A stretch of 64,000 bases of DNA. Origin: Gammaproteobacteria bacterium. Lineage in GTDB: Bacteria; Pseudomonadota; Gammaproteobacteria; CAJXQU01. The stretch lies in contig CBDEGZ010000003.1 of NCBI GenBank assembly GCA_965238175.1, positions 256,001 to 320,000 on the forward strand, given 5' to 3'. Positions 1-64,000 of the stretch are shown piece after piece (within the stretch, counting starts at the first letter, position 1; every line of letters starts with the position of its first letter). The translations under genes and the position numbers were made by a program. The notes beneath the pieces were generated by a model. The model had not been told where the DNA came from, did no database searches, and saw only the letters and a list, made by a program, of their open reading frames with translations.

Positions 1-2
1 GA

Positions 3-1958
3 AAAAATCCTATATTAACAAACTCAAAGGAAGGTTTATCTGAAGTACCTTTATCTGCGGCATGGATTGTTAAGCAGATTCCATCAATTGAAGAGCCTCT
101 AAAATCCACATATGCATATATTCAAACCTTAAAAACAAAATTATATGATCAACTCAAGTCTTCAAAATATGCGTGGGGAAATGAACAAATTATTGTAGAA
201 GAAATGATCGTGCCTGATAGTTTATTGGGTGTGAAATATACCGTTATAGCTACGGATAACAAACAATATCAATTGCTTGATCAAGATGGACAAAAATTAG
301 GAATGGGCAAAATTGGAGAGCCACTTGAGATCTCATTGCCGGATGGAAAGTTTGTCTTGCTTCTTTCAGACCTTACTGCCACGACAGGTAAGCATTTTGA
401 AATAACGAGAGTTCCGTTGATTGTCGCGATTGGTCAACAACAGAAAAATGTGATCGTGCGAGAGAAAGCGGGTGTTGTTAACTCTGGTCTTTTGGGCGTA
501 ACTCTAGAAGGAGCGGACAGGTTTAGCATTGTATCCATCATTAACGAGTTAATGGATACTTATATTCGCCAAAATGTTGATCGTAAAGCAGCTAATGCTG
601 AAAAGAAATTAAGCTTCATGGAGGAGCAGCTTGCTGTTCTCGAAGAAAGCATGAGTACAGCAGAGCAAGGATTGAACAACTATCGACAGCAAGAAGGTTC
701 CGTTGATCTGGCGACAGAGTCGGAAGTAATTCTAAAGCGAATTGTTGAAGTAGAATCGGAAATTTCAAGTCTTACCAGGAATCGTCTTGAGCTTATCCAA
801 AAATTTAAACCCAGACATCCTAAGATTCGGGCATTAGATGGACAGGTAGGTACATTAAAAAGAGAGCTGGAAAAATTGAACGGAAAGGTAAAGAAATTAC
901 CAGATACACAACAGCAAGTACTCAGTATGACAAGAGACGTCGATGTTCAAGCTAAACTTTACTCTTTTCTTTATAATAAAATTCAAGAACTTAAAGTTAT
1001 TACTGCCGGTTCTATTGGAAACTTAAGAGTTGTTGATTATGCAACACTGCCGGTTGAGCCTGTCAAACCGCAAGGAAAAGTGATAATCGTAGCGTATCTA
1101 TTGCTGGGTTTAATTCTAGGGGTTGGCGCCAGCTTTGTTAGAAGGGGAATGCATGCAGGGGTACATGATCCAGAGGTTATTGAGAAACAACTGGGCCTTG
1201 AGGTTCTTGCGGAGCTACCTTTGAGCCCACAACAGGCTAAACTTAAGAAAAGCAGCATTTTTGGTAAAAGTTCTAAAAAAGGTATTCTTGCGATTGTTAA
1301 TCCAGAAGATCCAACCATTGAGGGTCTGCGTAATCTTAGAACCTCACTTTACTTCTCTCAGTTTGAGTCGAAAAATAATCTGATAGTCATTACTGGGCCT
1401 GCACCAGAAGTAGGCAAATCATTTGTTTCTATAAATTATGCTGCTGTTTTAGCAAGTTCGGGTAGTCGTGTTTTAGTGATTGATGCAGATTTTCGCAGGG
1501 GCACTATCAGTGAATATGTCGGGATAGAACGCCATAGTGGGCTATCTGATTTGATCCTTGGGAAAATGAGTGCTGAGGAAGTGATTCAAGAAACAGATGT
1601 TGAAGGTCTGGACGTCATCACATCAGGCAAAATGCCTTCGAATCCTTCAGAGCTGCTACTACACGAAAACTTCGCAAGAGTATTAGAAAACATTTCGGCA
1701 AACTATAATTTTGTGATCATTGATACACCCCCAATCTTGGCATTTTCTGATGCCACGGTAATCGCACGACTTGCTGGCTCAGCTTTGCTTGTGGTCAAGT
1801 CTGGAATGCATTCGGTACGCCAGTTGGAATACACCATCAAGCAATTAAATAAAGCTGACGTCAAGTTAGAAGGTGTTGTTTTCAATGGACTGGATATAAC
1901 AAATACAGCTTATGGGTACGGGCACAGTTATGGTTATTCGTACTCTTACAAAAATTAA
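3..1958 (+). CDS. wzc: Polysaccharide co-polymerase / BY-kinase (Wzc/Etk family), 5' end outside the window
   Basis: The frame is open from nt 3 (…YAWGNEQI…) into the 204..1958 ORF. It has a coiled-coil periplasmic part, a TM helix, Walker A' GPAPEVGKS, VIDAD, Walker B IIDTPP and a C-terminal tyrosine cluster YGYGHSYGYSYSY. Confidence 0.93.
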   Translation, partial: KNPILTNSKEGLSEVPLSAAWIVKQIPSIEEPLKSTYAYIQTLKTKLYDQLKSSKYAWGNEQIIVEEMIVPDSLLGVKYTVIATDNKQYQLLDQDGQKLGMGKIGEPLEISLPDGKFVLLLSDLTATTGKHFEITRVPLIVAIGQQQKNVIVREKAGVVNSGLLGVTLEGADRFSIVSIINELMDTYIRQNVDRKAANAEKKLSFMEEQLAVLEESMSTAEQGLNNYRQQEGSVDLATESEVILKRIVEVESEISSLTRNRLELIQKFKPRHPKIRALDGQVGTLKRELEKLNGKVKKLPDTQQQVLSMTRDVDVQAKLYSFLYNKIQELKVITAGSIGNLRVVDYATLPVEPVKPQGKVIIVAYLLLGLILGVGASFVRRGMHAGVHDPEVIEKQLGLEVLAELPLSPQQAKLKKSSIFGKSSKKGILAIVNPEDPTIEGLRNLRTSLYFSQFESKNNLIVITGPAPEVGKSFVSINYAAVLASSGSRVLVIDADFRRGTISEYVGIERHSGLSDLILGKMSAEEVIQETDVEGLDVITSGKMPSNPSELLLHENFARVLENISANYNFVIIDTPPILAFSDATVIARLAGSALLVVKSGMHSVRQLEYTIKQLNKADVKLEGVVFNGLDITNTAYGYGHSYGYSYSYKN

Positions 1959-1974
1959 TACTATTCGTAGTATC

Positions 1975-2014
1975 AGCCCATTTTTGTAAATTACATATTC
2001 AGCGAATATGGGCT
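1975..2014. terminator. Possible bidirectional hairpin between convergent genes
   Basis: AGCCCAT(1975)…ATGGGCT(2014), with an alternative inner CATATTC-agc-GAATATG stem, in the gap between wzc and the GT4 gene. Confidence 0.35.
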
Positions 2015-2031
2015 AAATCCAGAGTCAAACA

Positions 2032-3246
2032 TCAGGAATACCGAATGAGAAGATTAAGAAATTGCACAATGTTTTTTTCTTGATCAAATTCGTTTATCAC
2101 TTTTACTCTACCCTCTTTCCCCAAAGCAATTTTTTTTGTAGGTTCTTTTTGTATATCCATTAGTGCTTTAGCTAGACCATCGGTATCGCGAGGCTCTACT
2201 AATATCCCAGTTTCCCCATTATCCACAAGCTCAGGTATGCCCGATAACTGACTTGATATTACGGGCAACCCACTTGCCATCGCCTCCATTAATACAACGG
2301 GTATACCTTCTCGTTTGCCTTGCTTTGTCGGAACACTAGGTAGAGTAAAAACATCCGATCTGGCCAACAAATCAAGAACCTTGTCCCTTGGTAATCCACC
2401 GTGGATATGAAATTTATCCTTCAAATTCAGATCATTGATGAGTTTCTCGATGCTGTCGCGCAGAGGGCCATACCCAACCAGATGGCACTCAAAGTTTATG
2501 TTCTTATCAAGTAATATTTTGCATGCTTCGACCAGATATTTATGACCCTTTACTTCTTCATATGAAGCAACACATAAAATTTGCAAAGGACGATCATCTG
2601 GTGATTTTTCAGTAGGAAAAAAGAGCTTAGTATCGATACCGCAGCGGATGACGTGTATTTTTTCACGATCTTTTTCCCCTGTTTCAGCTACCATCAATTC
2701 TTTGTTATAGGAGGATACGGTTGTCACAAAACTAGCCGCCTGGATCTTTTTATCTAACATCCTTCGATCAACATGTAGATCTGAACCATGTGCAGTAAAG
2801 CTGAACGGAATACTGGTTAGTCGATTAATAATTAATGCCGTGATTGTTGGGTGAGTCGCAAAGTGTGCATGAACATGCTCCACGCCAAGCTTTTCCATCT
2901 CATAAGCGAAAAGTACACTCTTTGGCAAAATCCCAAGTGCTCCTATGAAAAAATTCCGGCTCCCGAAGGTACCTGTCAGAACTTCTCGAATGATCTTAAT
3001 ATAGTTGGTGAAATCGCGACGGATATAGTGCCAATGTGCTGCGAGAATTTTAAGCGATAAGAAGGGATGAAAATGAGCTCTATCTGTCAGCTCTTGAGCT
3101 TCTTTGTGAGTCACAGCTGTCTTTTCTCGCAACAGTGGGAAAATTTCTACTTTAACTCCCTGTTCTTCAAGTGCGATAATTTCATAAAGTATGAATGTTT
3201 CAGTTAGCTTTGGAAAGCGAGACATTATGTAGGCAACTTTTTGCAT
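2032..3246 (-). CDS. GT4 glycosyltransferase (WcaL-like)
   Basis: FPKLTETFI, HVHAHFA, FTAHGSD, KGHKYL and the E-x7-E signature EGIPVVLMEAMASGLPV. Confidence 0.9.
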   Translation of the reverse strand: MQKVAYIMSRFPKLTETFILYEIIALEEQGVKVEIFPLLREKTAVTHKEAQELTDRAHFHPFLSLKILAAHWHYIRRDFTNYIKIIREVLTGTFGSRNFFIGALGILPKSVLFAYEMEKLGVEHVHAHFATHPTITALIINRLTSIPFSFTAHGSDLHVDRRMLDKKIQAASFVTTVSSYNKELMVAETGEKDREKIHVIRCGIDTKLFFPTEKSPDDRPLQILCVASYEEVKGHKYLVEACKILLDKNINFECHLVGYGPLRDSIEKLINDLNLKDKFHIHGGLPRDKVLDLLARSDVFTLPSVPTKQGKREGIPVVLMEAMASGLPVISSQLSGIPELVDNGETGILVEPRDTDGLAKALMDIQKEPTKKIALGKEGRVKVINEFDQEKNIVQFLNLLIRYS

Positions 3247-3272
3247 GATTATCTAAGGGTTGCTTTTATAAG

Positions 3273-4271
3273 TCAGGTGGCGGGTGTTTTAGGAATGGGA
3301 TTAATAACTGAGTGATCATGATGCTTGTTACGATGTCGCCACTTGTCAATATAGCTAAACCACTCTTGTAACCTTATTTTAAATAGTGCCAATGAGGTTC
3401 GCTGTGTGACTTCGGTACGGTAAAGTCGCAGCGGGTTAGCTGAATTCATATTATTAAAACCATCAATGACAGTGACCGCAAGCTCTATTTTTTCCTGTTT
3501 GAGTATATCCATAATTGCTTGATCGTGGTTACCATTCGGGTACGCAAACACCGGAAGCACCGCACCAATTTCATTTTTTAGATCATTATATGAACCACTA
3601 ATCTCTTCATGTGCTGACTCCAGAGTCAGTCTTGTTAATAAGGGGTGTGTGCGAGTATGCGCACCGAGTGTCACACCTTCATTAGCAATTACTCTAAGTT
3701 GATCCCAATCCATTGTACTCTGTTTGATTACGTTTACTATTTTCAGGCGCTCACACACATCATCAACAAGGGCCATTGCATCACTATGAGGAAGTGTTTT
3801 TACATGATTTTGTAAAAGCTTAAGACTCTGCATTTTTTTTGTATGATCCTCAAGTAAAAGAGTCGAGAAGTTAGTGTTAGCAATTTGCAGTTGGTTTTTT
3901 GAAGTTTGGGCAAATGCTGCATAGAGCTTATCCCACCAGAAAACGAGATCGGTTTGTCCAGGATAGCTTGTTGGGATAAATACTGTAGCGGGCAAATTAA
4001 GTTTTTTAAGGATTGGCCATGCAATCTCGATAAAATCAAAATAACCATCATCAAACGTAATTAATACAGCCCTATCAGGTAGTTGTTCTTGTGAAAGAGT
4101 TGCGGCCAAGACCTGTTCCATTGATACAACATTGTATGACTGAGCCAAGTATTTCATTTGCTCAGCAAATATAGCCGGTGTTGCACTTATAATTCTGGGA
4201 TTGAGAACACTATTTTTTGAGGGATCTGCTACACGATGATAAGTCAGGATGCGTAATAGATTTTTTTTCAT
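3273..4271 (-). CDS. Polysaccharide deacetylase (CE4/NodB)
   Basis: ILTYHRV, ITFDDGY, GAHTRTHP and FAYPNG motifs. Confidence 0.9.
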   Translation of the reverse strand: MKKNLLRILTYHRVADPSKNSVLNPRIISATPAIFAEQMKYLAQSYNVVSMEQVLAATLSQEQLPDRAVLITFDDGYFDFIEIAWPILKKLNLPATVFIPTSYPGQTDLVFWWDKLYAAFAQTSKNQLQIANTNFSTLLLEDHTKKMQSLKLLQNHVKTLPHSDAMALVDDVCERLKIVNVIKQSTMDWDQLRVIANEGVTLGAHTRTHPLLTRLTLESAHEEISGSYNDLKNEIGAVLPVFAYPNGNHDQAIMDILKQEKIELAVTVIDGFNNMNSANPLRLYRTEVTQRTSLALFKIRLQEWFSYIDKWRHRNKHHDHSVINPIPKTPAT

Positions 4272-4428
4272 ATTCTTGGATCTTAAATAGTTAAACTGGT
4301 TTCACGCGATTCAGTTTCAATAACAATGGATTTAAGATTATCACGACGATGGTTAAATCCAAATGCAATTATCTTTTAAGTTATGACTGCTTCAAGTTAG
4401 GTTAGCGTAGCATAAAAAATTATATGCC

Positions 4429-5571
4429 TTAGACGTATGGTTTAATTGCCTCGTATAGATCTGGAATCGAGACAGGATAGGGATGAGAAACCAGATAAGC
4501 CTCCTTGCCCGCTAATACTTTTTTTAACATGTCACATTGGAGCTCTTCGGAATTTTCAATATATGAGTTCTTAAGCTCGGGAAACGCAAATTTAAACTTT
4601 AGATAATTATTAACAAAATCTATTTGCTCATACTGCAGAGAAAATACCATGCGTTGAGCAACTTCATCAGGCTCAATATGCTCAACGGTTATTTCTGGTT
4701 TGTTGTGGCTAAAGACAAAAAAGAATTTATCAGGAATACCACTTAGAGATGATTCAAGACCTTTCTGATTAAACGCTTCTTTAGGTGGTAAATGCACATA
4801 GAGTTGCTTCTTGATCAATGGTTTGAGACGGTTGAAAAATGACAGAAGTTTTGAGTTACTTCGCGGATTCCTGGATATACACCACTCTATGAAGTTGACA
4901 CTCTTTCTGAGGAAGTAAAGTCGACACTTATCAGTATGGCCAACAAAATCCCACAACCGAGGTATTTCATGTAAATGCCAATCCCAGATCCGAATGGGCT
5001 CTGGAATGCCATGCATGCGTTTACCATCAACAGATAGATAAATCCATTCATCGCCGACATACTCGGCACCATTTGCGATAAAACCAAGCAACGTTTCAGT
5101 CTTACCACCTTTGGCCCAACCAGTTGCAACTACTCCTTTATCATTATAGGTAAAGGCCGATGCATGTAACGGTAACGCACCATTTTTCAATGCGATCAGA
5201 TTGATTATGGCGATTAGCATCGGTACTGCTGCAAGCCCTCTTTCGCAGATTATCTCACACTGACTACCAATTTGATCAAATGGAATTTGGACTTTAGCGC
5301 GAGACTTTTGTTTGCTACGCAAAATTAAAAAAACATCTTCCGTATAGCCTGCTTCATCTACTTCTAAATATTTGATCGGGGAAGATATCTGTAATTCGTC
5401 CACGAACTTAATAATTATGTCAGGTTCACGATCTAGATCTTTTTGGAGAGGACCAACTTGTCTGATGACAATCGCAATATCTTTTGGAGAAGCGTCAACT
5501 AGTCGAATACCTACAATACCATGCAGATCAAATTCGGTACTGGACGAAATACTCTCTGGACTGACTGCCAT
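4429..5571 (-). CDS. HPr-kinase-like P-loop protein of unknown substrate
   Basis: PLHASA…ATGWAKGGKT…YVGDEW matches the HprK/PEPCK-type LHA, Walker A and DD/DE layout. Confidence 0.65.
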   Translation of the reverse strand: MAVSPESISSSTEFDLHGIVGIRLVDASPKDIAIVIRQVGPLQKDLDREPDIIIKFVDELQISSPIKYLEVDEAGYTEDVFLILRSKQKSRAKVQIPFDQIGSQCEIICERGLAAVPMLIAIINLIALKNGALPLHASAFTYNDKGVVATGWAKGGKTETLLGFIANGAEYVGDEWIYLSVDGKRMHGIPEPIRIWDWHLHEIPRLWDFVGHTDKCRLYFLRKSVNFIEWCISRNPRSNSKLLSFFNRLKPLIKKQLYVHLPPKEAFNQKGLESSLSGIPDKFFFVFSHNKPEITVEHIEPDEVAQRMVFSLQYEQIDFVNNYLKFKFAFPELKNSYIENSEELQCDMLKKVLAGKEAYLVSHPYPVSIPDLYEAIKPYV

Positions 5572-5650
5572 TGGCTACTATCTCCTGATTTTAGTATTTA
5601 TTTTAACTAACACTTTCTTAAATATCCCAAATTTACGGTGTCTTAATAAA

Positions 5651-6877
5651 TCACGCGGTTAGACTTTTCGAGACTAATTTTTTTATGGTTTCCGGTATTT
5701 GTGCTATTGCAGGTAGCGGATCATCTAGGCACAGAAGATCAAATTTTCGATATGGATTAAAAAAACCAGCGAAGGCATAGACAGCTCGCATTCGACCCGG
5801 GGACTGAAAAAAATGAAATTTCTTTTTTTGACCAAGAACACAAGCAATCCACAACATATCACGCTGCAAATCACGACTTCTAACACCGGTTTTATATTGT
5901 TTTGGGTTGATCGACTTTACCGTGTCTGGACCGTTCAATGTCATTTCAGTCAGCATTAATGGGAAATCAACACCACTAAGCACAGCCAGAGGTAACGAGC
6001 CCCAAACACGGCCATTTATCTCCATCAAAACCTTTTCAGAACCATTAACCTTAAATTCCACCATTGCAAGCCCAGTCCATTTTAGTTCTTTGAGCATTGC
6101 TTCAGAATAATTAAAAAGTTCTGGATCCACCTCAACACCTTCTCGGTATGAGCTTGCACCTCCAGAGACGGGATACTCCCTGAGTCTTTTGTGTGAAAAT
6201 GTAGCAATCAAGTTTCCTTCATGCATCAGCATTTCAACACCATAACCTCGACCAGTATGATATTTCTGCAGTAGTACCTGGCATTTACCTTCAAAGGATT
6301 GCATTATTTGTTCAAGTTCTATCTTTGAAGATACATAGGTCACTTCAAAGGATTCTACTTTGCCATCCTTACTAAACTTGGCAGATGTTATCGGTTTTAA
6401 AACAATAGGCCACCCTAAATCATCTGCGTACTGTAAAGCTTCTACAGCTGTCTCAACTACCTCTGTTCTCGGAACTGGCACTCCCACTTTTCGCGCAAGT
6501 TCCATCGTTTTTTCTTTATCGGTGACAATACGGTATTTCTCTGTCGAAGGAAGAGCAAGGCGCGTTTGTGCTTCAAACAAATCACGACTTTTAATAATTG
6601 GCTGAATAACGACTTCTGTTGTCGGAATGAGAAGATCTATATCTTCAATTTTAACTTCGTTTAAAAGTAACTCTGCCGCTTTATCGGGATTATTTTCAGG
6701 TGAGGGATATAGCAATGTCTTCCAGACATATTTTGATTTAAAACCAATGCTGTTAGGATCACTATCAGCGGCGATCACTTTGTAACCCGCGCGACCAAGT
6801 GAACGGATTATTGCAACCGCACAACTCCTTGAGACGTCTGCAACAAGCACCGTGGCCTTATATTCTTCCCTTTGCAT
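5651..6877 (-). CDS. ATP-grasp carboxylate-amine ligase (D-aspartate-ligase-like)
   Basis: AIIRSLG, DKEKT, WPIVLKP, LLQKYH, AMVEFK and MEINGRVWGS. Confidence 0.85.
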   Translation of the reverse strand: MQREEYKATVLVADVSRSCAVAIIRSLGRAGYKVIAADSDPNSIGFKSKYVWKTLLYPSPENNPDKAAELLLNEVKIEDIDLLIPTTEVVIQPIIKSRDLFEAQTRLALPSTEKYRIVTDKEKTMELARKVGVPVPRTEVVETAVEALQYADDLGWPIVLKPITSAKFSKDGKVESFEVTYVSSKIELEQIMQSFEGKCQVLLQKYHTGRGYGVEMLMHEGNLIATFSHKRLREYPVSGGASSYREGVEVDPELFNYSEAMLKELKWTGLAMVEFKVNGSEKVLMEINGRVWGSLPLAVLSGVDFPLMLTEMTLNGPDTVKSINPKQYKTGVRSRDLQRDMLWIACVLGQKKKFHFFQSPGRMRAVYAFAGFFNPYRKFDLLCLDDPLPAIAQIPETIKKLVSKSLTA

Positions 6878-6881
6878 TATT

Positions 6882-7613
6882 CTATACTTCCCTGTCTTGA
6901 TGAAATTTGTAGATTTGTTCCTTTACGTGTGAGACCACCAACTCTAAAGGTATTGTTGTATCAACAACGACTGAATTTTTTGCGACACTTTGCAATTCTA
7001 AATATTGCTTACGTTTTATTTCAAGAAACTCCGGGTTGAATTCACCTTTTCGGGCAAAAACCACTTCTCCAGGTGCATCAAGAATAATTAGCAGGTCAGG
7101 TTCTCGTAGTGTATATTTCAGCACAAATCCATGTATCCTGCGTTTGAGCGAAATATTTTTATCACCAACTTGCATATCTTGATGATAATAATCATAAATA
7201 AAATGTCTGTCGAACAACACAATGTAGCCACGTTGAACATAAACCCAGGAAACGAGTTGTCTGTACCATTCTTCTAGTATCCTGTTTCCTAGACCAACAC
7301 TTTTACGAATTTTTCTGATCAATTTTTTAGCTAAATTTCTTGTTTCAGCTTTCCGTACTAACTCATCAAGCGCTTTATCTTCATGATCAAGTTCATTTTG
7401 AACTTTTTGGGAATGAGGTATCACATGTCCTGTAATGCCTTTGTTCTTCTTTCGAGTTTCCCACCAACGTGTGGTTGGTAACATTATGTTACTGGCTTCA
7501 ACATTCATACCCATATAAATGTATTTAAGTGGTAGATTAAAAGATTCTTCAAGTTCTTTTGAAACAGTGGTTTTGCCAACACCATCAGGCCCAATTAATG
7601 TAACTGTAAACAC
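6882..7613 (-). CDS. Thymidylate-kinase-like P-loop kinase
   Basis: IGPDGVGKTT Walker A, LFDRH, PDLLIILDAP…ARK. Confidence 0.8.
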   Translation of the reverse strand: MFTVTLIGPDGVGKTTVSKELEESFNLPLKYIYMGMNVEASNIMLPTTRWWETRKKNKGITGHVIPHSQKVQNELDHEDKALDELVRKAETRNLAKKLIRKIRKSVGLGNRILEEWYRQLVSWVYVQRGYIVLFDRHFIYDYYHQDMQVGDKNISLKRRIHGFVLKYTLREPDLLIILDAPGEVVFARKGEFNPEFLEIKRKQYLELQSVAKNSVVVDTTIPLELVVSHVKEQIYKFHQDREV

Positions 7614-7802
7614 CGGAACTTCACCTTTTTATTAATTCTTAGTTATCTATCTATAGTAGTGGTTTTTGGAATTAGAATGGCTAATTTTTGATAATTCAAA
7701 AATTATTTAGCAGATATGAGCACACTTTAGGAACCAATTTGTGGCTAACTCTAATTCATATTATTATTTATAAATTTAATTTTATCAAAATTTTTAGACT
7801 TT

Positions 7803-7842
7803 AAAACAATAACTAAAGTTAAAAAACAATAACTAAAGTTAA
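7803..7842. repeat. Perfect 20-bp tandem duplication (AAAACAATAACTAAAGTTAA x2)
   Basis: Read directly at 7803-7822 and 7823-7842, in the AT-rich region upstream of the tailoring operon. Confidence 0.85.
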
Positions 7843-7995
7843 CTCGATATTTAACTCTTTATTTTTTCCTGAAATATTAAAGAGGTACAGTTTTTATTTT
7901 TCGGAATTGTCCTTTAGCCCTAATAATTTTTAAGAGCAGGATTTCAGACGGTCAAACTACATCTATCAGATGATGGGTTACTTCAAAAGTTTATA

Positions 7996-8021
7996 CCTTC
8001 CCCTTTAGTCAAAGGGGAAGG
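7996..8021 (-). terminator. Hairpin just downstream of ppa (probable intrinsic terminator)
   Basis: CCTTCCCCTTT-agtc-AAAGGGGAAGG, a perfect 11-bp stem about 12 nt after the ppa stop. Confidence 0.75.
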
Positions 8022-8032
8022 ATAAGAAGAGT

Positions 8033-8566
8033 TTATTTTTCTGCTTGAGCACGCTTATAAGAAGCCATAATTTCTTCTCGCGCTGCTTCTATATTTTTCC
8101 AGCCATCTACTTTCACCCACTTACCAGTTTCAAGATCTTTATAGTGTTCAAAGAAATGTACGATCTGGTTGAGCAACATGTCTGGGAAATCTTGTGGTTT
8201 ATCTACATGTGTGTACATGCTGGACAACTTGTCAACAGGGACTGCGAGAATCTTCGCGTCTTCACCTGCTTCGTCTGTCATCGCCAACATACCCACTGGA
8301 CGACAACGTACAACTGAACCTGTAATTAGTGGTACGCCGGTGACAACCAGAACGTCTACCGGATCACCATCGTCAGAAAGCGTATCAGGGATATAACCGT
8401 AATTGCATGGATAGTGCATCGCTGTGTTCATAAAACGATCGACAAACATCGCACCAGTTTCTTTATCAACTTCATATTTGATTGGGTCGCCGCGTAATGG
8501 GATCTCAATGATTACATTAAAATCGTCTGGAAGTTGCTTTCCAGCTGGCACGCCTCTTAAAGCCAT
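8033..8566 (-). CDS. ppa: Soluble inorganic pyrophosphatase, family I
   Basis: [28 protein letters not shown] and FFEHYKDLE. Confidence 0.97.
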
Positions 8567-8677
8567 GTTAAGTCCTCAGTCTATAGTTAAGGTGTAAAAA
8601 TTCGAGCAATTATATACAGAAAATCAGGTGATAGCAGAAAACAACTGTTTACACAGTATTTCATGTCAGTATAAAGT

Positions 8678-8699
8678 GTTACTTCCAATAAGAAGTAAC
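8678..8699. promoter_or_regulatory. Inverted repeat in the ppa/hppA divergent intergenic region
   Basis: GTTACTTC-caataa-GAAGTAAC about 30 nt upstream of the hppA ATG (RBS AGGAGG). Confidence 0.4.
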
Positions 8700-8731
8700 C
8701 TAATAATAACAATATTCAACAGGAGGTCAGT

Positions 8732-10744
8732 ATGAGTTTCAATGCATTGCTACCAATGCTGCTAGGTGTGATCGGTCTTGGTGGTGCGTTCTATCTTTAT
8801 AAAGCTGTCAAAGAGTTTCCCGGAGGAGAAGGGAAAATTGCTGGAATAGCTGAACAGATCCATAGTGGCGCAATGGTTTTTATGCGTCGCGAATATACAG
8901 TGCTAGTTATTTTTTGTGCGTTCGTTTTAACATTAATACTTTTTTCTGATCTTGGTTGGAAAACGGCACTCGCATTTTTGATCGGAGCACTTACCTCAGC
9001 CACCGCTGGCTATATCGGTATGTACACCGCGACTCAGGCCAATGTTCGTACGGCGGTTGCTGCTCGAGATGAAGGTGCTTCAAGTGCTTTAACGATTGCT
9101 TTTTTCGGTGGCTCAATTATGGGATTAACCGTCGCCTCTATGGGCTTGCTCGGGCTAGGATTTTTGTATCTTATCTTTGGTGGCGATCCTGAAACTGCAC
9201 ATGTTATCCATGGCTTCGGTATGGGCGCGTCAAGTGTTGCATTATTCTCTCGTGTGGGTGGTGGTATCTTCACTAAAAGTGCCGATGTTGGTGCTGATTT
9301 AGTCGGTAAGATTGAAGCGGGCATTCCAGAAGATGATCCAAGAAATCCGGGCGTGATTGCAGATAACGTTGGAGATAATGTGGGTGATGTTGCCGGCATG
9401 GGATCAGATATTTTCGAATCATACTGTGGTTCGATGATTGCGACACTTGCACTTGCTTCAACCATGTCAGCAAGTTCCCTGGCTCAACTCAGTGCAGAAC
9501 AATCTGAATTAATGTTCTTGCCGCTGGCACTTGCGTCACTAGGCTTGCTTTGCTCAATGGGTGGAATCTTTCTGGTTAGACATTTTGCTAGCAAATCACC
9601 AGAAGTTGCATTACGCATAGGCACCATCGGTGCTTCGATCATTTTCATTGTTGCGGCACTTCTTTTGATCGCAGCTTACGGAATTAGCGTTAAAGTCTGG
9701 GGCTCTGTATTAGTCGGCGCATTAGGTGGAATTATTATTGGTCTGGTGACGGAGTACTACACTTCTGCTGCACCGATAAGACGAATCGCCAAGTCCGGCG
9801 AAACCGGTCCGGCAACCGTTATGATCACAGGTCTTGCGGTCGGCATGCAATCTGTCGTCGTTCCTGTTTTGACCATATGCGGAATCATTTTGATCTCAAG
9901 TAACCTGGCTGGATTATACGGCGTAGCAATTGCCGCAGTCGGCATGCTCGGAACGGTTGGGATTACCATGGCGATTGATGCATACGGACCCGTTGCGGAT
10001 AACGCAGGTGGTATCGCTGAAATGGGTGGCATGGGTGAAGACACTAGAGAGATCACTGATTCTCTTGATGAGTTGGGTAATACAACAGCAGCTATCGGTA
10101 AGGGTTTTGCGATTGGTGCAGCTGCGCTTGCCGCACTCGCACTGATCAGTGCTTACATCGAAACGATTATTCATGGCAGGGCTGATTTCACCTTAGAGTT
10201 GAATAGTCCACAAGTCCTTGCGGGTATGTTCCTTGGGGGAATTTTTCCATTTGTTGTCAGCGCAATAACAATGACCGCAGTGGGAGACGCAGCCTTCGAT
10301 ATGATCAAAGAGATCCGGCGTCAGTTTCATGAAATTCCTGGTCTATTAGAAGGTGAAGCTGAACCCGACACTGAAAGATGTGTAGACATTGCAACCACCG
10401 CAGCACTGAAAAGAATGGTGTTGCCAGGTGTTTTAGCAGTAGGTTCACCCGTTGTTGTCGGTTTCCTACTAGGCCCAGAAGCGCTAGGCGGAATGCTCGG
10501 TGGTGCCTTGATCTGTTGTGTCTTGATGGCGCTGATGATGGCCAATGCAGGTGGTGCTTGGGATAACGCCAAGAAATATGTAGAAAAAGGGAATCTTGGT
10601 GGAAAAGGAACCGATACTCACACTGCGGTAGTTGTTGGTGACACAGTCGGCGATCCATTCAAAGATACATCTGGTCCAGCGATGAATATCTTGATCAATG
10701 TTATGGCGATTGTTTCTTTAGTGATTGCGCCGTTGTTGGTTTAA
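8732..10744 (+). CDS. hppA: Membrane-integral pyrophosphatase, K+-dependent, probably Na+-pumping
   Basis: [55 protein letters not shown] and [10 protein letters not shown], with many TM helices. Confidence 0.97.
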
Positions 10745-10775
10745 TAAAGAAACGTTATTGAACGTTTATAATTAG

Positions 10776-10811
10776 CCTATCCAACTTTATATTAAGTTTA
10801 AGTTGGATAGG
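10776..10811 (+). terminator. Intrinsic terminator of hppA
   Basis: CCTATCCAACTT…AAGTTGGATAGG 12-bp stem followed by TTTACTT. Confidence 0.75.
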
Positions 10812-10817
10812 TTTACT

Positions 10818-12043
10818 TGTAGAAATTCAGATTTGATCTGACAGTTACCCAATTATCAGTAACCGACTGTCAGGTTAAGTTTAATTCACAAACTTTTCCT
10901 TCCAGATAGCTTGTCCGTCGATGAGTGTTTCCATCGGCGTCCTCCCGCAGCACATTTTGCCTTGGTGAGTTCGTTGAGTATTGTATTTGAGCAACCATTC
11001 GTCAAGGTCGAGTTGCAGTTCATCAATCGATTGGTAAATTTTCTTACGCAAAGCGACTTGATAAAACTCATTGAGGATCGTCTTATGGAATCGCTCACAA
11101 ATACCATTCGTCTGAGGTGATTTGACCTTGGTTTTGGTGTGTTCGATATTGTTCAACGCCATATAAAGCTGATAATCATGCTGGTCAGCTCGCCCACAAT
11201 ACTCCGTCCCTCTATCTGTCAAAATGCGCAACATAGGCAAACGTTGTTCTTCGTAGAATGGGAGGACGCGGTCATTGAGCATGTCAGCTGCCGTAATCGG
11301 TGTTTTAGTCGGGTACAGTTTCGCGTGAGCGACCTTGCTGTAAGTATCAACAAACGTTTGTTGATAAACCCGACCAATGCCTTTGAAAGTACCGACATAG
11401 TAAGTATCTTGCGAGCCAAGATAACCAGGGTGTGCCGTTTCTATCTCGCCACAAGCCTCATCGTCGTCTTTTTTGCGTTCCATCGCCGCGACTTGAGACT
11501 CAGTGAGGATCAAGCCTTCACCAGCTACCTTATCAGACAATGCCTTCAGGCGATCTTTAAAGCAAGCAAGACCATGACGAAGCCAGATACAACGAACGCC
11601 ACTGGGTGAGACAAATGTTCCCCGTTTGCGCAGCTCGTTACTGGTGCGCGTTTGACCATGTGCGGGCTCTTCCAGTGCATACTCGAGCACAACGGTTTCA
11701 ATAGCCGGGTCGATTCTGTTTTTAAGATTTGGGGTACGCCGATTACGATCAAACAAGGCTTCTACACCGCCTTCATCAGCCGCTTCTTTGTAGCGATAAA
11801 ATATATCTCTGGACAAACCCATCATCTTGCAGGCTTTTGAGACATTGCCGAGTTCTTCAGCGAGATTGAGTAGACCAACTTTATGTTTTATAACTTTGTC
11901 ATTAGTATGAATCATGAGAGTTACCTCTTTGTGTTTTGATGTTTACGTTGCAGTTACATCAAAGCGGGTAACTCTCACTAAATCAAGCGTCGCTACGCTC
12001 CGCTTGATTTAGTGATGTGTCAGATTGGGTCTAAACTTCTACA
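10818..12043 (-). mobile_element. IS481-family insertion sequence, copy 1 (1226 bp, 7-bp target duplication GTTTACT)
   Basis: TGT…ACA termini with an imperfect ~26-bp IR (TGTAGAAATTCAGATTTGATCTGACA / TGTAGAAGTTTAGACCCAATCTGACA). GTTTACT is present at 10811-10817 and 12044-12050. Confidence 0.95.
10881..11915 (-). CDS. IS481-family DDE transposase
   Basis: N-terminal HTH (GNVSKACK) and an rve core with SQDT, TDRGTEY and SPQTNGICERFHKT. Confidence 0.95.
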   Translation of the reverse strand: MIHTNDKVIKHKVGLLNLAEELGNVSKACKMMGLSRDIFYRYKEAADEGGVEALFDRNRRTPNLKNRIDPAIETVVLEYALEEPAHGQTRTSNELRKRGTFVSPSGVRCIWLRHGLACFKDRLKALSDKVAGEGLILTESQVAAMERKKDDDEACGEIETAHPGYLGSQDTYYVGTFKGIGRVYQQTFVDTYSKVAHAKLYPTKTPITAADMLNDRVLPFYEEQRLPMLRILTDRGTEYCGRADQHDYQLYMALNNIEHTKTKVKSPQTNGICERFHKTILNEFYQVALRKKIYQSIDELQLDLDEWLLKYNTQRTHQGKMCCGRTPMETLIDGQAIWKEKFVN

Positions 12044-12057
12044 GTTTACTTATATTG

Positions 12058-12926
12058 CTACTGATATTCATACGTACGAAATAAGATATTCTGACTTTTT
12101 TCGAGGATAAATACTTTGTTTCCTTCAAGCTCTAAATTGAGTTTTAGAGGATATGTTATTTTGATATTTTTAGCTTGTGCTGATTTTACAAGACTTTCAA
12201 TGTCTCCTCTTGTTTCAATTTCTATTTCCTGAAGAAGTTCGATCATATAATCAGAATGCCTTATTGCATCAATGCTACCTCCATTTATATTGTACCCACC
12301 CCCTAAAAGCCCATATATAGATCCGTCTTTCAATTCGATAAAAGTAGAAACTCCGGTTCTACGAAATTGATTGTGTGTATTCTCGTTTATTGGACGAGAT
12401 AATCCCGTAATGCCTTTAAGTTTATAAAGCTCTATAGATTCTGGCTAATCTCTATGTAGTATTTCCACGATTTCTTTTTTTACCCAACTTCCATGAAGGA
12501 ATATACCAATAAAAAATACACTGTCATTAGTTATCCTTGCAAATAACAAAGGCCCAGTCCTTTTATGAAGCCATCTTTTTCTATTGTTTCTCCAAGGTGA
12601 AAATGATGTATTCCCCAATCATTCAAAAGTGAATCATCGTAATCAAGCTTCTTTAGGCCTCAGCTTAGATACGGATTAACGTTTTCACCGTTTCTGAATT
12701 GATTTTCGATATTATCTAATGAATCTTTAAATTCTGTAGGACACTCAAAAGTACTAGATTTGTTTACATATCTTTTGCATGGAAATATTTCTCGTAGTTT
12801 CACGTTAAAATACTGAAAGGCAATATCCTCTACGCTTTTATTTTCGTCGGGATCGTATCCTCTTTCCTTTAGGAAATATAATAGTAGCTTTCTCCAATCT
12901 TCAACTAAGTTTATTTCCACTTCCAT
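12058..12926 (-). pseudogene. Disrupted hypothetical gene (~289 aa when repaired; LLNDWGIHHFHLG motif)
   Basis: ORFs 12660..12926 and 12058..12333 join into one reading frame if the TGA at 12660-62, a 1-nt deletion near 12561-64 (FIK/RTGPLLF) and the TAG at 12445-47 are repaired. The span is 869 nt, which is 870 minus 1. Confidence 0.75.
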
Positions 12927-12954
12927 AGTTAACCTTTGGACTGTTATACCTCAG

Positions 12955-13683
12955 TTAATAATCCCCAAACCGATTTTGCAAAGCCGCTACAGTTGCTAAG
13001 GCTGCGGTTTCAGTACGCAAAATTCTAGAACCAAGCTTGATCGCAATGAATTCATTCTTTTCTAAGGTTTCAATTTCTGATCGACTTAAGCCACCTTCTG
13101 GCCCGATAACCAAACTGACTGTTTTTATTTGATCTGAAAAATCAGAAAGAGTTTGTTCTGCATCCGGGGCCAAGATCAATTTTAGATCTTGTTCATTTGT
13201 TGTCTGTAGATCTTCGAGTTTTTTGAGTTCTGTAAGCTCAGGGATCTGGTTTCTTCCACACTGTTCACAGGCGCTGATAATGACTTTTCCCCAGTGATCG
13301 AGTTTTTTTTCAGTTCTTTTTTGATCGAGTTTTACATTTGAGTAAGTGGTGATCAAAGGTGTAATTTTATTCACTCCAAGCTCAACCGCTTTCTGAATGG
13401 TGAAATCCATTTTGTCGCCTTTGGATAAGCCTTGGATCAACTCGATACTGATCGGGGATTCTCTTTCGATATCGATAAATTCATTTACTTTAACTTCTAC
13501 ATTTGATTTATGGATCGAAGTTACTACTCCATTAAATTCACCACCCTGTCCGTTAAATAAAACGACAGCTTGATCTGGCTTCATGCGTAAAACACGGGCG
13601 ACATGATGGCCTGCCGTTTCGGACAAAATTGTTGATTCCTCTACTTTTAGATTTTGATCTATGAACAGTCGAGTAGTTACCAT
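12955..13683 (-). CDS. rsmE: 16S rRNA m3U1498 methyltransferase
   Basis: HHVARVLRM, QKAVELGV, SACEQCGR, IGPEGG and RILRTETA. Confidence 0.96.
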   Translation of the reverse strand: MVTTRLFIDQNLKVEESTILSETAGHHVARVLRMKPDQAVVLFNGQGGEFNGVVTSIHKSNVEVKVNEFIDIERESPISIELIQGLSKGDKMDFTIQKAVELGVNKITPLITTYSNVKLDQKRTEKKLDHWGKVIISACEQCGRNQIPELTELKKLEDLQTTNEQDLKLILAPDAEQTLSDFSDQIKTVSLVIGPEGGLSRSEIETLEKNEFIAIKLGSRILRTETAALATVAALQNRFGDY

Positions 13684-15048
13684 TTAATTATCACTCACAG
13701 CGTGATCAATACTTTCAAGCGCAACTTTCGCCATCATTTTTATTTCATCTTCATTGATCACGTAAGGTGGCATAAAGTAGATCACATCACCCATTGGCCT
13801 TAGCAAAACACCTTGCTGCATAGCATAGTGGAAGGCCTTTCGTCCTCGCCGTTCTTGCCAGTCGAATGGTTCTTTTGTGTTTTTATTTTTAACCATTTCG
13901 ATTGCTAGAATCATCCCTGTTTGTCTAACTTCAGCTATATGTGAGTGCTTACTATACCCGGATGTTGATTGTTTTATAGTAGCCGCGAGTGTTTTGTTAT
14001 TTTCGATTACATTGTCTTGTTCAAAAATATCCAATGTTGCATGTGCAGCCTGGCATGCTAAAGGGTTTCCGGTGTAGCTGTGAGAGTGTAAAAAGCCAGT
14101 TAAATTCGTAAAGTCATCATAAAAAGCTTGATAAATAATTTCGCTGGTTAGCACAGTAGATAGTGGTAAATACCCACCAGTGATCCCTTTTGAAAGACAC
14201 ATGAAGTCGGGACTAATATCAGCCTGCTCACAAGCAAACATGGTACCGGTTCGGCCAAAGCCGGTGGCGATTTCATCGGCGATCAAATGTACCTCATATT
14301 TATCGCAAGCTTCGCGCAGAAGTGTCAGATAGATCGGATGATACATGCGCATAAAACCTGCGCCCTGGACTAATGGTTCTACAATCACTGCACAAATTTC
14401 GTCAGATTGATCGGCCAGAATTTTTTCCATTTTGACAAACTGCTGTCGTGAATAATCTTCCCAACTTTGTCCTTGTTCTCGATGATAACAATCCGGAGAA
14501 GGTACGGTGATCACATCTAATAATAATGAACCATATGTTTTTTTATAAAGTGGTACATCACAGACGGAAAGCGCGCCTAGAGTTTCACCATGATATGCAT
14601 TTCCAAGATTTACAAAGCGCTGTTTATTTGATTTGCCGACATTTTGCCAATAATGAAAACTCATTTTCATGGCAATTTCGACAGCGCAAGAACCGTTGTC
14701 TGCATAAAAACAACGATCAAGTCCTTCTGGTGTGATTGAAACCAGTCGTTCTGAAAGGCGTACAACCGGTTCATGGGTGAAACCTGATAGCATGACTTGC
14801 TCTAAGGTGCCAAGCTGATCAGAAATTGCCTGGTTTATGCGCGGATTTGCATGTCCAAACAGGTTTACCCACCAGGAACTAATTGCATCTAAATATCGAT
14901 TCCCATCATGATCTTCAAGCCAGACACCCTCGCCTTTTTTGATCGGGATGGGTGGCCAGGATTCATGATCTTTCATTTGCGTGCAGGGATGCCAGACGGT
15001 GTTCATATCACGTTGTGCGAGATTAAAATTGCTATGTTGGGTTATCAT
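13684..15048 (-). CDS. bioA: Adenosylmethionine-8-amino-7-oxononanoate aminotransferase
   Basis: VWHPCTQM, SSWWVN, YHGET, IADEIATGFGRTG, LSKGITGG and HSHSYTGN. Confidence 0.95.
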   Translation of the reverse strand: MITQHSNFNLAQRDMNTVWHPCTQMKDHESWPPIPIKKGEGVWLEDHDGNRYLDAISSWWVNLFGHANPRINQAISDQLGTLEQVMLSGFTHEPVVRLSERLVSITPEGLDRCFYADNGSCAVEIAMKMSFHYWQNVGKSNKQRFVNLGNAYHGETLGALSVCDVPLYKKTYGSLLLDVITVPSPDCYHREQGQSWEDYSRQQFVKMEKILADQSDEICAVIVEPLVQGAGFMRMYHPIYLTLLREACDKYEVHLIADEIATGFGRTGTMFACEQADISPDFMCLSKGITGGYLPLSTVLTSEIIYQAFYDDFTNLTGFLHSHSYTGNPLACQAAHATLDIFEQDNVIENNKTLAATIKQSTSGYSKHSHIAEVRQTGMILAIEMVKNKNTKEPFDWQERRGRKAFHYAMQQGVLLRPMGDVIYFMPPYVINEDEIKMMAKVALESIDHAVSDN

Positions 15049-15079
15049 TAGGCAATTATATAGTGGAACTGGACTCGCC

Positions 15080-15538
15080 GTGATAAGTGCAATACAAAAA
15101 TTTTTTAGTGAACGGATTTCTGTTCCGGAATCAACAGATACACAACGACAAAAGGCATTACAAATTGCTGCATCGGTTTTAATGATCGAGATTAGCCGAT
15201 CAGATATGCATGTTTCTGAAACTGAAGAACAAACGATTTTGTCGGCACTACAAAAAACATTCTCGCTTGATCAAAAAGAGTCAGAGAATTTGATGTCGTT
15301 GGCAAATGATAAAACGGATCAAGCAATTTCTTTTCACGAATTTACGCGTGAGATAAACGATCAATTTTCAGCAGAGGAAAAGATCAATTTAGTCAGATTA
15401 CTTTGGGATGTTGCGATAGCCGATGGTGAGATTGATAAGTATGAAGATTTTTATATTCGAAAAATTTCTGATCTGCTTTATGTTTCACACAGTGATTTTA
15501 TCCGTATGAAGCACAAAGCTATCGAGAATAAACCTTAA
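15080..15538 (+). CDS. TerB-family protein
   Basis: ASVLMIEISRSD…LLWDVAIADGEID.YE…IRKISDLLYVSHSDFI. The likely start is the GTG at 15080, because the ORF-track start at 14981 overlaps bioA. Confidence 0.8.
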   Translation: MISAIQKFFSERISVPESTDTQRQKALQIAASVLMIEISRSDMHVSETEEQTILSALQKTFSLDQKESENLMSLANDKTDQAISFHEFTREINDQFSAEEKINLVRLLWDVAIADGEIDKYEDFYIRKISDLLYVSHSDFIRMKHKAIENKP

Positions 15539-16008
15539 GAGACTTCTTGCTCGAATGATAGATCACCGATCATTGCAGTAATCAATTGATCTTCAAATTC
15601 TATACGAGACGTGAGAAGTTCTCCTAATTTGGATATATCATTTTGTAGATGATTTTCGATAACGGCAGAATCTAATGGTTCATACCGTTCATTGAATTCT
15701 ATTGCAGCTTGAGTTGAATCAGAAATTAAGGGGTAAGTTTTTTCTGCCGTATTGACAACAGTTTTACGCCGTTCTTTACCGTCAGCGATTCGTTCGTATA
15801 AACCAAAGTGAGCTGAAGCGATGTAATCAACTAAAACTTCGCAGAATTTTTGTAAGCTATCTTTAACGGATGTTTCGGCTTTAAACGGCTTTAAGCCAGA
15901 GACTTCACACAGTAACACCAACATTTCTCGGCGTTCTTGTAGCATTTTTTGGATAATTTCTTGGGTTTGATCACGAGGTTCGAGTGCTGATATCTCTTCT
16001 TGCGTCAT
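15535..16008 (-). CDS. rsd: Rsd/AlgQ-family anti-sigma70 factor
   Basis: LQERREML, FCEVLVDYIASAHFGLYE and LGELLTSRIEFEDQLI. Confidence 0.85.
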   Translation of the reverse strand: MTQEEISALEPRDQTQEIIQKMLQERREMLVLLCEVSGLKPFKAETSVKDSLQKFCEVLVDYIASAHFGLYERIADGKERRKTVVNTAEKTYPLISDSTQAAIEFNERYEPLDSAVIENHLQNDISKLGELLTSRIEFEDQLITAMIGDLSFEQEVS

Positions 16009-16295
16009 GACAGTATTAGCTCCTTATTATTTATCATTTAGATTTTAGAGACCCTTGAGTCTCTTTCCCTGATAGAGACAATGCAAGAAGAAGGCCTATC
16101 TAATTTTTTGGACAATGCTTGAGGTTACAAATTGTTTCTTACCTGCTAAGCTATTGAAATATATTTAGAATATCTATTACTATTCTTAATCAATAAAAAT
16201 AAGTGTTTTTGCTTGTTTTCAACTATTTGATCTATAGATGGTTATAATAGTGGGCTAATTAATGGGTAGGGTAAACTCATACTAACGTACAGAAT

Positions 16296-17732
16296 ATGGA
16301 AATTACAGGCTACAAAATAGATAGAACAATTGGTGAAGGTGGCATGGCGACAGCTTACCTTGCCGAACAGGAATCGCTAGGGCGGTTGGCTGTACTTAAA
16401 GTGCTCAACACAGACAATCGAGATACCAAAGAAAATGTAGAACGCTTTCTAAATGAAGGCCGTATTGTTGCTTCCCTTAACCACCCGCACATTATTACTA
16501 TTTATGATATTGGTATTGAAGAAGATTTTATCTTTATCTCAATGGAGTATATCGAAGGTGGTGACCTAAAAGAACGTCTAAAGAATCCGGTTTCTGCTTC
16601 AGAAGCAATCGATATTATCAAAAAGGTCTGTAGTGGTCTTGACGTTGCGCATCGTAAAGGCATAGTTCATCGTGATGTAAAACCAGGCAATATTTTGTTC
16701 AAAACCAGTGGTGAGCCATTACTGACCGATTTTGGGATCGCCAAGCGTTTGACGATGGATCAAGACCTTACTATGACGGGTGTTTTCCTCGGTAGTCCAA
16801 ACTATATGGCACCTGAGCAAGCAGAAGATGGGCCGATTGACGGGCGCGCAGATATTTATGCGTTGGGTGTTATTTTGTATGAAATGCTCGTCGGACAGAA
16901 GCCCTATAAGTCAGAATCTATAATTGATGTCATTGTTCAACATAAACAAGCGCCAGTGCCCATCCTGCCAGAAAAACACCAGGTCTATCAGCCCCTGTTG
17001 AACATGATGATGGCTAAAAATCGTAAAAATCGTTTTAGAGATGCTGCTAGTGTCCTGCATTTTATTCATCACCTTGAGCAACTGGAATCGTTAAAAGTTC
17101 CAACAGATGATCAGGTAATAAAAGAAATGCCTGCCGATGAAGTATTCACATCTCATCTGCGACAACCAAAAAAAGCACGGAAATGGTCGACTTATGTTTT
17201 GACGGGGTTACTGCTGTTAACCGCATCAGGATTTGCTTTTGTTTCATTTATGAATACGAAACTCAGCCACGAAATTTCTACTCTCAGTACTATTGAAGCA
17301 GAAGAAGCTAATCTAGAGTCATTCGTGAAGCTCGCACCAATTCCAGAGGTAGGATCAAAACCACTGAAAGTGAATAATCCTGATGAGGTTGAGGAGGTAT
17401 CAAAAGCATTAGGCTGGTTAGCGAGAAAAAGTCTGGAAGAATATCGTTTGACCGCCCCCCCGAAAGACAATGCTTATTATTATTATGTGCGCTTGCTTGA
17501 GATCAATCCGAACAACAATATTGCCAGACAAGGTTTGCGACACATTGCAGAGAAATTTGCTCTTCTCGCAGAAAGAGAGTTGGCGGATAACCATTACCAA
17601 GCAGCTGCGGGTTACATTGAAATTGGTTTACAGATTAATCCCAGTAATCCAACATTGAAACAACTAAAATTGTTAACTGCCACGAGCAAGCGTAGTGTTT
17701 TTGATAGTATCAAGAGCTTATTCAGCTCCTAG
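16296..17732 (+). CDS. Membrane-anchored Hanks-type Ser/Thr protein kinase
   Basis: IGEGGMATAY, VLK, HRDVKPGN, DFG, YMAPE and DIYALG, then a TM helix and a TPR-like extracytoplasmic region (LTAPPKDNA). Confidence 0.92.
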   Translation: MEITGYKIDRTIGEGGMATAYLAEQESLGRLAVLKVLNTDNRDTKENVERFLNEGRIVASLNHPHIITIYDIGIEEDFIFISMEYIEGGDLKERLKNPVSASEAIDIIKKVCSGLDVAHRKGIVHRDVKPGNILFKTSGEPLLTDFGIAKRLTMDQDLTMTGVFLGSPNYMAPEQAEDGPIDGRADIYALGVILYEMLVGQKPYKSESIIDVIVQHKQAPVPILPEKHQVYQPLLNMMMAKNRKNRFRDAASVLHFIHHLEQLESLKVPTDDQVIKEMPADEVFTSHLRQPKKARKWSTYVLTGLLLLTASGFAFVSFMNTKLSHEISTLSTIEAEEANLESFVKLAPIPEVGSKPLKVNNPDEVEEVSKALGWLARKSLEEYRLTAPPKDNAYYYYVRLLEINPNNNIARQGLRHIAEKFALLAERELADNHYQAAAGYIEIGLQINPSNPTLKQLKLLTATSKRSVFDSIKSLFSS

Positions 17733-17742
17733 TCAGAATTAT

Positions 17743-18315
17743 TTATTCGTCTATTTCTTCCGTTGTTTTAACCTCAAGTAGGGATTTAGCTTCTTCGGTT
17801 CGATTTTTATCCCAAGCGCTGATCAATAATTTTAACCGTTCTATTCTATCGTCAGGGGATTCTGATTCTTTTTTGACTGAATTTTCAGCAGGTTTTACTG
17901 GCTCATCATTTTTAAGTCCGTCGGCGAGCTCCTGATCTGAAATTGGCGCTTGTTGTGGAGGTTTTTTCAGATATTCCTCCAAAACAGGGGATTCGATAAG
18001 TGCTTCAATTTTTTCTTCAAATGCTGCAATAGCCTGAGAAGAAGTTAGGGAGCTTTTTTGATCACTAGCCTCAATCTGCAATGCTTTATTACGAAATTCA
18101 AGGCGTTGTTCTTCACTTACATACACAGCAGTGTCATCGACTAACACATTTTTTTCGAAAACCAATACACGAGGGCCGCCTGTTTCGCTTCGATACCAGG
18201 AAGGTGCCTTCCCTGACATTTGTGAATTGCCCGTTGTTGGGTTAACCCATTGATACATACGCGCCTCGACTGAAACCACCGATAGCACCATAAAAAGACA
18301 TATAATTTTTCGCAT
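17743..18315 (-). CDS. Secreted protein, DUF4124-like N-terminus
   Basis: Signal peptide followed by ARMYQWV. Confidence 0.6.
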   Translation of the reverse strand: MRKIICLFMVLSVVSVEARMYQWVNPTTGNSQMSGKAPSWYRSETGGPRVLVFEKNVLVDDTAVYVSEEQRLEFRNKALQIEASDQKSSLTSSQAIAAFEEKIEALIESPVLEEYLKKPPQQAPISDQELADGLKNDEPVKPAENSVKKESESPDDRIERLKLLISAWDKNRTEEAKSLLEVKTTEEIDE

Positions 18316-18420
18316 AAATAAGATTATAGCAAGGATGTGATTTTAAAGGCTATTTTCTGGAGAGTTCCTCTATAGATTTTGTTAACATGGAGACATAAAA
18401 GCCGATCTCGCCATTACTCA

Positions 18421-21051
18421 ATGCTACTATCTGATCACCGCCTTATTATCACTATCAATCGTCGTCTCGCCCGAGAATTGACGGATCAATATTCTGCGGC
18501 TCAGATAAAAGCAGGTAAGCTAGTTTGGGAGTCACCCGTCGTTATGCCCTGGTCAAGCTGGTTAAATAGTTTGTGGCGGCAGGAACTTAAGTTACACGTT
18601 AACGCATCACTTTTATTATTGAATAACGTGCAGTCACAAGTTGTGTGGGAAAACATTATCCGATACTCACCGGCGACAGATGGGTTGCTACAAGTTTCTG
18701 AGACTACAAAAGTAGTTATGCAGGCGTGGCATTTATTACATGAATATCAAGTGACGTTTGATCAAGTTAAGCAGCAACTTGTTGAATCTAATCTCGATAT
18801 GCAGGCCTTTGCTGAATGGGTGAAAACCTATCAAGATCGCCTAAAACACAAGGGCTGGATCGATCAAGAAATGCTGGCCAACAAATTGATCGAACAATTT
18901 GATTCAGGAAAACAAAAAATACCTGAGAAATTATTACTGGCCGGTTTTGCTCAACTTACACCATTACAACTACGATTTATCAATTTATTAGTCACACAGG
19001 GTTGTTTGATCGAAACTTATAAACCTATGGATATTAAGGCACAAGCATTTCGTTTTGCCTGTGTAGATTTTGATCATGAATTGAAATTTGCGGCCTACCG
19101 GACACGTTATCTTCTTGAGCAAAATCCAGCGACGCGAATAGGGATTGTTATTCCTAACCTACAAAAAGACAAAACAAAGGTTGAAGCCGTTTTTGAAGAT
19201 ATTCTACAGCCTGACAACCTTGTGTCGGATACAAAAGAAATACGCCCTTTTAATATTTCCCTGGGTGATTCGTTAGCGGATTTCCCTATGATTAAAACGG
19301 CTTTTTTGGTCATGACAGCCGCAACAGGCCGTCTCCCACTAGAAGATTTGAGTCGTCTTCTCCGCTCGCCTTATCTTGTTGGCGGCGAATCAGAAATGGC
19401 GCAACGTTGTTTGCTCGATGCCCAATTAAGGAATTATGGTGATGATTCTTTAGGACTTTCTTTAGTTGTAAAAGAAGCGTCTTCGGACGAGGTTTGGAAA
19501 TGTCCAATTTTAGTTGAAATTATTAGCAAAAACAGAGAGTTGATTGAAGAGAAGGATTTTTCCAAAAAACGCACAATTGTTGACTGGGTAAATGTATTTG
19601 ATGAATTGCTTAAATCCATGGGTTGGCCAGGAGAGAGGACGTTAAGTAGCGCAGAATATCAATTACATGAATCCTGGGAAGCCGTCAGAGAACAATGCAC
19701 TGCATTGGAAACCGTTACCCAAGAAATGGGTTATCGAATCGCCCTTCAACACTTACGAAAGTTGGTTAGTGATCAAATCTTTCAAGTAGAAACGGTAGAT
19801 GCTCCCATACAAATTATGGGGGTTTTGGAAACAGCAGGATTACAATTTGATTATCTCTGGGTTATGGGGATGACTGATGATCAATGGCCTGTAAAACCTT
19901 CACCGAATCCATTCTTGCCTATGCAACTACAACGTAAACATAAAATGGCGCATGCAACGGCGGATTGGGAGTTAGGTTTCGCCCGTTCGGTAACCGATCA
20001 ATTATTAGTTTCTGCACCGCATATCACTTTTAGTTATTTGCTCAATGAAGCCGATCAAGAATTACGACCGAGTCCATTGATTAAAAAGTTGCCGGTGAAA
20101 ACAGAACTGGAACTTGAGATGAGTTTGTTGCCAGATTATCGCCAGAAAATGTGTTCACAGTCTGTTTTGGAAAGACTTGTGGATAATCACGCAAGCAGTT
20201 TGTCCGAGCCACGAAACTGGAAGGGTGGCGTCGGTATTTTTAAGGATCAAGCAGCGTGTCCTTTTCGCGCTTTCGTTCGACATCGCCTGAAAGCTGAACC
20301 GTTGGGAGTTGCTGAGTCAGGATTGAACCCTGCAGAAAGAGGCTCTCTTGTTCATGTGGCACTTGAGATCCTTTGGAACAACTTACAAACGCAAGAAAAG
20401 CTCAATCAACTTTCTGATGAATTGATCAAAAAAGAAATTCATCGCTCCGTAGAAATGGCATTAGAACAACTTCGCTTTGGAAAATCGGTGGTTAAAACAG
20501 AACAATTTCAAAGCCTGGAGCAGACTCGATTGGAAAGTTTGTTATCCGAATGGTTACTCGTTGAACGTGATCGAGAGCCATTTAACGTCATTGCCAGTGA
20601 GAAAGAATTACAACTGACGGTTGGTGGGATCAGTGTCAATACGCGTGTTGATCGAATTGATCAATTAGAAAGTGGTGAACTGGTTTTGATCGATTATAAA
20701 ACGGGCGAAGTGAATACTAATAGCTGGTTGGGTGATCGACCCGATGAACCACAACTTCCACTTTATGCAACAAATATGTCGAAACCACCTCAAGCGGTTT
20801 TATTTGCAAAGCTAAAAAAAGGTGAACAAAAATTTGTCGGATTTTCCGCAGATTTAAAACTAGGTAAAACACAAGAAAACTGGGACACATTAATTTTACA
20901 GTGGCAAATAACACTTGAAAATTTAGCTAAACAGTTTCGACAAGGAGAAGCACAAGTTGATCCAAAAGAAGCGGCAACTTGTCAATATTGTTCTTATCAA
21001 AGTTTATGCCGAATTGATGAAGTGACCGATCAGAAAGGAAGCGAAATATGA
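18421..21051 (+). CDS. addB: AddB/RexB-like subunit (inactive helicase + PD-(D/E)xK nuclease with Fe-S cysteines)
   Basis: ACPF…RGSLVH…RVDRID…IDYKTG…QLPLY…CQYCSYQSLC. Likely ATG at 18421; the ORF track starts at 18379. Confidence 0.85.
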   Translation: MLLSDHRLIITINRRLARELTDQYSAAQIKAGKLVWESPVVMPWSSWLNSLWRQELKLHVNASLLLLNNVQSQVVWENIIRYSPATDGLLQVSETTKVVMQAWHLLHEYQVTFDQVKQQLVESNLDMQAFAEWVKTYQDRLKHKGWIDQEMLANKLIEQFDSGKQKIPEKLLLAGFAQLTPLQLRFINLLVTQGCLIETYKPMDIKAQAFRFACVDFDHELKFAAYRTRYLLEQNPATRIGIVIPNLQKDKTKVEAVFEDILQPDNLVSDTKEIRPFNISLGDSLADFPMIKTAFLVMTAATGRLPLEDLSRLLRSPYLVGGESEMAQRCLLDAQLRNYGDDSLGLSLVVKEASSDEVWKCPILVEIISKNRELIEEKDFSKKRTIVDWVNVFDELLKSMGWPGERTLSSAEYQLHESWEAVREQCTALETVTQEMGYRIALQHLRKLVSDQIFQVETVDAPIQIMGVLETAGLQFDYLWVMGMTDDQWPVKPSPNPFLPMQLQRKHKMAHATADWELGFARSVTDQLLVSAPHITFSYLLNEADQELRPSPLIKKLPVKTELELEMSLLPDYRQKMCSQSVLERLVDNHASSLSEPRNWKGGVGIFKDQAACPFRAFVRHRLKAEPLGVAESGLNPAERGSLVHVALEILWNNLQTQEKLNQLSDELIKKEIHRSVEMALEQLRFGKSVVKTEQFQSLEQTRLESLLSEWLLVERDREPFNVIASEKELQLTVGGISVNTRVDRIDQLESGELVLIDYKTGEVNTNSWLGDRPDEPQLPLYATNMSKPPQAVLFAKLKKGEQKFVGFSADLKLGKTQENWDTLILQWQITLENLAKQFRQGEAQVDPKEAATCQYCSYQSLCRIDEVTDQKGSEI

Positions 21052-21084
21052 TCCAAAAAAAAGCTTAAACATGGATTATAAATC

Positions 21085-24000
21085 ATGGTAGTTGATCAAA
21101 AAGTGAGAGATGAAGCACTTGATCCAGGTCGATCATTTATTGTTCAGGCCCCGGCTGGTTCTGGAAAAACGGAATTGCTCATGCAACGCTATCTGGCGTT
21201 ATTAGCGACGGTTGAAAATCCTGAAGAAGTTATTGCGATTACTTTTACGCGTAAAGCAACAGCGGAAATGCGCGGTCGAATTCTTAGTGCATTAGAGAAT
21301 GCCGCTAGTAATCAAAAGTCCAATCAACCACATCATCAAAAAACCTGGCAACTTGCTCAGCAGGTTTTGATCAGAGATGAAACATACAACTGGAATTTGC
21401 AACAGAATCCAAATCGTTTGCAGATCCAAACTATTGATGCGATGTGTGCGAGTTTGACTAGACGTATGCCGGTGTTGTCTCGCGCAGGTGTTAATCCACA
21501 AACGATAGAAAAAGCCGATGAGTTGTATCGAAAAGCAGCAAGAGCAACATTGCAAGCATTACCGAAATCAAAAGAGGTCGGAATTCTTTTATCTCATCTT
21601 GATAACAACTGGCAAAAATTGGAGTCAATGATCACCAACTTGTTACAAAAACGAGATCATTGGTTACGACATTTACCGATTAATGGAGAACTGCAACAAG
21701 AGCGAGAAACTTTACAGGCAAGCCTTTGCGCGATCATTTGTCAGACCTTAGAACAAGCCTATCAAAACATACCAGCAGCTTTAATTGAGGAATGGATCGG
21801 TCTAAGTAAATATGCTGCAGAAAATTTATTATCTGAAAAAAAACAAACGCCACTGACCGCTTGTGCTGGTTTACAACAATGGCCAGAACCATTTCCGGAA
21901 GAATTACATTTTTGGGAAGGATTGATTGAATTGGTCTTAACGAAAGATAATAAATGGCGAAAAGCAGTGAATAAAACAATTGGGTTTCCGACCTCGACTG
22001 GTGAGCAAAAACAGTTGCAGGCGGAGATGAAATTAAGCATTTTGAGTTTAATCGAAACGCTAAGTGAAATTCCAGATTTGATCGGAAATTTTCAAGTGAT
22101 AAGACAGTTGCCGAAGCCAGGTTATAGTGAAGATCAATGGCAAATTTTAGGATCCTTATTTGTCGTTTTAAAATTAGCCGTTGCGCAACTACAAATTGTA
22201 TTTCGTGAACAAGGGCAAGTTGACTTTACTGAGGTCAGTATTGCTGCAGTTTACGCACTCGGACATGCTGAACAACCAACCGATCTTGCGTTAGCTCTGG
22301 ATTATAAAATTAATCATTTATTAGTGGATGAATTTCAAGATACATCTATAAGTCAGTACTCACTACTGCAAAGAATCATCGCAGAATGGGAAATTGATGA
22401 TGGGAGAACATTATTCCTCGTCGGTGATCCCATGCAATCTATTTACCGTTTTCGTGAAGCAGACGTTGGATTATTTATAAATGTTCAACAACAAGGCGGG
22501 CTAGGACATGTCCCTTTAACATCGTTAAAACTAACGGTAAATTTCAGATCAAATCACGAAGTAGTTGAATGGGTTAACCACACTTTTCAACGAGCAATGC
22601 CGGTGAAAAATTCAGTCACAAATGGCGCAGTATCCTATACACCTTCACAGGCATTTCACCCTTCTGAATCAGAGGCACTTGTTTCAGTACATCCGTTTAT
22701 CGATACGGATAAAAAACAAGAAGCATTGTTAGTTTGTGATCTAGTTCGACAAGGGATAGAGCAGGAAAAAAATATTGCTGTTTTAGTGCGTAGCAAATCG
22801 CATCTTTTGCAGATTACATCTGCACTAAAAGATCAAAAATTATCTTATCAGGCCGTCGAAATTGAAACCCTGGCGCAACAACCTGTTATTAACGATCTTC
22901 GTTCTTTGACATGTGCGTTATTACATCTCGCAGATAAGATTTCCTGGTTATCAATTTTGCGGGCACCTTGGTGTGGTTTGATATTGGATGATTTGGAAAG
23001 GTTAATGGGTCGATCAAATTTATCTGTTTGGAGTTTGATTAACGCAGATCAAAAAGTTAATTCGATCAGTAATGATGGGAAAAAACGACTTCTCCGAGTA
23101 CGAGCAATTATTAATAAAGCGTTGTTGCAACGACAACGTGTTTCTCTATCACGTTGGGTTGAAGGCGTTTGGGTTTCTTTAGGTGGTCCAGCGTGTTTGG
23201 AAAATGATTCTGATCTTGATAATGCGAATTCTTTTTTTGAATTATTGAATCAACTTGAAGATGCCGGCGAACTTTCTTCTGTCGAAATTTTGGATCAATC
23301 AATTAAAAATTTGTTTGCTTCAGCAGGTCAAGTCACGGATTGTTCTGTGCAATTGATGACGATCCATAAAGCTAAAGGATTAGAGTTTGATACTGTGATC
23401 TTGCCTGCACTTGAGCGACAACCAAGGAATGATGAGCGGCAATTGTTACAATGGACTGAATGGCACAATACAGAAGAAAACGCGGATGAATTATTACTTG
23501 CACCGATAGAAGAAACAGGCCGTGAAAAGGAACGCATAAATCAATATTTATCTTTGCTAGAGAAAGAACGATCACGACACGAAACCGTACGACTTTTATA
23601 TGTTGCGGTGACCAGAGCAAAACAACAACTGCATTTGATTGGCTGTGCAGAATACAATACTAAAAACGAATTAAAATCACCCGATCAACGTTCTTTGTTA
23701 GCATGCATTTGGCTGTCCATTAAAGATCAGTTTGAAGAAAAATCAGATCAAAAAGTTGAGATAAATTCTGTTACTGAGCCAACCGAAACTTTCACTCCTT
23801 ACATAAGCAGATTACCCACTGATTGGCTGTCGCCAGAAAGTTCCGAATCGGTTGATTGGCATGTTGATTTAATTGATGCGAAAAAGAATAAACAAGCAGA
23901 AAAAGAACAAGATTTAGAATTTATCTGGGCAGGTGCTCCAGCAAGGCATATAGGAATCGTTGTGCATCGACTTTTACGGCAGATTGCAGAGGAAGGTCTT

Positions 24001-24474
24001 GAGCAATGGGATCAGAAACGAGTTGATTCTATAACATCGTTGATTAAAACATTGCTTTTGGAATCTGGATTATCTAAAAGCAGATTATCAGTAGCGATTA
24101 AAAAAGTTTTGGAATCAATTAATCAAATATTGCAAGACGAACGAGGTCGTTGGATTTTGAGCGCTGAAAACCGGCAAGCTCAAAGTGAGTACGCACTTAC
24201 CGGTATTGTTAATGGGGAACTGATCAATATCATTATTGATCGGACATTTGTTGATCAAAATGGTACACGTTGGATCATTGATTATAAAACTGGCAGTCAC
24301 GAAGGTGGCGACCTCGAGGGCTTTCTTGATAATGAACAATTGCGTTATCGTGAGCAACTCGAACGTTATGCAAAAATAATCGCAAATCTCGAAAGTCGAC
24401 CTGTTAAATTAGCGCTTTACTTCCCAAAGTTTTGTGGTTGGCGCGAATGGTCATTTCCTGATGCGGGACACTGA
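21085..24474 (+). CDS. addA: AddA/RexA-like UvrD helicase-nuclease
   Basis: APAGSGKT, TFTRKA, VDEFQD, VGDPMQSIYRFR, TIHKAKGLE, YVAVTRA and a C-terminal IIDR…IDYKT…QLERY nuclease. Confidence 0.9.
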   Translation: MVVDQKVRDEALDPGRSFIVQAPAGSGKTELLMQRYLALLATVENPEEVIAITFTRKATAEMRGRILSALENAASNQKSNQPHHQKTWQLAQQVLIRDETYNWNLQQNPNRLQIQTIDAMCASLTRRMPVLSRAGVNPQTIEKADELYRKAARATLQALPKSKEVGILLSHLDNNWQKLESMITNLLQKRDHWLRHLPINGELQQERETLQASLCAIICQTLEQAYQNIPAALIEEWIGLSKYAAENLLSEKKQTPLTACAGLQQWPEPFPEELHFWEGLIELVLTKDNKWRKAVNKTIGFPTSTGEQKQLQAEMKLSILSLIETLSEIPDLIGNFQVIRQLPKPGYSEDQWQILGSLFVVLKLAVAQLQIVFREQGQVDFTEVSIAAVYALGHAEQPTDLALALDYKINHLLVDEFQDTSISQYSLLQRIIAEWEIDDGRTLFLVGDPMQSIYRFREADVGLFINVQQQGGLGHVPLTSLKLTVNFRSNHEVVEWVNHTFQRAMPVKNSVTNGAVSYTPSQAFHPSESEALVSVHPFIDTDKKQEALLVCDLVRQGIEQEKNIAVLVRSKSHLLQITSALKDQKLSYQAVEIETLAQQPVINDLRSLTCALLHLADKISWLSILRAPWCGLILDDLERLMGRSNLSVWSLINADQKVNSISNDGKKRLLRVRAIINKALLQRQRVSLSRWVEGVWVSLGGPACLENDSDLDNANSFFELLNQLEDAGELSSVEILDQSIKNLFASAGQVTDCSVQLMTIHKAKGLEFDTVILPALERQPRNDERQLLQWTEWHNTEENADELLLAPIEETGREKERINQYLSLLEKERSRHETVRLLYVAVTRAKQQLHLIGCAEYNTKNELKSPDQRSLLACIWLSIKDQFEEKSDQKVEINSVTEPTETFTPYISRLPTDWLSPESSESVDWHVDLIDAKKNKQAEKEQDLEFIWAGAPARHIGIVVHRLLRQIAEEGLEQWDQKRVDSITSLIKTLLLESGLSKSRLSVAIKKVLESINQILQDERGRWILSAENRQAQSEYALTGIVNGELINIIIDRTFVDQNGTRWIIDYKTGSHEGGDLEGFLDNEQLRYREQLERYAKIIANLESRPVKLALYFPKFCGWREWSFPDAGH

Positions 24475-24567
24475 CATAGGGAATGGTTGGGCCTCTTTGG
24501 TTTTTATAGGCGCCAATCTACGACTCTAAGATGGTGGAGTGGATTTCATACATCGATTTGGAATTAA

Positions 24568-25542
24568 CTAAGCAATTTCTGCTTCATCTGCATCTATAGT
24601 TTCAACACTTTTTTCCAGTGAAATAACCGCTGTTACTTCATTTCCTTTATCGTTGTATATCAAATTATCTAGACTCATCAAATTGGATGAAGCAATGCCT
24701 CTACCATGAGTATCGAAAACACGTTCAGGACTAAACTCCATGTATTTTCCCCAGTCAAAACCTTCCCCTTGATCCCTAATTATTATTGTTATATTTTTTT
24801 TATTACGCTTAAATGTCACATTGACAAATTTTTCCTTATTTTCAGGTAAGGCCAAACGTCTATCAACCTCATCTTTCCATTGACCTTTTTTATCTAGCTC
24901 AGACTTTTCATGATAGGTGATACCAATATTGCCATGCTCTACAGCATTTACGAATAGCTCGGACAAACCAATAACAACTTTTTGTGGTTTTGGACAAGTT
25001 CTTGCCAAATACGTTGCTAAAGACTGCGCTTCATCTAATGTCTGGAATTGAAACTGCGCGTAATTTATCATCCCTGCTGAAATAATACTTTCCATTAAAG
25101 ACTGTTGAACGCGAACAGCTTTTTTACTTTCCGCAACGGCGCTCCCTACCATTGACAATAAAACATCTTCATCAAATGGCTTCGTCAAATAAAAATATGC
25201 GCCAGCGTCAATCCCTTCTTTAATATCTTCTTTTGTTGATCTTGCTGTTTGTAATATAACGGGTATGTTTTTTAAGGCAGGATCTTGTTGAATTATTTCC
25301 ATCAACTCTAAACCTGTCATAACTGGCATCATACGATCAAGTAATAACACATCTATCTTATGCGCAACTAATTTTAAGATTTCTAAGGCTTCAGCTCCAT
25401 TACTCGCAAAACTTAGTTTGTAATCTTCATTTTCAAGGTAAAACTCAATAATTTCTCTATTGAGTGGTTCGTCATCAACGATGAGGATATGTGGTTTGTT
25501 TTCTTGAATAGAATTACATGTCTCGTTCATATTCATTACCAT
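24568..25542 (-). CDS. Response regulator: REC fused to an RsbW-like HATPase_c domain
   Basis: REC motifs IVDDE, LLDRMMP and KPF; GHKL motifs LSELFVNAVEHGN, IRDQGEGF and HGRGI. Confidence 0.85.
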   Translation of the reverse strand: MVMNMNETCNSIQENKPHILIVDDEPLNREIIEFYLENEDYKLSFASNGAEALEILKLVAHKIDVLLLDRMMPVMTGLELMEIIQQDPALKNIPVILQTARSTKEDIKEGIDAGAYFYLTKPFDEDVLLSMVGSAVAESKKAVRVQQSLMESIISAGMINYAQFQFQTLDEAQSLATYLARTCPKPQKVVIGLSELFVNAVEHGNIGITYHEKSELDKKGQWKDEVDRRLALPENKEKFVNVTFKRNKKNITIIIRDQGEGFDWGKYMEFSPERVFDTHGRGIASSNLMSLDNLIYNDKGNEVTAVISLEKSVETIDADEAEIA

Positions 25543-25564
25543 TGATTAGTAGTACCTTAATAAT

Positions 25565-26569
25565 TTATGCCGGATTTTTTTCAGAAACTGAATTGTTTCT
25601 AGCTTTGCTTTTACTCAATTCAGAATCCTGAGTTTTGCATGCTTCTAATAACAAGGAAAATTTAAATATACTGCCGCCTTCGGGATTTTGTTCAACCCAT
25701 ATATGACCTTCATTTAATTCAATGATACTTTTACAAATTGCTAAACCTAAACCAGTTCCACCTACATATGAGCTAGTTTTACTACTCTGAATAAACTTAT
25801 CAAATACTGACTTTAACTCATTATCTGGGATCCCAACACCTTGATCGGCTATAGATACTTCTAGAGCTGGATATTGTTCTTTATCTATTAACTGAACACT
25901 ATGGCAGTAGGAAATGGTTATCTCTTTACCATTTTCTGAAAACTTAATCGCATTGATTATAATATTTCTAATAACCTGTTCAATTTTAACTGGATCAAAA
26001 AAAGCAACTGTCTCACATTCAGGAACTATAATTTTTACGGAAATAGTTTTTTCATCTAAAACCATCTGCTGTTCAGCCAAGACAATATCAACAACACTTT
26101 GTATATCTGACTTTCTACGGCTAATAACAAATTGACCTGATTCAAATTTTGATAAATCTAGCAAGTCATTAAGTAATGTTAGTAATTTTTTGCCGCTTAT
26201 ATTTATATTACTGAAATATTTTTCTAACCTTTCTAGCTTACTTTTATCTATATCTTTTTTACCAAAATCTGAAAAACTTATAATCGCATGTAGTGGTGTC
26301 CTAAGTTCGTGAGACATATTCGCCAAAAATTCACTTTTAGATCGATTGCGCGCCTCAGCTTTTGCTACAACAGCATGAAAGCTATTTGTCTTTTCTTCAA
26401 TGATTCTCTGTAGGTATATATTACGTTCAAACACTGCAAACGAATCACTTGTGTTTTGAATACTGCGCTGAACCCGATCGCGTAACGCCTTAATCACTTT
26501 ATCTTTTTTATCTAGTTTCTTCTGCAACTTTTCAATTTCTTTTTCTAACACTTCTTCTGATGAGGTCAT
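25565..26569 (-). CDS. Soluble histidine kinase (HisKA + HATPase)
   Basis: FLANMSHELRTPL, NAIKFS, DQGVGI and GTGLGL. Coiled-coil N-terminus, no TM helix. Confidence 0.92.
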   Translation of the reverse strand: MTSSEEVLEKEIEKLQKKLDKKDKVIKALRDRVQRSIQNTSDSFAVFERNIYLQRIIEEKTNSFHAVVAKAEARNRSKSEFLANMSHELRTPLHAIISFSDFGKKDIDKSKLERLEKYFSNINISGKKLLTLLNDLLDLSKFESGQFVISRRKSDIQSVVDIVLAEQQMVLDEKTISVKIIVPECETVAFFDPVKIEQVIRNIIINAIKFSENGKEITISYCHSVQLIDKEQYPALEVSIADQGVGIPDNELKSVFDKFIQSSKTSSYVGGTGLGLAICKSIIELNEGHIWVEQNPEGGSIFKFSLLLEACKTQDSELSKSKARNNSVSEKNPA

Positions 26570-26575
26570 ATCTGA

Positions 26576-27697
26576 TTAACCTCCAATCACGACACCAGTT
26601 AATGTTTGGTTTACATGAATAGAATTGAATTGCTCACCATAGGTACTAAACCCCATAAAGTTTAATGGCATCAAGATCTCTTCCACTTCATCTTTTATAC
26701 CCGTTTCAAGAATTTCCATACGACGATGTATACAGTCAAAGCCTAATGTCATTTCAATATGATCAAAATCGTTTACTAATGCATTGACTCGTTCAGCCAA
26801 GGAATTAACCAAGCCTTCACATTTGCCTACTGTTAGGGGCAGGCCTGCATCCATTGCACATGCAAAAGATAGAGATTCATCTGCATGATAATTTTTAATA
26901 GATCGTACGTACCATTCATCTCCAACTTGCAACATAACTGGAAACGTCGAATAAACTTCCATAGTCAGCTGTTCTTTGCTCACACCAATAATTTCTGCTA
27001 ATTCTGTTGCAGCAGGACCACCATCTATTTCGTAAACAATACGCTTACCAGGGTCTGCTTCGGTTATAGTCATCTCCATGTTTGAAGGTGTATAGTGCTG
27101 CTCTTTAAAAACTTTGAAATTAGACTTGGATTCAATAAGTGCAATTGCAGCTGTACCCGTTTGAAATTTTCCATCAGAAAAAACCGACGTTTTCGTAAAA
27201 GTTAGGCTATCGCCTGCAGAACCGCCAATAACCTCGACTCCGCACAGAGCACTGTGCAAACCTGCTGCAACATGTTCTTCCATCATAGAAAGACCATCGA
27301 TGAGTAAAAATCCAAACATTTTATTTGCATCAAACTTGTCTGAAAACTTCAATTGTTTTTTTAGTTTTTCCGCAATTTCTGACGCAGCAGCGGTACTAAA
27401 AGTGTCCAGTTTATTAATTGTTTCTATGTGAAAGTTAAAAGCAGCCTTCGAAAAGCTTGCCGCAACAATGCCGCCATTTTGGTATGTCGAGCCAATTTCT
27501 CCTGCGGTTGTACAGCCAATAATCGGACATTCAAAAGTCTCGTTCAGTAAATCTGCCAGCAGCTCGAGATCATATTTATCGGAACAGAAAAACGTAATAC
27601 CTGCCAAGTTATCTGTATGAAGATTATTCCGCATGTATTTAACAACTTCTCGCTCATCTAGAGTTGTAATCTCGGTACGAAATACATTTCCAACCAC
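26576..27697 (-). CDS. FIST-domain sensor (NosP-like)
   Basis: FFCS, IGCTTAGEIG, LLIDGLS, GGSAGD, DCIHR and GFSTYGEQF…HVNQT. The likely start is the GTG at 27697 behind GGAG; the ORF track starts at 27829. Confidence 0.88.
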   Translation of the reverse strand: MVGNVFRTEITTLDEREVVKYMRNNLHTDNLAGITFFCSDKYDLELLADLLNETFECPIIGCTTAGEIGSTYQNGGIVAASFSKAAFNFHIETINKLDTFSTAAASEIAEKLKKQLKFSDKFDANKMFGFLLIDGLSMMEEHVAAGLHSALCGVEVIGGSAGDSLTFTKTSVFSDGKFQTGTAAIALIESKSNFKVFKEQHYTPSNMEMTITEADPGKRIVYEIDGGPAATELAEIIGVSKEQLTMEVYSTFPVMLQVGDEWYVRSIKNYHADESLSFACAMDAGLPLTVGKCEGLVNSLAERVNALVNDFDHIEMTLGFDCIHRRMEILETGIKDEVEEILMPLNFMGFSTYGEQFNSIHVNQTLTGVVIGG

Positions 27698-27925
27698 TAA
27701 AACATCTCCTGCAAATAAACCTGAAATAATCAAATTTTCAGCCACAATAACATTGTAGCGACACCAAGGTTCATAACTTAACTTATTAACAAGTACATTT
27801 TCTAACGACAGAGCCTCAATAAAACACACTTACTTAACATTTTAAATTTAAAAAACCTCTTTTGTGTACGTTTATTGCTTTAATCATTATCGAGTAGCAC
27901 CCAAAAACTAATAGAGGAAGCAATA

Positions 27926-28300
27926 ATGGCGAAAATTTTGGCAGTTGATGACGCTAAACTAATGCGAGAACTTGTGAGTGTAAGTTTAGCAACACAAGGT
28001 CACGAGGTTGTGACTGCAAATGACGGGCAAGAAGCTTTGGATTACGCAAAGAATAATTCTGTTGATTTAGTTATAAGTGATGTAAACATGCCAAATTTAA
28101 ACGGCATTAACCTGCTCAAACAACTACGCGAGTTACCACATTATTCAGAAACACCTATCCTTATGTTAACAACTGAAGATGCTCAGTACCGTAAAGATAA
28201 AGCGCGTACTATGGGTGCTAATGGCTGGCTAACAAAACCCTTTGATCCACCAAGATTACAAAGCGCTGTAGAAAAACTTCTTATTAAAGCAACAGCATAA
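27926..28300 (+). CDS. Single-domain CheY-like response regulator
   Basis: ILAVDD, ISDVNMP, MLTT and WLTKPF. Confidence 0.92.
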   Translation: MAKILAVDDAKLMRELVSVSLATQGHEVVTANDGQEALDYAKNNSVDLVISDVNMPNLNGINLLKQLRELPHYSETPILMLTTEDAQYRKDKARTMGANGWLTKPFDPPRLQSAVEKLLIKATA

Positions 28301-28340
28301 GTTAAGAACATCTGCTTGAAGAAATAACGCTGCTTTAAAA

Positions 28341-29566
28341 TGTAGAAATTCAGATTTGATCTGACAGTTACCCAATTATCAGTAACCGACTGTCAGGTTA
28401 AGTTTAATTCACAAACTTTTCCTTCCAGATAGCTTGTCCGTCGATGAGTGTTTCCATCGGCGTCCTCCCGCAGCACATTTTGCCTTGGTGAGTTCGTTGA
28501 GTATTGTATTTGAGCAACCATTCGTCAAGGTCGAGTTGCAGTTCATCAATCGATTGGTAAATTTTCTTACGCAAAGCGACTTGATAAAACTCATTGAGGA
28601 TCGTCTTATGGAATCGCTCACAAATACCATTCGTCTGAGGTGATTTGACCTTGGTTTTGGTGTGTTCGATATTGTTCAACGCCATATAAAGCTGATAATC
28701 ATGCTGGTCAGCTCGCCCACAATACTCCGTCCCTCTATCTGTCAAAATGCGCAACATAGGCAAACGTTGTTCTTCGTAGAATGGGAGGACGCGGTCATTG
28801 AGCATGTCAGCTGCCGTAATCGGTGTTTTAGTCGGGTACAGTTTCGCGTGAGCGACCTTGCTGTAAGTATCAACAAACGTTTGTTGATAAACCCGACCAA
28901 TGCCTTTGAAAGTACCGACATAGTAAGTATCTTGCGAGCCAAGATAACCAGGGTGTGCCGTCTCTATCTCGCCACAAGCCTCATCGTCGTCTTTCTTGCG
29001 TTCCATCGCCGCGACTTGAGACTCAGTGAGGATCAAGCCTTCACCAGCTACCTTATCAGACAATGCCTTCAGGCGATCTTTAAAGCAAGCAAGACCATGA
29101 CGAAGCCAGATACAACGAACGCCACTGGGTGAGACAAATGTTCCCCGTTTGCGCAGCTCGTTACTGGTGCGCGTTTGACCATGTGCGGGCTCTTCCAGTG
29201 CATACTCGAGCACAACGGTTTCAATAGCCGGGTCGATTCTGTTTTTAAGATTTGGGGTACGCCGATTACGATCAAACAAGGCTTCTACACCGCCTTCATC
29301 AGCCGCTTCTTTGTAGCGATAAAATGTATCTCTGGACAAACCCATCATCTTGCAGGCTTTTGAGACATTGCCGAGTTCTTCAGCGAGATTGAGTAGACCA
29401 ACTTTATGTTTTATAACTTTGTCATTAGTATGAATCATGAGAGTTACCTCTTTGTGTTTTGATGTTTACGTTGCAGTTACATCAAAGCGGGTAACTCTCA
29501 CTAAATCAAGCGTCGCTACGCTCCGCTTGATTTAGTGATGTGTCAGATTGGGTCTAAACTTCTACA
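28341..29566 (-). mobile_element. IS481-family insertion sequence, copy 2 (1226 bp, 7-bp target duplication TTTAAAA)
   Basis: Same termini as copy 1. TTTAAAA is present at 28334-28340 and 29567-29573. Confidence 0.95.
28404..29438 (-). CDS. IS481-family DDE transposase
   Basis: Identical to copy 1 except RDTFY instead of RDIFY. Confidence 0.95.
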   Translation of the reverse strand: MIHTNDKVIKHKVGLLNLAEELGNVSKACKMMGLSRDTFYRYKEAADEGGVEALFDRNRRTPNLKNRIDPAIETVVLEYALEEPAHGQTRTSNELRKRGTFVSPSGVRCIWLRHGLACFKDRLKALSDKVAGEGLILTESQVAAMERKKDDDEACGEIETAHPGYLGSQDTYYVGTFKGIGRVYQQTFVDTYSKVAHAKLYPTKTPITAADMLNDRVLPFYEEQRLPMLRILTDRGTEYCGRADQHDYQLYMALNNIEHTKTKVKSPQTNGICERFHKTILNEFYQVALRKKIYQSIDELQLDLDEWLLKYNTQRTHQGKMCCGRTPMETLIDGQAIWKEKFVN

Positions 29567-29579
29567 TTTAAAAACAGCG

Positions 29580-30971
29580 TTATTTTTTTGACTCAAATAC
29601 CTTCCGTTTACCTTGGTTTTTTATCCTTTCCACCATTTTATTTTTCTGTCCTTGAAAAGGATTGTTACCCTGTCTAAACTCAATTTTTATTGGTGTACCA
29701 ACTAATTTTAACGATTTTCGAAAAGCATTCTCGAGATAACGTCGGTAGGATGCAGGAACGGATTTCACTTGATTCCCGTGGATAACAAATCGTGGCGGAT
29801 TTTGTCCAGCCATATGAGCAAATCGTAATTTGATCCTGTGATTACGAACAATCGGCGGCTGATGATCAGTAATTGCTTGTTCCAATATACGATTCAGTTT
29901 TGATGTTCCAACTTGAACATTCGCAGAATTGTAGGCTTTATTAATGCTGCCAAATAGATTCCCAACTCCCGTTCCATGTAATGCTGAAATAAAGTGTGTT
30001 TTAGCAAAATCAATAAAACGCAATTTTCTCTCTAATTCACGTTTAATCCAATCTCGTTGATCTGGTTCCAAACCATCCCACTTGTTAACCGCTATAACTA
30101 ACGCTCTACCGCTATCTAACACCATTCCTAACAAAGAAGTATCTTGATCTGTAACGGTTTCTTGCGCGTCAATCACCAACACAACTACATTCGCATTATC
30201 TATCGCCCGTATTGTTTTGATGACACTGAACTTTTCGATCATCTCATTGACTCGCGCTCGTCGACGAACACCAGCTGTATCAATCAAAGTATAATGTTTT
30301 CCATTACGTTCAAATGGAACATCGATACTATCACGTGTCGTACCTGGTTGATCAAAAGCAATAACTCGATCTTCTCCAACAATACGATTAATTAATGTGG
30401 ACTTACCGACATTTGGTCTTCCGAGAATGGTAACCGCGATCCCACGATCTGTTTCATCTTCTGGATCTGATACAAAAGCTTCTGATAATTGATTGAGTAC
30501 AGATCCGATCAATTCTCCTTTACCTTGTCCATGCGCCGCTGAAATAGGGAAGGGATCACCCAGACCTAACGCAAAAAATTCGGCAATGACAACATCTCGA
30601 ATTAGCCCTTCAGATTTATTGACCGCGAGAAGAATGGGCTTTTGCAGTTTACGTAGCTGATTTGCAATCGTTTGATCTTCAACATTCAACCCTTCTCGTC
30701 CATCGACAATAAAAACGATAACGTCTGCCTCTGCGGCGGCGCGTATCGACTGTTGAGAAATCAGCGCATCAATCCCTTCTTTTTTCTCAGTGAGCCCACC
30801 TGTATCAATAACAATACAAGCGGTTTCATCGAACATGACCTCGCCGTAAATACGATCTCTTGTCAGGCCAGGCTGATCTGCTACAAGCGCATCACGGGTT
30901 CCAGTGAGTTGATTGAAAAGAGTCGATTTACCAACATTTGGACGACCAACAAGGGCGATATACGGTTTCAA
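29580..30971 (-). CDS. der: Ribosome biogenesis GTPase Der/EngA
   Basis: Two GRPNVGKS motifs, DTGG/DTAG, NKSE/NKWD and a KH-like C-terminus. Confidence 0.97.
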   Translation of the reverse strand: MKPYIALVGRPNVGKSTLFNQLTGTRDALVADQPGLTRDRIYGEVMFDETACIVIDTGGLTEKKEGIDALISQQSIRAAAEADVIVFIVDGREGLNVEDQTIANQLRKLQKPILLAVNKSEGLIRDVVIAEFFALGLGDPFPISAAHGQGKGELIGSVLNQLSEAFVSDPEDETDRGIAVTILGRPNVGKSTLINRIVGEDRVIAFDQPGTTRDSIDVPFERNGKHYTLIDTAGVRRRARVNEMIEKFSVIKTIRAIDNANVVVLVIDAQETVTDQDTSLLGMVLDSGRALVIAVNKWDGLEPDQRDWIKRELERKLRFIDFAKTHFISALHGTGVGNLFGSINKAYNSANVQVGTSKLNRILEQAITDHQPPIVRNHRIKLRFAHMAGQNPPRFVIHGNQVKSVPASYRRYLENAFRKSLKLVGTPIKIEFRQGNNPFQGQKNKMVERIKNQGKRKVFESKK

Positions 30972-31024
30972 AGTAAGAGACTTTTGTTGATCGAACCTTT
31001 GGTGTTGGTGACGTGGGGGGTTAT

Positions 31025-32206
31025 TTATTGGACTGTATACGCAGCAAGCGTTCCTTTAGAACTATAGGCAAAAAGTGCATTACCAACAACAAATGAGGTT
31101 GTAAGTATTGGGCTATTATCAAGCTTAACTCTGCCAACAAGCGAACCATCTTGACGATTTAACCAATGCAAATAGCCTTCAAAATCACCAGCAACTAAGT
31201 AGTTATCAAAACTCACAGGGGCCGATAAAGCTCGAGATTTGAGTAGATCTTGTTTCCAAACTGAATCCCCTGAATATCGATCTAGCGCCCAAATTTCACT
31301 TAATTCATCAGTAAGATAAACGTAATCATCATCAACACCTAAACCAGCATAAGAAGATAACTCCCTAGACCAACCTACCTTACCGGTCTCAAGTTCGACC
31401 ATTGCAACACGTCCTTGAAATGTCGCGATATGGATCACACCATCCTTTAGAATTGGCTCAGCATCAATATCCACCATTCGTTCCAATGTTGATCTGCCAG
31501 TAGGTAACGCAATTCTTTTTTCCCAAATTAAACTGCCATTGGTGATATCCAAAGCTGTCAATATTCCACCATCAAAACCAACAATTGCCTTACCATCAGC
31601 TAACTGAGGAGCGCTAGTTCCACGTAACGTTAATAGAGGAACCGCTCTTTCATAGACCCATAACCTCTGCCCATTTTCTGCATCTAAACCAAACGCTTTT
31701 CCATCAACGGTTCGAACAACCACAACACCCAAATCAGCCTTTGGTGCTGAAAGTACTTCACTGGAAACAGTGGTTGTCCACAACACTTTTCCATCAGTGT
31801 CTGACAAAGCGAGTACTTCGCCATCTCTTGTACCAAGTAAAACGAGCCCTTCTCCATGTCCAGGACCGCCTGACAGACGTTTTTCAGTATCTGTTTCCCA
31901 ATATTGTTTACCCGTTTCTACATCAAGAGCAATAACTTCGCCCTCACGCTCTGCTGCATAAATCACTCCCTTATCTGCTACGGGAGTCAATTTCAAGTAA
32001 TATCCATCAGTACCATTACCGATACGTGTTGACCAAAGTTTTTTAATATTAATAACTGCTTCTATTTCTGCTAAAGGATTAAGAGTTTTCTGATTATCTT
32101 TGCCAGCCATATAGCTGGAGACTTTATCTTTAATTGAGCTACAACCACTCACAACTATAGCCAGTGAAACCGCTACAAAGATAATTTTTAATCTATTCGT
32201 ATTCAT
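31025..32206 (-). CDS. bamB: Outer membrane protein assembly lipoprotein BamB
   Basis: Lipobox VSGC, PQQ-type WD repeats, LTLRGTSAP, and its position between yfgM and der. Confidence 0.92.
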   Translation of the reverse strand: MNTNRLKIIFVAVSLAIVVSGCSSIKDKVSSYMAGKDNQKTLNPLAEIEAVINIKKLWSTRIGNGTDGYYLKLTPVADKGVIYAAEREGEVIALDVETGKQYWETDTEKRLSGGPGHGEGLVLLGTRDGEVLALSDTDGKVLWTTTVSSEVLSAPKADLGVVVVRTVDGKAFGLDAENGQRLWVYERAVPLLTLRGTSAPQLADGKAIVGFDGGILTALDITNGSLIWEKRIALPTGRSTLERMVDIDAEPILKDGVIHIATFQGRVAMVELETGKVGWSRELSSYAGLGVDDDYVYLTDELSEIWALDRYSGDSVWKQDLLKSRALSAPVSFDNYLVAGDFEGYLHWLNRQDGSLVGRVKLDNSPILTTSFVVGNALFAYSSKGTLAAYTVQ

Positions 32207-32236
32207 TTACTTAATCCACCCGGGTCTTCGATATAT

Positions 32237-32869
32237 TTACCGACCTAAATCATCCATTTTCATTTCTAAAAACTTATTACTACCTGGACCTGATGGGCTT
32301 AACGCAACGGCTTGTAAATAGGCGTTTTTTGCCTCTTCATGCTTACCTTGAGCCAGTAAAATATCACCTTTAAGTTCATGGTAAGAAGACAGTGTTGTCG
32401 TTTCATCTATGGTAGAAATAAGCAACCAGGCAGAATCAGGATTATCAGCACTTAAACGCAATTTAGCTAAACGCATGATTGCAGTTTGCTTTATCTCCTC
32501 AGGATTACCATTATCTATTATCCATTGTAAATGAGAAGCTGCCGTTTCTTGATCATCTGCTTCAACAGCGACTTTAGCTAACTTCAAAGCGGCAAAAGAG
32601 GCGTAAGGTGTTGTTGCATATTCCTCCATTAGCATCTTTCCCGTAGCAACAGCATCTTCTGCCTTTTCATCTACTAGTTGACTCTCTAACTGTGAAAATG
32701 TCATTGATGCATTTTCACCTTTTGCAGTCACTTGTCCTTGCCAAGCACGCCAACCAAAAAGTGCCGCACTACCAATAACAATTCCTAAAATGACGGAAGT
32801 ACCGTTTTCTTTCCACCATTTTTTAATCGCGGCTACCTGTTCTTCTTCTGATGCGTAAATGTCTACCAT
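32237..32869 (-). CDS. yfgM: YfgM ancillary SecYEG/TPR chaperone
   Basis: SEEEQVAAIKKWWKENG, a TM helix, TPR repeats and synteny. Confidence 0.92.
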   Translation of the reverse strand: MVDIYASEEEQVAAIKKWWKENGTSVILGIVIGSAALFGWRAWQGQVTAKGENASMTFSQLESQLVDEKAEDAVATGKMLMEEYATTPYASFAALKLAKVAVEADDQETAASHLQWIIDNGNPEEIKQTAIMRLAKLRLSADNPDSAWLLISTIDETTTLSSYHELKGDILLAQGKHEEAKNAYLQAVALSPSGPGSNKFLEMKMDDLGR

Positions 32870-32903
32870 GTTTTTTTCCTAGTCGTCTCTTTGTGTTCTA
32901 TAT

Positions 32904-34160
32904 TTATTCTGCTAAAAATTTTACTAGATCATTCTGATCTATCGTTTCTTGAAACCCTTCGTGAAGATTTTTTATGGATACTGTTTCATTTGCAATTTCA
33001 TCATCGCCTAGAATGATAGCGTATCTTGCACCCGATTTATCAGCACGTTTAAATTGTGCTTTATAGCCTCCACCACTACAATTAGATATTAACTTTAATG
33101 TTGGTATTTGATCACGCAATTTTTCTGCGAGTATTAACCCCTGCTGATTAGCCTGCTCACCAACGGTTATCAAATAAACATCGGATGACGATGTCACTTT
33201 ATGACCATTGTCTTTAAGTATTTCCACCAATCGATCCAACCCCATTGCAAAACCAATGGCAGGAGTTTCTTTGCCGCCAAAATGTTCGATCAATCCATCA
33301 AAACGACCGCCACCGCAAACTGTTCCCTGGGCACCAAGTTGATCCGTAATCCACTCAAAAACCGTTTTACTGTAATAATCAAGCCCTCTGACCAATCTCG
33401 AATTTACGTCGTATGCGACACCAGCTTGATTAAGAATCTCTCGCAGCCTTTGAAAGTGATCAGCAGATTCTCCATCCAAATATTGTTGGAAAGTTGGCGC
33501 CCCTTTGATCAATTCGGCCATCTTCGGATTTTTACTGTCTAAAATCCGTAATGGATTTTTATGTAAACGTCGTTGACTATCTGCATCAAGTTGATCTTCA
33601 CTCGCGCTAAAATAGCTGATTAGATCAGTTCGATAACGAGCACGTGTTTCAGCAGTACCGAGCGTATTTAGCTCTAACCTTAAGCCTTCGAGGCCTAGTG
33701 CCTTCCATAATCTTGCAGTCATTAAGATTAGTTCAGCATCAATATCTGGACCCGACATTCCAAATGTTTCAACACCAACCTGGAAAAACTGTCGATAACG
33801 ACCTTTTTGTGGTCGCTCGCGTCGAAACATAGGACCGATATACCAAAGTCGTTGGATCTGATTATGAAACAAACCATGTTGCATTCCTGCTCGCACAGTC
33901 CCTGCTGTCCCTTCAGGTCGAAGTGTCAGGCTATCTCTCCCCCGATCCTCAAAAGTGTACATTTCTTTTTCGACAATATCAGTTACTTCGCCGATAGAAC
34001 GCTTAAACAATGCCGTTTGTTCCAAAATAGGCATGCGGATTTGTTGGTAACCATAGCTTTCAAAAACATTGCGAACGGTATCTTCAAGATACAACCACAG
34101 CGCCGTCTCATCAGGGAGAATATCGTTCATTCCTTTTACGGATTGCAAGGTTTTAGACAT
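32904..34160 (-). CDS. hisS: Histidine--tRNA ligase
   Basis: [28 protein letters not shown] and GGGRFD. Confidence 0.98.
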
Positions 34161-34180
34161 CAGGATCTGTACCAGAAATT

Positions 34181-35224
34181 TTAGCGGTAAGCACCACTTT
34201 CATCAATAGTGAATCGAGCGACTTCGCCTCGTGCCAGAGAGTCAAGATCAATGATTTCCCCCTGATAATTCATAATGACAACCGATGCTTTACCAATAAC
34301 GACACTAAAAGGCGCGCCGCCTGTCAGACTCACAACTTCTCCCGGTGTTCCAATTCTTGAAAATCGTATCTTGTTCGAATTATCGGTTATCTCAACCCAG
34401 GACTCCTCGGTAAATTGTAATATTATTCTTTGGTCATCAAATTCACCCGTGTGTGCTTCTGTGACTTCAGTGGAAGCAACAGAAGGTTGCTGCTGTGCTT
34501 GTTGGGTAGTTTTTACTTCTTCTGATATGGACAATAGTTCATTCGATAATTCGCCATGAGGAGTTTGATCTGGAGCTGTTGGCAACTCAGAAAATTGCAC
34601 TATGGCAAAAACATGCTCCAATACTCTTGGTTCTTCCTGTCCTGCTTCTACGACATGTGTGTTCTCAGACTCAGTTGGCATTAGCAATTTCGTTCCGTTA
34701 TTTAATTCAACATCCGTTTGAATAATTTCTACAACGTTAGCTTCCAATGATGTGCCCACTTGTTCAGATTTCTCAATATCTTGATCGTCTAATACAACAG
34801 GAGATTTTTCTGAAGATATTGCGGGAACTGAGCGATTTGACTGCCACCATAGCCCAAGTAATAAGACCAACGTTGCGATTAATGAGTAGGTGACAGCCTT
34901 AATATGCTTATCACCGCTACCCGTTTGTTGTTCAGGTTGGCTAGCAAAAGGTTCTAAGACCGGTGCCGTTCTAACATTTTTATCAAGTTGTTCAACAAGC
35001 TGATCTGAGTTTAGTTCAACGATAGCGGCATAACTGCGGAGATATCCGCGTACATATGCAACTGCAGGAAACGGATCATAGTCATCGTTTTCAAGCGCTT
35101 GAACTTGATGTTCACTCAAACGCAAACGTTGAGCTATAACACCCAGGCTGAGATCCTTTAGCTCTCTGGCATCCTTGAGTCGTTGCCCCGGTGTTTTCAG
35201 ATTTTGATCAACACCCGTATTCAC
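34181..35224 (-). CDS. rodZ: Cytoskeletal protein RodZ
   Basis: N-terminal HTH ([10 protein letters not shown]), a TM helix and a C-terminal SWVEITD domain. Confidence 0.9.
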
Positions 35225-35994
35225 TACTTATTCTCCGATTTGAGCAACAATCTGGTTTCCTCAGAGTCAGGGAATTTATTTTTTAGCTGTAATGCATAAC
35301 TTGCAGCAGTATCCCGATCACCTAATGCTTTTTCTATTTTTATCGCAAGCCACAATGAGCGAGGATTATGCTTTGACGCAGAGCCATAACGCTCAATATA
35401 ACCTCGGGCGGGTAAATATCGTCCCAATTGATAACTCAACTCAGCCATTTGGAATAGCACGGGAGCCATATAAGGATTTGCCTTTAGTGCTGACCGAAAG
35501 TGAATTTCTGCTTGTTCAAAGGCTTGATTATTTTTGGCGCATAAACCCGCATTGAGATAGGCAAATTCAGGCGTTTGATAAAGAGGATTTGCTACCGCTC
35601 GTGTAAACATTTTGTCTGCTTTTTGACGTTGATTATGACGACACAAGTATTGTCCATAATTATTAAGTGCACGTGGATCTTGAGGTGCTAGATTTACTGC
35701 TCTTTTGAAATGGTCTCCAGCTTTACCATCTTCACCTAGACGTGAATAGAGAATACCCAGAGCATTGTGTGCCTCTGCAAATTGAGGATCAATTTTGATC
35801 GCCTTTAATAATTTGTTCAGCGCCCTTTTACTATCATTCCTTTTCATATACACCAGCGCAAGCTCAAGATTCAATTCAGCTGCTCGTTCAGGAACATCAG
35901 CAACGGTAGTTGGCGAACCACTAGTTTGATTTGTAATACATCCTCCAAGCAAAGTAGAGGTTATAAAAATGCAAATAAGAATAGGGTGCTTCAT
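35224..35994 (-). CDS. pilW: Type IV pilus biogenesis/stability lipoprotein PilW/PilF
   Basis: Lipobox LGGC, TPR repeats, NNYGQYLC and synteny after rlmN. Confidence 0.9.
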
Positions 35995-37097
35995 GCCGCT
36001 TCTCCTTGAGAATCTTTTGACGAATCGCGTCTAAAACGTTCTGCTTTTGCCGTGACCTGACCAGCTAACTGTCCACAAGCTGCATCGATATCATCTCCTC
36101 GCGTTTTTCGAGTTACCGTCACAAGGCCTGACTCGATCAAAATTGTTCTAAAACGATCAATTGTTTGTTTTGAAGAGCATTTATACACTGAACCTGGAAA
36201 CGGATTGAAAGGAATCAGATTGACCTTTGAGGGAATACCTTGAAGTCGTTTTACCAATTCACGAGCATTCGCAGCACTGTCATTAATACCATCCAACATA
36301 ACATATTCAAACGTAATATGATTATGAGATTCATCAACGTCGGTAAAACGATGGCAAGCGTCAAGCAATTTCTCTATTGGATAGGTCTTGTTGATCGGCA
36401 TAATTTTTTCACGAATTTCATTATTAGGTGCATGTAATGAAATGGCCAAACTGACAGGACTCACCAGTTTTAGTTGATCTATCGCAGGAACAATCCCCGA
36501 GGTACTAAGTGTTACACGGCGGCGGCTTAATCCATAGGCAAAGTCATCCATCATAAGATCCATTGCCGAAACGACATTATCAAAATTCATCATTGGCTCG
36601 CCCATACCCATCATGACAACGTTTGTGATCGGCTGTCGTCCCTCTGAATTCCAGCCAAGTTGTTTATTTGCTTGCCAAACCTGGCCAATAATTTCACCTA
36701 CTGTCAAATTTTTATTAAAACCCTGTTGGCCAGTAGAGCAAAATTTACAATCGAGAGGACAGCCCACTTGTGATGAAACACAGAGTGTCCCTCGGCTGTT
36801 TTCTGGAATAAAAACGGCTTCGACTGAATTGAAGCCGTCTATTTCAAGTAACCATTTTCGTGTGCCATCTTTCGAAATCTGTTCGTGTTTTATTTTAGGT
36901 GGTTCAATGCGAGCGATATCTTGGAGCTTTGCTCGGAGTGACTTACTCAAGTTGGTCATCTGATCAAGATCAGCAACACCCGCCTGATGAACCCACTTCA
37001 ACACTTGATTTGCACGAAACGGTTTTTCGCCCAAATCAGCAAAAAACCGGATCATCGCTTTGCGGTCTAGATCGAGTAGGTTTATTCGATCTTCCAT
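35991..37097 (-). CDS. rlmN: 23S rRNA/tRNA m2A methyltransferase
   Basis: [21 protein letters not shown] and DIDAACGQL. Confidence 0.97.
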
Positions 37098-37103
37098 CGA
37101 AAT

Positions 37104-37532
37104 TTAATATCGCTTCACGATTTCTTCTGGCTTAAAGAAGAAATTGATCTCCGCTTCGGCGGTTTCTGGTGCGTCAGATCCATGTACAGCATTGTGAGCT
37201 GCAGAACGTGCAAACTCGGCACGTATTGTTCCAGGGTCGGCTTGTTCAGGATCAGTCGCACCCATTATCTTTCGGTATCGTTTAATTGCAGACTCGCCTT
37301 CTAGTACTTGTATCATGACTGGATCAGAGATCATAAATTCGATTAAAGCATCATAAAACGACCGATCTTTATGTACCGCATAAAACTCACTTGCTTGCTC
37401 CTGGGTCAGGTGCATCATTTTCGCTGCTACTATGGTCAGCTTGTTTCTTTCAAATCGATGATAAATCTCACCAATATGTCTATCTTTTACGGCATTCGGT
37501 TTAATAATCGAAAGCGTGCGCTCAATGCTCAT
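37104..37532 (-). CDS. ndk: Nucleoside-diphosphate kinase
   Basis: [14 protein letters not shown]…PGTIR and NAVHGSD. Confidence 0.96.
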
Positions 37533-37756
37533 TTACTGTCTATCTCCAGGGTATTGCAGTCTATATATAGTGAAAAGGAAAACCGACCGCGATTATACGA
37601 GGGATTGGGTTGCTTTGGAACAACAAAAGCAGGATGATTTCGATCATTAAAATTCGTCAAATACACGTCTTTTTACAACTGATTCGTATAACGAAATACG
37701 ATAGCGCTAAAAAATGTTAACATCCTAACTATAAGGGCTAACAAAGGGAGTCAAAA

Positions 37757-39901
37757 ATGTCACAAAAAAAGTTGGTGTTCCAAGTTCACTTTAATAAAAA
37801 CATCTTCAATCTTTTTCCGCTTCTAACTTTTATTTTCACGGCTTATTTATTTACCGTAACCGCTGAAGCTTCGGTAGACTCAAAACCTGCCTGGATGCTA
37901 CTAGACAACAGTAACATCATGTATAGCCCATCTTTTCTGTTATCTAACAATTTTATCAACGAGGAACAGAATGATTTAAATGGTTTTACCCTGCAACTTA
38001 GAGATATTGGTCACGAAAACGGCATCATCTTTGAAGGAGCAGAGACTACCCATGAAATAAAACTGGATTTTCCACTCCCAAGTGACACTATCATGGAAGA
38101 CGCAAATATTCGTTTAAAATATAGGGTTTCCCCCCTGCTAAATGATTTAGCAAATTTACAGCTCTCAGTTGACAATTACCCTCTTGAACAAGTTCGTTTG
38201 GGTTCTAAAGGCGTGGATCAAATATTAATTGCCGATATTCCGAAACGTTTCTTGCGTAATGGCAGTATCAGACTCACTGTGCGTGCAGCATTACCGATCA
38301 CAGAAGATCGCTGTTTGGACTCACGGGTGAACGGCAGTAATTTACATATTGATTCTGAGTCAACCTTCACCATGCACTACTCAGGAAAAATAGGCTCTCT
38401 GCGTGATGCCTGGACACTCATGCCTCACAAGGTTTTGTTATCCATTCCTGATCGTGAATTTAATACTGCTGAGTTTAATGCCGCCTGGGAGTTATTAGAC
38501 AATCTCAAACGTCAAGGTAAAGATGTTGAAGTCGTAAAATTTCCTGAAATAGGTCATATCGTGGTGGCGAAACATGCTGAACTTGAACAATTACTACAAC
38601 AAGAACTCGTTAAGCTTGAACATAAAGAAAGCAATAGTTACTTCTTAAGTGAAGAGATAAAAACCTCAAACATGGCATTAGTTAACAGTCCGGTTCGTAG
38701 CCTGATCGCGATTCTTGATCCTCAACAAACGGGTGCTTTTCAACTGATGAATAACCCCTGGCGCAAGCTGGGGGTGAACGGGCAATACAGATCGTTTTCG
38801 GTGGATTATGCGGATAACCTCAGTGGTTTAGGTAGCATCCCCGCAGTTGAAAATGCACTTAAACTGAAATTATCTGATCTAGGCGCTGATACTTCCACGC
38901 GCTATGTACGATCTAACATTAAATGGAACCTGATATTGGACCCTTTCCGTATTCCAGCAGGTACAAGACCAAACCGCCTTTTCCTAAACATCATGGCTCC
39001 ACCGCCATCAGACAAACCACCTTTTGAATTATATGTATATCTTAACGATATTATGATCCATGCAACTCGTTTAGTTGACGGTCAAAACAGACAGGAAATT
39101 TCTATTCCTCTACCCGATAATTATCAGGAACCATACAATCGTATCCAGATCCAACTTCACAATATAGATCCACAAGGGGATTGCCGAGCAGATTTAGCCG
39201 CTTTTCCGGTACAGATTCTCCCGGACAGCTCATTAATAGTTGAACGTGATCAAAGTTTACCTAAATATTTTTCTGAATTACCAGTCTATTTTGCGAATAA
39301 TTTTGATATTTATTTACCAGCAGATTATTTAGAAGCACCACACAACGCTTTACCCTACGTCTCAGCTTTAACTTCTAGATTACCGGTTCCATTCAAAACA
39401 CGTATTGCAAAGTTTTCTGAAACTGGCGAGCTTATTTCACCTGAAAGACCTTTCATTGCAATAGGCGATCTTAAACTGGACAGCCTGGAAACCCCTGTTA
39501 GATTCGATCAAGGTGAAGTACAAATAGTTGATCGAAACAAAAACCCTCTGTTCAAGGTTGAGGAGCTACCTGATGTGACTATCGCACAGCTAGTGAGTAG
39601 CAAGCAGCAAAAAGGCCTGTGGTTACGCTCAACGAATAAAGAGGGCTTTCCTGATATTCAGAAGCTATTCCTGAATCATGATGACGTTGCCTTCGCCGAT
39701 CATTCAGGTTTACTCTTTACAATGAACAGCCAACAACCAACTTTGGCGACTACTTATTATCCTGAAGCAAGAGATTGGCTTGCATTACTGGGTAAATACC
39801 GGTTTTGGTTGTTTGTTATTGGCTGGTTGGCACTAACATTAATTGTCGTCTATTTGTTTAGACGTGCAAGGCAACATAGAGATCATTCGGGCCGAAGCTA
39901 A
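37757..39901 (+). CDS. BcsB-like periplasmic co-polymerase subunit
   Basis: N-terminal signal or TM segment and two repeated beta-sandwich plus alpha/beta units (F.LP…L.YRVSP.L…C…L.IDSES; LYVYLND…C…ILPDSSL). A single C-terminal TM anchor is preceded by an amphipathic segment. Confidence 0.7.
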   Translation: MSQKKLVFQVHFNKNIFNLFPLLTFIFTAYLFTVTAEASVDSKPAWMLLDNSNIMYSPSFLLSNNFINEEQNDLNGFTLQLRDIGHENGIIFEGAETTHEIKLDFPLPSDTIMEDANIRLKYRVSPLLNDLANLQLSVDNYPLEQVRLGSKGVDQILIADIPKRFLRNGSIRLTVRAALPITEDRCLDSRVNGSNLHIDSESTFTMHYSGKIGSLRDAWTLMPHKVLLSIPDREFNTAEFNAAWELLDNLKRQGKDVEVVKFPEIGHIVVAKHAELEQLLQQELVKLEHKESNSYFLSEEIKTSNMALVNSPVRSLIAILDPQQTGAFQLMNNPWRKLGVNGQYRSFSVDYADNLSGLGSIPAVENALKLKLSDLGADTSTRYVRSNIKWNLILDPFRIPAGTRPNRLFLNIMAPPPSDKPPFELYVYLNDIMIHATRLVDGQNRQEISIPLPDNYQEPYNRIQIQLHNIDPQGDCRADLAAFPVQILPDSSLIVERDQSLPKYFSELPVYFANNFDIYLPADYLEAPHNALPYVSALTSRLPVPFKTRIAKFSETGELISPERPFIAIGDLKLDSLETPVRFDQGEVQIVDRNKNPLFKVEELPDVTIAQLVSSKQQKGLWLRSTNKEGFPDIQKLFLNHDDVAFADHSGLLFTMNSQQPTLATTYYPEARDWLALLGKYRFWLFVIGWLALTLIVVYLFRRARQHRDHSGRS

Positions 39902-41844
39902 TGGTGGAAGACACCTCTGATAGAGGCGTTGGAGCAAACGTTCCACCAGAATCGCCCGACCGCAAGTCAACAAAATTCATCCCATTAGGTGAGTTATTGC
40001 TTGAACAGGGATTGATTACGGATGAACATCTCGAAAAAGCACTGGCATTACAGCAAAGATGGGGAACCCGCTTAGGAGATATTTTGATCTCTAAAGGCTG
40101 GGTTCAACCATTTGCGTTTTATCGTGTTCTTGCTGATCAATACAGCAAACCTTTTATTAATATGATGGAAGTGCCTCCAGAAAAATCCTTATGGCGCGAA
40201 TCAGAAATTGATCAATACACCGAACACCTGGTTCTCCCTTATAGACAGGAAAAAAATAAAACCATCTTTGTCTGTGCTGATCCTTCTCCGGAAGCAATTT
40301 ATTATATGCATGAACAAACTGATGGTGCTTACGATTTTGTCATCACCTCGAAATTTGACATTATCTGGATTGTCCAACGCGAAGCTAGAGACTTTTTAGT
40401 TGATAATGCTGTTAATGATCTAGCCAATAAACAACCCGTTAACTCTGCAAAACAGGTCTTCACTACAGCACAATTAATCTGGATTTATATTGTGCTCTTG
40501 CTAATATTACTTTGCGTTACGCTCTGGCCAATCAAAGCGTTAATCACCATAAATTTATTCATATGTGTGTTCTTGTTACTCAATTTTAGTTTGCGCATTT
40601 TATTTGCCTGGGTGGGGGGGGATACACAAATCGACGTCAAAGTTACCGACGAAGAAGTACTTGCACTAACCGATCAAGATCTGCCAACTTATACCGTACT
40701 GGTTCCTATGTATAAAGAACCTGAAGTCCTGCCAATTATCACCTCCGCGATCAGAAACCTTGATTACCCACTATCTAAACTGGATATCAAATTGATCCTG
40801 GAAGATGATGATGAAGAAACAGTACAGGCTGCGAAGGAGTTAGGGCTAGAAGGCATTTTTGAAATCATTCGTGTACCTGACTCACTGCCGAAAACAAAAC
40901 CCAAAGCCTGTAATTATGCACTGAGTTTTGCCCGTGGCGAATTAGTGACTATCTATGATGCTGAAGATCGTCCAGAACCTGATCAACTCAAAAAAGCCGT
41001 GATCGCATTTCGTAAAGCACCTGATAATACCGCCGTTATTCAAGCTCGACTAAATTATTTCAATGCCAACGAAAACTGGTTAACACGGATGTTTACGTTG
41101 GAATATTCCTTGTGGTTTGATTTTTATCTGCCAGCACTCGAAGCACTAAGAATTCCTATTCCTCTTGGCGGCACTTCAAACCATTTTAAAATGCACATCC
41201 TCAAAGAGGTAGATGCCTGGGATCCCTATAACGTCACAGAAGATGCCGATCTAGGTGTGCGCTATACACAATTGAATTACCGTGTAGGCATTGTTAATTC
41301 GACTACCTATGAAGAAGCAAATAGTCATATCGGTAATTGGATACGGCAACGTTCACGTTGGATCAAAGGATATATGCAAACCTATCTGGTTCATATGCGT
41401 CATCCCATTGATCTCTATCGCTCACTCGGCGGCGGTGCCTTTTGGGGATTCCAATTTTTCATTGGCGGCGCCGTTTTAAGTGCATTGATGGCGCCGTTTT
41501 TATATTTTATGTATTTCTTCTGGCTGTACACACAAACCCATGCGTTGGATTTATTATTCCCAAGTTTTATCCTTTACATAAGCTTATTTAATTTGCTTAT
41601 TGGAAATGGCTTGCTGATTTATCTTTCAACCTTAAGTGTTTTCAAACGGCGATTCTATAGTTTGATCCCATGGGCGTTAACCATCCCCTTCTATTGGATT
41701 TTGATGTCCATTGCATCCTACCGAGCATTATGGCAATTGATCCATGATCCTTTTTATTGGGAAAAGACCGTTCACGGATTAACCTCACATAAACATGATA
41801 GCGATGTGATTCCGCCACCGATTACCAAGCCAGGCTCAACGTAA
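39901..41844 (+). CDS. Processive GT2 polysaccharide synthase with an N-terminal MshEN c-di-GMP-binding domain
   Basis: PLGELLLEQGLITDEHLEKALALQ…RLGDILISKGWV; VPMYKE, KPKACN, YDAED, VTEDADL and QRSRW; TM helices on both sides of the GT domain; YWEKT.HG. Confidence 0.88.
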   Translation: MVEDTSDRGVGANVPPESPDRKSTKFIPLGELLLEQGLITDEHLEKALALQQRWGTRLGDILISKGWVQPFAFYRVLADQYSKPFINMMEVPPEKSLWRESEIDQYTEHLVLPYRQEKNKTIFVCADPSPEAIYYMHEQTDGAYDFVITSKFDIIWIVQREARDFLVDNAVNDLANKQPVNSAKQVFTTAQLIWIYIVLLLILLCVTLWPIKALITINLFICVFLLLNFSLRILFAWVGGDTQIDVKVTDEEVLALTDQDLPTYTVLVPMYKEPEVLPIITSAIRNLDYPLSKLDIKLILEDDDEETVQAAKELGLEGIFEIIRVPDSLPKTKPKACNYALSFARGELVTIYDAEDRPEPDQLKKAVIAFRKAPDNTAVIQARLNYFNANENWLTRMFTLEYSLWFDFYLPALEALRIPIPLGGTSNHFKMHILKEVDAWDPYNVTEDADLGVRYTQLNYRVGIVNSTTYEEANSHIGNWIRQRSRWIKGYMQTYLVHMRHPIDLYRSLGGGAFWGFQFFIGGAVLSALMAPFLYFMYFFWLYTQTHALDLLFPSFILYISLFNLLIGNGLLIYLSTLSVFKRRFYSLIPWALTIPFYWILMSIASYRALWQLIHDPFYWEKTVHGLTSHKHDSDVIPPPITKPGST

Positions 41845-43352
41845 TGGCAGAAATAATTACTGAAGCCAAACCCCGGCCAACTCATAATCTTTTAGCATTG
41901 ATGCTGATCACATTGGTCTTCGCAATGTTTAGCTTCTGGTTACTTAGTAATCACTATGTCAGTGATATTGCTATGTTCCGGTGGGCAAAAGTGCTCGGTG
42001 TTATGGATGCAGAAACGATTCGGATGGAACACTTTCGTTTTATTTACCCGCATGCGCCTTTTTACATGCTGATACCTTTTACGCTGTTACCTGATGATGC
42101 ACAGGCCGCTGCACCCTATTTTATTTCAGGTCTGACCGTTGCCATATTATTGGCTTTGTGGAATCACCACCTGCGTAGAAATATTCGCCCAATTTGGCAG
42201 CGAGCACTACTTATATTATTGATCATTAGTCAACCGACTGTCCTTTGGGCAGCAACCAGCGGTGGTTATACGGCTATTAGTTTGTTGATGTTTTATCTGT
42301 TGTATCGAGCCTGTCTACGGATGATTTATCAAGAAGATGTTCGTTCGTTCATCATGCTCGGCATGATTCTCGCGTTGTACTTTTTTGCAGATCCCATTGC
42401 GCTGTTTCTATTCGTCGCGCTGGTTCCTTTCCTTTCGATTATCGCGCCACGTAAAATGTTACTTGGCTCACCGATAAGTGTATATTTGATGATAGCCATG
42501 CCGTTACTAATTGCGGTTTTATCCTGGGCTTATCTCAATTGGATCTTCGAAGGAAACGCACTCATTTTCGCACGCGAGCCTGATTCATCTTTTCTAGGCG
42601 GTTGGCAAGACACCCCAACATCAGAATGGCTAAGACTTTACGGTGGACTTTGGCTCGCACCCCTTGTCGCTGCTTTCTTACAATTGGGTCTGCTTTTCCC
42701 AGTTGTCTTTTTGCTGGTGCCCCTTACCGCACGCTTTGGTAACCATCTTAAAGCAAGCATCATTTTATTATTTCACCCAGTGATTGCTATTGCATTTGCC
42801 AGCAGCAAATACTTCTTATTTCATCCGCTGGAAATTCTGACTCTGATCAGTGCAGGTGTCATGGCCGAGCTGACAATGATCTCCTTCGCACACCGTTGGA
42901 AACTCCCAGCTTTGATCATATTACTCCTTATCGGTTCGCTCTCTGGTTGGCACCGTTTTGCACAATACACAGAACCAGAAATGCGTCACTGGTACCTGGC
43001 CTTCACCAATAGCCTTTCTGGAGAGCTATATCATGCAGATGCTGTGCTTGGTGAATGGTTGGCCAAACAAAAAGATAAAGATGTTCTGATTGACGAGAGG
43101 AGTGCATATCGTGTGATAGTTGCGAAAGGAAATGCACATCAACTCCACTTGCCGATTTCTGATCGATTTAAAATACAAACACGTTTTCAACGACCAGATA
43201 CTGATCTTATTGTTGTACCTGATCCTTCAACCAAGAAAGGTGGAAGAGACCGGATCAATCTTCTCTACCCTGAACTTTATAAAGAGGGTCTAGCAGGTTT
43301 CAAACGTGTTTATGATTATGCAGGTTGGCGGGTCTATCAAAATGAATCTTGA
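41844..43352 (+). CDS. Polytopic membrane protein, GT-C/PMT-like
   Basis: Roughly 11-13 hydrophobic segments, an SD in the first loop, YPH.P, and a soluble C-terminal domain ending GWRVY. Confidence 0.55.
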   Translation: MAEIITEAKPRPTHNLLALMLITLVFAMFSFWLLSNHYVSDIAMFRWAKVLGVMDAETIRMEHFRFIYPHAPFYMLIPFTLLPDDAQAAAPYFISGLTVAILLALWNHHLRRNIRPIWQRALLILLIISQPTVLWAATSGGYTAISLLMFYLLYRACLRMIYQEDVRSFIMLGMILALYFFADPIALFLFVALVPFLSIIAPRKMLLGSPISVYLMIAMPLLIAVLSWAYLNWIFEGNALIFAREPDSSFLGGWQDTPTSEWLRLYGGLWLAPLVAAFLQLGLLFPVVFLLVPLTARFGNHLKASIILLFHPVIAIAFASSKYFLFHPLEILTLISAGVMAELTMISFAHRWKLPALIILLLIGSLSGWHRFAQYTEPEMRHWYLAFTNSLSGELYHADAVLGEWLAKQKDKDVLIDERSAYRVIVAKGNAHQLHLPISDRFKIQTRFQRPDTDLIVVPDPSTKKGGRDRINLLYPELYKEGLAGFKRVYDYAGWRVYQNES

Positions 43353-44385
43353 TACGCTCACCGATCGCCGGTCATTATTTTTGATTCTCGCAATTAGCAG
43401 CATGTCTGCTTGTGATTACCCAACGAAACCCGATCTGGTTGGTTTTAATTTTTTACAGGACAGGCATACTGCAATGAATTCAACTGGTGCATGCTTATCA
43501 ATGCAACACTTGCGTCTAACAGGTGCAAACTCCGTCGTTCTTGTACCTTTTTTAAAACAAGATACACCTCAATCTATTGTTGTTGACAAAAGTGATGCCG
43601 TCACAGACGAACAACTGATTGCTGCATTAGAACTGGCAAAAAAACACCATTTACATCGCGTGCTTAAACCACAAATTTTGATTGAAAATTCCTGGGCTGG
43701 TGCCATTACACAACAAAATTCTGAACAAGAAACCAATTGGTTTAATAACTACACTCAGCAACTTCTTTATTATGCACAGCTTGCTGCAACCCATCAGGTC
43801 GATGCCTTTGTGATTGGTACAGAATTAAAAAAAATACAAGCTAGCAAACATTGGCCTGACGTGATCAAAAAAATACGATCCGTTTATTCTGGAAAACTAA
43901 CTTATGCAGCAGGAGAAGTTGCAGGCATTGAAACGTTTCCTTATTGGGATCTACTCGACACCGTTGGCGTGACCTTGTATCCCGACATGACACAAGAAAA
44001 AATCACCGATACATTAACAGAACAATTAGAAAAACTGGCAAATGATTTTCAACAACCGGTCTGGATTCTCGAAATCGGTATACCCTCAGCAAAAGGTTGG
44101 GAATCACGACCATGGGATTGGCGTTCGATAGAAACATCATCGCCGTCGGCAGATCCAGATGCTCAGGCAAATTTGATCCGTCGCTGGTTAACCTCGTTGG
44201 AAAAAACTCAATCGTCAAATATCGAAGGGATCTGGATCTGGCAGTGGAACAGTTCTCCACAAGCGGGTGGCCGTAATGACACCAGCTACACCGTACAAAA
44301 TAAATTGGCTCAAGCCGTTGTTCATCAACACTGGCGATCTCCGCTTAGTCTATTTATGAGGAAAATCAGCGAATGTACAAGTTAA
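43342..44385 (+). CDS. GH113-like TIM-barrel glycoside hydrolase, lipoprotein
   Basis: Lipobox-like MSAC, LKPQI…WAG, WF.NY, IGTEL (acid/base), GKLTYAA and ILEIG (nucleophile). Likely ATG at 43342. Confidence 0.8.
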   Translation: MNLDTLTDRRSLFLILAISSMSACDYPTKPDLVGFNFLQDRHTAMNSTGACLSMQHLRLTGANSVVLVPFLKQDTPQSIVVDKSDAVTDEQLIAALELAKKHHLHRVLKPQILIENSWAGAITQQNSEQETNWFNNYTQQLLYYAQLAATHQVDAFVIGTELKKIQASKHWPDVIKKIRSVYSGKLTYAAGEVAGIETFPYWDLLDTVGVTLYPDMTQEKITDTLTEQLEKLANDFQQPVWILEIGIPSAKGWESRPWDWRSIETSSPSADPDAQANLIRRWLTSLEKTQSSNIEGIWIWQWNSSPQAGGRNDTSYTVQNKLAQAVVHQHWRSPLSLFMRKISECTS

Positions 44386-45200
44386 TATTTTCTCTTTTAT
44401 TACTCCCGATTTTAATCCTTCCGCGAAGCAGTTTTGCGGTCAGCCCCTGGATGTTATCTGAAGGTGAGCTCTATTACTCAGGTGGTCTTAGTTATTCGAC
44501 CAGTGACAAAAGTTGGGATCGTAGCAGTAAACTTAGAGACTCCAGTTGCCATTCACAAACTTTCCGATCAAATCATCAGCTGGAATATGGTTACAGCTAC
44601 TACCACACCCTAATTGCGAATTTGGAATTAATCGATAAACATTGTGGCGATGAAGACTACACAGGCCTGGGTGACTTACGTCTTGGCATCCGTGGACGAT
44701 TAAATGTATTTGAAAATGGTAAAACCTGGGAAGTAACTTTGATCGTTCCAACCGGCTACTCACGCAGCAACCGCACTCGACCTGGCAATGGAGAATTCGG
44801 TATTGAAGGTGGGTTAGCGTATCTTTCTCGTGGTGAAGAAAGAGACTTCGCACAGCAGTGGGACTTTCTAACCGGTGCATCCGTACGTTTATGGGCGAAC
44901 GGTCCGGCAGATCAGTTTTTAACCTACGCAACAGTCCGCCGACATATTGGAAAATCTGGTCGTTTGAGCGTGGGACTCAGTGCAGATATTTCTTTTCAAA
45001 ATGAAGGCAACACCAGAAATAACTTTGCCGATGGAACACAACTTTCCGATTACGATAGAGTAACTGCAAGAATAAGCTGGGCAAATCGACTCAACGAAGA
45101 CTGGCGGTATAAAATCGGTGCTTCCCATGTAGCCTGGGGACGAAATGCAGGACACAGTATGAAAATCGGCATCACATTCAGTCGACACTGGGGGTCATAA
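44373..45200 (+). CDS. Putative outer-membrane beta-barrel (export pore candidate)
   Basis: Signal peptide (SFA), alternating amphipathic strands (LEYG, GLGDLRLGIR) and a terminal strand IGITFSRHW. Confidence 0.65.
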   Translation: MYKLIFSLLLLPILILPRSSFAVSPWMLSEGELYYSGGLSYSTSDKSWDRSSKLRDSSCHSQTFRSNHQLEYGYSYYHTLIANLELIDKHCGDEDYTGLGDLRLGIRGRLNVFENGKTWEVTLIVPTGYSRSNRTRPGNGEFGIEGGLAYLSRGEERDFAQQWDFLTGASVRLWANGPADQFLTYATVRRHIGKSGRLSVGLSADISFQNEGNTRNNFADGTQLSDYDRVTARISWANRLNEDWRYKIGASHVAWGRNAGHSMKIGITFSRHWGS

Positions 45201-45218
45201 ACCATTGGGGTTATAAAA

Positions 45219-46997
45219 ATGAGCAGCTATTTAACTAAAAAAAATAACTCAACAATCATACGATCAATTTTAAAATTTTTATGTGCATTTCTTTCTGTCT
45301 ACGCCATTCACACATCTGCAGCAATACAAAACGAGATCCATGCACTGCACCTGACAATGGATGAATTGGATGCCGAAGTTATTTTCCGTAAAGAATATAA
45401 TGACAAATCATCATTCCCAGTCACGGTCATTGATACAGGTGATCAAAAATTAACGGGTCGCGTTAAAGTCTCTGGCAGTTTCTCCAGGCGCTTCAATAAA
45501 AAAAATCTGATCATAAAACTTGATAACGACCAACTATGGAATGGTCAAAAAAAGATTTCCTTAGATGGCATGGCAACTGATGGCTCCATGTTACGCGAAT
45601 GGCTGGCCTGGCAATTAATTGAAGATCTTGGTATGTCGGGGCCCAGAGTAGAATACATCCGTGTGTACATAAATAAAAAGTACCACGGGCTTTTTCTTCA
45701 AACAGAATGGATAGACACCAAATTATTTGATCGTTTTGGTCTTGGTAAAACAGGCCAATTTTTTCATCCTGTCGATTCAAAATTTTGTGGTGATTTTCGT
45801 TATTACGAAGATAAAAAAATTGAGTCTTGCTGGTTCAAACTCTCACCGCGAGATGATGACTTTACGCCTTTGATCGATGCCTACGCACAGATCAAAAAAA
45901 TATCAATAGAAAATTTTGATCAATACATTGCAAACAATTTCGATGAAGAATCAGTAATCAACTGGCTAGCACTTAATATCCTGACCAGCAATGGTGACAC
46001 TTACAACAAAAATTATTTTCTCTATCAACCAGAAGCGACAAAGAAATGGGTCGTCATTCCCTGGGATTATGATCTAACCTTTGGTCGAAATTGGGATCCT
46101 TTCCTTGAATTTCCAAAAAGTATTTTGAATGATAATTTTCAATATTATTATCCACCACAACTCGGCGCCGAAAATCCGTTAAAAGAAAAGGTCATGCGCA
46201 ATCCAGCATTGAATAAAAAAGTGATCGCTAAATTATTACACTTGCTCGGAATTGAAAAACAAGGAACAGACAATAACTTCGGCTGGTTTAATCCTGATCA
46301 ATTAAAGACAAGAATTGATCAAGCCGCCGTAAAACTCGAACCGCATCATGAAGGCGATCCTTTTTTAAAAGAGCAAGCTATCGACTACAAGAAAGAAATT
46401 CAAACTCTCTGGCATTATGCACAACGCCGTTATGCTTATTTAAAAGAAACATTGACCGGCGAATACCAATGGGATGCTGAAAAAGCAATGTGGAATTACG
46501 ATGAAGAACCGGCTCCTAGAAACCCTTTCCCAAGTTCCTTACGTGTTCGTCAAACGATTTTAGAAAATGGGGAATATACATTAATTACCGCACCGGCCTA
46601 TGGTTATGCCCTAAGTGGTATACGTTTAAAAGATAACCTCGGCCCCGCAGAATTCAGTGCCGAGTCAGAAATGGATCAACTTCCATTACTACTTCCGACC
46701 AGCTATCAACCTGAATCTTGTATTCAACGAAATTGGTACCTGTCTTTACTTTCGCCCTACCATGACAGAATCATGGATCTACAACTTGAATACTTGCAAG
46801 AAAACTCGCAAAGAAATGAAATCGGAAAAAATGTTAATGAAGCAGATCTAAAACTGTGGGCACTCAACGGACGCGAATGGAGACAACTCGATGCTCAAAT
46901 TAATACACTTTCAAATGTATTTACGCTTGAAAACTTCACCATGCAGTCAGGCACGGTTTTAAGATTTGCAGCTTGCTCAGTTGAGCAGAATAATTAG
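45219..46997 (+). CDS. Exported CotH-family atypical kinase
   Basis: Signal-like N-terminus; VKVSGSFSR…KKNLIIKL, LREWLA, YINKKYHGLF…E, NGDTYNKNYFLY and IPWDYDLTFG. Confidence 0.85.
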   Translation: MSSYLTKKNNSTIIRSILKFLCAFLSVYAIHTSAAIQNEIHALHLTMDELDAEVIFRKEYNDKSSFPVTVIDTGDQKLTGRVKVSGSFSRRFNKKNLIIKLDNDQLWNGQKKISLDGMATDGSMLREWLAWQLIEDLGMSGPRVEYIRVYINKKYHGLFLQTEWIDTKLFDRFGLGKTGQFFHPVDSKFCGDFRYYEDKKIESCWFKLSPRDDDFTPLIDAYAQIKKISIENFDQYIANNFDEESVINWLALNILTSNGDTYNKNYFLYQPEATKKWVVIPWDYDLTFGRNWDPFLEFPKSILNDNFQYYYPPQLGAENPLKEKVMRNPALNKKVIAKLLHLLGIEKQGTDNNFGWFNPDQLKTRIDQAAVKLEPHHEGDPFLKEQAIDYKKEIQTLWHYAQRRYAYLKETLTGEYQWDAEKAMWNYDEEPAPRNPFPSSLRVRQTILENGEYTLITAPAYGYALSGIRLKDNLGPAEFSAESEMDQLPLLLPTSYQPESCIQRNWYLSLLSPYHDRIMDLQLEYLQENSQRNEIGKNVNEADLKLWALNGREWRQLDAQINTLSNVFTLENFTMQSGTVLRFAACSVEQNN

Positions 46998-47028
46998 AAA
47001 TAAAGTTTTATTTGAGAGTGTTTTTATA

Positions 47029-48254
47029 TGTAGAAATTCAGATTTGATCTGACAGTTACCCAATTATCAGTAACCGACTGTCAGGTTAAGTTTAATTCAC
47101 AAACTTTTCCTTCCAGATAGCTTGTCCGTCGATGAGTGTTTCCATCGGCGTCCTCCCGCAGCACATTTTGCCTTGGTGAGTTCGTTGAGTATTGTATTTG
47201 AGCAACCATTCGTCAAGGTCGAGTTGCAGTTCATCAATCGATTGGTAAATTTTCTTACGCAAAGCGACTTGATAAAACTCATTGAGGATCGTCTTATGGA
47301 ATCGCTCACAAATACCATTCGTCTGAGGTGATTTGACCTTGGTTTTGGTGTGTTCGATATTGTTCAACGCCATATAAAGCTGATAATCATGCTGGTCAGC
47401 TCGCCCACAATACTCCGTCCCTCTATCTGTCAAAATGCGCAACATAGGCAAACGTTGTTCTTCGTAGAATGGGAGGACGCGGTCATTGAGCATGTCAGCT
47501 GCCGTAATCGGTGTTTTAGTCGGGTACAGTTTCGCGTGAGCGACCTTGCTGTAAGTATCAACAAACGTTTGTTGATAAACCCGACCAATGCCTTTGAAAG
47601 TACCGACATAGTAAGTATCTTGCGAGCCAAGATAACCAGGGTGTGCCGTCTCTATCTCGCCACAAGCCTCATCGTCGTCTTTCTTGCGTTCCATCGCCGC
47701 GACTTGAGACTCAGTGAGGATCAAGCCTTCACCAGCTACCTTATCAGACAATGCCTTCAGGCGATCTTTAAAGCAAGCAAGACCATGACGAAGCCAGATA
47801 CAACGAACGCCACTGGGTGAGACAAATGTTCCCCGTTTGCGCAGCTCGTTACTGGTGCGCGTTTGACCATGTGCGGGCTCTTCCAGTGCATACTCGAGCA
47901 CAACGGTTTCAATAGCCGGGTCGATTCTGTTTTTAAGATTTGGGGTACGCCGATTACGATCAAACAAGGCTTCTACACCGCCTTCATCAGCCGCTTCTTT
48001 GTAGCGATAAAATGTATCTCTGGACAAACCCATCATCTTGCAGGCTTTTGAGACATTGCCGAGTTCTTCAGCGAGATTGAGTAGACCAACTTTATGTTTT
48101 ATAACTTTGTCATTAGTATGAATCATGAGAGTTACCTCTTTGTGTTTTGATGTTTACGTTGCAGTTACATCAAAGCGGGTAACTCTCACTAAATCAAGCG
48201 TCGCTACGCTCCGCTTGATTTAGTGATGTGTCAGATTGGGTCTAAACTTCTACA
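47029..48254 (-). mobile_element. IS481-family insertion sequence, copy 3 (1226 bp, no target duplication)
   Basis: Same termini as copies 1 and 2. The flanks TTTTATA (47022-28) and ATTAACC (48255-61) do not match. Confidence 0.95.
47092..48126 (-). CDS. IS481-family DDE transposase
   Basis: Protein identical to copy 2. Confidence 0.95.
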   Translation of the reverse strand: MIHTNDKVIKHKVGLLNLAEELGNVSKACKMMGLSRDTFYRYKEAADEGGVEALFDRNRRTPNLKNRIDPAIETVVLEYALEEPAHGQTRTSNELRKRGTFVSPSGVRCIWLRHGLACFKDRLKALSDKVAGEGLILTESQVAAMERKKDDDEACGEIETAHPGYLGSQDTYYVGTFKGIGRVYQQTFVDTYSKVAHAKLYPTKTPITAADMLNDRVLPFYEEQRLPMLRILTDRGTEYCGRADQHDYQLYMALNNIEHTKTKVKSPQTNGICERFHKTILNEFYQVALRKKIYQSIDELQLDLDEWLLKYNTQRTHQGKMCCGRTPMETLIDGQAIWKEKFVN

Positions 48255-48282
48255 ATTAACCTGACTACTTCGGGAATAACAA

Positions 48283-50409
48283 CTAGGTTTCAAAAACTAG
48301 TTCGTTCTGTTCTTGGTTATTATTGATCAGTAATTCTTCAAATTGTTTTGCAGGAACAGGTGGACTTAGATAAAACCCCTGATACTCATCACAACCATTC
48401 GTTCTTAGGAAGTTGAGATGATCGCTTGTTTCGACACCTTCTGCTACGACATTAAGCTGCAGACTCTTCGCTACGGTAATAATGAGCTTTGCTAATTCGC
48501 CGTTTTTTCCATTTGCATCAATATCTTTTATAAATGCGCGATCAATTTTTAAGGTCGTTAGAGGTAGTTGATTGAGGTAACTTAATGAAGAAAATCCAGT
48601 TCCAAAATCGTCCATTGAAATACTAATCCCCATATTCTTGATGGTTTCGAGTAAATGGATCGAAGTATCAATATTATTCATGGTACAGCTTTCAGTGATT
48701 TCAAGGTCAACATGCTTGGAATCTATACCTGAACCTTCCAATGCGCTACAGACTTCATCAATAAAAATTTGGTGGTTAAATTGTTTGACTGAAACGTTGA
48801 CACTTATCTTAAGGTTATCATAACCTTTCATGTGCCATTGCATTGTTTGTTTACAAGCTTCTTCTAAAACCCATCTACCAATTGGGATAATCAAACCTGT
48901 TTTCTCAGCAATTGGGATGAATTCAAATGGTGGGACCAGTCCTCTTTCGGGGTGGTTCCAGCGAATTAAAGCCTCCATCCCTTTAATTATTCCAGTCTCG
49001 ACACAAACTTTTGGTTGGTAGTAGATCTCCAGTTCATTATTCCCAAGTGCTCCACGTAAGTCCTTTTCCAGTACAAGGGATTGAAGGGCTTCAGATTTCA
49101 TTTCTTCATTGTAAAAACAGAACTGATTTCCACCGGTTTCTTTAGCGCGATTCATTGCTAGATCGGCTTGCTTGATCAGATCTTCTTTCTCATTTTCATC
49201 CTCTGAAGACATAGATGAAATCGCAATACCAATGCTCCCTGTACTGATCAATTCATGGTCATTGACAATATGCGGATTTGATAAAATTTCCAGTAATTCT
49301 TGAGCAATTCCAATCACATCATCTTTTGAAGTTACTCCTTCAAGAATAAGAGAAAATTCATCACCACCTAATCTAGCTAGAGTATTGGCTTTCTGCGTTA
49401 CATTTCTCAAACTTTCAGTAACTGATTGGAGAAACTTATCTCCAACTTCGAGCCCTAAAGAATCATTAATATTCTTAAAACGATCGAGGTTTACTACCAA
49501 AACAGCAATTTCTTCTTGTGTGTGTCCCGGGATTGCTAGTGCATGTGCTAAACGATCTTTGAACAATGTTCGGTTTGGTAGATTAGTCAGGTTGTCATAA
49601 TAAGCCTGATGATGGATCTTTTCTTGAGCTATATGTTGTTCAGTGATGTCTTGTACTACACCAAGCATGTGAGATACTTTTCCCTCAGCATTAATGATCA
49701 ACTCGGCATGTTGATGAACAACCTGGAGTTTTTTGTCAGGATGATCTATCCGATGTTCTACATCGAATGGAATATTATGTTTTAGTGAGAAAAGTACGGC
49801 CTGTTTAACTTTCTCGCAATCATCTGGGTGCACCATTTCTAAGAATGCGGCACTGTTATTCTCAAATTTATATGAGTCTACACCAACGAGTTCGTAGACT
49901 TCTTCTGACCAATATTGATAATCTTTCTCTACATCCCAATCCCAGTAACCAATCCTCGCCATTCTATGAGCTTGACTTTGGCGTAGTTGATTTTTATATA
50001 ATTCCAGACTTGTGTTGAAAGTTTTTAGTCCATTACGAACCCTTTGTTTGAAGATCGGTAAATTAATGGGCTTAACAATAAAATCAGTTGCACCACTATC
50101 GAACGCTTTTTCTACAGATTCTGTATCTTCTAATCCTGTCAGCATCAAAATAGGGATCTTAAACTTATGTTCTTGCTCACGAATAGCAATAGAAGCTTGA
50201 TAGCCATCCATTACAGGCATTATTACGTCCATGACGATCATATTAGGAGAATATTCGGCAACAGAAGTCACGGCTTTCTGTCCATTTTCAGCGGTGATTA
50301 CATCATAACCTTCACTCTGCAGTGCTTTCTTGGTGTATAGACGACCGATAAGCTCATCATCTACAACAAGGATAAGCGGTGTTTTCCTTTCATGAGAATC
50401 TTTAATCAA
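48283..50409 (-). CDS. REC-PAS-GGDEF-EAL c-di-GMP turnover protein
   Basis: VVDDE/MDVIMP/KP, a PAS region (GYWDWD…HPDD), RLGGDEF, EALIRW, LEITE, DDFGTG and AEGVE. Confidence 0.93.
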   Translation of the reverse strand: MIKDSHERKTPLILVVDDELIGRLYTKKALQSEGYDVITAENGQKAVTSVAEYSPNMIVMDVIMPVMDGYQASIAIREQEHKFKIPILMLTGLEDTESVEKAFDSGATDFIVKPINLPIFKQRVRNGLKTFNTSLELYKNQLRQSQAHRMARIGYWDWDVEKDYQYWSEEVYELVGVDSYKFENNSAAFLEMVHPDDCEKVKQAVLFSLKHNIPFDVEHRIDHPDKKLQVVHQHAELIINAEGKVSHMLGVVQDITEQHIAQEKIHHQAYYDNLTNLPNRTLFKDRLAHALAIPGHTQEEIAVLVVNLDRFKNINDSLGLEVGDKFLQSVTESLRNVTQKANTLARLGGDEFSLILEGVTSKDDVIGIAQELLEILSNPHIVNDHELISTGSIGIAISSMSSEDENEKEDLIKQADLAMNRAKETGGNQFCFYNEEMKSEALQSLVLEKDLRGALGNNELEIYYQPKVCVETGIIKGMEALIRWNHPERGLVPPFEFIPIAEKTGLIIPIGRWVLEEACKQTMQWHMKGYDNLKISVNVSVKQFNHQIFIDEVCSALEGSGIDSKHVDLEITESCTMNNIDTSIHLLETIKNMGISISMDDFGTGFSSLSYLNQLPLTTLKIDRAFIKDIDANGKNGELAKLIITVAKSLQLNVVAEGVETSDHLNFLRTNGCDEYQGFYLSPPVPAKQFEELLINNNQEQNELVFET

Positions 50410-50411
50410 GT

Positions 50412-53400
50412 TTAGGTCACCAGTTCCATCATCAGTGTTTGTATTGCTGCTTGACTTTTTTCAAACAGAATACTGATCTCTTCTACCTGTGTATGGATAT
50501 TTTCTGTTTTAGCCATACAGCATTTCTCTTCCGTGTCTTTACAAAGTTCAAAAAGTTGTTGAATACCTAAAGCGCCACTACTTCCTTTTAAGGCATGCGT
50601 AGCACTTTTGACTCCTTCAAAGTTAGCCGCTTCCAGGTGACGTTCCATCTCAGTAATGTTTTTTTTGCCTGAGTTAACAAAAGCATCAATGATCAAATTC
50701 ATTGAATCTCCCATCGTCTCCATGGTTTCTTGAAACTTATGTTTGTCAATAATATCGGCTGCTGGCTTATGTCCTTTAGCTTTTATCTCATTCGAAATAC
50801 TTTCTTGAGATAAATTTTGATCTTGTACAACGAAATTCTTATTAAAGTTATTAACTTTTAAAGTTGTCAGACATCTAAATAGCATCTCAGACAGGCTCTT
50901 TAAGCTATAAGGTTTGGCAAGATAATCATCCATTCCTGCATCAAGACATTTTTCTCGATCACTTTCCATCGCGTTTGCTGTTAAAGCCACAATTGTAATA
51001 GGGTCTAGTGTGAACTCTGCTTCATGTTTTCTAATCATCTTGGTTGCTTCAAATCCATCTATTACTGGCATCTGACAATCCATCAGGATGAGATCGAAAT
51101 TTCCTACCCTTTGGAGATCTAAGGCTTCTTGTCCATTAGAAGCTACCTCAAAACTAAGCCCAAGTTTAGAGAGCATTTCTCGCCCCACGTGTTGATTAAC
51201 AGGATTGTCATCGACAAGCAGGATGTGCCCAGTCAATTTTTGGGTATCGTCAGAGGGGGCTTTTACTTTTTTCCATGAAGAGGTTTGCTTATTCAGAACA
51301 GTAACAATAGTGTCATACAGCATGGATTGCCTGATCGGTTTATTGAGCATCATATCTAGAAGATTTTCTTCATTGTTAACTCGCTCCAGACTCATCGAAC
51401 TCAGGAGAATGATCTTGAGATTAGCCAATGCGGAGTGGTTGCGAATTTCTGCAGCCACTTTCAATCCTGTTGTTTTGGGCATTTGCATATCTAACAATAA
51501 AATATCAAATGGTCGGTTTTGATCGGCAGCTTCTTTTAAGCGTTGAATGCCGATCTCAGGGTTAGTTTCAGTGATGTTCTTTGCACCCCAATTCTCAACA
51601 TACTCTTTCAGAATAAGACAATTGGTTTGATTATCGTCTATTGTTAGAAACCGGAGTGTGTCCATGTCTATCTCGAAATGACTTTCTCGAGGTAGGATAT
51701 TGAATGGCAATTCGAACCAGAAAGTTGATCCTTTACCCGCAGTACTGATAAGGCCAATTTCACCGCCCATCATTTCGATCAAATTTTTCGAGATTGTCAG
51801 ACCGAGTCCGGTACCGCCAAATTCACGGCTGGTTGAAGTATCGGCTTGCGTAAAGGCTTGAAACAATGAAACCTGCTTTTCTTCAGCAATCCCGATCCCG
51901 GAATCGATTACTTCGAAACGTAATCTACATTCTTCTGCTGATTCTTTTACCGTACTTATGTGAATACTTACTTCGCCTTCATATGTAAATTTTATTGCAT
52001 TACTTATAAGATTATTTAAAATTTGTTGTAGTCGTAAAACATCACCTTGCAGAATCGTTATTGTTTCTGGTGGAATGTAAACCGCAAGTTCAAGATTTTT
52101 CTGGCAAGCCAATTTGTAGAGAAGCTCTGCGGTATCTTCGACCGCTTTTCTTAGATCAAAATTAACTTTTTCGATATGTAATTTACCCGACTCAATTTTA
52201 GAAATATCAAGAATGTCGTTGATCACATTTAACAGCATGCTCGCTGATCCATGAGCGGTTTCAATGTAGCTTGCTGATTGCTGATCCAGATCCATATTGT
52301 TAAGTAGATCCAGCATGCCTAAAACACCGTTCATCGGGGTTCGGATCTCGTGACTCATATTTGCGAGAAAGTCAGATTTTGCCTGCGCCATATCCTCTGC
52401 ATTTTTTCGAGCCTGCTTTAATTCAGTATTGATCTTTTCATTTGCGATAGCGACACCGAGAAGATCACCAATGAAGTTAAGAGTATCCAATCGAGATTGA
52501 TCGCTCGAAGGGTATGGATCTGTATAGATAAAGAGAATGCCTAGAATTTTGCCACTATTCCAGAGAGGGACGATGTAATGACCATGAGGAGTTAGTTGAT
52601 CGAGTGTATTATCGTGATCAGTTTTTGAGGTGCAATAGTCCGAGATGAGTAGTTTTCCCGAAATTGCCACACTACCATAGAGCTCTTCGTAAACATCCAC
52701 CGTTTTTTCTTTCCAAACAAGTGCATTATCATCAGCACAATGTGCTACGAAGAGTTGTAGTTCTGATTTGTTATCTGCTAATAAGAAAACACTGGCGTTA
52801 TTTTGTGATTGTGCATCTTCTAATTTTGAAATCGTTTTGAGTGCATTGGCTACACGTTCTTCAAGACTTTCTTGCCCTTGAAGTATTTGTGCTACTTGAG
52901 CTCTTAGCAGAGCATCATTTTTATCTTTTGTATTTTGCAGATCCTGATCTTTGCTGGTCGTGATATCAGTTCGCATGGAAATATACTGGTAGGGTTTTCC
53001 CTCTTTATCCAAAAAAGGTACGATGGTTGAGTCTACCCAATAATAAGATCCATCTTTTGCCTTGTTTCTTATTTCACCATGCCAAACTTGTCCACTGGCG
53101 ATTGTTTGCCACATGTCTTTAAAAAAGGACGGCAAGTGTTTATTAGAATTTATGATGCGATGATCTTGTCCTAAAAGTTCATCTTTTGAGTATTTACTAA
53201 GTTCAATAAATCTATCGTTAACGTGAGTTATTTCGCCGCAGACGTTGGCTTTGCTGATAATGGCATGCTGATCCAGTGCATATTGTTGATTTGCCAGTTC
53301 GTTCTCTTTTTGGTCGTTTTCAAATTTCAGGTGAAGGTTTGCAAGATAATTTTTATTGATCCGCATGGCACCATTAAATTGGAATAGAAAGGAAAATAAC

Positions 53401-53921
53401 ATGATCGCCGAGAGTGCTGTGTCAAGTGAAGAACCTTCCATTAAAAGGCGAATTTCTACAGGGATCATAATCAGTATGACAAAAGAAGAAACAACAACCC
53501 GATGGTGTGATAAGGCGATTGTTGCAAAGAGTGAGATACTTGAAATCATCAGCACCATAAAGATCTGATATTCCGTATTACTGGCAGAAAAAATATTCCA
53601 GAACAAAAGACTCCATCCAACAGCAGTGGCAGATGATCCGATCATAAATCGGTACAAATACAATTTTGGGTTGAGAGTGTCAGGGTTTGAGTTCGAATAA
53701 TGTATTACATCCAATGCACGAAAGAATATGATTATTGCAATGGGAATGAGCCAGAGTGATTCAGTACGATCACCGCCGATTTCACGAGTGTTGGTAAAAT
53801 AAATAATGATGCCAATAATGAAATAGTTCACGAATGAATAGGGGACGCCACTGTAAAGCGATTTAACTTGTTCCTTGAGCAGTAAATTTTTGGATTTATC
53901 AGTAGTCATAATTTTCCGCAT
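50412..53921 (-). CDS. Hybrid sensor histidine kinase (TM-PAS-GAF-HisKA-HATPase-REC-REC-Hpt)
   Basis: Several N-terminal TM helices, PAS (W.GEI.N.AKDG..YW), GAF, FLANMSHEIRTPM, two REC domains and Hpt HALKGSS. The start is uncertain (53930/53921/53909). Confidence 0.92.
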   Translation of the reverse strand: MRKIMTTDKSKNLLLKEQVKSLYSGVPYSFVNYFIIGIIIYFTNTREIGGDRTESLWLIPIAIIIFFRALDVIHYSNSNPDTLNPKLYLYRFMIGSSATAVGWSLLFWNIFSASNTEYQIFMVLMISSISLFATIALSHHRVVVSSFVILIMIPVEIRLLMEGSSLDTALSAIMLFSFLFQFNGAMRINKNYLANLHLKFENDQKENELANQQYALDQHAIISKANVCGEITHVNDRFIELSKYSKDELLGQDHRIINSNKHLPSFFKDMWQTIASGQVWHGEIRNKAKDGSYYWVDSTIVPFLDKEGKPYQYISMRTDITTSKDQDLQNTKDKNDALLRAQVAQILQGQESLEERVANALKTISKLEDAQSQNNASVFLLADNKSELQLFVAHCADDNALVWKEKTVDVYEELYGSVAISGKLLISDYCTSKTDHDNTLDQLTPHGHYIVPLWNSGKILGILFIYTDPYPSSDQSRLDTLNFIGDLLGVAIANEKINTELKQARKNAEDMAQAKSDFLANMSHEIRTPMNGVLGMLDLLNNMDLDQQSASYIETAHGSASMLLNVINDILDISKIESGKLHIEKVNFDLRKAVEDTAELLYKLACQKNLELAVYIPPETITILQGDVLRLQQILNNLISNAIKFTYEGEVSIHISTVKESAEECRLRFEVIDSGIGIAEEKQVSLFQAFTQADTSTSREFGGTGLGLTISKNLIEMMGGEIGLISTAGKGSTFWFELPFNILPRESHFEIDMDTLRFLTIDDNQTNCLILKEYVENWGAKNITETNPEIGIQRLKEAADQNRPFDILLLDMQMPKTTGLKVAAEIRNHSALANLKIILLSSMSLERVNNEENLLDMMLNKPIRQSMLYDTIVTVLNKQTSSWKKVKAPSDDTQKLTGHILLVDDNPVNQHVGREMLSKLGLSFEVASNGQEALDLQRVGNFDLILMDCQMPVIDGFEATKMIRKHEAEFTLDPITIVALTANAMESDREKCLDAGMDDYLAKPYSLKSLSEMLFRCLTTLKVNNFNKNFVVQDQNLSQESISNEIKAKGHKPAADIIDKHKFQETMETMGDSMNLIIDAFVNSGKKNITEMERHLEAANFEGVKSATHALKGSSGALGIQQLFELCKDTEEKCCMAKTENIHTQVEEISILFEKSQAAIQTLMMELVT

Positions 53922-54019
53922 ATTTTTCAAATTTTCAAAATAAACAAGGAGTTAGGTAAGGAAAATGCGAAAGCAAGATTTGAACCAAATTTGTGTCTTT
54001 GAATTGATATAATCGTCTT

Positions 54020-55120
54020 ATGCAAAACAACGAAAAAATAATGGTAGGTCTTTCGGGTGGCGTTGACTCTTCAGTTTCAGCACTGTTATTACACAAGCAA
54101 GGTTTTGAGATTGAAGGTTTGTTTATGAAAAATTGGGAAGAAGATGATTCTGATCAATATTGTGCCGCTACTGAAGATGTTAAAGATGCCCAATCGATAT
54201 GCAACAAAATCGGGATTAAATTAAATACGGTAAATTTCTCGATTGAGTATTGGGAAGAAGTCTTTGAACGTTTTGTAAAAGAGTACTCTGAGGGTTTGAC
54301 ACCTAACCCTGATATTCTTTGTAATCGTGAGATCAAATTTAAAGCATTCCTTGAACATGCAACCGACTTAGGTGCCAAAAGAATTGCTACGGGACATTAC
54401 GCTCGGGTGTCTGAAAAAAACGGAGAATATTTTCTTTTAAGAGGCAAAGATCAAAATAAAGATCAAAGCTATTTCCTATATACCTTAGGACAAAAGGAAC
54501 TCTCGCGAACACTTTTTCCGGTCGGTGAGTTGGATAAACCAGAGGTTCGCAAGCTGGCAGAGGAGGCTGCTTTGATTACGCATGACAAAAAAGACAGTAC
54601 AGGGATCTGTTTTATTGGTGAACGTCCATTCCGGGAATTTCTGAGCAAATATATTCCAGCACAAGCTGGCGAAATACAGACAATAGATGGCAAAGTGATC
54701 GGTTATCACAGCGGTGCCATGTACTACACTTTTGGACAACGTAAAGGGTTGGGGATAGGTGGTGTGAAAGGGGTGTCTGAAGAGCCCTGGTTTGTGATTG
54801 ATAAGAATGTTGAAAAAAATATTATTATTGCTGGGCAGGGACATGATCACCCAATGCTTTTCAGTGAAGGTTTAGAAGCAACAGAATTAAACTGGGTTGC
54901 TGGAAAAGCGCCTGAAGGTGTTTTTCAATGCACGGCAAAAACACGTTATCGACAAACCGATCAACAATGTACAGTAGCAAAAATGTTTGAAGATCGGTTT
55001 CGTGTCATATTTGATCAGCCTCAAAGAGCGGTTACACCAGGTCAGTCTGTAGTATTCTATGATGAAGATATGTGCTTGGGAGGGGGGGTCATTCAAAAGA
55101 TTATCAAGGAACCTAATTGA
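54020..55120 (+). CDS. mnmA: tRNA 2-thiouridylase
   Basis: [28 protein letters not shown] and PGQ. Confidence 0.97.
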
Positions 55121-55313
55121 TACTTTTGTGTCATATGCAGGTATATGGAGCCTTTGATCAATTTATAAACGGTCAGTTTGAGTCAACAATATTCAATCTC
55201 TGTGTTAGGAGACTGCATAATAGAACCACTTGCGTTTCGTGCCTTGACCTTGAATATTTTGAATCTCAACTTGCCTCGTTCAGACATATCAGAAGCTCCT
55301 TAAACAATTAAAG

Positions 55314-55925
55314 GTGAGAAAAATGAAATTAAGTAAATTATTCGCAGTGATTGCAGGTCTTATTTTTATCAGTAGTTTTGTGTTGAGTACACAAGTTTCT
55401 GGGGAATCGGATCCAGGTACAGAAATGTCTAGTGATGTTATTTCAGAGAATGACAAATTATTTGCGGATTGGGTTAAAAACAATCAGGATTTTCAAAAGC
55501 CATCACCAGATGCTCTTGAAAATCAACTGACTCAACTACAATATGAAGTGACACAAGAAGAAGGTACAGAAAGACCGTTTAAAAACGAATATTGGGATAA
55601 TAAAACGGATGGTATCTATGTTGATGTTGTTTCAGGTGAACCACTTTTCAGTTCTACACATAAATTTAAATCTGGTACCGGCTGGCCGAGTTTTTATCGT
55701 GCGATCAGTGAAGATGCAATGGTGAAAAAATCGGATTTAAGTTTGTTTGGCGTGCGTACAGAACTACGAAGCAGTGTTGCAGATAGTCACCTTGGTCATG
55801 TTTTTGAAGATGGTCCAGCACCTACAGGAAAACGGTATTGCATCAATTCTGCATCATTGAAATTTATTCCAAAAGAAGAACTTGAATCTGCTGGATATGG
55901 AAAATTCCTCCTACTATTTGAGTGA
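55314..55925 (+). CDS. msrB: Exported peptide-methionine (R)-S-oxide reductase
   Basis: N-terminal signal or TM segment; GTERPF, GWPSF, HLGHVF.DGP and RYCINS. Confidence 0.93.
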
Positions 55926-55970
55926 GAATCTTTTTGGTTGTAAATACGCCTGATTTATTTGAGCTATCAT

Positions 55971-55999
55971 AATAAGCCTCCTGGAATAGGAGGCTTATT
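55971..55999 (+). terminator. Hairpin after msrB
   Basis: AATAAGCCTCCT-ggaat-AGGAGGCTTATT followed by an AT-rich tail. Confidence 0.75.
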
Positions 56000-56032
56000 A
56001 TTTAATAACTTTAAAACTTCAGGGGAATAAAG

Positions 56033-56569
56033 GTGAATTTGTTAAAAGGTCTTTTTTACACGATTATCGGTTTGACGTTGGCGTTTTTAATTGTTGGGTA
56101 TCTCTTACCTCAACAACGTCTGGTTGAACGAAGTATTGTCATTTCTGCCCCTGTTGCAGAAGTATATCAGCAGATAAATAGCCCTAAGTCTTTTAATCAA
56201 TGGTCACCTTGGGCGAAGCTTGATCCAAATATGCAATTTAATTATGTAGGGCCAGAATCGGGTAAAGGTTCTTCTATGACATGGTTTAGTGCAAATGAAG
56301 CTGTTGGCTCAGGTAGTTGGATGATTACCGATGTGATTGAAAATGAGCACTTGGCTATAGATTTGGAATTTACTGGGCAAGGTAAATCCGCGTCATCATT
56401 TGATCTTAAACCCGAAGGCGTTGGCACCCAAGTCACATGGGGGTTTGTGATGGACGCTGGTATGAATCCGATGCACCGTTGGTTTGGCTTGATGATGGAT
56501 AGTTGGGTTGGAGCAGATTACGAGAAAGGCTTATCAGATCTAAAAATACTGATGGAGTCAGACAATTAG
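56033..56569 (+). CDS. SRPBCC (polyketide cyclase-like) family protein
   Basis: VERSIVISAP, WSPW, TQVTW and YEKGL..LK. Confidence 0.88.
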   Translation: MNLLKGLFYTIIGLTLAFLIVGYLLPQQRLVERSIVISAPVAEVYQQINSPKSFNQWSPWAKLDPNMQFNYVGPESGKGSSMTWFSANEAVGSGSWMITDVIENEHLAIDLEFTGQGKSASSFDLKPEGVGTQVTWGFVMDAGMNPMHRWFGLMMDSWVGADYEKGLSDLKILMESDN

Positions 56570-57055
56570 ATCAAATTCATAAGGTATTGAATTTTATATT
56601 TAATTCATCATTTCAAAATTAATGGTTATGAATTACTTAAATAAGAGATCTGCTTAAGCCATATTAAAATGGCTAAAATCCTGATAACCCAAAGTCGATA
56701 TGTTTTCTTTCAAACAATAAACCACTAAAATTCCCCAATAGATCTAAATAATGGTTATATATAACTCTGTGATGAGCGTGTAGAGTGTTCTATCTGAAAG
56801 ATATTCAGGTCCAGTTAAAAGTATCATAATCTAGAATAAGGGAATATTAGAAAACTAAGTGAACACTTGTTTTTTCTGTCTCAAATTTAAGATTAGGTGT
56901 TATAGGCCGATTTAAGATTAATAACAAATGTTAAAACGTCTGTTATTGAACGTTTATTAAGGATAGACTGTCGCCAGCTATATTTTTCAAAGAGTCATGG
57001 AAGACTCAAGTCTATGAAAAGCAAATAGACCTTCATAAGTACAAGGAGAGACACA

Positions 57056-57493
57056 TTGAAGCAGTTATTACCATTTTTATTCTTAAATCTTTTAACTCCT
57101 CTTAATTCTCAAGCAGTCGATATTGACTTTGAACAACTAGAATATGTTGATGCTGCCACAAGTATTCATAACTCGCAGCACATTGATGCTGAATATTCGT
57201 TAGATCAGGCTACTTCAAAAGCAATTTCACTTACCACATTTGAAACTGCAGAAAGCCGAGATACAGACTCAACTACGCAAACCAACAATACAGGTGCTGT
57301 TAAACTTACCAGATTTGGTGCTGATCTTTTAAATCTAGCGAGTATTGATCTAGCAGAGCTAATTGATCCTATTACAGCGAATGTTACATTCACAAAAGAT
57401 GAGGAACTCTCACAAGTATCCACACTTGATGGTCTTATTCATAATGCAAAAGCATTCACATTAATGATAAACTTTGAGGTTGTTCAATGGTAA
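57056..57493 (+). CDS. Hypothetical secreted protein
   Basis: RBS AGGAG, TTG start and a signal peptide (…SQA). Confidence 0.55.
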   Translation: MKQLLPFLFLNLLTPLNSQAVDIDFEQLEYVDAATSIHNSQHIDAEYSLDQATSKAISLTTFETAESRDTDSTTQTNNTGAVKLTRFGADLLNLASIDLAELIDPITANVTFTKDEELSQVSTLDGLIHNAKAFTLMINFEVVQW

Positions 57494-57678
57494 CCTGGAC
57501 TTAAATCAAGGTTCTGTTTACCTGTAAATATAAGGGTTTTCGCTTCCATAGTTTCAGAACAACCGCCGATTAGTTCTGCTGCACAGTTAGTAATGCTGAT
57601 GAAAGATAAATTATAGTATTCTAGAGAGTAAACTTTTTTATTTATTGCTGATAGACATCCCAGGTATTCAAGTTTGGT

Positions 57679-58593
57679 TTAGCTAAATAATCCTTCAACA
57701 GATAAATATCGTTCACCTGTATCGTATGAAAAAGTCAGTACCCGACTCCCATCTGGAATATCACTCATTATCTGATTAATTGCGGCCAGGGACGCACCCG
57801 AAGAAACTCCCACAAAAATACCTTCCTCTTTAACGCAGCGACGGGCAAAATCAAAGGCAGCAGGATTTGATACTTGTACTATATCATCAAGTAGATCAGT
57901 CTTTAAATTGTCTGGAATAAAACCGGCCCCAATACCTTGGATCATATGTGGACCTGGTTGACCACCACTGATCACGGGAGACGCTTCTGGCTCTACGGCA
58001 ATGACTTTCAGGTTAGGCCAAGCTGCTTTTAACACTTCAGCACAACCACTTATATGACCACCTGTGCCGACGCCAGTGACCAGATAGTCTAAACCTTCAG
58101 GAAAATCAGCAAGAATTTCCTTAGCCGTTGTTTCTTTGTGGACAACTATATTTGTTGGATTTGTAAATTGTGAAGGCATCCAATTGTTATCATCTTCAGC
58201 CACCAGTTCTTCTGCTTTTGCTATTGCTCCGGGCATTCCTTTTTCCCGTGGAGTGAGTTCTAGTTCAGCGCCTAAGGCTTGCATATAACGTCGACGTTCT
58301 AAAGACATTGATTCAGGCATGACCAGAACCAAATGATAACCTTTAACTGCAGCAACAAGTGCCAACCCAATTCCAGTATTTCCAGAGGTAGGTTCAATAA
58401 TTACAGAATTAGAAGTAAGAAGCCCTTTTTTCTCCGCATCTTCGATCATGGCTAATGCAATTCTATCCTTAATACTGGCGCCAGGATTTGATCGTTCCAG
58501 TTTCATCCAGACCTCAATTCTTGGATCAAATAATCGGTTAATTCGAACCTGTGGAGTGTTACCAATACCTTCGAGGATATTATTTAATTTCAT
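57679..58593 (-). CDS. cysK: Cysteine synthase A
   Basis: [22 protein letters not shown] and HMIQGIG. Confidence 0.95.
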
Positions 58594-58666
58594 TAGATTA
58601 AACCTTCTTAATATTCTGTATTATTATATATACCAGCCTGCTCATCCCAAACTATTCTATGTCAGT

Positions 58667-58981
58667 TTATTTAATAAAAGAGCAGCAATAATCTGTAGCT
58701 TCAATTATTTTTAAACTGAAACTTGAATTGGCTGGTACATCGAAATCCTGGCCACCTTCAATAGCTACCCAATCATTATTATCTGGCAATAAGACTTCTA
58801 GCTTTCCTGACATGATCTCCATGTTTTCTTTATCATCTGTGTTGAATTGATATTCACCCGGTAACATGAAACCCAGTGTTTTCATCGTCCCGTCTTCAAA
58901 ATGTACAGAGCGACTTGAAACATTTCCATCAAAATAAACGTTAGCTTTTTTGATGATTCTTATATTATGAAATTCCGACAT
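58667..58981 (-). CDS. ppnP: Pyrimidine/purine nucleoside phosphorylase (DUF1255)
   Basis: ANVYFDGNVSSR, KTLG..LPGEY.F.T, F.VPANSSF and DYCC. Confidence 0.92.
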   Translation of the reverse strand: MSEFHNIRIIKKANVYFDGNVSSRSVHFEDGTMKTLGFMLPGEYQFNTDDKENMEIMSGKLEVLLPDNNDWVAIEGGQDFDVPANSSFSLKIIEATDYCCSFIK

Positions 58982-59092
58982 TCTTGATCCCTTAATTAAA
59001 TAGTAATGAATGCTTGGATGCTATCTTATTCATCTAAAAAATAATAGGATCTAAGCGACTATCAGCGATGAATATATGATGAGAGATTTACC

Positions 59093-60052
59093 ATGAAAAA
59101 GGCCATTTTATTTATTTGTTTGTTTTTAACTGCTGCTTGCGATTCTGATGAAGAACGTACGACGTCTACTGACACTTCAGCATCAGCAGAAAACAAGATG
59201 GGTTTCAATCTAACTGAAATTGCCGAAGGTATTTTCGTACATCAAGGTGTGCATGTTGAGATTGATCACGAGAATCACGCAGATGTTGCGAATATTGGTT
59301 TTATTGTTGGTGACGAATGTGTTGCGGTGATTGATACCGGTGGTTCAATTGCAAATGGTTTAAAACTACGAGAGTTAATTAAAACTAAAACTGATAAACA
59401 AATTTGTTATGTGATCAACACGCATGTGCATTTTGATCATGTTTTGGGAAATCATGCCTTCAAACAAGACAACCCAAAATATGTCGGACATAAAAATCTT
59501 GCAGATGCTCTGCTTCAAAATCGTGAGTTTTTCTTAGAAGAATTTGCTGCGGATTTAGGTGAAAATCCTACGGTTGATCATATTATTGGTCCAGAGGTCT
59601 TGGTTGAAGATACAATGGAAATTGATCTGGGAAATCGAAAATTATTATTAACCGCACATTCCAAAGCTCACACCACAACAGACTTAACGATTTTAGATCA
59701 AAAAACAAATATTTTATGGACCGGTGATTTGTTGTTTATGGAAAGAGTGCCTGTGATCGATAGTAGTCTTAAGCCCTGGTTTGCTGTTATGGAAGGGATG
59801 CATAAGCATGAATATAAGTTGGTCGTACCCGGACATGGGCCAACGTCTGCGTCCTGGCCGGAGGCGATGGAACCCCAACAGCAGTATTTTAAAGTCCTGA
59901 TCGATGAAACACGACAAGCAATTGCCGACGGGGTTTTTCTTGGTGATGCCTTGACTAAAGTTGCACAGTCTGAGAAAGATAACTGGGTGTTATTTGAAAA
60001 CTTAAACCAACGTGCTGTGAGTCGAGCCTATCAGGAATTGGAATGGGAATGA
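59093..60052 (+). CDS. MBL-fold metallohydrolase lipoprotein (SoxH/quinoprotein-relay type)
   Basis: Lipobox TAAC; ANIGFIVG, THVHFDH, AHT, GDL, PGHG and a terminal ELEWE. Confidence 0.85.
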   Translation: MKKAILFICLFLTAACDSDEERTTSTDTSASAENKMGFNLTEIAEGIFVHQGVHVEIDHENHADVANIGFIVGDECVAVIDTGGSIANGLKLRELIKTKTDKQICYVINTHVHFDHVLGNHAFKQDNPKYVGHKNLADALLQNREFFLEEFAADLGENPTVDHIIGPEVLVEDTMEIDLGNRKLLLTAHSKAHTTTDLTILDQKTNILWTGDLLFMERVPVIDSSLKPWFAVMEGMHKHEYKLVVPGHGPTSASWPEAMEPQQQYFKVLIDETRQAIADGVFLGDALTKVAQSEKDNWVLFENLNQRAVSRAYQELEWE

Positions 60053-60104
60053 TTACTTAAAAGTATTTAGGCAAAAATAATTCACTTCATTTAATGGCAA
60101 TCAA

Positions 60105-61190
60105 TTAACCAGCCATTAAATGAAGTGAATCTTTCAATAAAGACATACTGATTTTCTCACCAATTTTAAGTTGGTTTCTCTCTACAACATGAGGGGGGAG
60201 ATCCATATGTAATTTTAATTCCGGGTGAGAATCTATAGCGACAATTACATTACTCACACCGCTGATTTTGACCAGCTCAATAATGTGACCCGATACCGGA
60301 TTTTCACGAACACCATTGGATGGATTTACTCGTCTATGCAGTAAAACTTTATCCGCTGAGATGCACCAATTAATTTTATCGGAATTAGAAAAATCTTGTT
60401 GATAAGGTGTATTAAATTGGATCCCTGCCCATTCGATCAATGAATTATTTTCTTCTCTATTTTGATCAATTAAATTTCCTTTAAAAATATTCCTCACATC
60501 CATTAAGCGTGCAACTAAAGCATTTTTTGGAGTGTTAAAAACTTCTTCTGGCGATCCAATTTGCAGTCCTTGCCCATTGTGTATGACACAAAGCTTGTCG
60601 GCGAGCATGGCGGCCTCATCCAGATCATGTGTGACTAAAATAATTGGGATATTTAGCTTGCGGATCAACTCCAACAGTTCGAGCCTTAACTTTCTTCTTG
60701 TTACTTGATCGACGGCAGAAAAAGGTTCGTCAAGTAATAAAACATCCGGTTTTCTAGCCAATGCACGAGCCAATGCAACGCGTTGTTGCTGACCGCCGGA
60801 AAGTGTTGTTGGAAGCCGATCATCTAAACCTTGAAGGTTAACTGCTGACAGTAAATCTTCAACATTCGAAGTACTCTTTTTTTCTATACTGATCTCGATA
60901 TTTTTTTTAACACTTAAATGAGGAAACAAAGCATAGTTTTGAAACACCATACCAACATGACGTTTTTGTGTTGAGATATTGATTTTTTTTTTCTGATCAA
61001 ACCAAACATTCTGCTTACATTTAATTAAACCCTGATCAGTTTTAAATAAACCGGCAATACAGCGTAAGGCCGTTGTTTTACCGCTACCTGAAGGGCCAAC
61101 TAAGGCGAGTACTTTTCCTGGGTCACATTTAAATTCAAGATCTAAAGGAATACCTTTGGTATTTTTTAATTTTACGGTTAGTCCTGTCAT
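60105..61190 (-). CDS. modC: Molybdate ABC transporter ATPase
   Basis: GPSGSGKT, LSGGQ, LLDEPF and a TOBE-like C-terminus; lies next to modB. Confidence 0.85.
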   Translation of the reverse strand: MTGLTVKLKNTKGIPLDLEFKCDPGKVLALVGPSGSGKTTALRCIAGLFKTDQGLIKCKQNVWFDQKKKINISTQKRHVGMVFQNYALFPHLSVKKNIEISIEKKSTSNVEDLLSAVNLQGLDDRLPTTLSGGQQQRVALARALARKPDVLLLDEPFSAVDQVTRRKLRLELLELIRKLNIPIILVTHDLDEAAMLADKLCVIHNGQGLQIGSPEEVFNTPKNALVARLMDVRNIFKGNLIDQNREENNSLIEWAGIQFNTPYQQDFSNSDKINWCISADKVLLHRRVNPSNGVRENPVSGHIIELVKISGVSNVIVAIDSHPELKLHMDLPPHVVERNQLKIGEKISMSLLKDSLHLMAG

Positions 61191-61843
61191 GGCTGTCGTT
61201 TATTTAACAAGAAAACAAGACTAATTGTCACAAAAGCGAAGATTAATAAAACTAAAGACATAACCTTAGCTGACTCATCATTAAAACTTTGCACTTGATC
61301 AAAAATAGCGATAGAGATAGTACGCGTTTCACCAGGAATATTTCCACCCAACATTAAGACCACACCGAACTCACCAAGAGTATGTGCAAACGCCAACACC
61401 ATACCGGAAAGAATGCCCGGCCAGGCTAATGGTAATTCAATTCTAAAAAAAGTTTTCCATCGATCAAGACCACTGCACCAGGCGGCTTCTCTTAATTTTT
61501 TTGGAATTGCTTCAAACGCACGCAGCATTGGCTGTACCGCAAATGGCAGGCTATAAATTAAAGATGCGATCAAAAGCCCAGCAAAAGAGAAGACTAAAGT
61601 ATTTCCAGTGACCTTTTCATAAAAGCCACCAAGCCACGAACCTTTACCCATAAAAGATAATAAATAGAATCCTAAAACGGTTGGAGGTAAAACCAGCGGT
61701 AGTGCGACCGTTGCTTCAACAAATGCTTTACCTCGGAACTGTCGCCATGCAAGAAAACGTGCAATCAATAGCCCGACAAAAAGTAAAATGATCATAATGC
61801 AGGCTGCAAGTTTTAATGACAAATAGAAAGCCATCCAATCCAT
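61187..61843 (-). CDS. modB: Molybdate ABC transporter permease
   Basis: LPLVLPPTVLGFYLL, FAHTLGEFGVVLM.GGNIPGETRT. Likely ATG at 61843 (MDW). Confidence 0.92.
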   Translation of the reverse strand: MDWMAFYLSLKLAACIMIILLFVGLLIARFLAWRQFRGKAFVEATVALPLVLPPTVLGFYLLSFMGKGSWLGGFYEKVTGNTLVFSFAGLLIASLIYSLPFAVQPMLRAFEAIPKKLREAAWCSGLDRWKTFFRIELPLAWPGILSGMVLAFAHTLGEFGVVLMLGGNIPGETRTISIAIFDQVQSFNDESAKVMSLVLLIFAFVTISLVFLLNKRQP

Positions 61844-62482
61844 AATTAATCTCAACTCGGGGTAAGAAATAGAACTAAAATGAAAAACCTGTCGCCTGAT
61901 CGGTTCAACTGTCAGCAAACCGTTGAAAAAGGAAAACAAGCCAATGCATAAGCTAGTCGAAATAGTCTGTAATGTCGATGATAAGATCAATACTGAAGGT
62001 AGAGGAAATACCCTAGGGCATTTTTGTCAGTATTTCATGCTTGTTTTGGAACAAGAATTATTGTTCGATTGACATCGTAAGCGCCATCGTCGAGTCATCT
62101 GCGTGTCAGCGTAGCCATGACAATAATGATCTGTGACTCAGTACAGATCAATAATTAGCTAGCACTCAGCGCATCTACTCACTGTTGTGAATATCTTGAT
62201 GTAAAGATACTCAGCAGCCGACATAGGCTCTTATTCAAATTAGTTTTTTTACATTGTTTTGCAACAGTTTGTGAGAAATGTCAGGGTGACCTCATTTATT
62301 CTGTTGGTTTCGTTAGTAAAGCAAGAGAAACAAAACAGGAATGAGAAATTGAGCGACAAAGAATTTCTGGTGAATTGTCTGAGTGTTTTCCAGAATGCGT
62401 GACCAATTAACCACCCCTTCAGAGCTAACCGGATAGTTATACCACTGCCAGGCCAATGCACCGGCATAACCTCATTCTAGAG

Positions 62483-62785
62483 GCACAGCCCAAATGGCTT
62501 GATGTAGATTCAAAAGATATATCTGATAGATATCTACCAAAACTGAAAGGATTGTCCAAGTAAAATGCTATTAAAAAGCTCAAAGAATGCCTATTGCAAG
62601 ATTTTAAGTATGTTGGCTCTCATCCCAAATGGATTCAATCTCCCATTTGGCCAATAAGTAACGGCGAACCTCTGATATTTCTTGGGCAAATCGAGATTGA
62701 GAAGTATTTTCATGACACCGCAGTGACATACGTATTTCATAAACCAAACGATGACACTACTAAAACAATAATTCAGGTATCATAA
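62483..62785 (+). pseudogene. 5'-truncated hypothetical gene with an internal stop
   Basis: The frame reads AQPKWLDVDS…LSK*(62561)NAIKKLKE…HPKWIQSPIWPISNGEPLIFLGQ. No start codon or RBS was found. Confidence 0.55.
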
Positions 62786-63004
62786 GTAAAAAGCTAGCAA
62801 GGCCATGCAATCCGACTCCACTCATTGCTGGTTTTTGGACTCTCGGAGAAATCAGTGTGAGAAGTGAATTTCAATACTTTATGAATGAAGAAGATCATGC
62901 TCTTTTTGATGATTTCATTAGATTCTTAAACTCAGAAAAGATTGATGACGGTTTTTAGTCTGTGAAAATTCTATTAGAATTGATCGTTTGAAATAAGCCT
63001 ATTA

Positions 63005-63382
63005 TTATTTTCCGCCATTACGGTGTCTTTTCATTACCGGGGAAACGTCTTCTTTTCTTTCATTGTCCAGTAGCTTTTCTATCCAACGTTTTTTCTCCTC
63101 CCGGTTTGTAGTTTCTTCATTTACTGCGGTAGCTACTGCTTTTTGTTCAGTAACTTTAGGGACACTTGCTGATCGAGTTTCCATGCAGGAGATGAAGGCG
63201 GTTCGATGGGCGATTTTTGTTTCTCTTTCTGACATTTGTGGGTATTGATCATGACGGATATTATTGACGGCGCTTACTGCACGTCTGGTACAAAAATCCT
63301 CCACTTCTTCAGCACATAACATTGTTGGTGAAAGTAGTAGAGTCAATAAAGGTAGTAGAACTAATTTGTGTTTAATAGTCAT
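63005..63382 (-). CDS. Hypothetical secreted protein
   Basis: Signal peptide from the ATG at 63382 (MTIKHKLVLLPLL…CA) and two Cys in the mature part. Confidence 0.55.
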   Translation of the reverse strand: MTIKHKLVLLPLLTLLLSPTMLCAEEVEDFCTRRAVSAVNNIRHDQYPQMSERETKIAHRTAFISCMETRSASVPKVTEQKAVATAVNEETTNREEKKRWIEKLLDNERKEDVSPVMKRHRNGGK

Positions 63383-63511
63383 AATTAAATTATTAAAATT
63401 ATTTTTGTTAGAAAAATTCAAAGCTATACAACATTAAGCTTTGATAATATTTAAGCTAAAAGATCACACTTCTTGGCTTCATAATAAAGCTTACTACTTC
63501 TAAGATACCTA

Positions 63512-64000
63512 TTACACAGCTGTCTTGTCTCCTACCTGTAGCTTATCAGTTTGACGATATTTTCCAGTTTTCACGAGAATGCTTTGAAGGTCTGAATCTA
63601 TTGCACCTATGGCACTTGGCTATACATCATCTCCGATCATTATAGTCTCTTTGTGAAGGTGGTTTGCACTTTTAGTAACTGCGGTCTCGAAAAAGCTTTG
63701 CCGGTTTACCGATTATTTGAGTTTTAGTATCGGATGCAAATCAAAGTGCGGCTACGAAAGGATTCATGTCTAAACTCAGCTGATCGTTTTCCTTAAAATT
63801 AACGGTTATACCTCATAGCAATTAGAAGCGCGCCACCCATTGTAAAGTCGAAATGCCTGGTTGAGTCTGCTATAGGTAAATGCATCGGCATCATCAGCAA
63901 TTATAATAGCTGGTTTTTTGTCGGGGATCTGATCTTTAAATTCACATTCCTGGGCAGGTGCACTAGTAAAAATGGCGAGAGATTATTGATTTTAAGATAA
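63512..64000 (-). pseudogene. HAD-IIA hydrolase pseudogene (LHPP/TIGR01458-like), 5' part beyond the window
   Basis: Minus-strand fragments FTYSRLNQAFRL, LSLDMNPFVAAL*, IIGKP, MIGDDV* and ILVKTGKYR, separated by several stops and frameshifts. Confidence 0.75.

Follow-up and report, generated by a model that had tools for sequence, protein, structure and literature searches.

What does a run of six genes make that joins a cellulose-type synthase and its partner to a mannanase-like hydrolase, a small barrel and a CotH kinase, and has this combination been seen before? These genes occupy positions 37757–46997 of the window, the 64-kb stretch of gammaproteobacterial DNA analysed here, and a preliminary description had proposed that they form a new exopolysaccharide system gated by c-di-GMP. 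The six ORFs (37757–39901, 39901–41844, 41844–43352, 43306 from GTG or 43342 from ATG to 44385, 44373–45200 and 45219–46997) are intact and all lie on the plus strand, and every junction given in that description was found again: TAATG at 39899–39903 and at 41842–41846, an ATG at 43342 that overlaps the stop of the gene upstream (43350–43352), an ATG at 44373 that overlaps the stop of the GH113 gene (44383–44385), and 18 nt (45201–45218) between the barrel and CotH genes. Its placement between ndk (37104–37532, minus strand) and an insertion sequence, here an IS481-family transposase gene (47092–48126, minus strand), also held, and the GC content of the operon equals that of its flanks. Pfam and NCBIfam profiles, PDB matches and AlphaFold models searched with Foldseek agreed with all six earlier domain calls and with an architecture of the synthase-dependent type, in which MshEN takes the place of PilZ, GH113 that of GH8 and a small barrel that of TPR-BcsC, with a GT-C-like protein and a CotH kinase added. 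Together the six genes form a genuine machinery for secreting a sugar polymer, one that, judging from its motifs, c-di-GMP probably switches on.

Taking the genes in order, the first (37757..39901, plus strand) encodes an Sfz1-like periplasmic subunit of the BcsB family (714 aa; Pfam BcsB, E 5.5e-17), with an N-terminal signal or anchor and a C-terminal TM helix with a basic tail as read from the sequence. It scores 21–25 bits against the NCBIfam BcsB equivalogs, whose cut-offs are 750–972, phmmer found it no match in the PDB, and 68 of 71 informative loci encode a homologue 5' of the GT2 gene. The Sfz2/XagB-like synthase that follows (39901..41844, plus strand; 647 aa; Pfam MshEN, Glyco_trans_2_3 and Glyco_tranf_2_3; NF053729) has an N-terminal MshEN domain and a GT2 catalytic domain, separated by two TM helices, with more TM helices C-terminal to the GT2 domain. 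GT2 family profiles match it at E 2e-19, residues 213–554 match BcsA (4hg6, 1.6e-8) in the PDB, and D353/E355/D356, T446-E447-D448 and Q483-R-S-R-W487 are invariant in 78/78 homologues. At the other end, residues 24–130 match the MshEN domains of PilF/MshE in the PDB (8e-28 to 5e-8), and the profile for the MshE-related c-di-GMP motif, NF053729, is matched at E 4e-19 (68 bits, cut-off 38). The tandem motif itself (residues 28–80, nt 39982–40140, spacing 24+5+24) agrees with the relaxed pattern of Wang 2016; its first half opens with Pro28 and not with Arg, at a position that holds R in 35, P in 17 and W in 15 of the 78 homologues. That Arg contacts a guanine (Wang 2016), and the substitution, as a sequence feature, would count against c-di-GMP gating through MshEN.

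The third gene (41844..43352, plus strand) encodes an Sfz3/XagC-like integral membrane protein (502 aa) whose C-terminal domain is soluble. It matches nothing in Pfam or NCBIfam, and 66 of 72 informative loci have its gene after that of the GT2. Its AlphaFold model (pLDDT 90.9, pTM 0.89) has a predicted GT-C fold, the best Foldseek matches in the PDB all being GT-C proteins, namely DPY19 (E 4e-5), ArnT (5f15, TMq 0.53), AftA, ALG12 and PglB, with Atlas neighbours in PMT_2/ArnT clusters. Docking prediction with the synthase gave a score of 0.77, compared with 0.00 for the best of three controls, with runs agreeing in at least 94% of contacts and a partner pLDDT of at least 83; 58 of 80 solved complexes reach the mark applied, as against 2 of 110 mismatched pairs, counts that hold only roughly here because our own alignments were used. 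The protein is thus predicted to dock onto the TM region of the synthase. Conservation of the acidic residue usual in the first loop of GT-C enzymes is incomplete: E62 is present in 20 of 21 sequences of the six-gene type, and most other sequences have the residue at position 62 or 63. This patchiness would weigh against a transferase role, and the cluster encodes neither a polyprenyl-phosphate sugar synthase nor a flippase, which a GT-C transferase would need. No fused GT2/GT-C protein appeared among the longer proteins searched, which is weak evidence, nor among the best 150 of 1088 family representatives, which measure 157–611 aa.

The hydrolase, Sfz4/XagD-like and of family GH113 (43342..44385, plus strand; Pfam GH113, E 2e-43), has a frame open from GTG 43306, and a start at ATG 43342 yields a lipoprotein-like signal ending in ...SAC. 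It matches the endo-beta-1,4-mannanases 4cd6 and 3civ at E 1e-20, and its two catalytic Glu are invariant in 35/35 homologues. The gene that follows (44373..45200, plus strand) encodes an Sfz5-like outer-membrane beta-barrel of 275 aa with a signal peptide and about 12 strands, for which there is no Pfam match; its model (pLDDT 83, pTM 0.80) retrieved the COG4313 channel 4rl8 (E 3e-11, TMq 0.72) and FapF (5o65–5o68), and its Atlas neighbours include Phenol_MetA_deg clusters (48% of the members of one). By this model Sfz5 is a COG4313/FapF-like barrel. Known polysaccharide exporters are wider than a 12-strand barrel, and this narrowness counts against a role in polymer export. Last comes an Sfz6-like CotH-family kinase of 592 aa (45219..46997, plus strand; Pfam CotH, E 2e-53; B. 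cereus CotH 5jd9 in the PDB, E 1e-20), in which D260, N265 and D283 are invariant in 31/31 homologues and the C-terminal ~180 aa match no assigned domain. An N-terminal Sec-type signal or anchor, read off the sequence, places its kinase domain outside the cytoplasm. Directly 3' of the CotH gene, 24 of 28 informative loci carry a gene resembling TLC-type ATP/ADP transporters (PF03219, 31–36 bits, cut-off 21); none was found anywhere in the 64-kb window, and this lack counts against ATP supply to a periplasmic kinase.

Comparison with related loci revealed the complete set of six, co-oriented and in the same order, in 31 of 57 informative loci, defined as those with at least 2.2 kb upstream and at least 5.5 kb downstream of the GT2 gene, so the arrangement is more than chance. 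The remaining 26 are of a three- or four-gene type lacking the barrel, CotH and TLC genes. On a midpoint-rooted FastTree tree of the GT2 proteins, barrel and CotH genes are restricted to one clade (35 of 67 informative loci have the barrel gene, all within it), and those members of the clade without them sit on short contigs that end too early, two of which (L022 and L035) still have the barrel gene. The six genes proved collinear with sfz1–sfz6 ("stalk formation in Zetaproteobacteria"; Koeksoy 2021, PMC8250860) of Mariprofundus ferrooxydans PV-1, with identities of 33/60/41/37/31/38% for genes 1–6. The PV-1 ORFs measure 804/684/501/343/315/1592 aa; sfz2–sfz6 fall within the ranges of Koeksoy Table 2, and the maximal 804-aa ORF of sfz1 equals the top of its range, its preferred start giving 735 aa. 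The sfz cluster is identical with the "xag-like" cassette (CDS9–12) of Kato 2015, itself related to Xanthomonas xagABCD (PMC4643136). The idea of an unknown gene set therefore fell, whereas the claim that the system is uncharacterised stood, as our literature search found no biochemical characterisation of an sfz/xag-like product. The family is already described and serves as a genomic marker. By sequence, the operon is a member of the described sfz/xag-like family of iron oxidisers and Xanthomonas. To that family we add a predicted GT-C fold and docking for Sfz3, left without function in published annotation, the barrel type of Sfz5, the invariant catalytic residues, the TLC-like neighbour, and a spread beyond iron oxidisers, since record titles place complete six-gene loci also in Gammaproteobacteria, Piscirickettsiaceae, Ectothiorhodospiraceae, Thiohalomonadaceae, Desulfobulbaceae, Desulfurivibrionaceae and Azoarcus.

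Set beside sfz1–sfz6, Ferriphaselus sfb1-4 and CDS9–12, the operon has the same six families in the order and strand of sfz1–sfz6, but its host is a gammaproteobacterium and not a known iron oxidiser, its CotH protein lacks the SH3-bearing N-terminal extension of Sfz6 (1415–2270 aa), and it has no counterpart of the ATP/ADP-antiporter-like gene that neighbours the cluster in Zetaproteobacteria (PMC8250860). In the annotation of that paper, the Sfz2 N-terminus is an EpsE-like T2SS domain and Sfz4 a GH10 enzyme, here MshEN and GH113, while Sfz3 and Sfz5, here modelled as a GT-C fold and a barrel, carry no assignment. Kato 2015 likened three proteins of the cassette, the GT2, the membrane protein after it and the hydrolase, to XagB, XagC and XagD, and found no xagA homologue in the iron oxidisers (PMC4643136); the published accounts of xag that we found do not describe barrel, CotH or TLC genes. 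The likeness to xag is taken from published description, with no Xanthomonas locus among the 80 loci compared. In Xanthomonas, xag expression is described as rising with c-di-GMP. The Bcs system (BcsA-BcsB-BcsZ-BcsC) shares a BcsA-like GT2 with TED and QxxRW, a C-terminally anchored BcsB-family partner, a periplasmic hydrolase and an outer-membrane barrel; it differs in having a C-terminal PilZ domain, GH8 and TPR plus BcsC barrel, and the window adds the GT-C-fold and CotH proteins. A c-di-GMP-activated GT2 with an MshEN domain is described in E. coli NfrB-NfrA-YbcH (PMC8669469, PMC8669472). Residues 23–128 of the window synthase align to positions 478–582 of the NfrB model, but NfrB carries MshEN at its C-terminus and the window protein at its N-terminus, the score is 31 bits against a cut-off of 1170, and a Pfam scan of the window found no NfrA- or YbcH-like genes. 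The Pel loci of Gram-positive bacteria have an unrelated synthase family (PelF is a GT4 enzyme) and hosts without periplasm or barrel. They resemble our locus in that a synthase-dependent polysaccharide operon has next to it a gene for a secreted CotH-domain protein (PMC7112168). Their accessory genes are cotH, a poly-phosphate polymerase and DUF4956, and the phosphate-related companions are a polyphosphate polymerase and an MgtC/ACT protein in place of a TLC-like carrier (PMC7112168, PMC12345266).

We consider it roughly 70% probable that the operon is an intact sfz/xag-like exopolysaccharide system that works as follows. Binding of c-di-GMP to the N-terminal MshEN domain, as its motif suggests, would free the activity of the GT2 synthase. 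A REC-PAS-GGDEF-EAL protein (48283-50409, minus strand) and a hybrid histidine kinase (50412-53930, minus strand), both recognised by Pfam and NCBIfam, possibly provide local c-di-GMP control; tblastn against the close relatives L001 and L050 found no homologue of them beside the cluster, so this adjacency is not conserved. With D, DxD, TED and QxxRW, as in processive synthases of the BcsA type, the synthase would use a nucleotide sugar to build a beta-linked chain and pass this through the inner membrane, with the BcsB-like protein, held by its C-terminal helix, as its likely periplasmic partner. The GT-C-fold protein, in predicted contact with the C-terminal TM helices of the synthase, may decorate the chain as it emerges, with a lipid-linked sugar as donor, or be a structural subunit. 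In the periplasm the GH113 lipoprotein would trim or clear the polymer, and because every solved relative found is a beta-1,4-mannanase, the backbone is most likely beta-mannan-like and the product, on these sequence grounds, most likely a decorated beta-mannan-type polymer. The 12-strand barrel may then carry the chain over the outer membrane, and the exported CotH kinase may phosphorylate the polymer or a machinery protein, perhaps with ATP provided, in most relatives, by the TLC-type transporter-like gene absent here. Accounts of Xanthomonas xag describe an uncharacterised polysaccharide required for biofilm, which beta-1,4-mannanase disperses (PMC3528676), and in Streptococcus intermedius loss of a secreted CotH-domain gene beside the pel operon is described as reducing Pel and aggregation (PMC12345266).

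A divergent cellulose synthase, that is, a Bcs variant making beta-1,4-glucan, is unlikely. BcsA is the sole solved sequence relative of the GT2 domain, the partner has a BcsB domain and the GH113 clan has mixed specificities, but the match to the CelA model TIGR03030 is weak (43.6 bits, cut-off 699), the BcsB equivalog scores fall similarly short, the Pfam scan found no PilZ, GH8 or TPR-BcsC, and all seven solved relatives of the hydrolase at E 1e-16 or better are beta-1,4-mannanases; the dispersal of xag-dependent biofilm by mannanase points the same way (PMC3528676). Less likely again is a glycan bound to the envelope, be it a periplasmic glucan-like polymer, a glycolipid or the result of GT-C-mediated transfer to a protein or lipid. 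The acceptors of GT-C enzymes (ArnT, PglB, PMT, DPY19, Aft) are typically lipids, proteins or the cell wall, homologues of the GT2 go by "beta-monoglucosyldiacylglycerol synthase" in some sources, and the barrel would be a tight fit for a polymer. Against this, QxxRW, TED and the BcsA-like TM arrangement suggest a processive, translocating synthase, the operon keeps a dedicated outer-membrane barrel and a hydrolase, and biofilm matrix functions are described as lost in xag mutants.

That the cluster makes Fe(III)-encrusted twisted stalks in a stalk-forming iron oxidiser seems very improbable, even though the family was defined as one that stalk-forming Zeta- and Betaproteobacteria have and their stalk-less relatives lack, and now serves as a marker for stalks (PMC8250860, PMC10734462, PMC12607638), for the host is a gammaproteobacterium whose Der protein shares no more than 62% identity with any match named below class level, the 64-kb window holds no iron-oxidation gene, the CotH protein is short and complete six-gene loci occur in the many other lineages named above. 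Least probable of all is a decaying remnant disabled by an insertion and the loss of a seventh, TLC-like gene. An IS481-family element (47019..48259, minus strand; NF033577 transpos_IS481, E 4e-83), one of three copies in the window at 99.6–99.7% identity, does begin 22 bp past the operon's last stop codon, at the usual site of the TLC-like gene. All six frames are nevertheless intact and full length, the checked catalytic residues are all conserved and the GC content does not depart from the flanks; moreover, the TLC-like gene is missing too from the two closest relatives, L001 and L050, neither of which has an IS at that site, so the six-gene form is a stable variant.

Six plus-strand open reading frames made up the operon, as the preliminary description had claimed: a BcsB-like protein (gene 1, 37757-39901, 714 aa), a synthase with MshEN and GT2 domains (gene 2, 39901-41844, 647 aa), a predicted GT-C-fold protein (gene 3, 41844-43352, 502 aa), a GH113 hydrolase (gene 4, from 43306 or 43342 to 44385, with two start options), a putative barrel (gene 5, 44373-45200, 275 aa) and a CotH protein (gene 6, 45219-46997, 592 aa). 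The junctions agreed exactly with that account, with TAATG at 39899-39903 and 41842-41846, the ATG at 43342 over the stop at 43350-43352, the ATG at 44373 over the stop at 44383-44385, and an 18-nt gap ahead of the CotH gene, and so did the flanks, with ndk on the left and an IS on the right; ndk is accompanied by rlmN, both on the minus strand, and the IS carries an IS481-family transposase. GC content was the same in the operon (0.39-0.45) as in its flanks. Rfam gave zero families at gathering score across the whole window, hence no c-di-GMP riboswitch, the promoter scan was no better than shuffles (21 found versus 22.1 expected), and the terminator scan fell below shuffle expectation (5 found versus 8.3 expected).

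The same description had proposed a candidate new system, a claim not supported here, as the cluster is already published as sfz1-sfz6, or the 'xag-like' cassette. In the accessible text of Koeksoy et al. 2021 (PMC8250860), stalk-forming Zetaproteobacteria carry a six-gene cluster that encodes, in order, a BcsB-like protein, a T2SS-E-N-terminal-like domain with GT2, an unknown protein (~1.5 kb, ~500 aa), a hydrolase (~1 kb, ~340 aa), a second unknown protein (~0.95 kb, ~310 aa) and a large SH3 and CotH protein (Sfz6, 1415-2270 aa, with the SH3 domain N-terminal), and there the authors treat sfz as equivalent to the 'xag-like' cassette that Kato et al. described in 2015 (PMC4643136), related to Xanthomonas xagBCD. 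By tblastn, all six window proteins matched the locus of Mariprofundus ferrooxydans PV-1 (L026) with order and strand kept, at identities of 33, 60, 41, 37, 31 and 38% for genes 1 to 6, and the ORFs of that locus (804, 684, 501, 343, 315 and 1592 aa) fit the size ranges of Koeksoy Table 2. Judged by the PV-1 locus sequence together with published gene order and sizes, the window operon is a member of the sfz/xag-like family, and since this gene set had been published before as a candidate cluster, the operon adds a member to a known family. A literature search, mostly outside subscription journals, found no paper characterising the sfz product or proteins, and papers up to 2025 still term the genes putative in the portions available (PMC10734462, PMC12607638). 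Relative to the available portion of the published sfz account, the additions here are predicted folds for Sfz3 and Sfz5, the GH113 and MshEN assignments, the pairing of CotH with a TLC-like gene, and complete clusters on records of other lineages.

Comparison with these systems also revealed differences. The sfz hosts are stalk-forming Fe(II) oxidisers, whereas the nearest named relatives of the window host are sulfur-oxidiser-type Gammaproteobacteria; Sfz6 spans 1415-2270 aa with an SH3 domain, whereas the window CotH protein has 592 aa and no SH3 match; and the published annotation of GH10 and 'EpsE-like' is replaced here by GH113 and MshEN. The likeness to Xanthomonas xag comes through the Kato 2015 description. 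Unlike the Bcs system, with its C-terminal PilZ domain, GH8 BcsZ and TPR-plus-barrel BcsC, the window operon has no protein with a PilZ, GH8 or TPR match at E <= 0.01, and its proteins score far under the CelA and BcsB equivalog cut-offs.

Scanning genome contigs with the GT2 alignment gave 80 related loci, and 31 of the 57 with enough flanking DNA held all six genes collinear, an outcome that favours the co-occurrence that the preliminary description had proposed checking. Among informative loci, the BcsB-like gene was present in 68 of 71, the GT-C-fold gene in 66 of 72, GH113 in 53 of 68 (34 on the same strand), the barrel in 35 of 67 and CotH in 32 of 60. The remaining 26 loci carried the first three genes, some weakly or not detectably, often with GH113 on the opposite strand, and the barrel and CotH genes occurred in none of the 26; by record title these were mostly Alphaproteobacteria (Niveispirillum, Novosphingobium, Aurantimonas and others), together with the Burkholderiales titles Paraburkholderia, Burkholderia and Trinickia. 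On a midpoint-rooted FastTree phylogeny of GT2 (77 loci plus the window, with three loci under 80% GT2 coverage left out), the two architectures formed two clades, and loci of the six-gene clade without a barrel or CotH gene lay on short contigs ending before those genes. Given these counts, the conserved core consists of the BcsB-like, MshEN-GT2 and GT-C-fold genes; GH113 is usually nearby, and barrel plus CotH form a clade-specific module. The family is widespread, with at least 8000 proteins scored in the GT2 search and 1088 representatives of the GT-C-fold partner at 50% clustering.

Within the tree, the window clustered with two gammaproteobacterial MAG loci, L001 (GT2 identity 91%) and L050 (78%), which share its ndk/rlmN flank, and its Der protein was 94% identical to that of L001's MAG and at most 62% identical to matches named below class. 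Complete clusters were found on records titled Gammaproteobacteria, Piscirickettsiaceae, Ectothiorhodospiraceae, Desulfobulbaceae and Azoarcus, the labels being MAG record titles and possibly wrong. In the field, sfz serves as an indicator that iron-oxide stalks are formed (PMC10734462, PMC12607638); because complete clusters occur on records of lineages not known as iron oxidisers, caution is warranted in reading sfz alone as a stalk signature. Two contigs of 4359 bp each (L010 and L021), titled Zetaproteobacteria and Lentisphaeria, were close on the GT2 tree, and L022, titled Pseudomonadales, fell among Mariprofundus-type loci; all three look like shared or mis-binned MAG contigs, and MAG taxon labels therefore need care.

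Gene 1 carries a Pfam BcsB domain (E 5.5e-17), a predicted N-terminal signal or anchor, and a predicted C-terminal TM helix leading into a basic tail; it scored far under the NCBIfam BcsB equivalog cut-offs, and a sequence search of the PDB gave zero relatives. Gene 2 matched NF053729, the MshE-related c-di-GMP motif model (68 bits versus a cut-off of 38), and several GT2 families, with residues 24-130 aligning to the solved MshEN domains of PilF and MshE (5htl) and residues 213-554 to BcsA 4hg6. A tandem MshEN motif (residues 28-51 and 57-80, spacer 52-56) satisfies the relaxed pattern given in the available text of Wang 2016 (PMC5013675), the strict form of which has Arg at the first position and fails in gene 2 at P28 alone. 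At position 28, 78 homologues held Arg in 35 cases, Pro in 17 and Trp in 15. Motif and alignments indicate that the regulatory domain is of the MshEN c-di-GMP receptor type. The remainder of the protein has the features of a BcsA-type processive GT2 (D, DxD, TED and Q(Q/R)xRW, plus flanking TM helices assigned from sequence), and D353-A-E-D356, T446-E-D448 and Q483-R-S-R-W487 were unchanged in 78 of 78 homologues.

Gene 3 gave zero Pfam or NCBIfam matches, so no Pfam GT-C family. Its structural model (pLDDT 90.9) returned nine Foldseek matches at E <= 0.001, all nine of them GT-C enzymes (TMq up to 0.54), with DPY19, ArnT, AftA, ALG12 and PglB among the structural matches, and its protein Atlas neighbours were PMT_2/ArnT clusters. 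The model predicts a GT-C membrane fold with a periplasmic C-terminal domain. GT-C glycosyltransferases have a conserved catalytic acidic residue in the first extracytoplasmic loop and use polyprenyl-phosphate sugar donors. Here, 20 of the 21 six-gene-type sequences have the first-loop acidic residue E62, and most of the nine other sequences have an acidic residue at 62 or 63.

When the gene 3 protein was modelled with the synthase membrane region (residues 180-647), it reached a docking score of 0.77 in three of three runs, the best of three controls scoring 0.00; 58 of 80 solved complexes passed the docking mark, as did 2 of 110 mismatched pairs, counts that hold roughly here as our own alignments were used. 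The runs shared at least 94% of contacts with a partner pLDDT of at least 83, and in the predicted interface residues 236-242 and 555-593 of the synthase meet gene 3 residues 163-170 and 204-231, along with first-loop residues 58-61, which adjoin the conserved E62. The model supports, as a prediction, binding of gene 3 to the synthase membrane part. We know of no solved complex of a GT2 synthase with a GT-C protein. A fusion of the two would independently support the predicted contact, but zero fused synthase/GT-C proteins were found among longer proteins (weak evidence), and the best 150 of the 1088 GT-C-fold family representatives spanned 157-611 aa with no fused form. Two long ORFs considered as fusions, in L011 (1037 aa) and L039 (742 aa), were rejected as open alternate frames over the upstream gene.

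For gene 4, the GH113 assignment (PF22612, E 2e-43, 149 bits versus a cut-off of 27) was accompanied by alignment to solved beta-1,4-mannanases (AaManA 4cd6/3civ, E 1e-20) with both Glu positions kept, and these two catalytic clan GH-A positions, one the acid/base and the other the nucleophile, were unchanged in 35 of 35 homologues. The ATG at 43342 gives the protein a lipoprotein-like signal. Gene 5 had zero Pfam matches at E <= 0.01, PF13557 included. Its model (pLDDT 83) is a barrel with some 12 strands, the nearest structure being the COG4313 channel 4rl8 (E 3e-11, TMq 0.72, 15% identity), FapF also matched, and its Atlas neighbours include a cluster with PF13557 in 48% of members; on this modelling gene 5 is predicted to be an outer-membrane barrel. 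Gene 6 is a CotH protein (PF08757, E 2e-53, 182 bits versus a cut-off of 23.8; B. cereus CotH 5jd9, E 1e-20) with no other Pfam match besides a sub-threshold HipA_C. D260, N265 and D283 were unchanged in 31 of 31 homologues; we take the Asp residues to be catalytic and metal-binding sites of CotH kinases, their functional roles reportedly having been addressed by Nguyen in 2016. A predicted N-terminal signal or anchor puts the kinase domain outside the cytoplasm.

Clustering the ORFs on either side of 35 six-gene-type loci revealed a membrane protein of ~420-500 aa encoded directly 3' of the CotH gene, with a match to the TLC ATP/ADP-transporter family (31-36 bits versus a cut-off of 21 in the four examples scanned). 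This TLC-like gene lay at most ~270 bp from the CotH end, or overlapped it, in 24 of the 28 loci that extend 1.4 kb or more downstream, directly following CotH at 13959-15323 in L002, 20323-21612 in the PV-1 locus, 17245-18570 in L017 and 17029-18393 in L077, and all 27 loci with a TLC match fell in the six-gene clade. The available portion of PMC8250860 names an 'ATP-ADP antiporter' among conserved Zetaproteobacteria neighbours and draws no link to CotH there. After CotH the gene was missing in the window, L001, L050, L015 and L069, the genomes of the last two also holding a second, TLC-bearing cluster (L025 and L024, respectively). Mariprofundus micogutta ET2 (L024 and L069) and MAG OFTM123 (L025 and L015) each have two paralogous six-gene clusters, one with a long CotH (~1600 aa) and the TLC-like gene, the other with a short CotH (~680 aa) and no TLC-like gene. 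The window itself holds three IS481-family copies (10812-12043, 28331-29571 and 47019-48259; transposase of 344 aa on the minus strand), the last beginning 22 bp past the operon, and their 99.6-99.7% identity suggests recent transposition in this genome. As L001 and L050 are without the TLC gene and have no IS at that place, loss of the TLC gene probably predates the insertion.

Our best reading is that the operon encodes a c-di-GMP-gated, synthase-dependent polysaccharide system, in which MshEN would bind c-di-GMP and gate a BcsA-like synthase partnered by the BcsB-like protein, the GT-C-fold protein would ride on the synthase, GH113 would trim the polymer, the barrel would export it, and CotH would work outside the cytoplasm. 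A mannan-like backbone is suggested because the solved GH113 relatives are all mannanases, because xag-dependent Xanthomonas biofilm is dispersed by beta-1,4-mannanase (PMC3528676, in excerpt), and because sfz in Zetaproteobacteria has a gene for phosphomannose isomerase close by, according to the accessible text of PMC8250860. Analogy lends some support to an exported CotH role in polysaccharide systems: CotH genes adjoin Gram-positive pel operons (PMC7112168), and S. intermedius made less Pel and aggregated less once a gene encoding a secreted CotH-domain protein was deleted (PMC12345266, in excerpt). Counted against this reading are P28 in place of the first motif Arg, the finding of zero genes for lipid-linked sugar donor synthesis within the cluster, tblastn's return of no TLC-like gene in the window, which leaves CotH no ATP source there, and the lack of conservation of the neighbouring GGDEF-EAL and hybrid kinase genes.

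A further proposal, which we regard as unlikely, is that the barrel, CotH and TLC genes work together as a module for phosphorylation in the periplasm, an ATP-fed kinase acting on chain or machinery. The TLC-type carrier would export ATP across the inner membrane to the Sec-exported CotH kinase, which would phosphorylate either the nascent mannan-like chain leaving the synthase/GT-C supercomplex or the export machinery. If true, bacteria would here have a glycan kinase that acts outside the cytoplasm and has its own ATP supply, the product would be an anionic polymer well suited to bind Fe(III) and other metals, and the window lineage would be a natural variant with its ATP carrier lost or relocated. 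The polysaccharide system of our best reading is directly testable, offering a predicted GT-C-fold partner and barrel, a putative MshEN domain, and an exported kinase usually paired with a nucleotide-transporter-like gene.

Other genes were observed near these clusters. Just past the IS, the window encodes a REC-PAS-GGDEF-EAL protein and a hybrid histidine kinase bearing PAS, GAF and Hpt domains (48283-53930, minus strand); as conserved c-di-GMP control these were rejected, being absent by the L001 and L050 clusters, and unrelated loci do carry GGDEF-EAL or hybrid kinase genes nearby. An alkaline-phosphatase-superfamily gene (Phosphodiest, Sulfatase) separates GH113 from the barrel gene in three MAG loci of Gammaproteobacteria (L003, 14383-15354; L013, 14344-15258; L016, 14423-15370, opposite strand). 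Five Zetaproteobacteria loci have a CHASE2-Ser/Thr protein kinase and a PP2C phosphatase upstream of the cluster (3661-6902 in L024, with matching genes in L025, L028, L030 and L043). Elsewhere in the window, positions 204-7613 are the tail of a second polysaccharide locus, probably of Wzx/Wzy type, encoding a Wzc-like tyrosine kinase (GNVR and AAA_31), a GT4 glycosyltransferase, a polysaccharide deacetylase and an ATP-grasp protein, and positions 16296-17732 and 18379-24474 encode a eukaryote-type Ser/Thr protein kinase (478 aa) plus an AddAB-like pair consisting of a PD-(D/E)XK nuclease (890 aa) and a UvrD-type helicase-nuclease (1129 aa).
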